Of a stretch of 64,000 nucleotides of DNA, positions 1 to 64,000 are shown one piece after another. The DNA lies in NCBI GenBank assembly GCA_002256025.1, contig NKIB01012868.1, positions 1 to 64,000 of the forward strand, read 5' to 3'. How positions within the stretch are numbered: the stretch's first letter is position 1; the number at the start of each line of letters is the position of its first letter. This stretch comes from Asterionella formosa. Taxonomy: Eukaryota. The notes beneath the pieces were generated by a model, which had not been told where the DNA came from, did not search any database, and saw only the letters and a list, made by a program, of their open reading frames with translations. The position numbers and the translations under genes are program-made.

Positions 1-68
1 TAGGTTTCCCTCCTCCATTTTCGCTGTTCATAAAAAAGAAGTGAAAGCTGACAAAAACAATCAGAAAG

Positions 69-2369
69 ATGTTCTCAAGCGTAGTAGTAAGGTTCTCGTC
101 GACACGCAACGTCATTTCCCGTTCGATACTTCGTACACCTCAGTGCTTGGGAACAAGTAGACTATTTTCCATCAACGTTTCTGACGAAGAAGCCCTTGCT
201 CGATTCGCGATACCTCAACGTACTCTCCAGAAAGTGATCAGCGCAAGTGATGCAGTTAACTTAATCCAAAACGGCAACACCTTGAGCGTTTCAGGTTTTG
301 TTAGCCAAGGCGCCCCAGAAGCTGTCCTGAAGGCGCTTGGAGATCGCTATGCGAGCACAGGTACTCCAAATAATCTTACGTTGTTCTTCGGTGGCGGTCC
401 CGGTGATTGGGATTATCGAGGACTGAATCACCTTGCTAGAACAAAGCCCGACGATGAACGCAAAGACTCCATCCCAATGCTGAAGCGAACAATTGGATCA
501 CATTATGGCCAAGTTCCCAAGGTTGCCAAGTTAGCACTTGATGAACAGGTGGAAGCATGGACACTGCCAATGGGATCAGTGTCTCGAATGATTCGAGCTC
601 AAGCGACTCATTCACCTGGTCACATTACCACTGTGGGTATAGGAACATATGTTGACCCAGAAAAGTTGGGAGGGGCTGCCAACCAACGAGCATTAGAAAG
701 TCCCTTGCATCGGAAACTTGTCACCCGGTTATCTATTGATGGTCAAGATCACTTGATGTACAAGTCCCTCCCCATACATGTTGCCATAATTCGTGGCACT
801 ACTGCAGATGTGCAGGGCAATATATCTATCGAGCACGAATCGCTCAAGGGTGACTCAATGATAACTGCAGCTGCTGCCAAAAACTCGGGTGGTATTGTAA
901 TTGCTCAAGTGAAGCGCTTGGCAGCGAACGGATCAATTCCATCGAGATCCGTTGCAGTTCCGGGTCCTTTAGTTGACTGCGTTGTGGTAGTCGATAAGGC
1001 AGACCATGATGAATTGCACCCGATGAGCTATGTTGAGATAGAAAACCCCATTCTGACTGGCGAAGTGCGAGCTCCCCAGGAGGAAATCGGTGCAATGAGT
1101 CTGTCGATCCGAAAAGTTATCGCGAGAAGGGCCATGTACGTGCTCAAGCCTAACATCGTTGTCAACCTTGGCATTGGTTTGCCTGAAGGCGTTGCTGCAG
1201 TTGCTGCCGAGGAGGGAATGCTTGAGTTTGTTACATTGACGACCGAGCCAGGTAGTTTCGGTGGAATTCCTTGTTCAGGTACTAGTTTTGGTCCGGCTTC
1301 AAATGCTTCGGCTCTAGTGGAAATGAATCAAATGTTTGACTTTTACGATGGCGGAGGGCTCAATATGTGCTTCCTGGGAGCTGCCCAGATCGGCCCGAGT
1401 GGGGATGTCAACGTGTCACGAATGTCAAAAGATAGACTTACTGGGCCTGGAGGATTCATAGATATATCTCAAAGCACGAAGAACATAACCTTCATGTCAC
1501 CGATGACTTCAGTTGGACTCGACGTTGATCTACCAGGAGATGGCTCGTTTAAAATTAGAAAAGAGGGAGCGGTTAAGAAATTCGTTGGGAGTATTTTTGA
1601 GACGACTTTCAGTGGCGATGAAGCAGTGAAAAGAGGCCAAACGGTTTTTTATGTCACTGAACGAGCTGTCTTCCGGCGTACTGTCAACCATAGTGTCTTG
1701 GAGCTTATTGAGATTGCTCCTGGAGTTGATTTACAAAAGGACGTTCTGGATCAGATGGAGTTCTTACCTGCTATAAGTCCTACGTTGAAAATAATGGATA
1801 GCCGAATTTTCCATGAAGCCAAAATGAATCTGCGTTCTGAGTTTTTTGGAAGTCTCGACGCACGATGCACGTATCATGCTAAGGATCACACTCTTTTCCT
1901 CGAGTTATTCGGTATCAATATTCATTGCGTTGAAGATATCGATTGGTTTTTTAATGGCCTTCGCCGAATTCTGAAACCGCTTGTAAAGGAGAAAAGTCCC
2001 ATTGATATGGTAGTCAACTACGATGGCTTTGATTTGCGGAAGGGCCTTGAGGAGCAGTACCAAATTGAGGTCGAAAAACTCCAGAAAGAATTCTATCGCA
2101 ATGTAAAGCGATATACAGGACATGCTTTCAAGCGTGCCAAGTTGGGCCAGCAAATGGGAATGAGCGAGTGGAAACCGAACGAACTTTTCAAAAAATTCGA
2201 TACGAATTCAAGCGGTCTAGTATCTGTTGAAGAGCTCCGGGACGGAATGATGGACCTCTTTCATATCCATTTAACGCCACAGCAAGTTGAGAACCTTGCT
2301 GCCCAGGAACTAGACCGCAATGCATTTGATGAAGCGGTAAACATGATCTTGAAGAGCCGCGACAACTAG
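69..2369 (+). CDS. Family I acetate/propionate CoA-transferase (YdiF/Pct-like, fused alpha+beta), mitochondrial-type presequence, C-terminal extension plus EF-hand
   Basis: 766-aa intronless ORF with an Arg/Ser-rich N-terminus. Motifs SGF, IIRGTTAD, NLGIGLP (oxyanion GxG), TTEPG (catalytic Glu), GPGGFIDISQ, YVTERAVF, IEIAPGVDL. EF-hand loop DTNSSGLVSVEE near the C-terminus. Confidence 0.92.
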   Translation: MFSSVVVRFSSTRNVISRSILRTPQCLGTSRLFSINVSDEEALARFAIPQRTLQKVISASDAVNLIQNGNTLSVSGFVSQGAPEAVLKALGDRYASTGTPNNLTLFFGGGPGDWDYRGLNHLARTKPDDERKDSIPMLKRTIGSHYGQVPKVAKLALDEQVEAWTLPMGSVSRMIRAQATHSPGHITTVGIGTYVDPEKLGGAANQRALESPLHRKLVTRLSIDGQDHLMYKSLPIHVAIIRGTTADVQGNISIEHESLKGDSMITAAAAKNSGGIVIAQVKRLAANGSIPSRSVAVPGPLVDCVVVVDKADHDELHPMSYVEIENPILTGEVRAPQEEIGAMSLSIRKVIARRAMYVLKPNIVVNLGIGLPEGVAAVAAEEGMLEFVTLTTEPGSFGGIPCSGTSFGPASNASALVEMNQMFDFYDGGGLNMCFLGAAQIGPSGDVNVSRMSKDRLTGPGGFIDISQSTKNITFMSPMTSVGLDVDLPGDGSFKIRKEGAVKKFVGSIFETTFSGDEAVKRGQTVFYVTERAVFRRTVNHSVLELIEIAPGVDLQKDVLDQMEFLPAISPTLKIMDSRIFHEAKMNLRSEFFGSLDARCTYHAKDHTLFLELFGINIHCVEDIDWFFNGLRRILKPLVKEKSPIDMVVNYDGFDLRKGLEEQYQIEVEKLQKEFYRNVKRYTGHAFKRAKLGQQMGMSEWKPNELFKKFDTNSSGLVSVEELRDGMMDLFHIHLTPQQVENLAAQELDRNAFDEAVNMILKSRDN

Positions 2370-2428
2370 AAGGTCAAAAAGCCAGGCAGATACAACTTTA
2401 AGTTTTATCCACTATAGGTACACTATTA

Positions 2429-4625
2429 TTAGTAAGTCGCCCAGTATCCAAGGCCAATAAATGCCACCGCCCAGAGAGTGAGCTCAAGCAAGAAGATGCG
2501 ATGAATGAAACTTTCGCTGAATTCACACATTTTGATGAATCTATTTTGGTGTGAATTTGTCGTAGTCTGCTGGTGGTGTAGCTTTTGCTCGTTCGCTAGC
2601 CACGTCGGGAGTATAGCCAGAGCAGAGGTAAGTCTCTCCTTCTCGGCAGTTGAATGGTCGTCTGCTAGTCCATCGTTGACTTCGGTCTCCATGGCAACTC
2701 GGGCATATGTTACATCTGTGTCCATAAGCCGGATTGTTTCCATCTCTACTTTCAGAAATCCCCAATGACATCTTCGAAACAATTCGGCCAAAGGCAACAG
2801 GACTCCAAAGTAAGAATTAACATCCGAAGAGAAGGTGGTCACTCGTTGACTATCCAGGGTGAAGTGGTATGCGGGAATGAAGCAAAGCATCCAGCACGCT
2901 CGTAACAATATATTGATTAAGAGGCATTGATGGTAAAACGAGTCCTTCTTGTAAAGTCTTTTCTCTCTGAACTTGATTTGGCCCAAGTTGGGAATGGCTG
3001 CACTTAAACGCCGGAAGCCGTCGAGAATAGGTTGAAAGAAATACATTTGAAGAGTCAACAAAATGTACGAATTCGGGTGGAGTGACGAAATGCGGGTGCA
3101 ACACGAGCCTTCGTAGTCGGATGATTGGCTATCGTTGTCACGAGGAGCAATGACAAAGAGTTCCCAATCTACAAAGATATCCCAACAAATTTGGTACATA
3201 GTAGCAGCGACAAAGCTCACCAGCCACCATGGAGATCGTCGATCTTCGGGATGGGTCATTCCATACAAAATTATCATGGCCGCACTCAGATATTTGAAAG
3301 AGTCCCCATAATATGGCCATCGTCTATTGGCATCGTAAGCTTGACGAAGAGTCTGCAAGAACTTCCACCACAGGGGAAGCACGGCACAGCTGGGTAAAAT
3401 CACGTTATGAAGGAACCACGACCGTCCTAAAATGTTTCCCGCCTCCCCCAAGTCATGTGAGCCAATCACTGTTACCCAAATTACAGTGCCATAATAGGCC
3501 AGTGCAAACAACACATCTTGAATGGGCCTTACCAAGCTTGTCATCACATCACCAACAAAAGCATCTCTGAACCTTACTCGATGGAACGGAGCCATTGCTG
3601 TAAACTTTACGGTTGACCAAAATCGCCTTCGACGTCCTGGAGGTATAACTGATCTCACCAGGAGGATAGTAAGAAATATTAGGGGCAAGATTTTTGCAGT
3701 TGATTCGTCGCCATCCTGCATACTTCGATTGTACGCCTGAATAAACAGATGAAAATTCAGAACCACCGGCATCGACAAATCTAAGCCGGCTCCGAAAACG
3801 GCAGGACCCGATGGTGCATATGTTGCATTTTCTGTGGCGTTATTTGGACCCCGGAAAAAGAAAAAGGTCCCAATTCTGGTAATTCTAGGGTGGTTCTCTT
3901 GAAATCGTTGAAAATTGGTTTGCTGATGCTGCAGCTGCTGAGTTTCTTCGTTGGTTGCTTGAGATGATTTTCTCTGAGAACCTGGGGATAAACCACTTTT
4001 TTCCGATCCGTCGGCGCTTCCGTCGGAGTCGTCGGCAGCAGACCAAGTGTCATGAAAATTGTTGCTTTCCCGAGTTGCCAACTCTATTCCTTCGGCGCTA
4101 TTCACCATGGGAATCATTTCTTCCGTTTGTCCACTCAACAGCGACCGATTACTACCAACTGCAATGCCTGTGGCAGCATTACTTTCAGAAATTGAGTATC
4201 CCGATTCCTGCTGCAAGGCCACCGGTGAGGAGGGGTTGTAGGAGTCTATCCCGCTAGTCACGCCATAACTTGTGCCTGGCAAGAATAATAATTCGTCACA
4301 CGCTACTCCATTTCTCCGCCAGGTCCGTAAGGAGTATGCAGTCATGTACAATGTAAACGCCAGAAGTGCCGGGCCTGGGGATGAAACGAACGAAGTCAGA
4401 AGTGATACGAGCATGGTACTGAGCTACGCCGGAATTCGACAAGCCATAGTTGAGTAATTTGTCAAGCTCACCTCGATATACTCTGAGAGCGACAACATCT
4501 TGCGTCTTTGTTTTCAGATCATAAATTAGTACACATCCGAGGACAACAAGTACTGTCGCTTTTGGTTTGAGTACCCATTCAGACATCATAAAGGAGCCAA
4601 CGGCGAAAACGGCTGAGATATCCAT
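2429..4625 (-). CDS. EXS-domain membrane protein (ERD1/XPR1/PHO1 family, no SPX domain); 2 exons (4625-4472, 4374-2429)
   Basis: EXS motifs VRFRDAFVGDVMTSLV, QTLRQAYD, KYLSA, WDIFVDW, ELFRRCHWGFLKVE. Intron 4471-4375 (GTGAGC...CCCAG) joins RVYRG/PALL in frame. Confidence 0.88.
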
Positions 4626-4962
4626 TTGCGACTATTTCTTGTTGGAGCTGATTGTGAATATTCGATGGACTTGAAGAAGTGTCTGTCCCTTCGATCTCTG
4701 TAGTCAGGTCAAACGACGGTTTTAGTTGTCTTTCTATTTGTCCTCTAGCGGAAGGTCAAATGGCGGATGCTAACAAGTATCGGTAAGGCCCTCGTCGCCT
4801 AGAAAAAGAGGAAGAAGTGTGGCATACCAGTAACAAGAATTTTATTTTATCTCTACTCCGAATATAGTACAAATGTTCAATAAGGGATCATTCTTGTTAG
4901 CTACAGCAAAAATATTTCTGGGCGGGGGTCGTAAATGAAATCATGCATACGGTAGGTTATAC

Positions 4963-5047
4963 AACCAGGTACCGGGCTGGGCGGTACCTGGAACTGGTAC
5001 CAGGAGTGCCTGATGGTACCAGGGTACCTGGTACCAACAGTACCATA
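4963..5047. repeat. TA-CC(W)GG-TA (GGTACC-rich) array
   Basis: Run of ggtacc/accagg/cctgg units, e.g. ggtaccagggtacctggtacc, upstream of the EXS gene. Confidence 0.85.
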
Positions 5048-5070
5048 CTCCCTCTGTCCGAAAATAGTTG
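5046..5070 (+). mobile_element. Orphan Stowaway/plant-mariner-like terminal inverted repeat
   Basis: TA|CTCCCTCTGTCCGAAAATAG resembles the CTCCCTCCGT.. terminus of DD39D mariner/Stowaway elements. No partner end found in the window. Confidence 0.5.
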
Positions 5071-5718
5071 TTTGTATCGATTTTTCATACTTCTCCGGGG
5101 CCATTTTAGCTCATTTTAACTCCTACATAGGATTTTCTCCGGCTCAATTGCCCTATTGTGCGGCTTCCTCTAAGCTACAGACAAATCAAGTATATTTAAT
5201 ATAGAGAAACATAATAATTGGCAACTAGATTTAAATTTAAAATATTTATGTACTGGTAAATACGGTGGCTGGTGTACTACTCGGAGTGCATCTATTTTTA
5301 ATTTAGAACTTCAACTGATTGGTCTGGCTGGTCTTGCCTGTTTGGTTGAATGATCAAGTGGCAATTCAAGAAACAATGGGATGATCCATTAAATGACCAG
5401 CAGTGATGGATGATGTGTCTGAATTTGGTGTGCTTGCTTGCCTCATGGTGCTTACGTGGCACCGTCATTCTCTTCTCATTCTACGACTGTAACATCTGAT
5501 CCAACTTTCGTAATACCCATAGCTCAGGGAGACTGGTGGCTGCTGAAGGCAATACACGCCTGAGGTGGTCTCATGCCTGCAAGTATACATGTGTTTGAGG
5601 CTGGGTGGCAAGAGTACTAGCTAGGTTAAGCGCCATCTCAGCCAACTACACATGTACACGAGAAGGCATGTAGCCACCAAGAAGACAAGGGAATTGTTAA
5701 TGAGGCAATTCAAAACCT

Positions 5719-6562
5719 AGCTATCGTCGCGGCATTTGCTTAGATAATGCCCACTCATTGAGTGTAAATGTCAATTTTAGCTTGCTATAGCCTATCATTT
5801 ACAATATATTTCGCATATTTCCTATCTTCACCACATCGAAATTTGCAAATGGCTGGTCCAACATTGCCCATCATTCTTACAAAAGTATATTTTGTATATA
5901 TTTCATATGTTCGCATTTTGGCATTACAATTCACGCCAATTGCCCCTCAGTTTTCTAGCCCTGGTGGGATTGCCGAAATTGGCAAGGGGTCTACTTAGTA
6001 GTAGGAAAACCATTATATATACTCTACAGATTTGATTAATTTATTTCTAGTATTCACCTTGTTTTTGTTCATCGCCTGAAAACTGGCTCCGGCAATTCAC
6101 CTTTCACCAACATCACGATGCAGATCTCAATTGGGTTTAGCTTTTTTCTTCTCATTTGTTTTATTTCGCTCTTTGATTGTGTGATGGAATTTTGCCTGTG
6201 TAGCTAAGTACTACAATGCATATGTCTCCACTGAAACTCCTATTTTTTACTTCATTTCTAACCCAAAACAATATTTTTTATTTCTCATTTGATGCTACTT
6301 ATTACATTGCATAACATACTTTGGTTGCTCCAAAGATCATGTTAAATTTTCATTGATATTGCATGTTACAATTATTCTTGTGTGTTTCATGCTTGTTTTA
6401 CCATTTCTATGTATGAATGCATATTACCGTTATTCTGGCTGTCATCGTAAAATCTGCAATTTTCATGCCGAAAAATTCGATGTGCCCCATATTGCCCCTA
6501 AATAAAAATTACTTAAAGGCATAAAAATTACTTAGAAGTACCCAAATGGCAAGACGATAGCT
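5719..6562. mobile_element. Non-autonomous TIR element (~845 bp)
   Basis: Left agctatcgtcgcggcatttg vs reverse complement of right agctatcgtcttgccatttg (17/20). Right subterminal 6481-6562 recurs at 53341-53433; internal 5864-5910 recurs near 52190-52232. AT-rich and non-coding. Confidence 0.6.
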
Positions 6563-6704
6563 GGAGCGGGAATTAGCGGGAGATGTGTACCTGGTACCGG
6601 TACTTCAACAACTATCATTATCACGGCAGAAGCTACTTGTACATCCATATCGAATGCATAGCTAAATATCACGCCCGTGAGAAGTGCAAACAGGATGATA
6701 TTCG

Positions 6705-7864
6705 ATGGCTTCCATGTAAGGTGGAGGGATCTTATAGATCAGAACCAACTGCTAAGTCGCCATCGGCAGAAGTAGGTTTCCGATAACAGCTATGATTTTG
6801 CTTCTGAGCCTTGAGATTCATAGTGGGACCGAGGGATCTGTCACTGTTACCGTTGATATGTTGACTGTGGCGTTGTGGATGGCATCTGTGTTATTCTTCG
6901 TCTGTTTGGTGCTTTCCTACAGAAAGCTGCTCTATCTCCAACAAACTCGGCCTGAATTGAGCACGAAGAAGCTTTTGATTCTGAGTATTGCACTTGTTTG
7001 TATAGTGAGAATAATGACTATCCTCGGTGTTACCGCCATGAATATTGCGAATGTGCGAGCTCACTATTCGCTCCAACCTATTGACCACCGAGGAGACAAG
7101 AACCAGGCTTTTTACGACAAGGCAATGACAGTCCTGTTGGACCTTCCCAATTGTATGGTTGTATCGACCTATATGTTGCTGACGCTTGTCTGGGCAGAAT
7201 GTTGCCTGGAAGCAAGGCTACACAACGAAGATACCACTGCTTGGAAACGACGTTGGTTGACACTCTACATGGGATTCAACACTGTGCTTTACACAGCTCA
7301 GCTAATTCTTTACGTTAGCATTTTCATTGCGGGCGATCGCCTGCTACGAACCATTCTATACCCTGCCATTACTGGGATCAATTTCTTCTCCGTCGTACTG
7401 GTACTGGTACTTTATTTGTATTTGAATGTGAGATTTTCGGTGAGTCGAGTCATGCGGCGGTTCCAAACTTCAAGGAAGTTTGCTCACGCTCCATTGTCCA
7501 GGGTTTTCCATTTCGATCGGAGTCGTCGAGGCGGTCAATTGCCACTGTGTCGAAAGTCATGGTTTTGTGGTCGATGACTAGGATACTCTGGGGACTGGCC
7601 ACATTACTGGTATTTCTTTGGAACATTGAACTCCTTCAAGATTCGCACACTCCAGTTTGGTCGTTTGTTGTCCTGTTTCTACTCTTCTTTGTTTGCGAAA
7701 TAATTCCCATTATTGCCCTCCTCGACAGTTCATACTTTGCAATGCTTGGTCTCGAGAACATGTCGAGGCCGGTACCGGAACTATCGAATGGAACAATAGA
7801 CATTTTAAGTGTGCCTTTCTTGCAGCACCACGCCAACAATATGCCAAGCGAAAGGAATAATTAA
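6705..7864 (+). CDS. Multi-pass membrane protein, TOM1/THH1 (DUF1084)-like; exons ~6705-6715, 6824-7439, 7502-7864
   Basis: About 7 hydrophobic segments and LLDLPNCMVVSTYMLLTLVWAE. Intron 7440-7501 (GTGAGT...CCAG) joins ORFs 6792 and 7547 in frame. The 11-nt first exon (intron 6716-6823) is tentative; alternative start 6792. Confidence 0.75.
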
Positions 7865-7872
7865 GTGTTGAT

Positions 7873-9384
7873 TTAACTTACGAGCCTATCCTTGACGTAC
7901 TTTCTCATATATGCAGTAGCCTTTGGAGCGATTAGTTCCCTCCAGAAATCTGTTAATTTTGAATTGCCTTCCGCTTCATGCGTCAAACCCATTAGAGGAC
8001 GGCGATGATTAATCCCTGAACTAAATCTCCACATGCATTGTTTGAGGATTCCCATGAGCCACTCCCGTTGATTTCCAGGAATAAGGAAGCCAGCCTTGGT
8101 TAAATGCTCGATACAATCGTCATAGGATCTTGGATGATTGATAATTTGGTCAAGAACAGGTGAACAATGAAAATCGACACCTTCGATGCACAAGTCGTCG
8201 AGTGTAAGGCGGGGCAGGCCTCGGCGAACTAATTGCAAAACATAGTTTTGGCTTTGTCGTTTCGCCCGCTCATGAATTTTTGTAGGAAAATCTTTCCAGA
8301 ACAATATCTCTTGGCATCCAATCTGCTCTAAAGCCGCTCTTGGCACGATGCGTTCGTCTTGAAACCGACATTTCCAAATTCTTTCGTACAACTTAAGCAT
8401 CTTGACATCACAAGCCATTCCGCCATACTGTGCTCTTAGGCTAATCGAGCGCACCATGGTTTCGCACAGATGTGGAACATTACCAGCCAAGGCCGCTTCC
8501 GGGGTAAATTTGTTTTCATCGTTCGATCCTTGATGGTAATCAGTCCAGGGACACGACGCTATTTCGTGGACAATTTCTAGAACTTTTGAAATCAGAATTG
8601 TTGGAACCTTGTAGTCCTTGGATTCAGCGGCCATTAACCATACCAGCAAAGGTAGATCGGGATGAAGAGACGAATCTTCCAGAACAATTATCGGAAGCCT
8701 CCTCAACAGTTCTCCGATATCTTTATCAGCCAACTCCATGGCAGTGCGCGTCGCCGGCAAAGGACGTCGCCGGCGGACTGCTTTCTGCAGCATTGATTTC
8801 AGAACTGGCACGGATAAACGAGAATGCTTGCTTACTAGAGAATGTTTTTTACCAGGAACAACCGAAGTACTCAGAATCAACATGACTTTTTCGTGCTTTA
8901 ATTGGATAGAAGATGTCCAAATGATCCCAGGGGGTGCAGTCTCGTCGTTAGCAGTGGTCCAAGTCAGCCTTAGATCATCGTGTAAATGAAACCGTTGCAT
9001 GGGAGGATTGTCAATTGATACAGAGAATAGTTTCTTCGACTGAATCATCATATAAGAAAAGGCATCTGTGTCGGTAGTGGTCTGAGACGTTCTGACCTTG
9101 TCCTGTGTCGCTCCCGAGGACGACGTCAAAATCTCACGTGTATCGGTTTGCGACAGGTTCAAAATAGTATCTTTCGACATCGAGTTTTCATGACCATTTT
9201 TCTTATTTTCTGATTGTATTTGAAAACATATGTCTAAGTGTTCATTAATCCTGTGCTCAGGAACCTGAGTGCCACATCCTCCAGGGCAAAGAACTGTGCG
9301 AAAGAGTAATTGACTTGTTGTTTGTTTCTTAGAAGATTGCATTAATAGCTCGAGCGCATTTCCTTTCTTGCGTTTCGATGACAT
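7873..9384 (-). CDS. Uncharacterised protein with N-terminal UBZ4-type zinc finger
   Basis: CPGGC-x-INEHLDIC. Conserved-looking core SVPVLKSMLQKAVRRR...LLRRLPIIVLEDS...GGMACD...GVDFHCS. Confidence 0.75.
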   Translation of the reverse strand: MSSKRKKGNALELLMQSSKKQTTSQLLFRTVLCPGGCGTQVPEHRINEHLDICFQIQSENKKNGHENSMSKDTILNLSQTDTREILTSSSGATQDKVRTSQTTTDTDAFSYMMIQSKKLFSVSIDNPPMQRFHLHDDLRLTWTTANDETAPPGIIWTSSIQLKHEKVMLILSTSVVPGKKHSLVSKHSRLSVPVLKSMLQKAVRRRRPLPATRTAMELADKDIGELLRRLPIIVLEDSSLHPDLPLLVWLMAAESKDYKVPTILISKVLEIVHEIASCPWTDYHQGSNDENKFTPEAALAGNVPHLCETMVRSISLRAQYGGMACDVKMLKLYERIWKCRFQDERIVPRAALEQIGCQEILFWKDFPTKIHERAKRQSQNYVLQLVRRGLPRLTLDDLCIEGVDFHCSPVLDQIINHPRSYDDCIEHLTKAGFLIPGNQREWLMGILKQCMWRFSSGINHRRPLMGLTHEAEGNSKLTDFWRELIAPKATAYMRKYVKDRLVS

Positions 9385-9577
9385 GTTGATGAGAAGGAGA
9401 AACAGTTGAGCTTTCTTGGGTTCTCGTTTTGTAGGCCGTCTTGTCGGCGCATTCTGACATGGTTATCGTAAAATGATTTTAGGAAAAAATCACACGAGAA
9501 AGACTACCGGTAACACCGCCGGTACAGTCATGACATTATTCTCCTGCGCGGTGATATCTCGCGTGCACCACAATTCT

Positions 9578-10080
9578 TGGTATCTGGTACCTGCAAGTTG
9601 CGGGAATTTTGCTGAAACTAAAGATTTAGCTATCTTTATCCGAGATTAAAATGTTAGTTTAAGTAAATGACCGCAACTTGCTGTTGCCAGGTACCCTGGT
9701 ACCTGGTACCCCTGGTACGAGGAACCAGAGCAAGTGCCTGTAATTAAGAAATGGACGCAACTTCTATGTACCAGTACTGTGCTATGTACTACCAGGTTGT
9801 CCTTGTGGTACTGTACCAGGTACCTGGTACTACCAGTACGACATCTCCCCTATTCTCGCGGGCTGGTACCAGGTACCAGGTAAAAATAGAATTTTGGGTA
9901 CCTGGTACCGGTACCAGGTAACAGGTGAGGACGATGGTGGGCGGCAAAGCAAAGTTGATCGGTCGCTGCCTGACGTCGTCGTGATCGACAGTATAAATAG
10001 CTACCTGGTAGTACCAGGGTACTGGTACCTGGTCCTGGCACCGAATCACAGCAACTGGTATTGGTTCTGGTACCTGGTAA
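9578..10080. repeat. TA-CC(W)GG-TA array in a divergent promoter
   Basis: Dense ggtacc/taccagg/tacctgg/taccgg units, e.g. gtaccaggtacctggtac and ggtacctggtaccggtaccagg. Confidence 0.9.
9590..9684. mobile_element. 95-bp MITE, Tc1/mariner-type, copy 1
   Basis: TA|cctgcaagttgcgggaattttgc ... aaatgaccgcaacttgctg. Inverted near-copy of 43368-43463; right TA eroded. Confidence 0.85.
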
Positions 10081-10365
10081 CGTATTGTCCACGGGATTGT
10101 ATTGCTAATGTTTTCTTATTCTTTTATGATATACTGTATATATAAAAAAGAAAGAATACATGCCCCCCAAAAAAGATACTTACTACCAGTAGCTACCCGG
10201 TAAAAATGTTGGAAAAAGCAGACTACGATCGTCAAGGTACCAGTCTTTTGATTCAAAATTCTACTTTCTTTTCGCTCTACATGTGCTGTCGAAGATCGAG
10301 CCTTTGGGTGTGTTCATTGTTCAATTAAGTAGGTGGAATTTTGATGTCAATGGTTCGAATTGGCC

Positions 10366-11784
10366 ATGTCGGAACTGGCAATTGAACTGACGGGCTCCAC
10401 GACGCCTCCTGACTGCAACCACGGGGAGTGGTCATTGCAGGAAGAAGAAATATTCCTACGTGCTTTGAAGGACTTTGGAGTGGGAAATTCGAAGGGAATT
10501 GCTACTGTGCTAACTACCAGGTATCGTAACTGATTCAAACAGTCTATTGCTTGCATTTTATGTTAGAACTATGTAATATGACTGCTAGAAAGGGTTGTTG
10601 GTTCAAACAAAGCACTCACAAAGTTCTATCGTTGTCACAGATCCTTACTTCAAATCGAAACCCATTGTCAGAATTATTTGCTCCGAAATGAAGCAATACC
10701 CTCGGGAGACGGTCAAGAAATAGATACCATGGAAAGTTTGGACTCTGACGGTGCAAAGACAATAAGAAATGACAACGAGGATAGAAACCATTCTGTTTTA
10801 GCAGAATCGAATGCCGACCATAGTGGTACTAAAAAAGGATGCGTCACTGAAAGCGATCACATTTCGCAATCTACGGAATTCAATAGAGCTGACATAGTAA
10901 GCGTATCGCAGCAACCGACTTTCGCTATCGACGGAGCCAGCACAGTTATTCGACTCGGTGCAACCAGTATGGCATTCCCAATCGGGTCTATGGTCGTCAA
11001 TCCTCGTGATGAGGATATTGTGGCCACCCGCAGTAAACGTTGGGCAGACCACATTGGAACCGTATTTTATCGTAACCTTATCGTCCATTCGATACAAAAG
11101 CTAGTGGAAGGCTCTGAAGTTTCACAATCGCAATTGGCTGACCGAATTTTGAGAATTCTCACGAAGGACCGACGAGGATTATTTCTCTTGGAGAAGGATG
11201 ATGGAACCTTGGTCGTTATGAATGCTTCAGCAGCGCGAAACAAAGTTACACTGGCCTTGACACGAGGCAGAAAAGCGGAACACCGCAGAAAGGAGCAAGA
11301 ACTTGGCCTTGTTCATAAGAAAATAAAACCAGCTAAAGAAGGCAAGGTGCTGAACATGACATCGAGTGCCGTAACCAAAAATGTCAATGCTCCCATAGAG
11401 AAATTGATCTCGGCAGACCGAGTAAAAGTAGGATCATTGGAATACCATTCAAAAGGAGGAGCATCGGTATACTTAGCGAAGGAAGGATCAATTGCCGTTC
11501 CCGAATACACATTATCTCTCATTTCTTTCATGTGCAATCAGACTGACCCACAAGCCGCACTGACTGCGCTGGACAATCCACTCTTGAAAAATGAAGATGA
11601 TGGTCAACGTGAGATAAGACTGCAGCTACGTCATCGATACATCGCATCGTTATCTGTCGGAATTTCAACACAAACCTTTTCTCAGAGATTAATGCAAATC
11701 TGGGGCGGTTCCGTGATACAAGTGAACCAAATTGATAAGTTGCCACAAGAACTCGTTCCAGGAAGAACAGGGCATAAGTTTTAA
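10366..11784 (+). CDS. Myb-like (SHAQKYF-class) transcription factor with DUF6824-like domain; exons 10366-10520, 10641-11784
   Basis: Splicing intron 10521-10640 (GTATCG...CACAG) gives GEWSLQEEEIFLRALKDFGVGNSKGIATVLTTRSLLQIETHCQNYL, in frame with ORF 10678. NPRDEDIVATRSKRWADHIGTVFYRNLI resembles the diatom-expanded DUF6824. Confidence 0.8.
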
Positions 11785-12310
11785 TAAGATAATTTGCTTC
11801 TGGGACTACCGGTAAGCCCTTTAGTTTGAACCGAACAATGCGAAATTGGAGAATCAATATTTCTTTAGACCCAGTGTTGTTGCCAACTGATACCCTGACA
11901 TTCGAGGGAACGGCCTGTTCCGTCAACAGCTAAGAAACATGAATTCTTGTCCATTGCAATGAAGTCAACGTAATAAGAAGCGGCTTGCTACAGAAGTTTA
12001 TGGGGACCAATAGCAATAACCCAATCGTATCTTCCAAACGAGAATACACCCCAATCTGAAATGAGGTTTACATTATGCTGTTGTCGTGGTCAGACTGTAT
12101 GCTTCACATTTTTGCAACACAATGTAACATAAGAATACGATTTGTTGAAATCGCCATCTTATCGATCGACAAGGAGAGATGTGATCATGAAGCTAAGCGA
12201 GAATCGCAAAACGATGGCTAACTAGGTACGATAGGTAACCTTCAACATCTAACTTCTTGCTGTGGAATTATCAGCTCCTTATTGTTGGTAAAGGTAAAAA
12301 ATGCATCAAA

Positions 12311-13360
12311 CTACGCGTCAATATCGTCCGACCATTTTTGCTGGGCCTTGGAAAGACATTTCCTTGATTCTTTCAGCAAATTTTCACCGTAACGAAGGTC
12401 TAAATCAGCAAACGCTTTCTCGATCATATTTTCCTGCGAAGTATCGTCCTCGAACTCTTTAGCTTCTCTGTCGTCATCGTTCAAACCGTTCCCAGCATCG
12501 AGGATGGCAACCAATTCTGCTAGTTTTACCTGTGCTTCATTAAGAAGTTTCAGAATTTTTGTCTTCTGTCGCAACTTTGGAGGCTTCTCATCTGAGTTAC
12601 CTTCTAGAGAAAACGTTTTTTCATCGTAATCATCATCATCATCATAATCATCCTCTAAAAATTCTACATGAGGTTCATTAGTCTGATGGCTTTCCGTTTG
12701 ACCATTCAAGGTTTCAAACGTTGCTTCGTCCCTTGCTTGAGAAATGATTTCGCTCATTTGATCTTCATATGACAAAGGAATGGCCAAGAGATCAAGCTTA
12801 GGCTTTTCATCGCACGCTATTGCCGACGATAGTCCCAAGGACCGCAACCCGCGATTTATGTCTCGCATTCGCTCGCTATCTGTTTTGAATCCAGAAGGTA
12901 ACGACGCATTAAGTTCCATCAACCTTTCTTCTAGAGAGGCAGCCTGTTGCGTTGCCGATAATTCTGGCACGTCGCTCGCTAAGGCAACTTCTTTGGAAAA
13001 AAGTGCCATGAATAATCGCAATCGACATTCAGCATCGTCCACTGACAAAGTCGACTTGAAAGGATCCTCTTTGGCTTCCGCCCGCTCTTTATCTTCTTTA
13101 ACTTCCTTCGTCAGCGCTTGAATCAAGACTTGGCGAGCCCGATACAGGTATTCGCGCGATTGTACATGATAGAGTTGCGCAATGCGCATGGCTTCTTCGT
13201 CCACTGGCAAAGTGTCGGCGGCGAGTTTGCAAAGGAGTTCTGTTGCCTGGGAAAATTCGGCGGAAGCATCCCAGTATTCTTCGCTATTCTCGTGGGAATT
13301 ACCTCTCTCAATGCATTGGAAAACTTGGTCAAGTTCCTCGTTCGCTGAGTCTGCAACCAT
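12311..13360 (-). CDS. Acidic uncharacterised protein with MIT-like N-terminal helical bundle
   Basis: 349-aa ORF. The N-terminal pattern (..GNSHE..YWDASAEFSQA...EYLYRA) resembles a MIT domain; coiled coil follows. Confidence 0.65.
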   Translation of the reverse strand: MVADSANEELDQVFQCIERGNSHENSEEYWDASAEFSQATELLCKLAADTLPVDEEAMRIAQLYHVQSREYLYRARQVLIQALTKEVKEDKERAEAKEDPFKSTLSVDDAECRLRLFMALFSKEVALASDVPELSATQQAASLEERLMELNASLPSGFKTDSERMRDINRGLRSLGLSSAIACDEKPKLDLLAIPLSYEDQMSEIISQARDEATFETLNGQTESHQTNEPHVEFLEDDYDDDDDYDEKTFSLEGNSDEKPPKLRQKTKILKLLNEAQVKLAELVAILDAGNGLNDDDREAKEFEDDTSQENMIEKAFADLDLRYGENLLKESRKCLSKAQQKWSDDIDA

Positions 13361-13859
13361 TGCGTGATTCGTGCCAATGATTGTCCCAAAATATGATCAA
13401 TCCCACTCGAGTGATGCGAAAGGCTTCGTCCTCTTCTTGCTTCGTATTTCTAGTTCGTTACTTCAACCAATGGTAAGCCACTGTGTTTGTCACTTTCTTT
13501 GATGTCTGGTGATCAATTGATGGGTTCCAGTCGCTTGTTGTTCATCGGCCAGGTCGATTTACCTATGATGTCAATGACTTAACAGAGGCACTCTGCGTCC
13601 ATTACACACCTGGTATATCACGAGCAGCATTCATCACTGTTGTATCCAAGTCGTCCTCGGATATGGGCTACTTGTTTTGTATAAAAAAGGATTATGAGTA
13701 ATACATGTATTTAAATTAGAGAAAAAGTAACATAATATTTCAAAACAGTAACATAATATTTCAGAAAAGTAGCATAAATACGTCACTTTAGACATAAATT
13801 CGAAAAAGCCCCGTAAACGGCGTCTTAGATGTGGGCAAAGGATTCTCTGTTGGTTTCTT

Positions 13860-14526
13860 TTGTTTTGATTGGTCTGTCACCATGAGTTTCTTGTCAATTA
13901 TTGTGGTTCTTTCATCTGCTTGCTGTTCAGTATGTGCTGTGTAGGTACAGTGGGACGAAAACGGTATGTCTGGATTTGGACATCATCAATAGCCTTACTC
14001 AATTTAATGATGCTGTTGGGTGGATTTCGTGGTCTATCTCTGTGAGTTTCTTGTTAGTTCTTGTGGTCCTTTCATCTGTTTGTTGTTCAGTATCTACTGT
14101 TTAGGTACGGCGGGATGGAAACGGTCTGTCTGGATCTGATTTGGATGCTTGGACGTCGTCAATAGGTTTGCTCAATTTAATGATGGTGTTGGGTGGATTT
14201 CGGTCATTTAGGTCTATCTCCATGAGTTTCTTGTCAATTCTTGTGGTTCTTTCATCCGCTTGTAGTGTGTTGTATACTGTGTAGGAACGGTGCGACGGAA
14301 ACGGTCTGTTTGCATCTGAATTGGATGCGTGGACATCGTCAAAAGCCTTACTCAGTTTAATGATGCTGTTGGGCGGATTTCGGTCATTTTGGTCTGTCTC
14401 CATGAGTTTCTCGTCAATTTCTGCGGTTCTTTCATCTGCTTGTAGCGTGTTGTATACGTTGTAGAGGAAGTTGCGCTGAAATGGACTCAGTTGATGGTGC
14501 AGCTGTAAATATACATCATCCTCCAT
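13860..14526 (-). repeat. ~180-bp tandem repeat (about 3.5 units) encoding a decaying 60-aa repeat ORF
   Basis: Unit marker (c/t)(a/g)tgagtttct recurs at 13881, 14041, 14221 and 14401. ORF 14101-14526 contains two YNTLQADERT..DRNPPN..IIKLSK..RPFPS units. Confidence 0.8.
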
Positions 14527-15520
14527 GGTGAAAGAGGGTGCTTACCAGTGCTAGTAGGACCTTTGTGATAGTACTAGCTTAGTTTCTTCCAATTACTTTT
14601 GGTGCTTTGACAAAATTGTGTGAGTGCATTGAGGCTTCATTAGGAAAAAATGCAATTTTTGCAAAAAAGTGTCTGAAAATGCACAAACTGTCAGTCAGGG
14701 GAATTCATGATATTGCACACAATGCGAGCGAATTTTCTAATTGTACAAAGAGCATGCAGTTTATGGTTACATGTCTATAAATGTATGTCTATATTTAACT
14801 TCGAAATGACCTGCTCAAGATTCCATAGATAGATGAACCAAGACAATTGGTATCATGTACATGATAGTCAGTACAAAATTATGCCTTTAGGTATTTTCTT
14901 GCATTTTGAGATGTTGGGCCCTCTCTAGGATATCTATTGCTCATGTTTTCTCATCTATTTGTACAGTAGATAGAAATAATTATGTAATAGGCGTTATCAA
15001 GCTTGTCACTGCAGACTCAACAATATCGCGCTTTTGTTTGTATCCTCAAAATTGAGAAAACGATGACAAAAACAAATGCTAGTGGCAATTTCAAATTTTT
15101 GATGTCAATATTGGTGTAAAATTTTTTATTATCAAACGATTATCTCGTCTACATTTGGCTAGATATATGTATGAAATAGCAATAGTGCATTGTCAATCTT
15201 CATATATTCAGTCCAATAATTTCGTCATGGTCAAGGCGGAGTTGCTGTCTCATCGTCCCCCTACTACAGCAGTACAAATCAAAATTGATTATGTAGCTAT
15301 GTATGTTCCTGATATGACCTTGACTTTCTCGCCAATGGAAAACGCGGTCATATTCTTGTCCACTGCCTCCTCGGTGCAATGCTTTCAGTACAAACAAACA
15401 GGCCCAACTAAGCTAACAACTGGGATACATCAACAATAAAGAAAAAGACGATGGATCTAAATTGCTGCATTTATTGTTAGCTGCTTCTGTATTTACTCGT
15501 AGCGAAGTACCTCTATGTAC

Positions 15521-15790
15521 AAACGGCAGTCAATTGGCTGAGGGGCCATAGTAATCAAATTCCCTTAAATAAACGGCAGTCGATTTTGGCAATAAAAACT
15601 AGGGGCAATAGAAAATATTGAAGGTAGTTTGGCAGCCGAAAACGGATCATTTGAAATATTCAAAATATGTTTTATAAGAAGGGCAATTCCCGGTGCCACT
15701 CGTTCGGTCAACCTACTCTCGCCTCCCAAGCCTCGAACACAAGAATACTCGCAGGCAGTCTCCACCCTCAATCATGTCTTACCTTCAGTA
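15521..15790 (-). mobile_element. Dispersed repeat, copy A (inverted partner at 52024-52363)
   Basis: 15693-15790 matches the reverse complement of 52024-52121 at about 96/98. Adjacent ~170 bp is more diverged. Shared boundary TACTGAAGG; multiple GACTGCC sub-repeats. Confidence 0.8.
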
Positions 15791-15808
15791 GGAGAATTCA
15801 CATCCAGA

Positions 15809-16825
15809 ATGCTGACTGCAGCCTCTCGCTACACCAAGGCCTTCTGTTTTGTTCATGTTTATTCGCTGGTTTCATCCCTTCGTTTACCATGGCAGCAAAA
15901 TCGAAGGCAGTTGTTAGAGCGATCCAGTACCTTGATAGTCGCTACATGGTTGGATGGTGCGAACGATGCTCACGCTGCTCGAGGAGCAGCCGAACTGGAT
16001 TTTGAATATTACATTAGAGATATGATTGGAGGTAATGCGAAAGAAGGGAACGTTCAATCATCCCCTTTTCCCGAAGCAGGAACACCAAGAACCCTGAAAG
16101 ACCCGTTACTATCACTTATGCTTGACGACGACTGTACTTCAGCATGTATTCCTGCCAAGGCATTACTAGAATTGGCCCCTACTGCCAATTTGTCTGACAA
16201 GGTTAAGCAGTATAGATCCAGGGTCAGTCGATCCTTTGCCACCCGCGCACCTTGGCAAAACGAACATGTCACGGACCAATTCTACTTTGATTTGACAGCC
16301 TACGCAATGTGGCGCTCAGCTGCTGATTTTCTGCCGAATTACGTTGAGAGAGATCGCTTTGCCAGAAATGTTGGTCGGGGAATCTATCAAACAGCTACTA
16401 ATATCGGACTGCTAGAAACTCTCGTCAACAAAAAGGAAATGCAAACGCTGAGTTCCACTATTCCATCAATGACGGAAATATTGAACCTCTTTGTGAATAG
16501 TGGCTACTGTAGAGACTACAGAATAGGTGATAACACCAAGGCTGTGATTTTCGACGCTCTGGATGACGAAACATTGGCGGATGGGGCCTCAGTAGATTGC
16601 TTGATATCTGTCTTCGAACCTGCTACCCTTGGAGCAAGCCTTCAAATTACTGGGGAACAAAGTCGATTTGCTCCAGAATTTGTGGGGACAACCTTGGCCG
16701 CCATGTGGGAAGCAGTTGGCGTGAAATCCAGGTTTGAGACATACTTCGTCGACAACGAATACAGACCGAATCCTAAGGACTACTTTCCAAATGAGCAACT
16801 ACTTCAATTCACATTACAAAGATGA
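15809..16825 (+). CDS. Putative plastid thylakoid-lumen protein of unknown function
   Basis: Signal-like N-terminus, twin-Arg NRRQLL, hydrophobic stretch, then AHA cleavage motif before ARGAAELDFEYY. The ORF-track extension to 15629 lies inside the repeat. Confidence 0.72.
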   Translation: MLTAASRYTKAFCFVHVYSLVSSLRLPWQQNRRQLLERSSTLIVATWLDGANDAHAARGAAELDFEYYIRDMIGGNAKEGNVQSSPFPEAGTPRTLKDPLLSLMLDDDCTSACIPAKALLELAPTANLSDKVKQYRSRVSRSFATRAPWQNEHVTDQFYFDLTAYAMWRSAADFLPNYVERDRFARNVGRGIYQTATNIGLLETLVNKKEMQTLSSTIPSMTEILNLFVNSGYCRDYRIGDNTKAVIFDALDDETLADGASVDCLISVFEPATLGASLQITGEQSRFAPEFVGTTLAAMWEAVGVKSRFETYFVDNEYRPNPKDYFPNEQLLQFTLQR

Positions 16826-16917
16826 CGCTATGATTGGTAAAACCACGCGAGACTACATACGATGGCATCAAGACTGAATGGTAGTTTCGACTCAAATTGT
16901 AACTCATATGGAACTGT

Positions 16918-18553
16918 TCATTTACCCTTTTTCTTCTTCTTTTTGTTGCTACTGCTTGGTACTGGCCTTCCTCCGGGACTTCCTCCGGGACTTCCTCCGC
17001 GTTTTGTAGTAGTCGCTGTCAGTAGCGTCGGCTCATCACCCATAGGTGTGAAGGTCATTTCACCCGCTCCTCCGCCTATGGACGGCATCGATATGATTGT
17101 TTTGACAGTGGCTGTTTTCGCCGCTGTCTTTGCAGCAATATCTCGAACCTTTCTCATGTCAGCCAAACGAGATTCCAACTTCTTTCCTTCACTGGTTGCT
17201 GATGATCCACCAGCTGCTCCTATGCCCAGCAATCCATCAACGAAGCGCTCAGGTTCAAACTAGGTAAAATAAAGGTTAGCAAGGCGATCAAAGGTAAGAA
17301 AAATAGTAGAAGTTTTCAACTTACATCGCGAAGGTCTTCGATACGCTCTCCAACGCCGATAAGCTTCACAGGGAGGCCAAGTTCTCGGCTCACGGCAACG
17401 ACACTTCCTCCACGAGCACTACCATCAAGCTTAGTTAGAATGAGACCAGACAAGCCAATCTCTTTGTTCCATACCTTTGCAGAGTCTAACGCCATTCTCC
17501 CTTGAGCAGCATCTAGTACTAGCAAAGTCTCATGAGGAACCGCTTTGTTTGCCATAGGTTTCCCTTCAGAATCAAGTTGAATCGACAATCGCTTTTCGAT
17601 TACCCTCTTCATCTTCGCAAGTTCAGCAGTCAGCGCATCATTATTGCTCAGACGACCAGAAGTATCCACTAAGAGGGTATCATAGTTTTCTTTCAATGCC
17701 TTTTCCAATGCCCCATATAGGACAGCACTTGGAGACGACATCTTTTCATTCGGAACAAAGCAATCACATCCAGCCCGTTCTGACCATTGCACTAACTGTT
17801 CAACAGCTCCTGCCCGAAAAGTATCGCAAGCTGCCATCAGGACCGTTTGGTTTCCTTCTGTTCGAAGGCGGTGTGCTAATTTTCCAATTGTAGTAGTTTT
17901 TCCCATACCGTCTGAAACAAAAATGTGAGCAGCGAAAAAGGAATCGGCAAAGCGCAATGCACCTGTAACTTACTTGCTCCCATAATGAAGAGGACAGTTG
18001 GCAACTTATCCTCGGAGAATTGTATTGTTCCAGGAATTCCAGTATCCAAAGCTTCGATTAACTTTCCTCGCATGACACTCAAGAGATCCTCTCGCGACGT
18101 AAATCGCTGTCCAGCTGCTTGAAGCGACTTAACTTCAGCAACAATGTCGTCTGACGTCTTCATTCCTAAATCAGATTGTATCAAGATGTCTTGAAGTTCT
18201 TTGAGCAAATTTTCAGAATTTCCAGTCAATAGCAGCTCCATGTTTTGCAAGAGACGATCCCGACTCTTAGCAAGGCCGGATGCAAAGGCGACGTTCGTCT
18301 CTGACGTGTAAGCAGCAGCTTCCCTCAAGCCTGCTCCAAGCTTTCCCTTGGAGGCAGCATCTGCCAATTTGGTAACTTGATCCACACCTTCACTAGCGCG
18401 TTTCTTGAAAAAATCAAAGACCATGTTCAATTCTGCCTTGCTACGGGCTCTCTTGGTCCATGGCGATGGAGGGATGCGGACAAAGGCGGTCGATACGTTC
18501 AAGCATGTCGAAATGGAAATGATGGTTGTGGTGGCCCAAATAAATGTTCTCAT
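16918..18553 (-). CDS. cpFtsY: Chloroplast SRP receptor FtsY; exons 18553-17974, 17911-17325, 17259-16918
   Basis: Signal peptide ending STA-F. Spliced P-loop GANGMGKTTT; DTFRAGA, DTSGR, TKLDGSARGG, IGVGE..EDL. Introns 17973-17912 and 17324-17260, both GTAAGT...AG. Confidence 0.95.
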
Positions 18554-18945
18554 TTTATGTATTTCTTTCCCACACGGAGACTTCCGATTGTAAATCTAGA
18601 TCAATGGTGCACTCAAGAAAGCGTGGAAGCAAGGAGAACGAACTGTATTTACAGCGAAGGAGGCAAGGCAACGCAGTCTATGCATCGATCAGTGAATGAT
18701 TTCATACGTGATGTAATGTTCATCATGATGTGTCACTACAATTTATGATGATGATGACGATAATGATTTCCTTATATGTAGTACTGCCGCATCTACATCA
18801 AACATTTATAAATACCATATATTGTTTTATAATACCGGAAATTTAATATAAAATAAGAATACCCTACTAGTCTTACCTTTCTCACATTATTTTGTCACTA
18901 CCGGGATTAATAACGAGAGAGACTTTGGTTTCGAGAGCGGCAACG

Positions 18946-20259
18946 ATGACGACGACGGCAATCGAATCCGCCGAGATGTCACAGAATATTCCAAGATCGC
19001 AAAATAAAAAGAGTTGGCATGAAAAAGCATTTGAGTTTGATGCAATGGAAAGAATTCAGGAGATCGATCCTGCCGATGGAAATCCAAAGCTCGCTCAAGG
19101 TGCCTTTGGTGAAATTTCAATTGCAATAGACACTCAACAACGTTGGAGATTGGCAGCAATCAAGACAATTATAACTGCCTCGACGCCTTTTAAGAATCCG
19201 TGGACTGGATTCGGGACCACGAAGCCAAGCGAGCAATCTTCGAAACAAAATCTACCCAAGGAAACGTTCAATGAAATTATGGCGCTCAGGCTACTTAATC
19301 CCCACCCTTGTATTGTCCCCTTTTTGGGAATATGCGCTTCTAGAAATCAAATGATGTGCCCTGGTGCTTTGTCATTAGCGTTTGCGTACAGCCCCATCGA
19401 TCTGTATATTCTACTTGAATACAGAAAGAGAATTCTAGGTGGACCCCTTAGCTTTCCTCTTGTGAAAACACTTTCGAAGGACATTGTCACTGCTCTACAA
19501 CACTGTCACTCCCATGGAATTTTACATAGAGATCTAAAACCAGGAAACCTTTTGCTTACATCGGAAGGAAGAGTGCAACTTTGCGATTTTGGTCTAGCCA
19601 AACCGTGTCCACCCCTGGTTGAATACAATGAGACCTTGTCTCCAATAGACCCATGTGCTACTGGATCGAAAGGCATGTGCACGCTATACTACCGACCTCC
19701 TGAGGTCTTACTGGGAGGATCAGCGACCCACCCTTCCGTAGACATGTATAGTGCCGGCCTTGTAATTGCTGAAATAGCCTGTGGTCGACCAGTCTTCGAC
19801 GGTAGGAGCGTCCTTGAACAGTTAGGAAAGATCTTCGCAGTTCTCGGGTCCCCTTCAAAAACCAACTGGAAGGATGCTCAAGAGCTACCAGACTGGGGGA
19901 AATTGAGCTTTCATCCAGTCGAACCAGTAGCTCTCAACGATGTTCTTCCGCGGACGACAGAATGCCCTCACCTACTTAGCTTTCTCGAGAGCTTAATCGC
20001 CTTGAACCCAAAGGATCGGACGGATGCCAACTCAGCATTGATGAATGAATGGTTCTCTACCAAACCAGAGGCTTCACCTCATGCACAAGTTGTAGCCCTC
20101 ATTCCAGATGAGTTGAGGCCGCCTTTACTTTTCACATCTCCATCGTCAAAGAAGATAGCATTGTCAGTTGCTGCGGCACGACGATTGTTCTGGGTTCCAC
20201 CGAAGGAAAAGTTGTTGTACTTGTCCATCGATGAGATCGATACATATATTGCTCAGTAA
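18946..20259 (+). CDS. CMGC/CDK-like Ser/Thr protein kinase
   Basis: AQGAFG, AAIK, HRDLKPGN, DFG, TLYYRPPE, VDMYSAG. First in-frame ATG at 18946. Confidence 0.9.
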   Translation: MTTTAIESAEMSQNIPRSQNKKSWHEKAFEFDAMERIQEIDPADGNPKLAQGAFGEISIAIDTQQRWRLAAIKTIITASTPFKNPWTGFGTTKPSEQSSKQNLPKETFNEIMALRLLNPHPCIVPFLGICASRNQMMCPGALSLAFAYSPIDLYILLEYRKRILGGPLSFPLVKTLSKDIVTALQHCHSHGILHRDLKPGNLLLTSEGRVQLCDFGLAKPCPPLVEYNETLSPIDPCATGSKGMCTLYYRPPEVLLGGSATHPSVDMYSAGLVIAEIACGRPVFDGRSVLEQLGKIFAVLGSPSKTNWKDAQELPDWGKLSFHPVEPVALNDVLPRTTECPHLLSFLESLIALNPKDRTDANSALMNEWFSTKPEASPHAQVVALIPDELRPPLLFTSPSSKKIALSVAAARRLFWVPPKEKLLYLSIDEIDTYIAQ

Positions 20260-20307
20260 ATTCTCTCAACCCCATACTAATTTTTAGAATTCTTTTGCTA
20301 ATTTAGA

Positions 20308-20683
20308 TTATTTTTTACCTCTCTCTCTCTGGTTTGGGTTATTCCAGTGAGGATACTGATTATGAATTTGTGCTTGATCATAATCAAAAGTGGGGTCAGA
20401 TATCTGTGAGAGATGGAGATCAAAACCGCCAAGGTTGGTTATGCTTGCTTGAACAGTTTCCATTGAATTCCCAGAGTTGTTTGCTACGTCTGCTTGCATT
20501 CCATACATTTCATTTGCAGGTTGATACTGGTGGAAATAGTGCTGGCGCTGCAGCTGCAGCTGCTCTTGCTGTCTAGACATGTTGGGTTGTACATTGGGTA
20601 GATGGCCTATACTGTGGGCAGTCACTCCCATCTGATGTTGGTGGTGATAGTACTGCTGTAAATGCTGCTGCTGCTGTTGCTGC

Positions 20684-20726
<43 letters not shown>

Positions 20727-23700
20727 GCTGTTGTTGTTGCTGCTGAAGATCAAACATATAATTGCCTCCTTCAGAGGTGGTTTGAACACTTTTGACATCC
20801 AGGCTTGTTGGATAAAACCCTTCCAAAGAGTTTTGTGAAACAAGCGGCATGTAAGACGAGCCCGAGAATGCAGCATTCGTGGGCTGGAAGTGTCTTACGT
20901 CAGCATTCTGTTGGTGCATCTGTGTAACCTGGTTGATGAATGGTGATGTAGAATGATTGACTTCAGTGTTTAGATAATGTGTTGCAGGACTCCTTGAGTT
21001 GTCATCATGTCGTTGGAGATTGTACAGACTATGATGACTGAACTTCCTATGGTCTCTCGGCTGCATGGTATCTTCGACGTGCTTCGCAGATACACTTTGC
21101 TGGTAGTGTGAGCTGCTTGTGACCCTCTTTGAGTATTGACTCATAGGAAACGGCAACCCCGCATCATCACTTATTGCAGGTGGGATAGTCATCCTCCTGT
21201 GAAAGTTCTCCCTACCTTTGGATTCGGCCTCGATCAGCAAAGCTGGAGTGGCATCGTCGTTGCAATTATCAGCACCAAACGCCCGTAGATTCTTATTTAT
21301 GATTGAAATATGATGCATGGTTCGTCGACGGATGACATTCATTTCTTGTCTGGGAGAATCTGTTCTCCTTTTTTTGGCAAATTGGAAGAGTACTTCACTC
21401 GTCTGACGAGAATGATTTGCCAGTACCGATTCAATTTCCTTTCTTAATTTCTGAAAAGGGTTGATTAGAATTGCCTTCGGTGCGATTCCTGCAGTCCCTG
21501 TTGACCTTAAAGAAGATACCGGCTCGTTTGACAATGATGACTGGAATTTCTCCTCGAGTCGTCTTGTTCCAGTTGGTATCTGTCTAAACAACATTGATGA
21601 AACATTTGCGTCGCTTTCTCGAGCTGACACTTTAATTTTAACTCCAATTTTTTTCTGGGACTCTCTCGTTTTCTGACGTTTCGCAGCTGCCACCATTTTC
21701 TTTGCTTCGCTCTGAACAGCTTCTAACTTTTTTCGAGCTTGTTCCACCTGCTCAGCTTTTTGAGCGGCACGACTGGCAGCAAGCTGTTTTTGCTGAGCAG
21801 CAATTGCTTCCTGTACTACTTTTTCCTTTGCTGCCGTAACTGCTTGCTGTTGCATCAACTTTTCATTTCGAAGTTGACGCTGCCTGCCGACACGCTTTGC
21901 ACATTCAAGTACCAAAGGGAACAAGTCAACCGTTTCAGCCGAAAACCAGCATCCACGTTTTTTACCTTGTTCAACGACAAAGTATTGCATGATTCCGCTC
22001 CCAGAATCTCGTTGACAACATTCAATAGTCTGGAGAACCCCTGACTTGGACGGTGTTACACGGCGCGCAAGACCTTCACAATAATTTATCGTCTTAACAT
22101 GGATTGCAAGCGTGTGAGCAGGAGAATTGATGCGATGGAGCTCATTGACAATGACAATACATACCGTTTTATCGAGGAAGGAATCAAGAACTCTGATCTG
22201 AATCACTAAATCCTCGAGAGAAATGCTATTCAGAACTCGCTTCCGCCAGATTTGTGACACCCCCACCTGCCCAACTTCATATGCCTTTAAGTACATCACA
22301 TTGGCGGCAGGGACAATTCCTGCATTTCTTCCTAGATACCTCATTTCCGAAGGCGAAAGTAAGCCTGCAGGCTCAAACAATTTTCGACCGGCTACGGGCC
22401 AGTTGCCTTCCTTTTCGAGAGGAATCTTGAGGAAGTTCTCAAGCTCAGCCAGTCTCTCTCTCCTGTGATCCTCTATTATTGATGCCATCTTTGGCGATCC
22501 GCCTGATCCATAAATACCATCGGTTGTCTTTCTGCGACCTGATCTTCTGGTCTTCTTATTCATTGATTGTTTCGGTACATTGGAAACGGTATTGCTGCAG
22601 GGACTTCCTTTTGTTACCTCTGTCTCAAGGCTTTGTATTAATGTGGAAGGCACCCTTTCTTCTCCAAATACTTTGTGATCAGGTAGTGGTTCAAGGTCTG
22701 TTTTGATGCCGGTAACCATTTTTCCTGATACCGGATCGCCATTAGTAAGTGACTCCGTAACAAGGCATTTTTCCTGCACCGACTCCACCCAACTGTTAGC
22801 CACGATGATCGTTTTCTGCTCTTTCCCAAGAGAGTCTGTTGAACATTCAATAGCCGGGGCCGTGTATTGTACACTTTGGTTGATGTTCATCTGATCGATT
22901 GTAATTGCACTGACAGCGTTTGCAGCTCCATCGCCAGGGACCATTGGTGTGTTCAATTTTCGCTTCTTTGTTCGTTGAGTCGTTCGACCTCTAAAATGCT
23001 CGCAGACGCCGTCAATCACACCATCCAAATCATTTGTCTCAGAAGCCAACAACGATAGAAAGCTAGACATAGGACATCGCTGCCACTTACGCACTCGCTT
23101 TTCACCAGCCGCAGACCAATCCTCAGCCATTGGGAGGAACCTCGTTTTGTTGTCTGGATTGGATTGAGTTAAAGTTGGGTCATTTTTCACCCGTCCATTC
23201 GGTGGTGCATTCCAGTCATCAACGAAAGCGCGAGGATGGATTGCGTCGACAAGGCGAACGAGAAGCATTGCTAATTTAGTGATTGATTGGCATTTTCTTA
23301 CATTCAGGGTCCAAATATCCACCTTCAATTGCTTATTTCTCGTTCCCCAAAATTCGTTCAGCAGCAGTGCTCGCCTCAAACTTGACTCCAGCCTTTCCAT
23401 GTACCCCACCATGATTCGATAGGGGTTGAAGAGTGAAGTCGAAGAGCTCAGAGCCAACACAAGATTAGCGTCTCGAGACATATCAGCGTCCATGACATTC
23501 GATAGGCTTCGTGTGTCTACGATACCGCATTCTGATTCGAAATCCGAATTCATGATGATTGCTTGCCTCACCGCCGACCCAGTTTTGATGACATTGGGCA
23601 CAGATGCCACGCGATATTGGCTCAAATATCGAGATGGGTCAAACCTGTCTGCATCTTTAAAAAATTCCGTCACAGAACCGATCTCACGGTCCTTGCTTCC

Positions 23701-26700
23701 CCATACCTGCATTGCACTATGTGGAACTTGGTTCAGGGGCCATTCGAGAAATATTTGCTGCCCAAGCTTCTTCATGACTTTTAAAAGAAGTGATTGTGAC
23801 ATCATGCCGTGCTCAGTGCACCTTGACTTAAGATTCGCCAACGACATTGCACTAAGGTACTGTGTACTTTCTGTCGTGCTTGCTTTCTTTGCGAAGACAA
23901 AACCATGAACTACGAGAAACTTGAAGTTTGCAGATATGTCATCGCGCTTAGATACCGCGTCGGGAGCATTGGCGTACTTCGAAATAAATGAGGTTGAGCA
24001 GTAATTTTCTTGTGCCATGGCAACCAACGGCTTTGTAAGTAACTCTGTGGTCGGCACGGAAGAATTCTCCACGAGGCCTTGTGATATTGAAAGCACACGT
24101 GATGGTCCCAATAAGGAACTGTTTTGTGGATGCACAGGAAGATGCATTTCGTGCAATACATTGGAATCTTGTAATGGAGAAAGTAACATCCGTTGCGCGT
24201 CACTCAAGCTCGCAGAACGGATCGCTTGTACGTCATCAATGGTAAACCAGTCGACAGCAGCTTTCTTGCCGCCCCTGAGTGATCCAAAATTGGCTGAGTC
24301 CACGATCTCGCACTCCGGGCATAGCCACTTTCCAGGAGGTAATTCTGTGCGTTCGGATATACTCAGACACTTCCTGTGATAACTGCGCGGGCAGCCATCA
24401 CAACACAAGAGATCACCCTCATGTCCACAGACTACGCAGTCGTCACCATTTTCGAGGGACTCAAACTCATGGGCGCTAGGCTTCGCTCCATAAGGATAAG
24501 AATAACAACCGCCAATAAGATGCCGTCGAGTAAATTCAGCGGCAAATACATCGACTGCCAAGAGTTCATCGATGAGAAATTCCATAATCTGAAGTTTCTG
24601 TTCAAGTGGCAACCGATGATAGGGAGTTCCATGGCGCATCGGCTTTATTGGATCGAATTGTGGCCATAAATTGTTGTCGGTGTAATCGTTGAAACTTTCT
24701 GGGTTCCCAGAACTATTGACCGTTGGGGGCGTTCCCATATATTCCTTCGCCGTTCTCTCGAAAAACGAGTTCATCGAGGCAATAACCTCGTTCGCTTCTT
24801 CATCCAGGACATCGCTGCTACCAAAGTGATTTGGACTTGCACAATCGATCTTGTCAATTATGCCCTCCAGAATCAATCTCACTTCGTCCTTGGCGCTACT
24901 AATCATGAGTTCTTTGTCCTTTTTAATTCGATCGTTAGTTGATGTCAATTCCTCAGAGCACAAAATCAACGGACACGCGACAACTGAAACCTTGTTGACA
25001 AGTTCGGCAATAACTAAACGAACTTCTTCCATGGTGGACTCCTTTGGCGTGCCTAACTTAGCCGTTGAATCGCCAATCGCGAGCATGAAATCTGGATTGT
25101 CTCCTTGAAGTGGTGAATTCGATGGCGCATTGGGTGTTTGATTTGCAGCGCAGCCATCGATCAATTCTGTATTGAAATCGTCTCGCGAGGGGTGAGTTGC
25201 ATTTGAAGTATCCTGATGTAGCTTGATAAAATTGTGAATTGTATCTGCAATCGCTACTGGTATTGGGATCCCATTTGGTTTACGTGCATCCAGTTTGAAA
25301 CGGGGAACAACAACTTTTGGCAAATATATAGGTCGCGATGGGAGAGAAGCCTGAAGTGACGGTGGACACGACACGGAGAATGGATGAACACTTGGAGTCG
25401 GCATACTCGAAAAATTGATTGAGGGCTGAACACCGCCATACGGCAATGCTGAAGCCGGATCTATTGCGTACAGTGTAACTGCATTTCCTTCGTGTCCGTA
25501 CGAGAAATGGGGCAAGCACTTCACCTTTCGAGGAGGTGATGTGCTATCCCCAGAAATAAAACGTGAAGCGCCGCCGGTAATTTCTTTCGCCACCGGAACT
25601 TTGATCACTTGACCTATTGAAGCCGCCGCGAAATCTTTCGAAAGCTGTGAGTTCTTCGTTGTTGTATTACTCACAAGGGGAGCTTGAATTTGTTCACTGT
25701 GTTGAATAATAGGGTTCACGGGTGCCTGTGGTTTTCGCGCTGAAGAGCTCGACACTAACTTCTGCGGGGAGATTTTTTCATAGGAATAGAATGGACTTTG
25801 ATTAGAAATTTGAGGTGTTTTAAAAACAGAAGATGGAGCAGTAGACACAGCACGCCAAGCTAATGCGTTTTGAGCTGCATACCAAACTCCATTTTCAACT
25901 TCTTCAACATCATGCACTCGCGAGCTAGATACAAGTTGCACCTTTCTCTTTCGTGATTTCACCTGGGGCTGTACCAACTTTGTTCTGGATGGCCTTGCAG
26001 GGTACTCATCGTCCTCGTTGTTTTCTTCGTGCTCGTCGTCAAAGTCGTTTTGGTCGTTGTCCGATTCGGAGCTTTCTTGGTCCACTTCCACATGTTTCGA
26101 TGTTCTTCTCCTTGACAAAAAATGTGGAGGCTTTTTACGAGTTATCCCCTCCCGCTGCGTACTTTTTTGTTGTTCTAATTGCATTTTAGTCGCTCGAGTC
26201 GGCAATAAACCAAATCTCGATCTGGAAATCTTTAGCGGCGGTGCTTCAACTTTGTGCTCCGAGTATTCCTCCTCCTCCTTCGCATCATCATCTTCTTCGA
26301 TGACTAGTTCCGACTCTTCTATCATTCTTTCAGTATTTTCGTCGTCACTATCAACTTGTTTTTCGTCCTCGAGTTCATTCCGTAGTGCCAGTAATCTGTG
26401 GTCCATGTGCAACTCTGAATCGCTTAAGTGGGCATGAAGAACATCAGCAGTCAAATGTACATAGTCGTCGTAGAACAGGGGCCAAGAGAAAGAGTCAAGA
26501 TAAGTCAGATTATCCCCTGCTCTCAGTTCCAATCGGTGCCCATCAATTTTGCGTCGCTTGATGTTCCCAGCATAGCCCCCTCGTTGTCGGAATGTGTATC
26601 CCATGTTTAGTGATGGCAAAAGTACCCTGAGCAATGCCACATGTATTTGTCCCAGCAAACGTGAAGGATAGGGTAGATGCAATGCTCTTAGAAAAACATT

Positions 26701-27024
26701 TGGTGTAAACGGAGAGATTCGCAACTCCACACTTAGCGTTCGCAGTAAGGAGTACGCCGCCAATGCTCTGAATGCCAGTGCAGGCGGAAATCCTTCTGGG
26801 AGCCTTGACGCAGCTAGATGCTCAGGACCCTGCAAATCGTTCAAACTCCTTGGAACATAGGATTTCTTCCAGTCTTGGATAGGCCTCAGCTTTCTTTTTC
26901 GTTTCTTGAGATTTCTAGGACCAAACAACGGCACCGTTGGTGGCCCAGCTACCTGGTTTATTAACGCATCGGTCATATTCTCGTTGTAATCCCTGTTAAA
27001 TTCAGATTCTGTTCTGTTGTTCAT
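20308..27024 (-). CDS. DDT-domain and PHD-finger chromatin protein (PTM/BPTF-like); probable 72-nt intron 22164-22093
   Basis: DDT-like ALAAYSLLRTLSVELRISPFT...LGQIHVALLRVL...LDSFSWP. PHD ENGDDCVVCGHEGDLLCCDGCPRSYHRKC..WLCPEC. Gln-rich C-terminus. Confidence 0.88.
20665..20745 (-). repeat. Coding CAA/CAG microsatellite (27 Gln)
   Basis: 81-nt (ctg/ttg)n run on the + strand. Confidence 0.95.
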
Positions 27025-28448
27025 CCAATGACATCCACGCTATTCGGGAACGGGAACAATACAGCTTCGATCGATAAGGGCTGTTGGCAACGCTTGGCAA
27101 AACAACGATCAAAGTGCTTTGCATTTGTATTCTTCTCTCTCCTATTCATTTCATTTACCCCTTAGCAATGCTTGCTTTGTACGTACGTTACACAGATTAT
27201 ACATCATAGAATACCACGGGCGGAGGCAGGAGTAATTAGTTGGGACTGCCTTCCTATATACCGGTACTACCTAAGCGGCATACCGGTACATGGCACCACT
27301 ACCATATTAGAAGAGTCACGAGAATTGTGGACTCGATTATAGTCCAATGAATCAAATGGAGCTTTCCCATGTCAAGGAACTAGCTAATGAGATTGATGTT
27401 TCAGATCAATCAGAATTAGGTTCGCATCAACGAAAAGGGAAAAAACGAAGAACAGATTATCAAAGTGTGATGAATGGGATTGAAACTAGGTTTTTAGAGT
27501 AAGCTTATTAATTTAGTAAGAGAAACAGTAATGAGAATTGACCACAGAGAAAGGTCAATAGCGAAAACAAGCAAGAAGGCTATCAATGATAGGTATAAGT
27601 ACTAGTACTACAAAAGGTAAGGTCTACTTAAGGAGATACACGCACGCAGTAAGGAGTATAAAGCTTTCAACATGCTAAGGATCTAAAGCATACTCACAAT
27701 GGCCTGATGATGAGGCATCAATTTTTTTAGCAATTAGCTACTAGAATCCAAGACATGCAACACTTCTTGACAAATGAATTGAGATGCTTACTTATTGACA
27801 AGTGAATAAGATTCTCACTTATTGTCAAATGAATATGCGACGTTAACTATTGTCAAAGCAAGGAAGACCATACAAGATCAAGGAAACTGTGAAATGTCTT
27901 GCTTGTTAAGGATTACATGCTGCTGAGTAATCAGGCAAGATCATGACTAGATAGACAATTAACAGATAGCTCACAATACTACAAAGTGTAAATTGAAATA
28001 CGTTTTCAGCGTAAGTGATCTAATAGTATAAGATCAGTGATATTTCAACTAGACAATTTAACAAACATGGACCAAACATAGTGATTCCATTTCAACATGT
28101 TCCTGCCTGGTCCGCAATTTTTGCACCTGCTTCCACATTAGCATGCTCCTGCTGTTCCACAATTCTAAACTACCAATAGCATTAGCTACTCAAACAATCT
28201 AAATATAGCTAGTTCTGTTAGTTATTACATCAATATTATTATTTCAACAGCATTTTCAGTTTACTTTGTTTGTTCATAGAAATTATAGATGAAAGCTGCA
28301 AATAGTATTTGCGGTCGTTTATAAAGAAATTATTTTATTGGATCTTGCACAAAGTATTGTTAGTTTGCCCAAAAAACTATGTGGGTCTCTAAAATAAAAT
28401 ATGGAAGTTGTCGAAACTAATTTAGTTCAATCCTATTGTATATAAAAG

Positions 28449-28827
28449 TTGAATCACTTATAACGCGCTTTCTGAGACCTCGTGGTTACACGTGGTTTTT
28501 CACAGCACAGCACAGCCTGCCAACAAGACCTGTGCTTCTTCCCTAGTTTAGTGTAGGTGAGTCCCTAACCATCTTTCTCGAAAGGTGATCATCTTAGCCG
28601 CAGCATTAGGGGAAACTCCGAATGCCTAGTAGGAATGTGGCACAAGTTGCTTGTAGGGGGACAACCCACTTTTCCTTGCACACCAGGCAAGACCGTGCGG
28701 GACGCCGGTAAGGAGTGTGGGAATGGAACCCAACAATTACTTCTCAAAAAATTGCGTGAATCGAACCACACAACCTCAAATGAAATGTACCCAACCAACT
28801 ATTCCATTATCCACTCCTATCATGTAT
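28449..28827 (-). mobile_element. tRNA-derived SINE, copy 1
   Basis: Homologous to 36423-36787 over its whole length; degenerate B box GGTTCGATTC on the minus strand. Confidence 0.75.
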
Positions 28828-28893
28828 AAAGGATAGTATGTTTTAAACCCCATTCGTACTCCCCTATTGTTTTCTAGGCAAATTTTTCACACA

Positions 28894-29225
28894 TGCCGAC
28901 AAGACCTGTGCTTCCCTAGTTTTGTTAGAGTAAGTGATGCCCCAGCTACCTTTCGCGACAGGTGATCATATAAGCCGCAGAGTTCTTAGGGGAAACTCCG
29001 ACCGCCTAGGAAGGCGGCACAAGCTGCTTCTAGAAGGCAACCCACTATTCTTGCACACCAGTCAAGACCGTGCAGGACGGTAAGGAGTGTGGGAGTCGAA
29101 CCCAACAATTGCATCTGAAAAAAATTGCGGGAATCGAACTTCACAACCTTAGATCAAAGGAACCTTAGATCAAAGGCAACATGCTAAACCACTACTAAAC
29201 CATTCCCTCACTCCTATCATGTATA
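28894..29225 (-). mobile_element. tRNA-derived SINE, copy 2 (3'-truncated)
   Basis: Homologous to copy 1. Two B-box motifs (GTTCGATTCC, GGTTCGACTCC) and an internal 16-nt duplication aaccttagatcaaagg. Confidence 0.75.
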
Positions 29226-30199
29226 TTTCATGATGCATCATTTTTGTTATGTAATGTCATAGTACCCTTTAATTATGTATGTAGCCGCCTAATTCACCAT
29301 ATTGGGCGACCCAAATAATTAATTTGGGTGAACACAAATGACAAGCGTTTTTTCTAAGCGTTTTTTCTAAGCGTTTTTTCTGGCGGCTGTACCAATAATT
29401 GGTGTTGTATGGCTGGGTGCAATTTCTGGGGCAACAAGGTAGACCCCAGAGACCTAGCTAGTATTACTAGCAAAAACCCTGACCCTACTTCATATAATAT
29501 TTTGCGCCTTAAAACCCTTTTTAAAATCACATTGACCATGTTGGAATTATTCTGTTAGTTTACTCAACAAAATAACAACCTCCCGCGCCGCTTGATTTAT
29601 CAGTATCTCCGCCATGAGCAGTGCTACCGGTAAACGCATCAAATGGCGCAGGAACACACGATCTGGGGTGCTTATCTATGACCTATTTAGTGTTGAGCAA
29701 GGAAAATCCAAGCCTACATGACCAATGAATTCACGTGCAAAAGCTCTTAAGCTTGATAGTGAGCTCTCTGGAGCCGAAACTGTACAGGAATGCCTCAAAT
29801 ACGGTCTTTAGCAGTTACAATGAAGCTACTTCAACAATTTCACAACCATGCATCGCTGTGCAATTCACTTCGATTTCAAGTTCATCATTAATAAACTCAA
29901 CCATGACAACAACAAGATTGGATGGTAAAATTATTTAAATTTATACATGAAATTTATTCATATGTATTTTTTTATTTACAAAATTTTACTTAAGCTAAAA
30001 TTATGTTGTACTGCTACAGTGGCTACCTAATGCAGTTTCAGGATGCAACCAGCAGCCATAGATGGATATGATGCTAGCTATTTGCACCTGATTTCATCAT
30101 TAGCATAACCAGCCAGATCATCTTCAAGAGTCACTGTCTATCATCTACAGAGCTATGTGATGATAAAATGGAAATCTACAAATATATCAACATGGGCGC

Positions 30200-30870
30200 A
30201 GGACTCACACACGAGTAACCAGTCGAACAAAAGAAAAAACTAAGGGCCTGCTCCATGCAACGCACAGAAAATAGAATTTGATTCTCTCCTGGAAGGAATG
30301 AAGCAGGCAAACATGCTGGTAATCAGCAAGGAACTATTATAAAAAAAGCAGAAACAAGGTTAATCCTTAGATCAAGAGTTTGTATCAATTCTTCATTGAC
30401 TGGGCAAAGAACAAGAGTCACCATCCGGCATCAAATTAATTAAAAGATGATAATGGATATCAACAAAGACACAGCATTATTGGCTCAGCACACACAAGCA
30501 ACCAGGCAAACAAAGAGCCACGCACCACACAACATGAAATAAAGTTTGATTCTCTCCTAGAAGGAATGACGCAGGCAGATATGCTGGTAATCAGCGATGA
30601 ATTATAATGAAAAGAAAGACAAGCAAAAACAAGTTCAATCATCAGATCATGAGTTTGCATTGATTCTAAATCAACCAGTAGGCAAACAACAAGAGTCTCT
30701 ATACAGCATCAAAGTAACTACAAGAGGACGATAATGGAAATTGACAAAGACATCATATTACTAGTTCAGCACACATTAGCAACCATCGGGCAAATGAAGA
30801 GCCGCCACACAACATGAAATAGATTTTGATTCACTCCTTCAAGGATTGAAGCAAACATGCATGGTGAATA
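30200..30870. repeat. Diverged ~270-bp tandem repeat (about 2.5 units)
   Basis: tttgattc(t/a)ctcct...aagga recurs at ~30277, ~30545 and ~30825, with flanking similarity (aacaagagtc, gataatgga, cagcacaca). Confidence 0.75.
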
Positions 30871-31246
30871 GTGAAACAAACTTAGATACATATATTCTTC
30901 ACAGCTCCAACAACAAGTTGAAAGAATGATTGCACACCAAGAGATATCGCGCCAAACATCAGTGTGGACTAATCAGCCACAACAAGCGAGGAAATAAAAG
31001 AATCAAATCCTGCACTTTTAGCACCATTTTGATCCATACTCTTATTCAAGAGAGTGTAAAACCACAATTCCCAGCATCAGCACCAGAAGTCACCACGTTG
31101 CAGCAGAGCTGTGTTACACCTGGGAACAATAATCTTTTGACCCTCATAATGGTTAACAAATTGAATCAAGGAAAGAAGCAGAGGAATTTGGAACATGCCT
31201 AGTCATTCTATGGTGAACATGAACAGTATAGGATGGTGAAGTCACG

Positions 31247-31362
31247 TACCGGTATGACCAAGATTTATGTACATACGTGCCCGAACTTGAGTGAACACCG
31301 GTAGATGATTTATGGGAGGCAGTATACTGCTACCCTGGTACCAGGTATGTCCCTGGTACCGG
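31247..31362. repeat. TA-CC(W)GG-TA units upstream of DnaJ
   Basis: taccggta, taccctggtaccaggta, ggtaccgg. Confidence 0.7.
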
Positions 31363-31507
31363 CAATATGAAATATACATTTTCAACAGAGAATGTAATAA
31401 ATTTTTATGTAATAAGAGGACACATTATAAATAGTAGAAGTGAAGAATTGGCAACTGTATTTCTCGTCGTCCGGCGGCAAATGCTTTCGTCGTGATCTGG
31501 TCAGCAC

Positions 31508-32089
31508 ATGATGATTTCTATTCGTTCCGGCAAGATGCAGTCTAATAATAAGAACAGAGCAAGTTTTCTTATCATATCGATGCTCTTATTCGTTTTTCCC
31601 ACCGAAGCACACCGCAGCCAAGATAAAACGTCGCGAAAAAACTACTACAACATTCTTGGCATCAAGAAACGAGCCAACCAGCGGGAAGTAAAATTGGCAT
31701 ATCGCAAGCTTGCTCTACAGTACCATCCAGACAAGAATGACGACAAGCGACAAGCAGAGAATATGTTTTTTCTCGCTACGCAAGCCTACCGCATACTCAT
31801 CGACGAGGATAAGCGAAAAATTTATGACAAGTACGGAAACGAAGGAATTGAATTGTGGGAACTTGGTGAGGATGACTTTCAAAATAAATGGTGGATGCAT
31901 CCACGGTTTGGTTGGGCTTATCGCTTGACGAAAAAGATATGTGAATGGAGATACAAGGCCTACATTGCTCTCTATAGATTTCAAACGTCGCTTGCCACTA
32001 GGAAGACTTGGTGGAGAGAAAAGTTTCGAATGTTCAAGGAAGCACAACGCGAGGCAAAGCAGTTGAGGCTACAACACCTACAACCTTGA
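31508..32089 (+). CDS. Secretory-pathway J-domain (DnaJ) protein
   Basis: Signal peptide (..VFPTEA), NYYNILG, HPDKN, RKIYDKYG. Start may be 31535. Confidence 0.88.
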   Translation: MMISIRSGKMQSNNKNRASFLIISMLLFVFPTEAHRSQDKTSRKNYYNILGIKKRANQREVKLAYRKLALQYHPDKNDDKRQAENMFFLATQAYRILIDEDKRKIYDKYGNEGIELWELGEDDFQNKWWMHPRFGWAYRLTKKICEWRYKAYIALYRFQTSLATRKTWWREKFRMFKEAQREAKQLRLQHLQP

Positions 32090-32292
32090 TGGTGTTGTTT
32101 GACTTAACCTTGACGTACAATTTGGAGTTAGCAAACAAGACAACAATCCTTTATACTGAAGCAACAATCAGACCGAACAAGCGCAATAAAACTGTTTCTT
32201 CATTGGAAACTTGTATCGAGAAACTGATTGGATCTGCAAAAATATTTGTCGTATTCTATGCCTATCTGCTGTTATTGAAGGACCATCGGGGT

Positions 32293-34555
32293 CTACTCTG
32301 TGTCGGCAGTCGATGGCACAGTGCTCCCTTCACGTGAGGCACTTGTTCCAATGACGGGGCGACCACTTTCCTCTGACGAAAGCACCTTAATAGTAACTGC
32401 TACATCTTGCACAACAATCTCTTCTCTTCTAAACTTTTCCAGGGCACGTTGCACCGCCTTTGGCGATTCAAAACGAATAAGACCAAAACCCCTTGAGTTT
32501 GAGGAAACGGCTGCGTCGTCAATTTCACCAAATTCACTGAACCCTGCCACGAGATCGCGCGTTGTTACTGTCTTACGCATTCCAGTGACAATTATTGACA
32601 CTTCGTCAAGGTCTGAGGCAAGCTGTAGCCCCAGTAATGCAGCGCATTCATGAATTGTCTGCGATGCCAGATCCGGGCCCATAACGCCATGGCGAACACT
32701 AGACACCATTTTATTCAAAGTCTCTTGCATAAATCCTCGTCTGCGTGACAACAATGTCATGGATTAATAACAGGTTGCATTCTGCCAAATGTACTCCAAT
32801 TATTGCAAAAACTTACCTCTCCTCAATTGTAGCTCCTTCTTCGCGTTTCATCCAATCGTATACTTCGCTAAGTGCAGTGGCCTCAATTTCAGTTGGGTCG
32901 CCTTGTCCGCCCCAATACAAGTTGTTTCGGTCGATTAGGCTCTCTTCGTCATCTAGCAAAGCTTTTGTCATTGCTTGACTCATCATCCCGTCCACCCCCC
33001 TGACATTACCTTCTATTTCATTTCTCATCTTTTCCAAGTTCTGATCCTTGTATTGGTCGAATTCGTCGGCCAAATAGTGAGTGTTGTCTTCTTCATCCCC
33101 GGAATCGCCCCCCAAATCATTACCTGCCGACAGCAGTGATTGATTTGAAAGCAAAGAGTCGTTTGGAGATATCAATTCACCCATGTTGCCATCATTCCTT
33201 GGGCTGGCAAAGGGGTCTCGAAAGGCGCTGGATGCATTAACTCGATAGTTCAGGGGGCTGCTGTCTTTGGTGTAATTATCATTCAAGGATTGGCGAAGTG
33301 CTGAAACCGCTGCCGCCTCAGCTTCCAGTTTCGATCGTCGCTTTCGCATGCAGTAAGAAAGGAAGATGATTAGCAGAACAACTGCCGCACCACTTCCAAA
33401 TGCTACGACAGCAATAACTGCGTAGCTCAATCCACTGCTAGGTGCAGCCGTGGGACGCAGACTTGGCGCGTAAGTTGGTTCGATTGTCATTACACTTGGA
33501 ATGAAAGAAGGCTGTGATATTGAAGGAAACGATGAAGGATGTTCAGATGGAACCTTAGATGGCGCAGGAGATGGAGCACTGGTTGGGAACAACGACGGAG
33601 GATTGGTTGGAGCCTCGTTCACCCAAATAATGAATGGTTGAAGAGACTCACTTATATTTAATCCCGCTGCTTGCATGTTCTGTGTTAGATTCAACAAGTT
33701 CATGTTGCTTATGAGCAGAAAAAAACGTTCTGGAAATGTTGAGACATTGACGTACATCGACCAGTATGTAAGTGAAAATTCTACCTGAACGAAGGATGCG
33801 ACAACTTCGCTCACTGTCTGATCCAATTTTCTGTTTCGACCCGAAGAATTCTGTAAGGTCCGAGACAGCGTCGAATTCACGGATGGTGACGACGTTGGCG
33901 TCGGAGTTGAGAATATCTGTCCTTGCTCGAGGCGTTGATATTCGAACCCGCAGAGTGAGTAAATGAGATCTGGGTCAGCTTCAACTTGTGCCGCAATATC
34001 ATCAGTATAGCTTTCCATGACCATTCCGAAAATTTCTTGCTCTAGCTCGTCAAAAAGCATATTATCATTGACTAGAAACCGTTGGCTAAAGCCTGCTGAA
34101 TCTCTGCTCTCCACCACAAAGCTTGGGTAAGGGGTGGGCACTTCCGAGGGAAGCATCGACTGTATGTAAGATGGTGAGGATGATGCCTTATTCGATGGCT
34201 TGGATGTTGTACTTGGTAAATTTGAAGGCGAAGAGGTCGGCGCTGGCGAATCCGTAGGTTGTTGCGAGGGGAGAAAAGTGGTTGTGGAGATGGTCGTTGA
34301 CTGAATGGTGTTTGATGGAATTGAACTTTGTCCATGTGTTGGGTAATGAGTAGGGTGATCCGATGGTCTCACTGTTGGATACTTCGTCGGTCGCCGTGTA
34401 GGAACTACAGACGGAGACACACCGGTCGATGGGGGTGATACAGGTGACGGTTGTAAAACAGCGGGCGCGCTAGTTGGTGCTAGTGCTGATGATGTGGAAG
34501 CGAAGATCAGAGATATCAAGAACACCATCCAGAATTTATGGTTACGCGTATGCAT
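32293..34555 (-). CDS. Type I membrane protein: Pro/Ser/Thr-rich ectodomain, one TM, cytosolic RRM; exons 34555-32817, 32740-32293
   Basis: Signal peptide FWMVFLISLIFASTSSA, PTxxPS repeats, TM followed by RKRR. Intron 32816-32741 (GTAAGT...GCAG) links to an RRM (IIVTGM; SRGFGLIRF). Confidence 0.82.
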
Positions 34556-35075
34556 AGTACGCCTTCGATCCCGATGAAATAGTTGATTCGTGTCCAATGC
34601 TGGAGTTTGATGACGCTGCTCTGTCAAATGGAAGGACCATCGGTTCTCAGGCCTCGTCGTCGCTTCTCTTTTTATTTGCGACCCTTCCATGGACAGAGAG
34701 CCTGTAAGGTGCATCTTATTCTCTTATAGCGTCGTCCAAATGGGGCTTCAAGGTTCCTGGGTTTAACGATGACGGAAACTCAGCTTCCCTTCTTGTATAA
34801 ATAAAGGGTACAGGTCCCTACATATTCCTAAAAAAAATTAAAAACGGAATCATTTACCGGTAGTTAACCAGTACAAAGTTCCTGCGGTACTGGTGTACAC
34901 AAAATGATGGATAAGCAAAGACAAAATCAAATGATGGCTGATGGGAATGACATGATACTGTATTATACGATACAGTACCGGTATTCTTTCGCTCTTTCAA
35001 AATGCAAACAGTACTGACAGTGTACAGACTTACCAGGAATAAGTTCTACGTAGAATATGCAGTGCACATACTGGT

Positions 35076-35849
35076 TTAAGGTTGCTGCATTTCAACCCTG
35101 GCTTAGAGGAAGGGTTAAAAACATAATATTGAGTCAGAGTACTCAAACACAGACTTCTTACAACTAGCTAAAACATAAATATATATCGCTAAAAGGAGCT
35201 TTCACCAATATACAATCTTTCCATATGATTAAATACAGTCATTGAGAAAAGTAGGGGTTTAGGTCAATGCTATATATCGTCAGGATATAGGATCTGGCGA
35301 GAAACTGCAGAAAGCAACTTCGGTTTTTTTTAACTATGCTATTAAGACAGGAAATTTCGGGGGAAATCACTTTATTTGGCATAGTAAAAAAACCGAAGTT
35401 CCTTTCTGCAGTTTCTCGCCAGAAGTTATATACTGATGCTATTTGAAGGTTACCTATGTATCTAATTCGCCTTCAGACCCAGCGAACGTTGAGCTATCAT
35501 CATCCAAAATTTCGACCGAATCGGCCTTTTCTACCGTCTCCAAAATATCGGAATCAGAACCACTTAGCGCCAAAACGTTATCATCTGAATCAGAGTCTTG
35601 TGATGCAAAATTTAGTCGTCAAATTTCTAGTACCAAAAATTCCATTGTAAGTGCGCGCAGTTTTATAGATGTACTGATTGGCTATTGCGAGATACTTACT
35701 GCCATGTGATTGTGCGAGGAATTGCAAACCCACACCGGCCACATTGGATAATGATTAAATAACAATTATATCCATTCGGCAGTATGTCAAAAGGTAATTT
35801 TCCTTCTTAAGAATCGAGAAACAAAGGCTAAGATTAAAACAACCTTTAA
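35076..35849. mobile_element. Non-autonomous element with internal long fold-back, copy 1 (possibly TTAA-flanked)
   Basis: Homologous to 41124-41834 from the shared boundary ttaaggttgctgc. Internal inverted repeat 35293-35423. Right boundary caacctttaa is tentative. Confidence 0.6.
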
Positions 35850-36422
35850 GCGCATGGACCCAACAACTGAGCATGATGTCGCAGAATCAGATACTACATC
35901 GGCCACCAAAACATTGTGGAGCTAAAAGAAGCATAGAAGCAGGAATTGAAATAATTTTTTAATTTATCAAGCAAGCAAGCCATGATCTGACGAGTGATAT
36001 CAAGCAAATTTGACACGATAGTTAGGGATAGCCATCAATGGAATTACCGGTACTCCTGAAAAATCATGCCATTCATGTGACCAAGAAAAATCAGGAAGCA
36101 TCAAATACTTGGAAAAGTTATCCCACAAAAAGAAAATTAAAAATAATAAAAGCTTTTTTCCTTCTCTTTCCTGGCAGGTTTAGCGGGATGACCTCAAACA
36201 TCATAGGATTGCAGGCAAATCAAGACTAACTCAAATGACTGACTTTGGTTAATCAGACCAGCCATGTCCATCTTGGCTTTCCATGTAAAATGACTAAAAG
36301 TAGCTCATTGGAATCTAATTACAGGTTCTATTCTGGTTGTTGTTTCCAAGTAATAGGGAATAGAAGGGGATTAAGCGAATGATTGCTGGTCCACCTGCTC
36401 TGGACTGATGGTAGTAGGAATA

Positions 36423-36787
36423 TTGAAACTTACTTATAACGAACTTTCTAAGATAACGGAGTTACACGTGGAATTTCATAGCACAGCCTGCCGACAAGTC
36501 CATGTGCTTCCCTACTTTTGTTAGCTTATGTGAGTCCCCAACCATCTTTCGCAAAAAGTGATTGTCTTAACTACAGGAGCGTTAGGGGAAACTCCGACAG
36601 CCTCGGAATGTGGCACAAGTTGCTGTAGGGGGGTGACCCACTATTTCTTGCACATCAGGCAAGACCGTGTGGGACGGTAGCTAAGGAGTGTGGTTGTTGA
36701 ACCCAACAATTGCTTCTCAAAAAATTGCGGGAATCGAACCACACAACCTCAGATCAAAGACAACTTGCTTAACTACTGAGCCATTCC
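36423..36787 (-). mobile_element. tRNA-derived SINE, copy 3 (best-preserved head)
   Basis: Minus strand GGAATGGCTCAGTAGTTAAGC (A box, 36783-36771) and GGTTCGATTCC (B box, 36740-36730), then a ~300-bp body shared with copies 1 and 2. Confidence 0.8.
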
Positions 36788-38396
36788 ATATTTATCTACT
36801 ATTTCATTATATGCTGATAATCTTTTTAATTAATATCATGAACACTACTATCATCTTTTCTGTTCTTGGGAAAGTGATATAGGGTGGATGCCGTTCACTT
36901 TCAACTTGTCTTGCATTATTCTTAAATGAATCCAAGTAATCAAAAATTTTTGAATTTATTTGACACAGAACTTGATTCATATTTTCATGTGATTGCCTTG
37001 TTTATTCAAACTATTTTATCATAGAGATGGCATTTGACCATGGTTTGCGCTGTCGTCTCTGTTCCCAAGTTTGGGATTTCGGCAACGGACGACATCTGCA
37101 TACTTCTTGGTAGAGGTCATACAAATGATACATTGTTCTTAGGATCAAGGAAGTCTGATTGGAGTGTTAAAGGAAAGGCAGGAGGCGGGACTTCCCACTT
37201 TCCATATCTGCTGAAAAAGCAACAGATCCGTGTAAAAACTAATTCCCTTCTATGAACAAGGGGAAAGAGGAAAGCGCCTTGCAAACAATACAATTTTCGT
37301 TGTGACTCCAGGAGGTGCCTTGTTGCGTGAAAGCATAACAACAAGCTAAAACTGACATTTAGGCTCAATGAGTTGGAAGTAGGAAAATGAATGGAGAGAG
37401 GATAACTAGTTTGTGAATTGCCTCAACATCACCCATGTTGAAAGCGACATGCCCTCTTGGTGTATGCATGTGTACTCTCAGACAAGAGGCCTTCTCGGGC
37501 GTTTCTTGCCTTCAGGAAGCAATTCATAACACCAAAAATATGGAGTCAAAGGTGATTACTTGGATCAACTGTGCCTCATCCCTAGCAAGACTGGATAACT
37601 TATCCTTGATGCTCCACCCTAGTAGACCCAGCCTTTTTTGCTCGTCAGCAACATCCCCTGGAATCCTACTAGGAACTACATGAAATAGACATGCGGAAAA
37701 TACAGGAATCGAACCAACCAAGTAAGTCATTCCCTTCACTCTCAGAGGATATATGAGTAAGCATGAGAAGAAATTAGGAGTGCTGCCAAGCTCAACAGTA
37801 GACGATCCAGCACTTAAGCAAGCGCATGAGTGGAAAGGAATGAAAATCTACAAAGAGAAAGCAACACAACTGAGTATCGTGCACTCAGAATAGAAAGAGA
37901 AAATCAAACATGTTTATAAACAATGTGGCAAGATGAGTCTTAGCAATACACATCAGCGATGACTGTTTTACTTGAATTTAGACTAAACAAGAAACAGAGA
38001 TTCTTAGGAAGGGCTGAGTTTCAAATGGAAACGTCAAAAAAGTTTTTGTGAAAACTGGTGTAAGATCAATCCATAAGTATTTTGAGCACATACAGGGAAA
38101 TTCCCAAAAAACAATAACTAGAATTTAGAAGTCATCCAGGAACTACTATCAAAGGCAAACAATGCTGGTGAATTTTATTATGTAAGATAGTAAGGCACAT
38201 TGGACTGTGACAATGCCTTCAGATCACAGATAACTAAAAAATAATTTTGAATACCATTAGTCTCATAGGAGAGAGTGACCACCCCTCCAGTTCCAGTAAT
38301 CCCCAGGCTACCAACATCCATCTTTAAGTCTTAATGAGTACTTGTGAACACTCAAATCGCTAATGAAAACGTTTTTAAATAGAAATTGACTGGACA

Positions 38397-40308
38397 CTAG
38401 CAATTCCCTTTCGTGGTATTCATAACCAACCAGCTCTCAAGGGCAGTCGCGGTTCGGGGAAGGGTACTTGGGAATCCCCCGGAAAGAGCTCTTTTCCCCC
38501 CGACGCCTCCACTAGTTGGAGCACTTCTTGGCAAAAGAGTAGATGCCACACTTGCACTTACTTGCCGGGGGGAACAGCCTTCCCTCCTAAAATCAAAGGT
38601 TGCGTTTAGGTTCGTGTTTTGGGTGGTGGTCACGTTGAGACTACTCATCGCCGACGAAGTTAGTCCATTTTGAGGGACAGGATGGTTCAACAATTTTCCG
38701 TCGCGACCCCAGATCGATCCGCCTGCAACAGCACCACGGCCAAAGTCGCCAAAAGTTGCATTTTTTGGTTCGCGATTGCCTGATTCAGCGTGTGGTCGGC
38801 CGAATGATTTTGTACTTCGAAGCCGATTTTGAGACTGAGACAACCGTTTGCGTTTGGCGGCCTGAAAGCTTCCTACATCTTCTTTTGAAGGATCCACAGA
38901 GTGTTCCCATTGAACTGAACGATTTTTTCGTGTCATGGCCATACCTTCGGGCGTCTGTGCCACTGGTGAAGGTCCTGAGCCTTTTCCTTGTAATATACTG
39001 TTTAGTCGAAGTGCTGACGATAGTGCCTTTTGTAACTTTGGCGATTGAGCCGCAACATCTGGCGAGAGCTTCAGAGCACTGCTGAAGCCTGATAAGCTTG
39101 TGCTTGCAGGGGTTGGACGCAGGTCCTGTTTTGGAGGCAATGGTTTGTCGACGTTTACAGCGATTGCTCGTGTCACTACCTTGAAGACGACAAGCCGAGC
39201 TTGCTCGACCATTGAGTCGAGAAGTGCACATGTATCAAGATTTACCTCAATCTTCGTGAGCCTAGGAGAGGCACATACTTGAGACTTTGCAAAATGACCT
39301 AGAAATGATTTGAAAAGAAACACGTTAACGACACAATACTGCGACAAAAATCATGAGCCTCAATAGACAAAAAATCCATATGAGCTCACCAACAATAGTT
39401 CCCGGAGCACGGAGAGATATAATTTCGTTGCGTTGTTGCGACCTTACTTGCAATAAAACCTCGAAAATCAAGGGAAGGATCACGTCAGCTTCTTTTGGCT
39501 GTTGCCTTGCATGTTCAGGTAGCGCTAAGGTCTTAAAACTCGTGATTGACGTCTGAAGTTCGATTTTGGAGCTTAGCATGCTGAGCAGACGATTACGACT
39601 CGAAACATCTCCATAGGTTAGTGATTGACGAAGCAAAAGAAGCGTCCATGCTTTTACTCTTGATTCGACAAGTGACATGAATGATTTCGCGACACCTTTC
39701 GCCAACGCCGTGGGCGCATAAATCAAGGTTGATTTTGTCCATGAAGCTATAGAACCAAGGTTTTGCGCGGCAGATTTCTCTGGTTTTTCTGCGTTAGCAA
39801 CTACTGCAGAGCCAGCTGTGTCTAGGACAGATGCAACCATTTCGGGGACTTTACGGTTGTTGTGGTGTTCTCCAACTTTTGGAAGCGGAACATTCATGGT
39901 TATATCTTCATTTACTTTGTTCGTATTAAGGTCCAATGAAGGCAACGAACAAACGATATCACAATCGTTGACTGTTTCAGATATGCAATCGTCAAAATCT
40001 TGCGAAGTAGCACTCTTTTTCGCTCCATTGACGGCTGCGTTGCCATCATGAGGCAACGAATGCCCAGACGACATGCTACCAAGCAATCCAGCAAAGTTGG
40101 ACACTATCGCCTCCTGCAAGTTCATAACGTCGGCTGAAGTGGGATTCGTCGTCTCCCTACCGAGGGGCGAGGAAGGAAGGTTATTACAGGCACCGGTCAT
40201 CATTTCTATCAGTTTATGTGCATGTGTCAGACGAGTATAATCTCCTAATTCCCAGCCGCCGCCGCTGCTGCTTCCTTTTGCTTTTCTCCGATCGTGAAAG
40301 GACATCAT
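38397..40308 (-). CDS. Uncharacterised protein; exons 40308 (or 40203)-39390, 39298-38397
   Basis: Two long ORFs joined in frame by intron 39389-39299 (GTGAGC...TCTAG): APGTIV-G-HF. Confidence 0.75.
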
Positions 40309-41050
40309 ACCGGTACATCGGTAGAATTCCACAACGTACTGGTAGGTACGTAACGGTACATGCCCGCTACTGACGGTACCCTGGTACCCCCTGGTTGTTT
40401 GTATTCCTATCGCGGGGACATTATGTATTACTTTTGTATCACAAGGAAATACCGGTAAGTAATAATTAAAAAATGAAATTCTTCCGACTTTTCGCCAGTA
40501 CCGATTTTTCAAACTTGCTCGGTCATTAGTAAGTAACCTACGACCACCACTTAGGGTTCCAGTACCAGGTAGCTAATAGGTACCCCTCCTGTCTACCGGT
40601 AGTTCTACATCCCGCCAGGATTCGCAACATGGAACTTCCATTGAATGAATCCGTGCTGCTGCCAGTCAAGATATCTGTAGACTAAAAATGATGTCAGAAA
40701 CCAGGATATGGTAATGCGTAAATAAGTTTGTTCTTCGCAGAAAAGACGCCTGCGGACATATTCCAAACCAAAAACGCATACGATGTCTGAAACCAGACTA
40801 CCTACTGGCTTGTACTTTTACTGATATACCACATGGAACGTACGTTCTCCCTAAGTATTTATTGAAAAAGTTGGACCAAAGAATGACACCTGTCCCAAGG
40901 AGGAGCGAAATTCCTCCTATCATTGACATATACTTGTGGTTCCTGGTATTTATAGAGGCATATACTAAGACCAAGCTCGAACTATGGTGTGCAACGTTAA
41001 AAAATATACCGGTACCGGTATATCAATTCAGAGGACTACCGGTACCTGGT
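40308..41050. repeat. Clusters of TA-CC(W)GG-TA units
   Basis: Clusters at ~40308-40395, ~40558-40601 and ~41007-41050 (taccggtaccggta, taccggtacctgg). Confidence 0.7.
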
Positions 41051-41123
41051 GCTAGTCCCGTACATACGTAATGTAAGCTGCCTGTATTATTACATAGCAG
41101 GGTTTTCGATGCCGAAACCAACT

Positions 41124-41834
41124 TTAAGGTTGCTGCTTCAGAAACCCTTTCTCGAGCTAGGGTTGAAAAATAATATTAATTCAAAGTGGTACTAGTCAAA
41201 CAAACACTTTTCAAGAGTAAATGAATATGTATATCACTATACTTGGAGTTTCCACCATTGAACAGCCTCTCTATTTGCTTTCCGATAGATACAGTCATTG
41301 GTCAAAGTGTGGGCGTAGGAAAACTCTAGGACCAGGTACCGGTATATAACATCAGGATATAGGATCTGGCGAGAAAGTACTCCAGAAGGAACTGCTGATT
41401 TTTTAATATGCTGAAAAGACAAGAAATCATGCACCAGGCCAAACAACAGTATATTTGGCATTATAATAAAACCGATTCTCTGTTCTGCAAATTCTCTCCA
41501 GAAGTTAACTTCTGACACTATTTAAAGGTTACCTATGTATGTAATTTGCCTTCAAGCCCAACCAATGTTGAGGAGCAATCATTGCCCAAAAAAACCGACA
41601 ACATCAGCCTTTTGAATGGTCTCCAAAATATTGGAATCAGAATCACTACCAGTATGTGCTGAAACATCCTCATTGGAATTTGAGGACATTCTAGTTGTAA
41701 AATCTCCTGTATTTATGCCTACGCACCAATTAACAATCTAAATAGTTCAAACAGAGTCATTGCTTGTGTTGTTGTTATATTCTTCAAAATCACTCCTGCG
41801 AATTTCCAATTCCAATAAAACTCAGCAACCCTAA
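41124..41834. mobile_element. Fold-back-containing element, copy 2 (more decayed)
   Basis: Shares ttaaggttgctgc, caggatataggatctggcgagaaa, aaggttacctatgta and ctccaaaatat.ggaatcagaa with copy 1. Right end cagcaacc|ctaa is the inverse of the left end. Confidence 0.6.
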
Positions 41835-42074
41835 GCATTTTTTTTAAATAAAAGTAAAAATTGTCAATCAAATCTTATAGCATGTTAAAGCTATCCAATA
41901 ATTGCACTTGTGCCCAAATAAATGGACACAATTTGTACCAGTTTTATTTGTCCATATGGTACAACAGGACCTGTCTCGTCATCTACTATAAAAACCTGCT
42001 ACTGCTGTCATTTCATTCAGAAGGGTATACAATTAACCTGGATATAGAATGAATTATAAGCATACTCCTTTTAT

Positions 42075-42923
42075 TTATGAAAACCAAGATTCATCTTGAT
42101 TTTGTTGTCTGACATTGACAGCCACATAATTCTGGCCTGTTTGAATAATTCTCAATTCTTCGTCCAAATACAAAATAGAACATTTACCAAAGTACGTTTG
42201 TATAGGTCCTTTAAGATCAATAGGATATCTTTGAAACCATTCCATCACAATTCCATTGTCTTGAATGGCATTCCGAAATTCGCTATTTGGCAGCAGGGTC
42301 CCATTAGTACTATCTGCATATAGTTTGACCCCCACCAAGGATAGAGTCAATTGCAATGGTTGTTCTGGTGTGGATGTGGCTTTTGTAACCACTTGTTGCA
42401 AAATTCGACTATTGTTCGACCCCGAGAAGGGAAAAGAAGATGCCCAATCTGGACGAATCCACTCAATAACATTGGCAATAAATGGCGGAGTCGTACAATC
42501 TTGGCCAATGCGCCCTACTTTGGAAGTAAGTGATCCACCCAAACTGGTTATGTCTGGAGCATCTGTGTACACCAATGTCCATTTCCCAGAGATTGTACTA
42601 GTTTTCGTTGCTTTGGTTCCTGTTGTCGTAGTTGTATAATAAGGCGACGCTGGTTCCGTCGTTGGATTGTATTTTTTCAATTCTTTGATGATTTGATTGG
42701 CATTTCTCTGATCCAACGATGATGCCGTAAACCCACGGTTGGTACTGGTTCCAAGATTCAGAAGTTTTGTTTTGAGATGAGTCACTCGTTGTTGTTGCTG
42801 TGCTTGAGACGAGAGTCGAAGAATGTTATTACCCTGGTTGGGAACAACAGCGACAAATGCAGCATTCGTGAAGCCAATCAATAGCACTAAAGACGTAGCG
42901 ACTGAAGTAATGCTATATTGCAT
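42075..42923 (-). CDS. Plastid lipid-associated PAP/fibrillin family protein
   Basis: Signal peptide ending NAA-F; TNRGF, ISGKWTLVYT, ILYLDEELRI. Confidence 0.88.
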   Translation of the reverse strand: MQYSITSVATSLVLLIGFTNAAFVAVVPNQGNNILRLSSQAQQQQRVTHLKTKLLNLGTSTNRGFTASSLDQRNANQIIKELKKYNPTTEPASPYYTTTTTGTKATKTSTISGKWTLVYTDAPDITSLGGSLTSKVGRIGQDCTTPPFIANVIEWIRPDWASSFPFSGSNNSRILQQVVTKATSTPEQPLQLTLSLVGVKLYADSTNGTLLPNSEFRNAIQDNGIVMEWFQRYPIDLKGPIQTYFGKCSILYLDEELRIIQTGQNYVAVNVRQQNQDESWFS

Positions 42924-43219
42924 GTTTGTTGTTCGCCTCCCTTTTCGTTCTTCTTGTGCTCGAGCAACAGTTCACTTGACCGCAAAGAGAATGGCTAGTA
43001 CCAGTACACCATTTGAGTAGATGCGAGTGGGGGGTAGGTGATATTTATCACGTTCTTTGTTTTATAATAGGTAGATACATACATTCACGAACATAATACA
43101 TCAATCGCTGTACGAGCAGATATTCCGGTATGGATATCGGTACACGCGACGTTGGTTCAATGTTTGTGCTATATTTAACGGTATAAAAAGATAGATATCA
43201 TTTGTAAAATCTTCTACTA

Positions 43220-43740
43220 CTACATACCGGTATATGTAGGATTGTATTCCGGTAAAAAGCCTGGAATGTTTTCGCGAGAGAGAGTACCTGGTACTGTGTG
43301 CACTGCTGTTTCAGGAACGGTACCTGGTACCTGTAACCAGGTACCAGGTTTATCATGGTACAAGGTACCAGCAAGTTGCGGTAATTTTGCTTGAACTAAC
43401 ATTTTAATCTGGGATAAAGATAGCTAAATCTTTAGTTTCAGCAAAATTACCGGAACTTGCAGGTACCTGGTACCTGGAACCTGCTACCACGTACAGAACT
43501 GGTACCAAGTACCAGGTACTCCGTACCAGCAGGTACCCTGGGGTACCATGTTATCATGCACCATAACGGGGAGACCATGGCGGGGAGTACCGGTACGCAC
43601 ATGGTGTATCGTATGATATACTCCAGTATTGCTTACGACATGTACCGGTATTGTACTCGAGAACTACCAGGGTGGTCAGTAATGTAGCAATATATGATCA
43701 TCGCCATGGACGTTCTATCTACTACCGGTACGCATGTGAA
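43220..43740. repeat. Large TA-CC(W)GG-TA array in a divergent promoter
   Basis: Many ggtacc, taccgg, taccagg and tacctgg units surrounding the MITE at 43368. Confidence 0.9.
43368..43463. mobile_element. 96-bp MITE, Tc1/mariner-type, copy 2 (intact, TA on both sides)
   Basis: TA|ccagcaagttgcggtaattttgct ... agcaaaattaccggaacttgcagg|TA; ~24-bp TIRs. Confidence 0.9.
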
Positions 43741-43782
43741 CCGGTTTATTAAGAAGTGCATGCGAATCCACTTGGCAACAGA

Positions 43783-45631
43783 ATGATGGTCGAGGGACTT
43801 CCAAATCGGAGAAGACGAGCGGGAGGGCCTCAAGAGACGGATTTATCTGTCTTGCCTTACTTCGACGATTCTGCCGATGAACTCGACGACAAGGATCGAC
43901 GATCTCACTATGATCGTATGTTCGGCGATGCATGTGCCATGGGGCAGCTCATCCTAAATCCTTGTCTCTTCTTTCACCTATGTGTTCAAAAACTGTTCCG
44001 AAATCAAACTTTTCGAGATTTTATGCGATCACGAGCGACACGGACGCTTTTTTCTGTCGTGGCGGTGGTGCTGATGCTCTTCGTGACTGGCGAGGAATAC
44101 AATTCCTTTCGAGTACATCCATTACGACCTACAAACGATTGGGAAGTCAATCATTTACCGATACAGATATCCTACTTTGACTTCTCATCGGTGGATGACA
44201 TTGGTGGGTGGACTTATCCACGGCGAGATCAGGTATTTCCTTCCTTTGCACGCATGCACAAACTAATGTTGAAGGAAAGAATCGCCGATTTTGGAGGCCT
44301 TATCATCCATCCGAGGCGAGAATCCTCGCGCTTCGAGATACAGATTGATCCGCGAGATGATATTAAATACGAAGCGGAACGAATGCAGCAAATAGAAGAT
44401 ATGAACTCCTTTGATATGAAACCTCTTTATTGGCACGATGACGAACTCGATCATGTTGTGTGTCATCGACCAAATTGGAGAAGCTTGTACTTTCCGAATT
44501 GCAACAACTTTCACGAAACAGATTTGTCGAGAGACTTCGAAGCCGGTTTCGAGTCCAAGATTGAACAGAATTATGACTCATATAGGTTCAACAATGGTTT
44601 CTATCGTGAGGCTTGGTTGGTCAATGACGTGGAAAGATCAGAAGCTATAGTACTCAAGACTCTTCGAGGAGTCCATGACTTTACAGCGCGGGTGATGCTC
44701 ATGGTTCAACGAGATGCTATTATTATGGAGCGACTGACATCATCACCACGAATAATCAACATGTATGGCCATTGTGGAACCTCCATTACTGTCGAACCGA
44801 TCTCCTACGAACTTGAGCTTTACGTTGTTCCAAACGGGTACAAGAAGAAAGGAGAATTGGGTGACCAATACGAAGTTAAACCTCAAAACGATTTTCAACC
44901 TATTGAAAAGCTAGAAATGGCACTGGACATGGCCGAATCGCTTGCCGTTTTACATGGATACGAAGGCGGTGTCATCGTTCATGATGATGTTCAACTTTGC
45001 CAGTGGCTCAGAACCAAACGAGGGACACTAGTATTAGGTGACTTCAATCGAGCTGAGATTATGAACTGGGACCATGAGAAGGAGGCGTATTGTAGATATA
45101 GCAATGGCTTATCGTATGGGAACGTAAGTGCATACTGCTTTCCAATCTCGTCACACCGAAGGCTAAACTCACTCAACTTTTCGTTTACCATCTGACCTAT
45201 AAAACCAATTGCCGAAGTGGAGATCCCCTGAGGAATTCAAAGGCAAAGAGCTCAACGAAAAGATCGACATTTTTAGTTTAGGGAACAATCTATATGGCCT
45301 TTTGACTGGATTGTGGGTGTATTACGAAAATGAGGATGACACTGTTGTTCAGAAAGCTGTTGTCGCTGGCAGTCGGGCTTTCATCGACGAACGATACCGG
45401 ACCAGATCATATGCTGAGCGAAAATTAGTGGAAGCCATCGAAAAATGCTGGGAATACGACCCTGATAAGCGAATCAATATCTTTGCCTTGATAAAATTCT
45501 TACGAGGCGCTCTTGACTACGTCAAAGTACGAAATGAAAGCGACATGGGAAATGCTCATTATCCAAATCAAGGAGGTGACGGTGATCACCGTGATCAGCC
45601 GCGGGAGGGTTTGGAGCTATCTAAAGACTAG
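43783..45631 (+). CDS. Type II membrane atypical protein kinase (PKDCC/VLK-like); exons 43783-45123, 45218-45631
   Basis: TM near the N-terminus; FPNCNNFHE, NGFYREAW, VLK, HDDVQLCQW, LGDFN. Intron 45124-45217 gives YGN/WRSPEE; KIDIFSLG. Confidence 0.82.
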
Positions 45632-45712
45632 ATTTTAAAAGCAGAACAGGGTACGAAAATCTTCTAGACCAAGGATATAAATCTGACACAATTGAATTAG
45701 TCTGCCGTAGAT

Positions 45713-46318
45713 TTAGGAATGTTTGGCGAGCAACTTGGGGAGATCATCATTGACGAACCAGGATGGTGTTGACCTGTCCCAATGATCAACCAAATCCAGA
45801 ACATCGAGTTTTGATGCAAAAGCATTTCTCGCCACTTCTATTGACTTGATTTCTTGAGCCACTGTCACCTCGAGAGGCTCCAACCACTGATCCCCAAAAT
45901 CCCTGCCAAAGGCCTTAATTACTGGAACCCTTGTGGTGTCACCTCTGAGGCACTGACCAAGGCCTTCGTTGGAAAGCAGCAAGAGAACAGAATCGTTCTT
46001 GTCTGTCGCTAAACTTGCAGCAATCCTGAGGGCGGTTGGGCCTGGTTTATTATCGGAAAGCTTCTCTGGCGCCGTGTACCATCCAACAATATCTTCGTTC
46101 GTGGATGCAGCAGCCAACGCCAGCGCCATCTCAACCAAAGGCCTTGTTGGCGTTTCATGGCATACCGGTATCGCCTTTGTGACGGCAACCTTTTCACTGG
46201 AGAAACTCCCAATCAAGATCCCATGCACGACCGTTGTTCCATTGTTAGCAGCGTGCAGCAGCATGGCCACGAAGGCTTCGGAGGAAAGCAATGTTGGAAG
46301 CTTCTTGTCGGGTGCCAT
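45713..46318 (-). CDS. EMC8/9: ER membrane complex subunit 8/9 (UPF0172, MPN-like)
   Basis: MLLHAA, VHGILIG, AIPVCH, IVGWY, LVDHWD. Likely start MAPDKK at 46318. Confidence 0.82.
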   Translation of the reverse strand: MAPDKKLPTLLSSEAFVAMLLHAANNGTTVVHGILIGSFSSEKVAVTKAIPVCHETPTRPLVEMALALAAASTNEDIVGWYTAPEKLSDNKPGPTALRIAASLATDKNDSVLLLLSNEGLGQCLRGDTTRVPVIKAFGRDFGDQWLEPLEVTVAQEIKSIEVARNAFASKLDVLDLVDHWDRSTPSWFVNDDLPKLLAKHS

Positions 46319-46789
46319 TTTCGCTGTTTTATCTTTGTCTTTCCGGATGACTATAGGGTACCAGACTGCTACTTTAAACAATATCCTCGTTTCCTTAGTT
46401 AGGGATGGGAGTGGAAATGAGAGAAATAAGCTTTTGAGTAACACCTTGTTCGGGCGAGCAAGTGTTGCCAGCACAACGATTGTCAAGATTTTGAAAGTAG
46501 AGCAGCCCATCCATATTAGGTCAGTCGAACTAATCAATCTTGAATAATATTCAACCCAGAATCCCGTATTGAAATGCTGCGAGAATTTGAACAGCATTTG
46601 ATTCCCAAGAACTTCCGTATATACGCAAACCAAGGTAAATATTTGAATGGATAATGTTCCATGTAAGCAATATTTCATTTAAGGAAAGGTATGTATGCAG
46701 TGCAGATAGCATTGAAAATCTACTGAAAAAGGCTGTAGTGTTGCTTATTTTAAGTAATATAGTTATGGAATAAAACTTTAAAGACAAAA

Positions 46790-48070
46790 AATAACAATGG
46801 CAAACTTCCATTTGGTGCAATATCGAATATTTTTTGCATCTAAGGCAGCTACTAGACTGACTTGGCTAACAAAACCTATGGGCCAGCACCATTTGCAGAA
46901 GCTAAATCAGATGGGAAAGGCAACTAATTCACTAGTGCAATTACCTGCTACTATGACACTAAATGATTCACAGTTGTTGATCTGATGTGCATCAAAAATT
47001 AAGATAAATCCTTTGCTTGTACTATGCATCAGCCACTACAAAACAAAAAGCTGTTTCTGAATGAGGTTGGGTTCCATTGAACTACAACTTGTTCTTGCTC
47101 CATCCGGAAATTCAGCTGACAAGTACCTCGAATCTGCTAACAGAAGCAAATAAAAAGCAACCCGCCTCTTCCATTCCCCCACCCAGACTAAACTTGAGCC
47201 AAGGCATGACTGGAACCCTTGTTGATCAGATCATACAGTCGTATCGAAATTGTTAGGATGCTTGAGATTGAATAAATCTGAACCAAGAGCTTGCCCGCCA
47301 AAAAAAAGAAACAGCACTAAGGGTGGCTGATTGCAAGCAATAAACGATACACAGCCGGTCATCATGTTGCTGTAGGCAGGTACTTGTTGGTTCCTGAAGT
47401 GGTCAATGACCTGTTGAAAAGGAAGAGGCGGACATGCAAAAGAATTGCAGAGTGAGCAAGAGAATCAGAAAATAGAAGAGAGGAGGGGTGAAATTTGAAA
47501 CTGCTGAATTAAATCTCACCACTGGATTTTCTGGAACACTTGTGGATCAAGGTTTAGAATTTCGAAACAGAGAAGATGCAAGAAATGGCGTGGATATGGA
47601 TGCACAGGCTTGTCAACAGAAGGAAACTACTCATGCACACGACATTGATGCACACAGGAAACGACTGTCTGCCGAACTCCTTGTAACTTCTAGAAATCAT
47701 GCCTTTGGTCCTGTTCTACTTGCAAGGGAACTGGGAAGGAAAAGAAAGGCGGACAAAAGACAGAGTGAAAAATAAATAAAACGGCTACCAAGAATATGTT
47801 GCAGCCACTTCGCACCAAATTTATGGTGGTATGCGCAGAACGAAAGCCAGAGTATTTGCTTTCAGTAGCTGATCTAAAGGTACTGGTACAATGGTTCAGG
47901 CGCAATGGCGATGCATCAGCGCCACAAACAAGACAAACAGTACTTACTAGGTTGTACACAACATCGCACCTTCATGGTAAACAACAGGCCCCAACAGTGG
48001 ATGTCCTCAAAGTGGTGCAACAGAACAGAACAAAGATGCAAACAAGAAGTGGTATTACATACACATGAAT
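46790..48070 (+). pseudogene. Decayed pogo-like (Tc1/mariner superfamily) transposase C-terminal fragments, partly duplicated
   Basis: Broken frames reading KSFA..KKAVSE*GWVPLNYNL..HPEI, LNLSQGMTGTLVDQ / LNLTTGFSGTLVDQ and VQWFRRNGD..P.T. Resemblance is recalled, not searched. Confidence 0.45.
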
Positions 48071-48612
48071 GTAGTGTGACAAACAACAACTGGTGATTTT
48101 CAAGAGGCTGTCCGGCAGTAGTAATTGTAAGTAAATATTACTTAAACCATCACCAAGATAAGTAACTAAAGTCGTATTTGACCTGAAACCAAATATTAAT
48201 AGTAGAGTATCATCGAAAATGACCATTACTATGGGAATAAAACATCAAAAGGGATCATAAATAAATGGTAGTAATCAGTAATGGACTAACCATATTGTTG
48301 CATCAAAAAGTTTTTGTGGCAACAATAGGGTAATCGGAAAAATGGAAGATTAAAACTCCATAAAACCAATATACTGAGAGTCATCCTTATGAGGCAGAAC
48401 GATGACATTAGAAATGTTCATATCTCAAGAAATGTTGACTTCACGCAAGCTCTGATCAGACCTAGTGGTACCGGAGAGGACGAGCTACAATAACCTTCGT
48501 ACTTGCTTCAACATTACCATGCAATCGGACTAAAATAATGCATGTCGTAACATCAGGTAAAATAAGGATGACTCTCAGTTTTCAGGTGGGACCCTGGTTC
48601 CTGTTTCCCTGG

Positions 48613-48676
48613 CAAGCAAGTTGCGGTCATTTTGCAAAGTTTTAGTTTCAGCACAATGATCACTCCAACTTGCTGG
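48613..48676. mobile_element. MITE copy 3 (internally deleted)
   Basis: gcaagttgcggtcattttgc...tttagtttcagca...caacttgctgg|TA. Confidence 0.75.
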
Positions 48677-48850
48677 TACCTGGTACTTTGAGCAATTCGT
48701 GATACCATGTACCAGGGTACCAGTACATTGGTACCTGGTACCACCTGGTACTTGGGACCAGGGTACGGAGTACCAGGCACGGGTATGTAGCAGCATTTAT
48801 TACACATTAGCTACATACCGGCATGTACCGGAATGCAAGTACTGGTATGT
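48677..48850. repeat. TA-CC(W)GG-TA array upstream of EF-1alpha
   Basis: tacctggta, taccagggtaccagta, ggtacctggtaccacctggta, taccgg. Confidence 0.85.
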
Positions 48851-49034
48851 ATGTAGCACGAAAATGATGGGTTACGTAGGCCAGACGGAGAAAAGTAGCA
48901 TGTAGACAATATACCAAAAGCTACGCTTGGATCTTAGCAGCCGCAAATGAAAATGTGCCCGCCGGTGCCTTCCTCTCGACAGCCATGCAGAGTCCGAATA
49001 AATATATATATAAGTAAAAGCAAACAAAGCCACA

Positions 49035-50757
49035 ATGGGAAAGGAAAAGGTTCATATTTCCTTGGTCGTTATCGGCCACGTCGATGCCGGTATGTGATAA
49101 TTAACATTGTCTTGCAAACTTTGTGGAGGAGTGATTAGATAATCGAAGAGGACCATGAGGGGAAAGGTGCTGGCCTGCAGTCGATGTCTGGTATTAAATC
49201 TACGTAGACGAGGATTGCATGACCATCCAGACGACGTTGCTTCTACTAAGCGCTCAATGGAGCAGCCAACAGGACTACGAAGCGCCCTATGGATCAAACT
49301 CATTCACTACCAATGCTCTCGGTTGCTTGGTCAGAATATCTTGTCGTCATCCCTATCTTGCCGTCATCCCTATAGTCAACGCGCTCGTTGGCACTACATG
49401 CGTTCAGTCCACGCTCAGAATCCATTTCACCAATTGTCGTCGTCAATCGTAACGTTCCAACCGTGTCTCACCCAGTTTTAATCACAAATCAGGAAAATCT
49501 ACCACCACTGGTCACTTGATTTACAAGTGCGGAGGTATCGATAAGCGTACCATCGAGAAGTTCGAGAAGGAAGCCGCAGAACTCGGAAAGTCATCATTCA
49601 AGTATGCCTGGGTTCTTGATAACCTCAAGGCCGAGCGCGAACGTGGTATCACCATCGATATTGCTCTCTGGAAGTTCGAGTCCCCCAAGTACTCCTTCAC
49701 TGTTATTGATGCACCCGGACACCGTGATTTCATCAAGAACATGATTACCGGAACTTCACAGGCTGATGTTGCTGTCCTTGTCATTGACTCCTCCCAGGGA
49801 GGTTTCGAGGCTGGTATTTCCAAAGATGGACAGACCCGTGAGCACGCCCTTCTTGCTTACACCCTTGGAGTCAAGCAGATGATTGTCGCCCTTAACAAGA
49901 TGGACGATAAGACGGTCAAGTACGAGCAGGCCCGTTACGAGGAAATCAAGGCTGAAGTTGGATCCTACCTCAAGAAGGTTGGCTACAAGCCGATGAAGAT
50001 CCCGTTCGTCCCTATCTCTGGATGGGAGGGTGACAACATGATTGAAAAGTCCACCAATATGCCTTGGTACAAGGGACCTTACCTGCTTGAGGCCCTTGAC
50101 ACCTGCACTCCTCCTAAGCGTCCTACCGAGAAGCCACTTCGTCTTCCTCTTCAGGATGTTTACAAGATCGGTGGTATCGGAACTGTACCTGTCGGACGTG
50201 TTGAGACTGGTGTTATCAAGCCTGGTATCCATGCCATGTTCGCCCCTACTGGACTCGTAGCTGAAATTAAATCCGTCGAAATGCACCACGAATCCCTCCC
50301 TGAGGCCGTCCCTGGTGACAATGTTGGTTTCAACGTGAAGAACGTTGCCGTCAAGGATCTTCGACGTGGATTCGTCGCTTCCGACTCCAAGGCCTCCCCT
50401 GCCTCTGGAGTCTCCTCGTTCGAGGCGCAGGTCATTGTCATGAACCACCCAGGACAAATCTCCAACGGATACTCCCCTGTCCTCGATTGCCACACCGCCC
50501 ATGTTGCTTGCAAGTTTGCACTTATTAAGGAAAAGATGGACCGTCGTTCCGGAAAGGTCTTGGAAGAGAATCCCAAGTTCGTCAAGACTGGAGACGCCTG
50601 CATTGTCGATCTCGAGCCCACCAAGCCCCTTTGTGTGGAATCCTTCACTGACTTCCCTCCCCTCGGACGATTTGCCGTCCGTGACATGCGTCAAACTGTT
50701 GCTGTCGGAGTCATCAAGGGAATCACCAAGGACGAAGGAAAGGGCAAGAAGAAGTAG
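49035..50757 (+). CDS. EEF1A: Translation elongation factor 1-alpha; exons 49035-49089, 49493-50757
   Basis: [55 protein letters not shown]. Intron 49090-49492 (GTATGT...ATCAG). Strong codon bias. Confidence 0.99.
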
Positions 50758-50889
50758 ACATGTTCTTAGTAATTATGATCAAATTTTCAAATAGATTAAA
50801 GGATTGTATCTGTGAGGCTCCCAAATCATTGTCTTGGTACACTATAATGTTCTCGGCATTCTAGTAGCATCCTTTATCTTAAATTTGAT

Positions 50890-51720
50890 TTAGTAGTCAG
50901 CCGTATTATTGATATCACTCTCCCAACAATCTGTTTCGATAGCGCCTTCAGCTGCTTCCAGCTGAATCTGTTTTGCTTGTTTTCGCTTCTCTGCATGACA
51001 TGCCTGCATCGCATCGGGAATCCTGCCCTTTTCGAGCTTGACCACATCAAATTTATGTCCCTCAAACATCCGCTCGCTGTATTTGGCCCACGCTGCGAAA
51101 TGACAAAGTGTGATGGATAGGCATGATTGTGCGTCCAGTAGAATCGCAGACGATGCTGAACTACCATCCACTGGATCACAAAGTATGCTTACATGTGGTA
51201 CATGGACAAAATCATCGCATACGTTCGCCAGATGAAGTGGTAGTCCTCTGGGTAGCTTGCTCAGCACGATGCAAGTATTGCCACCTTTTTGAAATGGCCT
51301 TGAATTGACGGGTAATGATTTGGCTGTAAATAAAGCATCCTTTTTGCTGTTGTCGAGACACACTTGAGCCAATCCAGTAATCGGGTCTGCTATTACACTG
51401 TAACCGGTCAGTGAAAAGGCGTCGGCGACTCCAACCAACATCCCTACTAGGCGATGGCATCCACATCCACCTTCTTCCACAGCTGTTCGCAGGTATAGAT
51501 TCGCTTGTTCAACTGTTGGAAATGCGATAATTGGAACATGTTTCGATGCCCCATGTGATCCCTCAGTAGAACATTTGTCAAATCCAACAGCAACAACTTG
51601 AGTCACAGCAAAAGCTGCTGCACATCGAAGAATCGGGCCCAGATTGTTACTCTTTTTTGAGTTTTCCAAAAGAAGAAATATTCGGGGAGTAGTTAATTCG
51701 TAACCCGAGACATCCGCCAT
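50890..51720 (-). CDS. SpoU/TrmH-family SPOUT RNA methyltransferase-like protein
   Basis: LLLENSKKSNNLGPILRCAAAF, GSHGA, GLP...CDDFVHVP. Confidence 0.8.
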   Translation of the reverse strand: MADVSGYELTTPRIFLLLENSKKSNNLGPILRCAAAFAVTQVVAVGFDKCSTEGSHGASKHVPIIAFPTVEQANLYLRTAVEEGGCGCHRLVGMLVGVADAFSLTGYSVIADPITGLAQVCLDNSKKDALFTAKSLPVNSRPFQKGGNTCIVLSKLPRGLPLHLANVCDDFVHVPHVSILCDPVDGSSASSAILLDAQSCLSITLCHFAAWAKYSERMFEGHKFDVVKLEKGRIPDAMQACHAEKRKQAKQIQLEAAEGAIETDCWESDINNTADY

Positions 51721-52023
51721 TGTTGCACATAAATAGCAAATTGGTCAACTGGAACCTTTCTCGTAGATTTACACTTGAGGAAATCGACAGTTCAAGGAAA
51801 GCACGAATGTCACGGATCACAGGAAACTTATCATAGGCTTCGTAGAGCGATTTTGTTATCCTCAAGATGTCCGGAATACTACAGTCTGTATCTTGGTATC
51901 GTTATCGTCAAGGTACCTGGTAGAGAGAATTCGGCGGCGGCGAAAGGTTTCTTGTTCTGAAGCCACATAGAACCATGAGGATCATGATCATTCTTTGATA
52001 TGCGTTCATACACGGAACATTCA

Positions 52024-52363
52024 TACTGAAGGTAAGACATGATTGAGGGTGGAGACTGCCTGCGAGTATTCTTGTGTTCGAGGCTTGGGAGGCGCGAGTA
52101 GGTTGACCGAACGAGTGGCGCCCATTTGCCCATCATATAAAACATATATTGGATATTTCATATGTAGAGTTTTTGGATTCCTCAATCCTGCATTTGCCCA
52201 TCATATAAAACATATTTTGTATATTTCATATGCTCCGTTTTTCGACTGCCAAACTACCTTCAATATTTTCAATAGCCCCTAGATTTTATTGCCGAAATCG
52301 ACTGCATTTTATTTAAGGGAATTTGATTACTGATATCTATAGCCCCTCAATTGACTGCCGTTT
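52024..52363 (+). mobile_element. Dispersed repeat, copy B (inverted relative to 15521-15790)
   Basis: See copy A. Contains an internal direct duplication of catttgcccatcatataaaacatat. Confidence 0.8.
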
Positions 52364-53340
52364 ACTTAAGGAAAATCGACTGCCGAAATCGGACGAGAGT
52401 ACGAGGAGCTACATGAAGGCACGAAATGATGGTTTTCTTTCAAGTGTTGACGGCAATTCCACTATTTACATCCCTGCTATCTTCCAGCATGCTCCGATGT
52501 ATACAAAAGCTGGTCATTGATGTCTCAAGTACTGACTCCTCATCAAATGGATCTGGCTGGTTGTTGGATAATTCGATTTCTTATGGGATTCATATCGTTG
52601 CATTGTGCTTGCTTCGTCACAGTGGCGCCAAAATTTCGGTTCCCCTTTCTGTTGATTTCCGATAGCCTTTCCGGTCAACTCCTTCGCTAGATTTTATATG
52701 TAGTGATAAATAAATTAACGATTGTTCAAAAGTGACATCAATCAGTTGTTGAGTGTCAAAACTCAAAGCGTTATGGTAGGTCAAAGTTAGGCTTCCATCT
52801 CGCCATGGCACCGGTATTTTCGTCAGATATGATCAGCCGTTAAATTTTAAACATAATTTTGTAGTATGTTTTCTACGTGTCCTACACTATCTCAAATCAA
52901 ATCTCGGCAGCAAGTTTTAGTGCTCACATGTTGGCTTTTTTCCGCTGCCCTACTACAATAACATTGTTTCATTGCTTTCTAATCACAATATTACTTTTGT
53001 TACTTCTGCATAATCTTCTACAATGACAAAACGAAAAGTCGTCAATCTCAATGAGCTATCGCAAACTCCGCAAAGCAGCCGGAACATGATGGAGCTGGTG
53101 TTCTGCATTAACTCGTATTCAACAAGGAAGAGAGGACAGGTATGTGCTTGTTAATAGTTGTTGTTGTATTCGATTTGCTGCCATGGTCGAGTATACTAAT
53201 TATGAATTTTGATGAAGGCTATTGTCATGTTACTCCTCCACTTCCTGACGATGCAAGAAATCAGTATCCACTGGTCAAACCAGCTTGTCCAATGAGTTGA
53301 AATATGTGGCCAGTTGATTGTTGTTTTCACAAGATATAGT

Positions 53341-53433
53341 GTCCCATATTGCCCCTAAATAAAAAAATTACTTAAAGAAACCAAAAATTACTTAGACACC
53401 CACAGTTCTCATCGAAAAGCAAGACGATAGCTA
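53341..53433. mobile_element. Right end of the TIR family seen at 5719-6562
   Basis: cccatattgcccctaaataaaaa..ttacttaaag..aaaaattacttaga...gcaagacgatagct shared with 6481-6562. Confidence 0.7.
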
Positions 53434-53529
53434 GGGTGGGGATTGCCAGTAAGTATCAGACAAACGATCTCAACTTATTCATACACACATTCTAAATCCA
53501 GGTAGCTAGGGTGGTATCTGGTACTACTT

Positions 53530-54130
53530 TGTCAATACTTTACAATGTGCTGTGACTGCACCCACCTGCCAATCCCTATTTTGATTAGCCTCTTCCACTG
53601 AATCACACTGTCCACTTTGAAGTGCTTGGAAGGAACTGAGATCATTCATATTCATGTTGGATGAGTTTGCCAGTTGCCCGCCTGTTGAGTTTATATTCCA
53701 TCCATCCACAGTATGGTAGCTGCTTCCAGAAAGAAAACATAATTGCTTCCAAAATGAGTGCTTGCATTTTTGTGTTGGATGTATACTGTCTTAGAAACAT
53801 TCACACCAACTGGCCGCTTCTCCCAAATCGCCGGTATCACATTGTTGATGGTCATGGCTGTGTATATCTGCTTTGTAGCTATCATTGTCAATGCTGGCCT
53901 GTTGATCGAATTCCCAAGTGTGGAGTCTGATGAATGAAGGGCCATATACTATGATCTTGCCATCAAATGTGCACACTTGATCCTTGGACATGCAACAGCT
54001 GAAAGAAACATTTATGATCCTTGGGCTTTGTCATCCAAATTGTTCCCCCTCATCCCCTTGGTCAATTAAAACATCTCCTGTTTAACCTCTTGAACATAAA
54101 TCCATTTTTCATCAACATGGGTGAAGTTTT
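53530..54130 (-). pseudogene. Degenerate DD39D (plant-type) mariner transposase catalytic domain
   Basis: Frameshifted motifs in the correct order: HVDEKWIY (54119-54096), MFLSAVACPR (54011-53982), CTFDGKI..WPF, NRPA, VIPAI, YIQHKNA.TH, GWNI..QLANSSNMNMNDL..FQALQS. Confidence 0.85.
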
Positions 54131-55487
54131 TCAAGGTGATTCCACTTTAAATGGTTAACACAATTTAATCATGTCCCCCAGCAGTCTCTGGCAATCTTGT
54201 ATGCTGATAATTTCGGAAGGTTGAGTGCTGATGCAAGCTTGCAATATGTGGTATGTTTGTGAAACAGGAATTTTTTCTAGCTGAAATTATCAAACAATTA
54301 TATTTCTGCTGTGGCCAGCTAGTACAGTCATGTATTTGCGGTAAAGGCAAATTTATCACTATCTTATAAATAGTAAGGGGCAAGTGGGCAATTCCACATG
54401 TATGTACACCAACAATCATGCCGAAATGACAGCAATAGAAAATGATCAAAATCTCAACAGAGCTACAATATCTGTTTCTTCTTCCCTTCATCTCCTTCGA
54501 CGTTGTGACTCTCCTTGCTTAACGGTAGCGACAATACCACGGTGCACCCATGCGTTGATTCACGCGCCTGCTGGTTCCCCCAAATCGCCGCTATTTAGGT
54601 TCAATGGGTTTCCAGGATTAATTAAATTTCGATTTTTGGAGCACTGGCGCGCCCAAACTTCGTCATGACTTCACAGTAATTTCTAGGGTGTGTACAATTT
54701 TAAATCTTATTTTACAATGTAATAATTTGTGTAGGTTCTACGACTTGGATCGTGATAGAAATTGAGGTTAGCCAATCAAATCATTTTCTGCGGAATGATC
54801 AGCATGACAACAACAAATATCTCTGCATCAGGCAGAAACAAAAATATTGTTCCAAAAGCATACAGCAAATCCAACAATATCAAGGTATCAGCCAGAGCAT
54901 ATTTGGCTCAGCAGCCAAAGCAGATATGGAGCCGGAAGTCCATGCTGGATGGTGCAATGGTTGTTGTTCTGGCAGTAGCGGCAGACATTCCCCATGTAGG
55001 AAATTGTTTTGATTCAGAGGCAGTGTCAATGAAAAAATTCGCTCAACCAGGCCAATCTCCAAAAAGTGCTGCTGCTGAGTTTGAAGGTTTGAAGACTCTT
55101 TTCGACCAGTTGCATCTTCCAAATAGGGCCGACACCACCAGCCACCAGGATGCTCAGCGTTTAGCTTAAGAGGTAATATGGTAACGAAAATGTGTCGCTG
55201 AAGGCACCTGAAAAACGGATCAAGCACTGGCTTGCTCATAATGCTTGATATGCTTATTATTTAATTACTAAAACAGAGGTTATGTTCATCTCTATGTAAC
55301 AAGTAAAAAACGCATTTTTCGAGTTAGCTGACCCTCATGTAGAAAGATGGTTTATAGTATACGTAATCCGTCCTTGAATAAGCTGCTCGGTACTGAGGGT
55401 TCCGATAATCACTGCAATTATACTGGTAATATTGGACGGGTCTCCTGTAACAAAAGTCCTACTAGTACATCATTCAGGTGGGTTATG

Positions 55488-55614
55488 AGTACCAGGTACA
55501 CATGTCGAACCCTGCTGAGGGCCTGACGTCAGCACTTAGACTTTATGCATGTCCTCAAGTCGCCAGGCAGGAGCATCGCTCGCACCATTCACCAGGTACC
55601 GGTACCTGGTACCA
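55488..55614. repeat. TA-CC(W)GG-TA units upstream of RPL23
   Basis: taccaggta; accaggtaccggtacctggtacc. Confidence 0.8.
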
Positions 55615-55997
55615 TCCTTCGTTGGGGCGGCAAATGCGCAGCGCAATCTTATCATCTGTCGACCCATGCGACCAACTCATCGAAAATCAGACTCTTACCT
55701 CTTACTGAAATCAATTCCACCTCGCTTGATGCTCCCAAATTATCGTCATAGAGACTTAAGGTGTGTCAATGGTGCTCGTTGACTTGCAATTGCCGGTGCC
55801 TGTAACCTATTCGCGATGCATTATAAGATAGGACGTGAAAATATACTCTCGTGATTTAGAAACATGCGAACCGAACTGTAACTGCTATCGCGGACGAGCT
55901 ATTGAGCTGATTCGAAATGGGTGTTGATTAGGCGGCATTGACTTTTTAGCTCACTCGTTTTATACCCTTCTGCTTTATAGTCTGGAAAAAACTAAAT

Positions 55998-56429
55998 ATG
56001 GGAGTTGAAGGAAAACGTGGACGTGCACTAGCCGCCGGTATCAAGCACAGGGTTTCGGCTGGTCTTCCAAATGCGGCTGTTATCAACTGTGCTGATAACT
56101 CTGGTGCAAAGAACCTTCGAATCATTGCTGTGTGTAACATCAGTGGACGTCTTAATCGCCTCCCCAAGGCTGGTAGTGGTGACATGGTGATGGCTTCTGT
56201 GAAGAAGGGTAAGCCTGAACTGAGAAAGAAGGTCATGCCTTGTATTGTTGTCAGACAACGCAAGGCCTTCCGTAGAAAGGAGGGTGTTTTCATCCACTTT
56301 GAGGATTCTGCAGGCGTGATTGTCAATAACAAGGGCGAAATGAAGGGATCCGCAGTCTCTGGACCTGTTGCCAAGGAGTGTGCGGAACTCTGGCCCCGTA
56401 TCGCTGCAAACTCAGGTTCAATCTTGTAA
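55998..56429 (+). CDS. RPL23: 60S ribosomal protein L23 (uL14)
   Basis: [51 protein letters not shown]. Confidence 0.96.
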
Positions 56430-56886
56430 ATCAATACTTGAATTTTATTATATCTGCGCTAGGTAGATTGTTGTTTCGCAGCTTGTTGTTGAGTCTTCGC
56501 ATCAGTCTGTCTCCAAGGAGCAGAGTAACTTGTAGACGAGGAGGCCCACGATATCTTACGTAGTTTTGGCATTCATGCAGTTGACGCATTTCAGCGACAT
56601 CTGATCAACCGATAGTGCTTGGCAGCCTCCTTAGTCTACGCAAAGCACATTTCACAAATCGAATAAAACTAGACCAAACCCCCTATACTACTTATGGCCC
56701 TATTATTTATCACGCTTGAGATGATGACACGACCGACGGCACCGGTAGTCTAATATCAGCTACTATATTCACCCGCTGGTGTCTTGGTAGGCTAGTCTGA
56801 AGCCCGGTATCGTCAACCATTTAAGTCGTCTACTACCTGATGGAGCTCCTGGTAGGTCTACCGGTACTCCCAATCACCTGGTAGAT

Positions 56887-59800
56887 TTAGATGCGACCAG
56901 ATACAATAAAATAGCTACCGGCAATTAAAGCGCTGACTATAACTACCGGAACAAAGGCACTGAGGAAAACTGCTCCTTTCCTGAGAAAGGCTTTTCCTTA
57001 CCTATGTAGGGGAAACACACTTCCAATTTATCAGTATTACACTCACCACCTGCAAGATACTCGAGTTGAGCGATCCTCCGGTGGCAAGGCCTGGTGCAAC
57101 TTGTTAAGCTTTTCAAAGATAGGCTTAACTTGCTGGTATGCAACTATCATTCCTTGTGATTCTTCCTTCGCTTTCGTCAATTCGATGGCATCTCGGGCCA
57201 GTTCGAAGCCTTTCCTGACAAAGACAGTCCTCTCCGCTGTACCTTCCGAATAGTTTGCCAGTAGCAGACACATTTCCGCAGTGATGGAATCAGCAGTGCG
57301 ACCATAACTTCCCATTACAAAATTCAACTCAGAGCCAAACAAGCCATTCTTCTCAACGACGATCCAATCACCATAGCTTTGAAGCTGCTCTGTTTCGCAG
57401 GAAGTAGCGATCATGTCCAGGAGAGCAATTATCGGCATGTGCAAAGGACGATCGCTGGTTGAACCACGTTCATCGAGTTTCATGAAATTATTCGAAACGT
57501 ATTTATGAAATGCTTCCTTGGCCTCAAGTGCCCTGCCATTGTCTTTCATCACCCATATGAGAGGATACAACATTTGGAAGGAATTGCTTACGTTTTGAGT
57601 ATTCATGTGAGGCAATAGATCCTGCAGCACATTATCGCAAATCTTCAACGCTTCGCTAGTCTTGCCAAGATAGCAATTCCATAGTGCACATTGAGCAATG
57701 CATTGCCCGCTACGATCACAACCATACGCATGAGAAATCAGGTCAGAATGCTCCTCGACGTTATATAGTTCCTTCATCTCCTCCACGGTTTGCAACGCAA
57801 GATCGAATTTACCGTGTCTCCCTAGCATCTCTGCCTGCATTGCAAGGGCTCGCGCGAAATGAAAATCGTTGAAAAGCTTAGTTTCTCGCAGGAACATTCT
57901 GACTAACCCTTGCTCGTACATAATATCTTCATTGTGACCAAATCTCAGAGATACGAAAAGGCCACTGAACACCGGAAAGATTATCGAACGGTCGACAATG
58001 TCTGCTGAAGGTGGGGCCTTGTGAATGAACTATAAGTGTCAACAATAATAACAAGGTTAGATAGTAAGACGCAGCAGCAACTCTCATACATTGTCAATAA
58101 ACTTACGTTGAGGGCTGTCTGGTACGCTTGGATGCTTTCCTTAGGATCAAGAATTTGTGTGTAGCAACGACCAAGAGAAATGTTCAACCTGATTATTTTC
58201 TCGACATCGCTTGAAGTCAAGTTCTCCAAGAGTTGCATGCTCAGACCTGTAAAGGAGTGTAGAGGTCTCGTCAATAAAAAAATAGATCACTTTCATTTCT
58301 CACGGGAAAACTTACCTCCAATGTTGTCATCTGAATCATCACTGTCCATCGATTTCCACATGTCAAACGATTCGTGGTATACGACTAAAGCCTGGCGAGT
58401 CAAACCAATATTTTCAAGGCTCCGCCCCATCTTTAGGGCGAGAGTTGCTGCTTTCTCAGCGCTACCACTTTCTTTCCAGTGACAGAAAAGCTTGGTGAGC
58501 AAGCGGTAGTCGTTAGCAAAATCTGCGTCCATAACGTTTTCCATTGATTGCGCAATCAAAGTGTGCATATCTCGTTTCCATTCGTCAAGCGTCAGTCTCA
58601 AAATATTGCTTCTCCAGACATCATGAGTGAATTTATATATCAAATTACTCGAGGCATATGGATGATCAGATGATCCATAGGAGGAGCTGAAATCTAACCC
58701 CGTTACCTCCAGAATACCTTTCCGAACTGCTTCGTCAAGGCTTTCGTGCACTGACTTAGCGTGTACTAGCCTCTCCTCTTTCTTTACGCCGCGATACTGC
58801 TCGAAAACCGAAATAACGTCCATCAGTTCAAATGATGACCCAAGGATGGCCCCGAGATTCAGATGAGTTCGAACAGATGAAGGTAAGGAATCCATTCGAT
58901 GCAGAACTAATTCACCAATTTTTCCAACATCAATACTGTTTCTTCCAGTGAAATCCCTGATCCCTCCGGCGCTTCCGGTGCTTCCGTTTTCGTATTTTTC
59001 GACCATATTAACCTTGTATAGGTTTTCAATGATTTCAGAAGCCAGGTGTGGCATGCCTCCAGATTGAACAAAAACGTCACGAGAAATTCTGGGGTCAATT
59101 TGAATATCTTTTCTGTCAAAACTGTTGGCAACCAGAGCTTCAACATCACTAAGTTGCATCGGAGAAAGTTCTATTTCTCGGAATGTAGTGTCTGTTTCCT
59201 CTGTTCTATGAAGAGACTGCCACCAGTCTGTATTTGCCTTCATTTCTTGATTTTGTGACATGGGACGCTTTGTTCCAATAATCATGAGGTTTTGGGAATG
59301 AGCAAGGAGCAGTTGCACTACTTTCCAGGACATACTATCCATCTGGGCAACATCATCAAGCGCCAAAACAACCAAGTCGCAGGCGATAGTGCATTGCAAG
59401 AAAGCTGTAACAAGATAGTGTGCAATCGAATTCATCGCCGTCGAATAAGTAGAACTAAACACATCGTCTTCAACCAGGGGGTCTGATCTATTGGGTGTGA
59501 CAATAAGACGAGCAATGATGTCAATATATACCGCCGGTATGTCTGCAATTTCGCAAGTTCGAACGAAATCGGCGAGGGACTGATTTGCATCTGAGTTCAG
59601 TGATCCGTTCATGATACCGGAGCTAGGATCATGCGACCCTTTTGCTGAGCCATCTTGATCTGCATCCTTTAAGTCCTGTAAATAGACTAAGATGTCTAAG
59701 AAAATTGGTCGTGCAAGACTGAATGGAACGAATACGTCGCCTTCGCCGAAGGCGTTTTGTAGAATAAGGTGAGGAACTGCCTTAGAAACACAAATATCCC

Positions 59801-62800
59801 TTATCTGCTTCGTTGCTTGAAAACAAAGCGCCGATTTACCAGCATATGCTTCTCCGGAAACTAAAACGAATCGAGACGGCCCACCGCAATCAATAACACT
59901 TAAGGCGATGGCAACTATTTCCTCGAGTTCTTTCTCGCGTCCAACAAAACGGTTACTGATATCAATCCACTTCCTGTCAGCCGCTTGCATGGGTCTAAAA
60001 ATCGGTACCAAATCGGCATATCCTTTTGCCTTAACTGGTGGAAGAGCGCAAAATTGTCTGCTTCCAGCTTTGTCTTTGACCGAGTCATCCACAAGAAATC
60101 CTTGATTGATAGGGTTGGCCATTAGCCTTGCAGCAAGATTGACTGACGGTCCCAGCACGGCATATTCGTGTCTAGCAACACCACCAACAACTCCGCAATA
60201 TGCCATTCCATATGTTGCTCCCATTTGGCAATCTGTGCCCAGCTCGACTTTCAGTAGCGTTTGAAAAGTTGTCGTGAATGGAATTGCTCGTTCTGCTACC
60301 ATATTGGGAAAAGTAGACCCTCGAAGGCCGAAATTTGCAATCAAGACAACGCCTTTGTCGTCTACAATGAATTGGCGCATCTGACCTTTGAATCTAGCAA
60401 GCTCCCTAGTCATTAGGAGCATGATATCATTCAGTAAAATAAAGACTTTGGCGTCCTCAGTGTTGTCACCAGCAAGCCGAGCAGTGATCAACGGCATAAT
60501 AAAGACAGTGAACACGCCGCGAAGTTCTGCTTCTGAACGATGTCGTTCCTGTGCTCGATTGTGGTCGCCGGGATAAACCTTCATTGCGAATTCATCATTA
60601 ACGACTACTGGGTGAACATAAAGTGAAATCCGTTGTTTCAAACGCTTGAGAGCTTCCAGATCCCAATCGTCGCATCGTTTTGCCAGTCGCTCCCTGGGCT
60701 TGGTGGTTACATCTTTGAATTTCAACGTCCAATCTTTCTGAATATGAACTGTATCCTTTGGATGAAAAAAACAAGCTGATTTTGTCGCAATCACTTGTGG
60801 CTTGTCCATATCTGAGCTGAGAATGCATTGTTCCAGTATCGCAGATTCTTCCAAAATAATTAAGGCCTCAGGTGATGCAACCACTTCGCCTCGGGAAGCA
60901 ATTTCGATGGCCTCTGCCACTTGTTCAATAGGATCTCCAAGGATAAGGTATTCCATTCTAGTTTCCTTATCGCCGACATGGACACCGACGACTTCTCCGA
61001 ATCCGACACCGCAGTGTACATTCAACGTCGTGACCAATTTTCCATTTGATCCACCGGACTCATAAACTGGGAAGTCAGAACACTCGACTACTATTCTTGC
61101 GCCACAGGTTGCTGCAGTTAATACACATTCTTCTACACCAAGCCCGTGCCATGGTTCCTTGGAACTTTGAGAATTTCCTGCTATACTGTTGTCTCCGACT
61201 TCCAAAGTGGCTAATGATGTAGCTTGCCACTCAGCAAAAAGGGCATCACCCGCAAACTTTAAAATATCGCCCCCAAAAGATTCCACCGTGTCTACAATCT
61301 TTTGGAAGTACGAATTAATCGTCTTTTGTGTTGAAACAAAGATTGTTCAGTCGTGAAGATCTTGAGCAACAAATAAAAAGAAAAAACTTACCTTTGATAA
61401 AGGCTCAACTCCCAGCGTGGTTGATAACTTTGTAAAACCAGAAATGTCAACAAAAAGCAATGCACAGTCGTGTCTAGTTGCTGGTGGAATAGTGTACGTG
61501 GAATAATTTTCGTTTTCTGACAAAGACTTTCCGTCGCTGCAACAATATTGACCGCTTGCAATCATTGCTGTATCCAAACGAGGATCGCTGGGAAGATTTC
61601 TGATTGAATCTTTGGTCTTCGTCATACGACGCTCTCGCAGACGAGTTCTTGTTTCTCCCGCGTCATCTGAGTCGAAGGGGAATGGGTCGAGAAATTGCAT
61701 AATTTCCTTTCCTATGGGAGTATTCGTGTTTCCTATCATATCAACTCCAATATAATTCTTTTCAAAAATTATTGACTCATTGGAAACTGATTTCATCAAC
61801 TCCCCGGATCTTCCATGTTGTTGTACAAGTGAAAATTGGTCGGTTACGTCGTCAACATTGTGACCCTCCGATGCGACAGAGTGAACGTTTCCGCTTGATT
61901 CAGCATCGCTATTCTGGCTAGTTGACAAATCTCTTTGAGAATACCAAAGTGATGCTCTCCTCTTTGTTTCAGCAGAATCGGTAATTGTTCCAGGAAATCT
62001 CCGTATCAGGGGCATGGATGCTCGCCTCTCTGTTCTGTTCGTCTGTACCTGGACTGAGTCAGTGTTTGCAAAATAACTGGGAAGTTCTTCAGGTATCCGA
62101 GATGTATCCATCATCGATCCACCTAAAGTAGAATGCCTCCGTCTATATCGGAGGTGATGTTCGTGTTCTTGACTGTCCTGAGAATGCAAAGGACCAGGTA
62201 TTAACGTGTCATCCTGAGAATCTGCCTCGTCTGGATCCGAAGAGTAATTTCCTTCAACATCTGCGGATATATTATTGTCTCTTAAAGGTGCCATTCCGGT
62301 TACCAATGCATTCAATTTCGGAACTAACTTTTTATGATTCGCCTTGGCGTCATCTTCTTCCGAAGATGATGATGAATGCGTGATGTTCTGATTCATTGCC
62401 TTTCTTCGAACCACTTCTTCCACTTCAATTTCGTCAATGAGGAATTGCAAGACAGTTTCGGGTAAATGCTGGCCGAGCCACTTGATAGAATCGATACATG
62501 AAGCCCGTTCTGCCAGTGCGTGACCTAACGCTACTCCGTGCACTCCCATTGTGGCGGAAATCAAATTTGCTAGGTCGTCGTCGTTCGATGATTCTGAATC
62601 ATCGTCGCTCTGTGACTCTTCTCCTGGCCCTGTATCGCCCTTACGCAGGAGTAATGAGGTGGGGAATTCAAATGAGGAGAGAGAAGATGTCAACACAGAC
62701 GACGATCCTGAACTTGAATTCAGTGACGAAGTGTCATCAGATGAGTCGTCGCTCGATGACCCTGATGAATAATTTGATGATCTTGACGAACTCGATGAAG

Positions 62801-63266
62801 CCGATGAATGTGATGAGCCCGATGAACGCGAAGAAATGGATAAACCCGATACATCTGTGGACCGTGACTCCCGTCCACTGGATGAATTGCTGCAGGAGGA
62901 TAAATTTTCGTTTGGATCTCCTATCGGTAAATTATTTTCCCTGGTAATTGACGATAGCATCTCTTCGATAACGTGAGTGTCGCTATCATCTTGAGTTGAA
63001 TGAGTGCGCCCCTGGTCGTTTTGTGCATTTCCTGGTGTCTCAAAAGCGCCCTTCGGCGGTATGACTGGCTCGTCCTGTTGACTTTCTAGCGGTTGATGAC
63101 TTCTTGATACATTCTGAATATTGGTAGATAAATTACAATCTTCCATATTATTTGCTTGTTGTTGCTGAGATTCTATTCCCAACGAGCAACCACTGCGTTG
63201 CGACAAATGGCTTGCCTTGGATGATCCCGTACACGAGCAGTCTGCCTCTGAAGCTGGGGCCTCCAT
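56887..63266 (-). CDS. Soluble adenylyl cyclase (ADCY10)-like protein: two class III cyclase domains, P-loop NTPase, TPR-like region; exons 63266-61392, 61322-58316, 58246-58107, 58029-57047 plus a possible terminal exon to 56887
   Basis: LLFVDISGFTKL, GGDILKFAGDAL, RQFIVDDKG, VLGPSVNLAARLM, VKAKG, FVGRE, GEAYAGKS, LALDD. Three GTAAGT..AG introns join the ORFs in frame. Unspliced stop at 57043. Confidence 0.88.
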
Positions 63267-63472
63267 TTCGCATAAATGGGCGGCAGCGGCGCACCTAGAT
63301 CGTAGCAGGTACTGGAAAATTCCTCAATGCGGTGAAGTTCTTGCGAACGGAAGTGAGCGACAATCAATGTCCATCACAACAACGTTGCTATTAATACGAA
63401 ACAAGCTCAAGCAAATGCATTGACAAATAGTAAGACACCAAAACCAAATGCACATTTTTTGACTACATATGT

Positions 63473-63945
63473 ATGGTACTGTACCGGCACCAGGTACCCG
63501 TACCCTGATATCAGTACCTGGTACCTGGTATGTACAACTACTATATTGTGGGGATGACGGTACATATGTGTGTAATTACATGTAAACATTCGTCCGCATT
63601 CTTCTATTTTTATTACTTGCCTGGTGCTCTACCTGGTATGGTAGTGTTAGTCCGTACGACACATGAGTTCAGACTTGAAACCGTCCATTCCGGACCTCCC
63701 GCCAGCTGTTGACCCTGCTGTCGACAACGCACGAATGCATACTTCTGTTATTCCTGTGTGTGTTCCATCGATGAATGACATTTCATATATACCGTGGCTA
63801 ATCTGTATGGTTAGTACCTGGTACGTTGTAAATCAGAAGTAGAAGACAACGACACAAAAACTAGAAAAGATATACCGTTTTTCATCCGGACTCATTGAAC
63901 ATACCGGTAATTGAAATACAAGAGTGTGTACCGGTACCGGTAGTC
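63473..63945. repeat. TA-CC(W)GG-TA clusters upstream of the cyclase gene
   Basis: tacctggtacctggta, taccggtaccggta and similar units. Confidence 0.8.
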
Positions 63946-64000
63946 GTGTTCGTTTTTCACTATAAGGAGGAGGGGCAGTAAGGTGTCACTCAAGGGGCAG

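Follow-up and report, generated by a model that had tools for sequence, protein, structure and literature searches.

Possible excision scars of a hairpin MITE family in TA-sharing arrays upstream of diatom genes

Introduction

Among the closest described counterparts of the DNA considered here is intron 4 of beta-amylase in Triticeae. Stowaway elements at this intron left scars consisting of one to four letters of their terminal inverted repeats, enclosed within TA duplications (PMC1925063). Repeated insertion and excision at a single TA has been described there as well, including a new Stowaway that resides at the TA of an older scar (PMC1925063). For Tc1/mariner elements such as Sleeping Beauty and mariner, excision footprints are attributed to three-nucleotide 3' overhangs (PMC7827188). 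Natural excisions of DNA transposons in rice are mostly untidy, and only 8 of 94 events left nothing more than the duplicated target, whereas the fillers that were found averaged 13 bp (PMC4423477).

The DNA analyzed here is a single stretch of 64 kb, hereafter called the window. It represents compact nuclear DNA of a photosynthetic eukaryote, and its ORFs are long and intron-poor. Their products include a CoA transferase, an EXS protein, a giant PHD/DDT protein, fibrillin, kinases, eEF1A, and the ribosomal protein L14/L23. The ORF at 43756-45195, which adjoins the region of primary interest (43220-43740), has its closest named relatives in pennate diatoms, with identities of 45-53%. DNA that is near-identical to positions 40001-49500 is present in public sequencing runs of at least 16 studies, mostly of freshwater or lake metagenomes.

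Upstream of many genes in this window, short sets of letters lie between two TA dinucleotides, and these units are often accompanied by neighbors of the same kind. A hairpin MITE of ~100 nt with ends CCWG...CWGG is present at some of the same places. We consider it about an even chance (a probability of roughly 0.5) that the units are excision scars of a TA-targeting cut-and-paste family of which this MITE is the visible member.

If so, the known systems offer both likenesses and differences. As in Stowaway, the element is short, nonautonomous, and capable of forming a hairpin, and it carries terminal inverted repeats beside TA. The pattern of the diatom units likewise resembles scars of one to four letters within TA duplications, and their stacking would correspond to the arrival of a new element at the TA of an older scar. 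Unlike the Stowaway case, the putative diatom scars are hundreds of times overrepresented, are concentrated in the ~800 nt that precede genes, and are stacked in such a way that neighbors share TAs. Moreover, units outnumber MITE copies in the window by ~20 to 1, TA is found on both sides of only two of six copies, and no transposase was found in the window. Sleeping Beauty and mariner would be matched in having stereotyped short scars, closed by end joining, in which transposon end letters stand between two TAs. Unlike the footprints of those elements, the commonest diatom unit retains two letters from each end and a further class retains four from one and two from the other, whereas a 3+3 product was not found. 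With the rice events, the diatom DNA would have in common that excision is a source of mutation through which filler DNA accumulates close to genes. In the diatom window, however, one small set of fillers dominates. Because excisions in rice are mostly untidy, diatom scars that are so stereotyped would be unusual.

A system of a different kind also deserves comparison. The DRE of Drosophila housekeeping promoters is an 8-bp palindrome, and homotypic clusters of this type often hold several copies near the starts of many unrelated genes. The diatom units differ from such clusters in that they overlap by exactly two letters, appear as insertions in repeats, and show the letters found at the ends of a transposon that lies alongside them. 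A literature search, which drew mostly on records other than full texts, returned neither an account of excision scars piled up in arrays near promoters nor a mention of this motif for diatoms.

Abundance and letter spectrum of the units

The hexamer GGTACC is the most overrepresented in the window, with 52 occurrences compared with 11.5 expected from base composition. As a control, GGTACC is absent from 102 of 121 listed metagenome loci, and is present in 3-10 copies only in three diatom-like ones. Longer forms of the motif depart even more from expectation. There are 28 occurrences of TACCGGTA in the window, whereas 100 shuffles that preserved dinucleotide composition gave a mean of 0.25 and a largest value of 2. 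Similarly, TACCWGGTA occurs 27 times versus 0.20 expected and a largest value of 1 in the shuffles. When both strands are pooled and the 8-mers of the window are ranked by count, seven of the top eight are members of this motif family.

To obtain a spectrum of fillers, every interval between consecutive TAs was tallied and compared with 60 second-order Markov simulations. The filler CCGG was observed 28 times (0.4 expected), followed by CCTGG (18 versus 0.27), CTGG (10 versus 0.97), CCAGG (9 versus 0.4), CCAG (7 versus 0.8), CCAGGG (3 versus 0.0), and CCCTGG (3 versus 0.02). A reading of the DNA made from its sequence only had described the arrays as short fillers between TAs, and the fillers in excess over the simulations are exactly those that it had named. 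It had also assigned arrays to twelve further places in the window, and units are present at all twelve.

Canonical units number 61 and fall into 49 chains, 38 of which consist of a single unit and 11 of which hold two or more. Arrays of period 7 with 2.4-7.1 copies were reported at ten places by Tandem Repeats Finder, and the period-7 array at 43319-43371 has 69% matches. The pattern has ragged margins as well. Some fillers are 11-17 nt long, and 13 of the 52 GGTACC sites are flanked on neither side by a CC...GG filler that measures at most 12 nt. The decayed variants TACTGGTA and TACCAGTA are the commonest one-letter neighbors of TACCGGTA, with 17 occurrences compared with 28 intact ones. 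The principal sites are collected in Table 1.

Table 1. Sites of units, arrays, and MITE copies in the 64-kb window
Feature	Positions	Strand	Description
Left part of the region of primary interest	43220..43365		Single units TACCGGTA (43225) and TACCTGGTA (43285); array 43319-43349 reaching the MITE
MITE copy 1	43366..43465	+	TA (43366-67), element 43368-43463 (96 nt), TA (43464-65)
Right array beside MITE copy 1	43464..43550		CCTGG units; degenerate GGAACC and GCTACC; CCAGCAGG at 43524-43535; CCCTGGGG
Three isolated TACCGGTA	43588, 43643, 43723 (part 43588..43740)		Upstream of kinase ORF with start near 43756
Array	4963..5045		GGTACC split by short fillers (CCAGGG, CCTGG) and long ones (11-17 nt, all CC...GG)
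Densest unit cluster	9500..10240		25 matches in the 1119-nt divergent gap 9463-10581, surrounding MITE copy 2
Examples in densest cluster	9692; 9899		CCCTGG-CCTGG-CCCCTGG (9692); CCTGG-CCGG-CCAGG (9899)
MITE copy 2	9590..9691	- (inverted versus copy 1)	102 nt; TA at 9588-89 and 9692-93
Units 140-250 nt upstream of DnaJ ORF	31247..31365		TACCGGTA (31247); CCCTGG-CCAGG (31331)
Scattered TACCGGTA and GGTACC pairs	40308..41050		40308, 40450, 40594, 41007, 41013, 41037; upstream of minus-strand ORF 39325-40572
16-nt insertion in repeat copy r41	41327..41342		TA GGACCAGG TA CCGG, then resident TA
MITE copy 3	48608..48676	+	Internally deleted, 69 nt; TA on right only (48677-78), left flank TC
Array abutting MITE copy 3	48675..48800		CCTGG, CCAGGG, CCAG, CCTGG, CCACCTGG
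Unit 55490 and array 55590-55613	55490..55615		CCAGG-TA-CCGG-TA-CCTGG-TA; ~350 nt upstream of ribosomal protein L14/L23 ORF
Arrays and double units	63473..63945		CCTGG-CCTGG (63515), CCGG-CCGG (63929); upstream of minus-strand ORF ending 63266/63323

Position relative to genes

The density of units is ~12-fold higher outside long ORFs than within them. Per kilobase, GGTACC occurs at 1.68 outside versus 0.14 inside, and TACCWGGTA at 0.93 versus 0.03. With gene starts approximated from ORFs, 52 of the 61 canonical units have their nearest start codon no more than 800 nt downstream, and ~12 of the 16 gaps that contain a gene start carry units. The eight tail-to-tail gaps between genes, which total 2503 nt, hold only one motif match, whereas the head-to-head gap at 42972-43752 holds 17 and that around MITE copy 2 holds 25.

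The same preference is seen when units are counted per TA. Values range from 0.027 to 0.062 within 800 nt upstream of start codons, with ~0.055 at distances of 100-600 nt, compared with 0.004-0.006 at 800-2000 nt. Farther upstream of the units that precede the DnaJ ORF, 3.9 kb of repeat-rich DNA holds one unit only (29625). Given the density outside ORFs, the closeness to starts, and the near emptiness of tail-to-tail gaps, it was fair of the sequence-only reading to speak of promoter arrays.

The MITE family

The ends of the MITE, which follow the pattern CCWG...CWGG, read CCWGCAAGTTGCGG. Copy 1 opens with CCAGCAAGTTGCGG and closes with CCGGAACTTGCAGG, and it lies in a GG-TA-CC context on both sides. 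Its inverted arms are 50 nt long and 84% complementary, and as single-stranded DNA it is predicted to fold into a hairpin of -27.6 kcal/mol (z = -9.3). Copy 2 is 90% alike over 94 aligned nucleotides, with six extra letters at one end (...CTTGCTG TTGCCAGG). Full elements measure 96-102 nt and hold no ORF, and in its terminal inverted repeats, small size, lack of an ORF, and hairpin potential the MITE has the features by which Stowaway-like elements are recognized. A search of positions 42900-43900 against Rfam gave nothing at the gathering score, and only sub-threshold matches to hairpin miRNA families.

Three copies had initially been described as bounded in the form TA-CCAG...CAGG-TA. This holds exactly for the element at 43368-43463. 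The copy at 9590-9691 instead reads TA-CCTG...CCAGG-TA and includes the six extra letters, and that at 48608-48676 has TA on the right only. Further copies were sought by scanning metagenome contigs with the MITE end pattern, which yielded at least 121 loci. Among those listed, three hold the MITE (L007, L042, and L090, on contigs of 1.0-1.7 kb each) and 118 are chance matches. Outside of the MITE and the arrays, no orthology of these three contigs to the window was found. Of the six copies now at hand, two have TA at both ends (43368-43463 and 9590-9691), three at one end (48608-48676, L007, and L090), and one at neither (L042). TA is therefore present at one or more ends of five of the six, and all seven TA-flanked ends are in a GG-TA or TA-CC context. 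The L042 MITE lies outside an array, with GGTACC pairs 320 nt away. Two longer target duplications were also considered for the element. An 8-bp, hAT-like duplication fits no better than TA, and neither does a 4-bp GTAC duplication: GTAC is found on both sides of one of the six copies, and G lies outside the terminal TAs of chains in only 53% of cases.

The MITE family is a high-copy one, and its copies are near-identical. In four runs from four studies (X2, X5, X6, and X7), whose unitig-like contigs break at the MITE, the bin that holds the element has 150-500 times the depth of neighboring bins, a ratio that should not be equated with copy number. Loose contig ends occur at 43366, 43371, and 43460, and many contigs share sequence only between 43366/43371 and 43460. 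For example, sixteen X6 contigs have a common sequence from the TA at 43366 onward and are different before it. The pile-up of contigs on the MITE and the confinement of shared sequence to this interval indicate that the family is abundant and that the sequence common to its members stops at the TA or just beside it.

An autonomous relative, for which the sequence-only reading had recommended a search, was not found in the 64-kb window. No transposase domain was found in the 50 ORFs tested, and the window has no longer element with MITE ends, the end pattern being confined to the three MITEs.

Evidence on the origin of the units

Several features of the units bear on how they came about. Adjacent units always share a TA, as seen from the fact that GGTATACC does not occur at all compared with 52 occurrences of GGTACC, and a shared TA is what successive TA duplications would give. 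The letters at the center of the units are equally restricted. Of the 28 sequences of the form TACC-N-GGTA, 27 have A or T as the single letter (P = 8.7e-6 given 59% A+T), and in those of the form TACC-NN-GGTA the two letters are AG or CT in all six. Since A/T and AG/CT correspond to positions three and four of the CCAG end, these counts support the view that the inner letters follow the MITE termini and do not behave as free spacers. The filler CCAGCAGG near the right side of MITE copy 1 consists of four letters from each end of the neighboring MITE, joined. Judged by their make-up, the units would qualify as footprints in the customary sense of two copies of a target duplication around a few element end letters.

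Other expected products are missing. CCTGGG/CCCAGG, the 4+2 product that the existing CCTG-type ends should yield, occurs 0 times compared with 6 occurrences of the other class, and no filler reading CCATGG, which would be the 3+3 product, was seen in the window. The orientation of the A/T in neighboring five-letter units is the same in two cases and different in one, there being few strict pairs.

Nested insertions provide a view of units in sequence whose earlier state can be reconstructed. Compared with its paralogue r35, the repeat copy r41 (41123-41760) carries six private insertions, four of which include motif pieces. Such pieces are found in neither of the two private insertions in r35, and in none of the four in three other repeat families. 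The 16-nt insertion of r41 listed in Table 1 is missing from r35 and likewise from a consensus built on 22 further genomic copies, which matches r35, was derived from a loose end before 41343 in X5, and has an agreement of 0.68. A second example is found in the L090 MITE copy, where CCAG-TA-CCTGG-TA-CCGG-TA occupies an internal site at which four other full-length copies have a plain TA. In these two contexts, which make a small sample, units appear to have arisen as insertions at ordinary TA sites, in sequence on which promoter selection is unlikely to act. An origin of units by duplication-free insertion into the center of TACC^GGTA was ruled out, since each of the nested arrays had a plain TA as its starting point.

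Alignment of strains or haplotypes had been proposed as a means to find allelic series of TA, element, and footprint. None was found in the four runs among the listed indels and joints, and among the listed pieces none bridges a MITE. The X2 contigs, which represent a population from another study, extend over 41936-43387 and 43432-46550. They show 0 gaps and 10 substitutions (~0.2%), and the two arrays that adjoin the 43.4-kb MITE are hence unchanged in length. The 12 listed rows of 60 contain no indels within arrays other than single letters at 48722 and 48727. In X6, a divergent run, no listed piece extends over 42960-43717. A joint between 43342 and 43501 is present in one X5 contig, whose shorter side of 24 letters is too short for calling a MITE-less allele, and the other listed joints connect MITE copies with each other or with other arrays. 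Seventeen X2 contigs share the array at 55590-55613 and diverge after 55614.

The original proposal that the arrays are stacked excision footprints therefore stands in part. TA-bounded units that share TAs, spacer letters that read like MITE ends, and derived insertions all speak for it. On the other side are the lack of an allelic series, the presence of TA at both ends in only two of six copies, and the missing transposase and CCTGGG/CCCAGG product.

A model for scar formation and stacking

In the reading to which we assign roughly even odds, the element would insert at a TA where the DNA is open, a short distance upstream of genes, and duplicate this TA, with a preference for TAs that have G before and C after. 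On exit, the break would presumably be closed with two to four end letters retained per side, producing TA-CCGG-TA, TA-CCWGG-TA, or TA-CCAGGG-TA. Each scar would offer TAs in a ...GG-TA or TA-CC... setting, and two adjoining scars would create a full GGTACC. Later rounds of insertion and excision beside earlier scars would then yield stacked units that always share a TA. Point mutation would erode the units, and TACTGGTA and TACCAGTA could be understood as transitions at the central CG. We infer that it was excision of the MITE family, rather than another process, that made the insertions; the units may, in turn, have some effect on transcription.

It had been suggested that arrays grow because each cycle adds a new TA target. 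This cause is insufficient by itself, as TA is common (2016 in non-ORF DNA), and stacking consequently needs a preference for the G-TA-C context. The preference would not have to be strong. With ~0.055 units per TA and an observed adjacency of ~0.2 (the 61 units, in 49 chains, form 12 adjacent pairs), only a modest, roughly four-fold local preference is needed. The data hint that the MITE family may have such a preference for G-TA-C. The base outside the terminal TAs of chains is G at 52 of 98 ends compared with a background of 26%, and GG at 22 of 98 compared with 7.6%. This G/C bias, along with the GG-TA-CC setting of MITE ends, suggests a local preference in which a scar might recreate a better target than the one first used.

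We offer an extension of this model only tentatively, and regard it as rather unlikely. The arrays might be a self-reinforcing promoter satellite written by a transposase, in which each scar recreates the preferred target (TA in GG..CC) and cycles pile up at open promoters until scars become the commonest noncoding words. The resulting palindrome arrays might then have been taken over as promoter or chromatin-opening elements.

Alternative explanations

The location of the units fits a cis-regulatory element equally well, and we therefore weighed the idea that they are a palindromic promoter element. Under this proposal, TACC and GGTA separated by zero, one, or two letters, often with G and C on the outside, would be recognized by a dimeric factor and kept or multiplied by selection, while the MITE either targets the motif or shares end letters with it by chance. 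TACCGGTA is a perfect 8-bp palindrome, which the weak flanking preference for G and C extends, and most canonical chains are single units. Array length is stable between two populations, and the GG-TA-CC contexts of all TA-flanked MITE ends are what would be expected if the motif were the target. A resemblance to the DRE of Drosophila might also be drawn by analogy. What such an element leaves unexplained is the birth of units at a plain TA inside a MITE and inside another repeat, the exact TA overlap of adjacent units, the restriction of the two-letter spacer to AG or CT, and the common halo of decayed forms. Furthermore, no factor for it is known, and the literature search on the motif and on diatom promoter palindromes gave nothing relevant. 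On balance we find this explanation doubtful, yet serious enough to be kept in mind.

Break repair is a less probable source of the units, and we rate it as unlikely. Snap-back or templated synthesis of the polymerase-theta type, acting in open promoter DNA, could produce several palindromic units per event and copy them from neighboring arrays; alternatively, the units could be scars of another, unseen TA-targeting family. The nested insertions do have two or three units at once, and filler DNA was reported at excision sites in 58 of 94 rice events (PMC4423477). The L090 insertion also has an inverted 14-mer in common with an array ~75 nt away. However, the best 14-mer match of the r41 insertion is 14 kb away, and because the arrays are of low complexity such matches are uninformative on templating. 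A repair origin must also contend with the fact that the letters beside each TA are those of the MITE ends, and that the MITE itself is present at three of ~13 array sites. Replication slippage of an ordinary 7-bp microsatellite, (GGTACCW)n, might seem to be implied by the period-7 arrays, but we give it very little credence. Four of the 12 adjacent canonical pairs are identical, compared with an expected fraction of 0.32 for independent draws. Identical neighbors are thus no commoner than chance, which makes slippage an unlikely builder of arrays. In addition, single arrays mix 6-, 7-, and 8-nt units in both orientations, as at 9899, the majority of canonical chains have no second unit, and the arrays at 43.3-43.55 kb do not differ in length between populations in X2. 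Equally improbable, in our view, is a longer mobile element composed of array, MITE, and array that moves as one and has the arrays as its subterminal repeats. The region at 43319-43513 is 72% self-complementary, and the 43.4-kb locus, the 9.6-kb locus, and L007 remain similar for 40-50 nt past the MITE and into the arrays. Alignments of this kind are nevertheless expected from low-complexity arrays, in many genomic copies the similarity breaks off exactly at 43366/43371 and 43460, most arrays and the 38 single units have no MITE nearby, and the MITE of L042 has no adjoining array.

Implications

Repeated insertion and excision at one TA has already been published for Stowaway (PMC1925063). 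What would be new in the diatom is the presence of arrays on such a scale, provided that the units prove to be scars. In that case, one small transposon family would have written a large share of the short-repeat content in the promoters of this organism, and the arrays would preserve, gene start by gene start, a legible history of insertions and excisions. It would then become testable how much of the regulatory DNA in compact protist genomes stems from transposon traffic as opposed to point mutation. The units would also be ready-made markers of transposon activity in natural freshwater populations, whose DNA is already present in the runs of at least 16 studies.

If instead the units are a promoter motif, they would represent an abundant and previously unreported general promoter element of a diatom, and the MITE would be an element that homes to this motif. 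If they are scars, the family would offer a case from nature in which the scar of a transposon restores the target of that transposon.

Repeat families and high-depth stretches in the window

The high-copy repeat of about 1.7 kb reaches a depth 200-500x that of its neighbours, and the sequence common to its copies ends sharply at 53446. A long ORF and a Pfam family were both looked for in this stretch (51700-53446), and neither was found. One terminal fragment of the repeat lies only 10 nt away from the unit array at 6587.

Repeats located in the window, with coordinates on the forward strand
Feature	Position	Likeness	Setting
High-copy repeat, ~1.7 kb	51700-53446; also 15521-15793 (inverted) and 6482-6574		
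Tandem repeat, 180-nt unit, 2.8-3.3 copies	13870-14464	~80%	head-to-head gap
~300-nt repeat, three copies	28456-29164 and 36432-36759	~79%	AT-rich intergenic DNA
Unnamed repeat family, two copies	35075-35700 (r35) and 41123-41760 (r41)	~70-78%	

Both paralogous copies, r35 and r41, are found upstream of a minus-strand gene, at a distance of 350-1200 nt. Inside each is an inverted repeat of 57 nt (35274-35330 / 35386-35442, 88%). Depth over the second copy is 30-80x single-copy, as judged from bins in public runs. The private indels of the ~300-nt repeat copies are ordinary short duplications, and the gap holding the 180-nt tandem repeat contains zero GGTACC-type units. Depth is also raised at 46425-47592 (50-150x neighbours, four runs), a stretch that overlaps the upstream region and 5' part of a UPF0172/JAB-like minus-strand ORF (45713-46678).

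Insertions in the MITE and possible decay of the units

When the MITE hairpin (43359-43472) was compared with Rfam, plant microRNA precursor families gave only sub-threshold scores of 37-45 bits; the gathering scores of these families are 83-110. The MITE copy at the metagenome locus L090 carries, in addition to its nested array of 19 nt, a second private insertion (341-353) that adjoins another internal TA and reads TA-CTGGTTGG-TA.

Among one-letter variants of the canonical unit, TACCGGTA, those most frequent in the window are TACTGGTA (n=10) and TACCAGTA (n=7). Because both are the expected products of transitions at the central CG, this variant spectrum hints that the units may be undergoing methylation or neutral decay.
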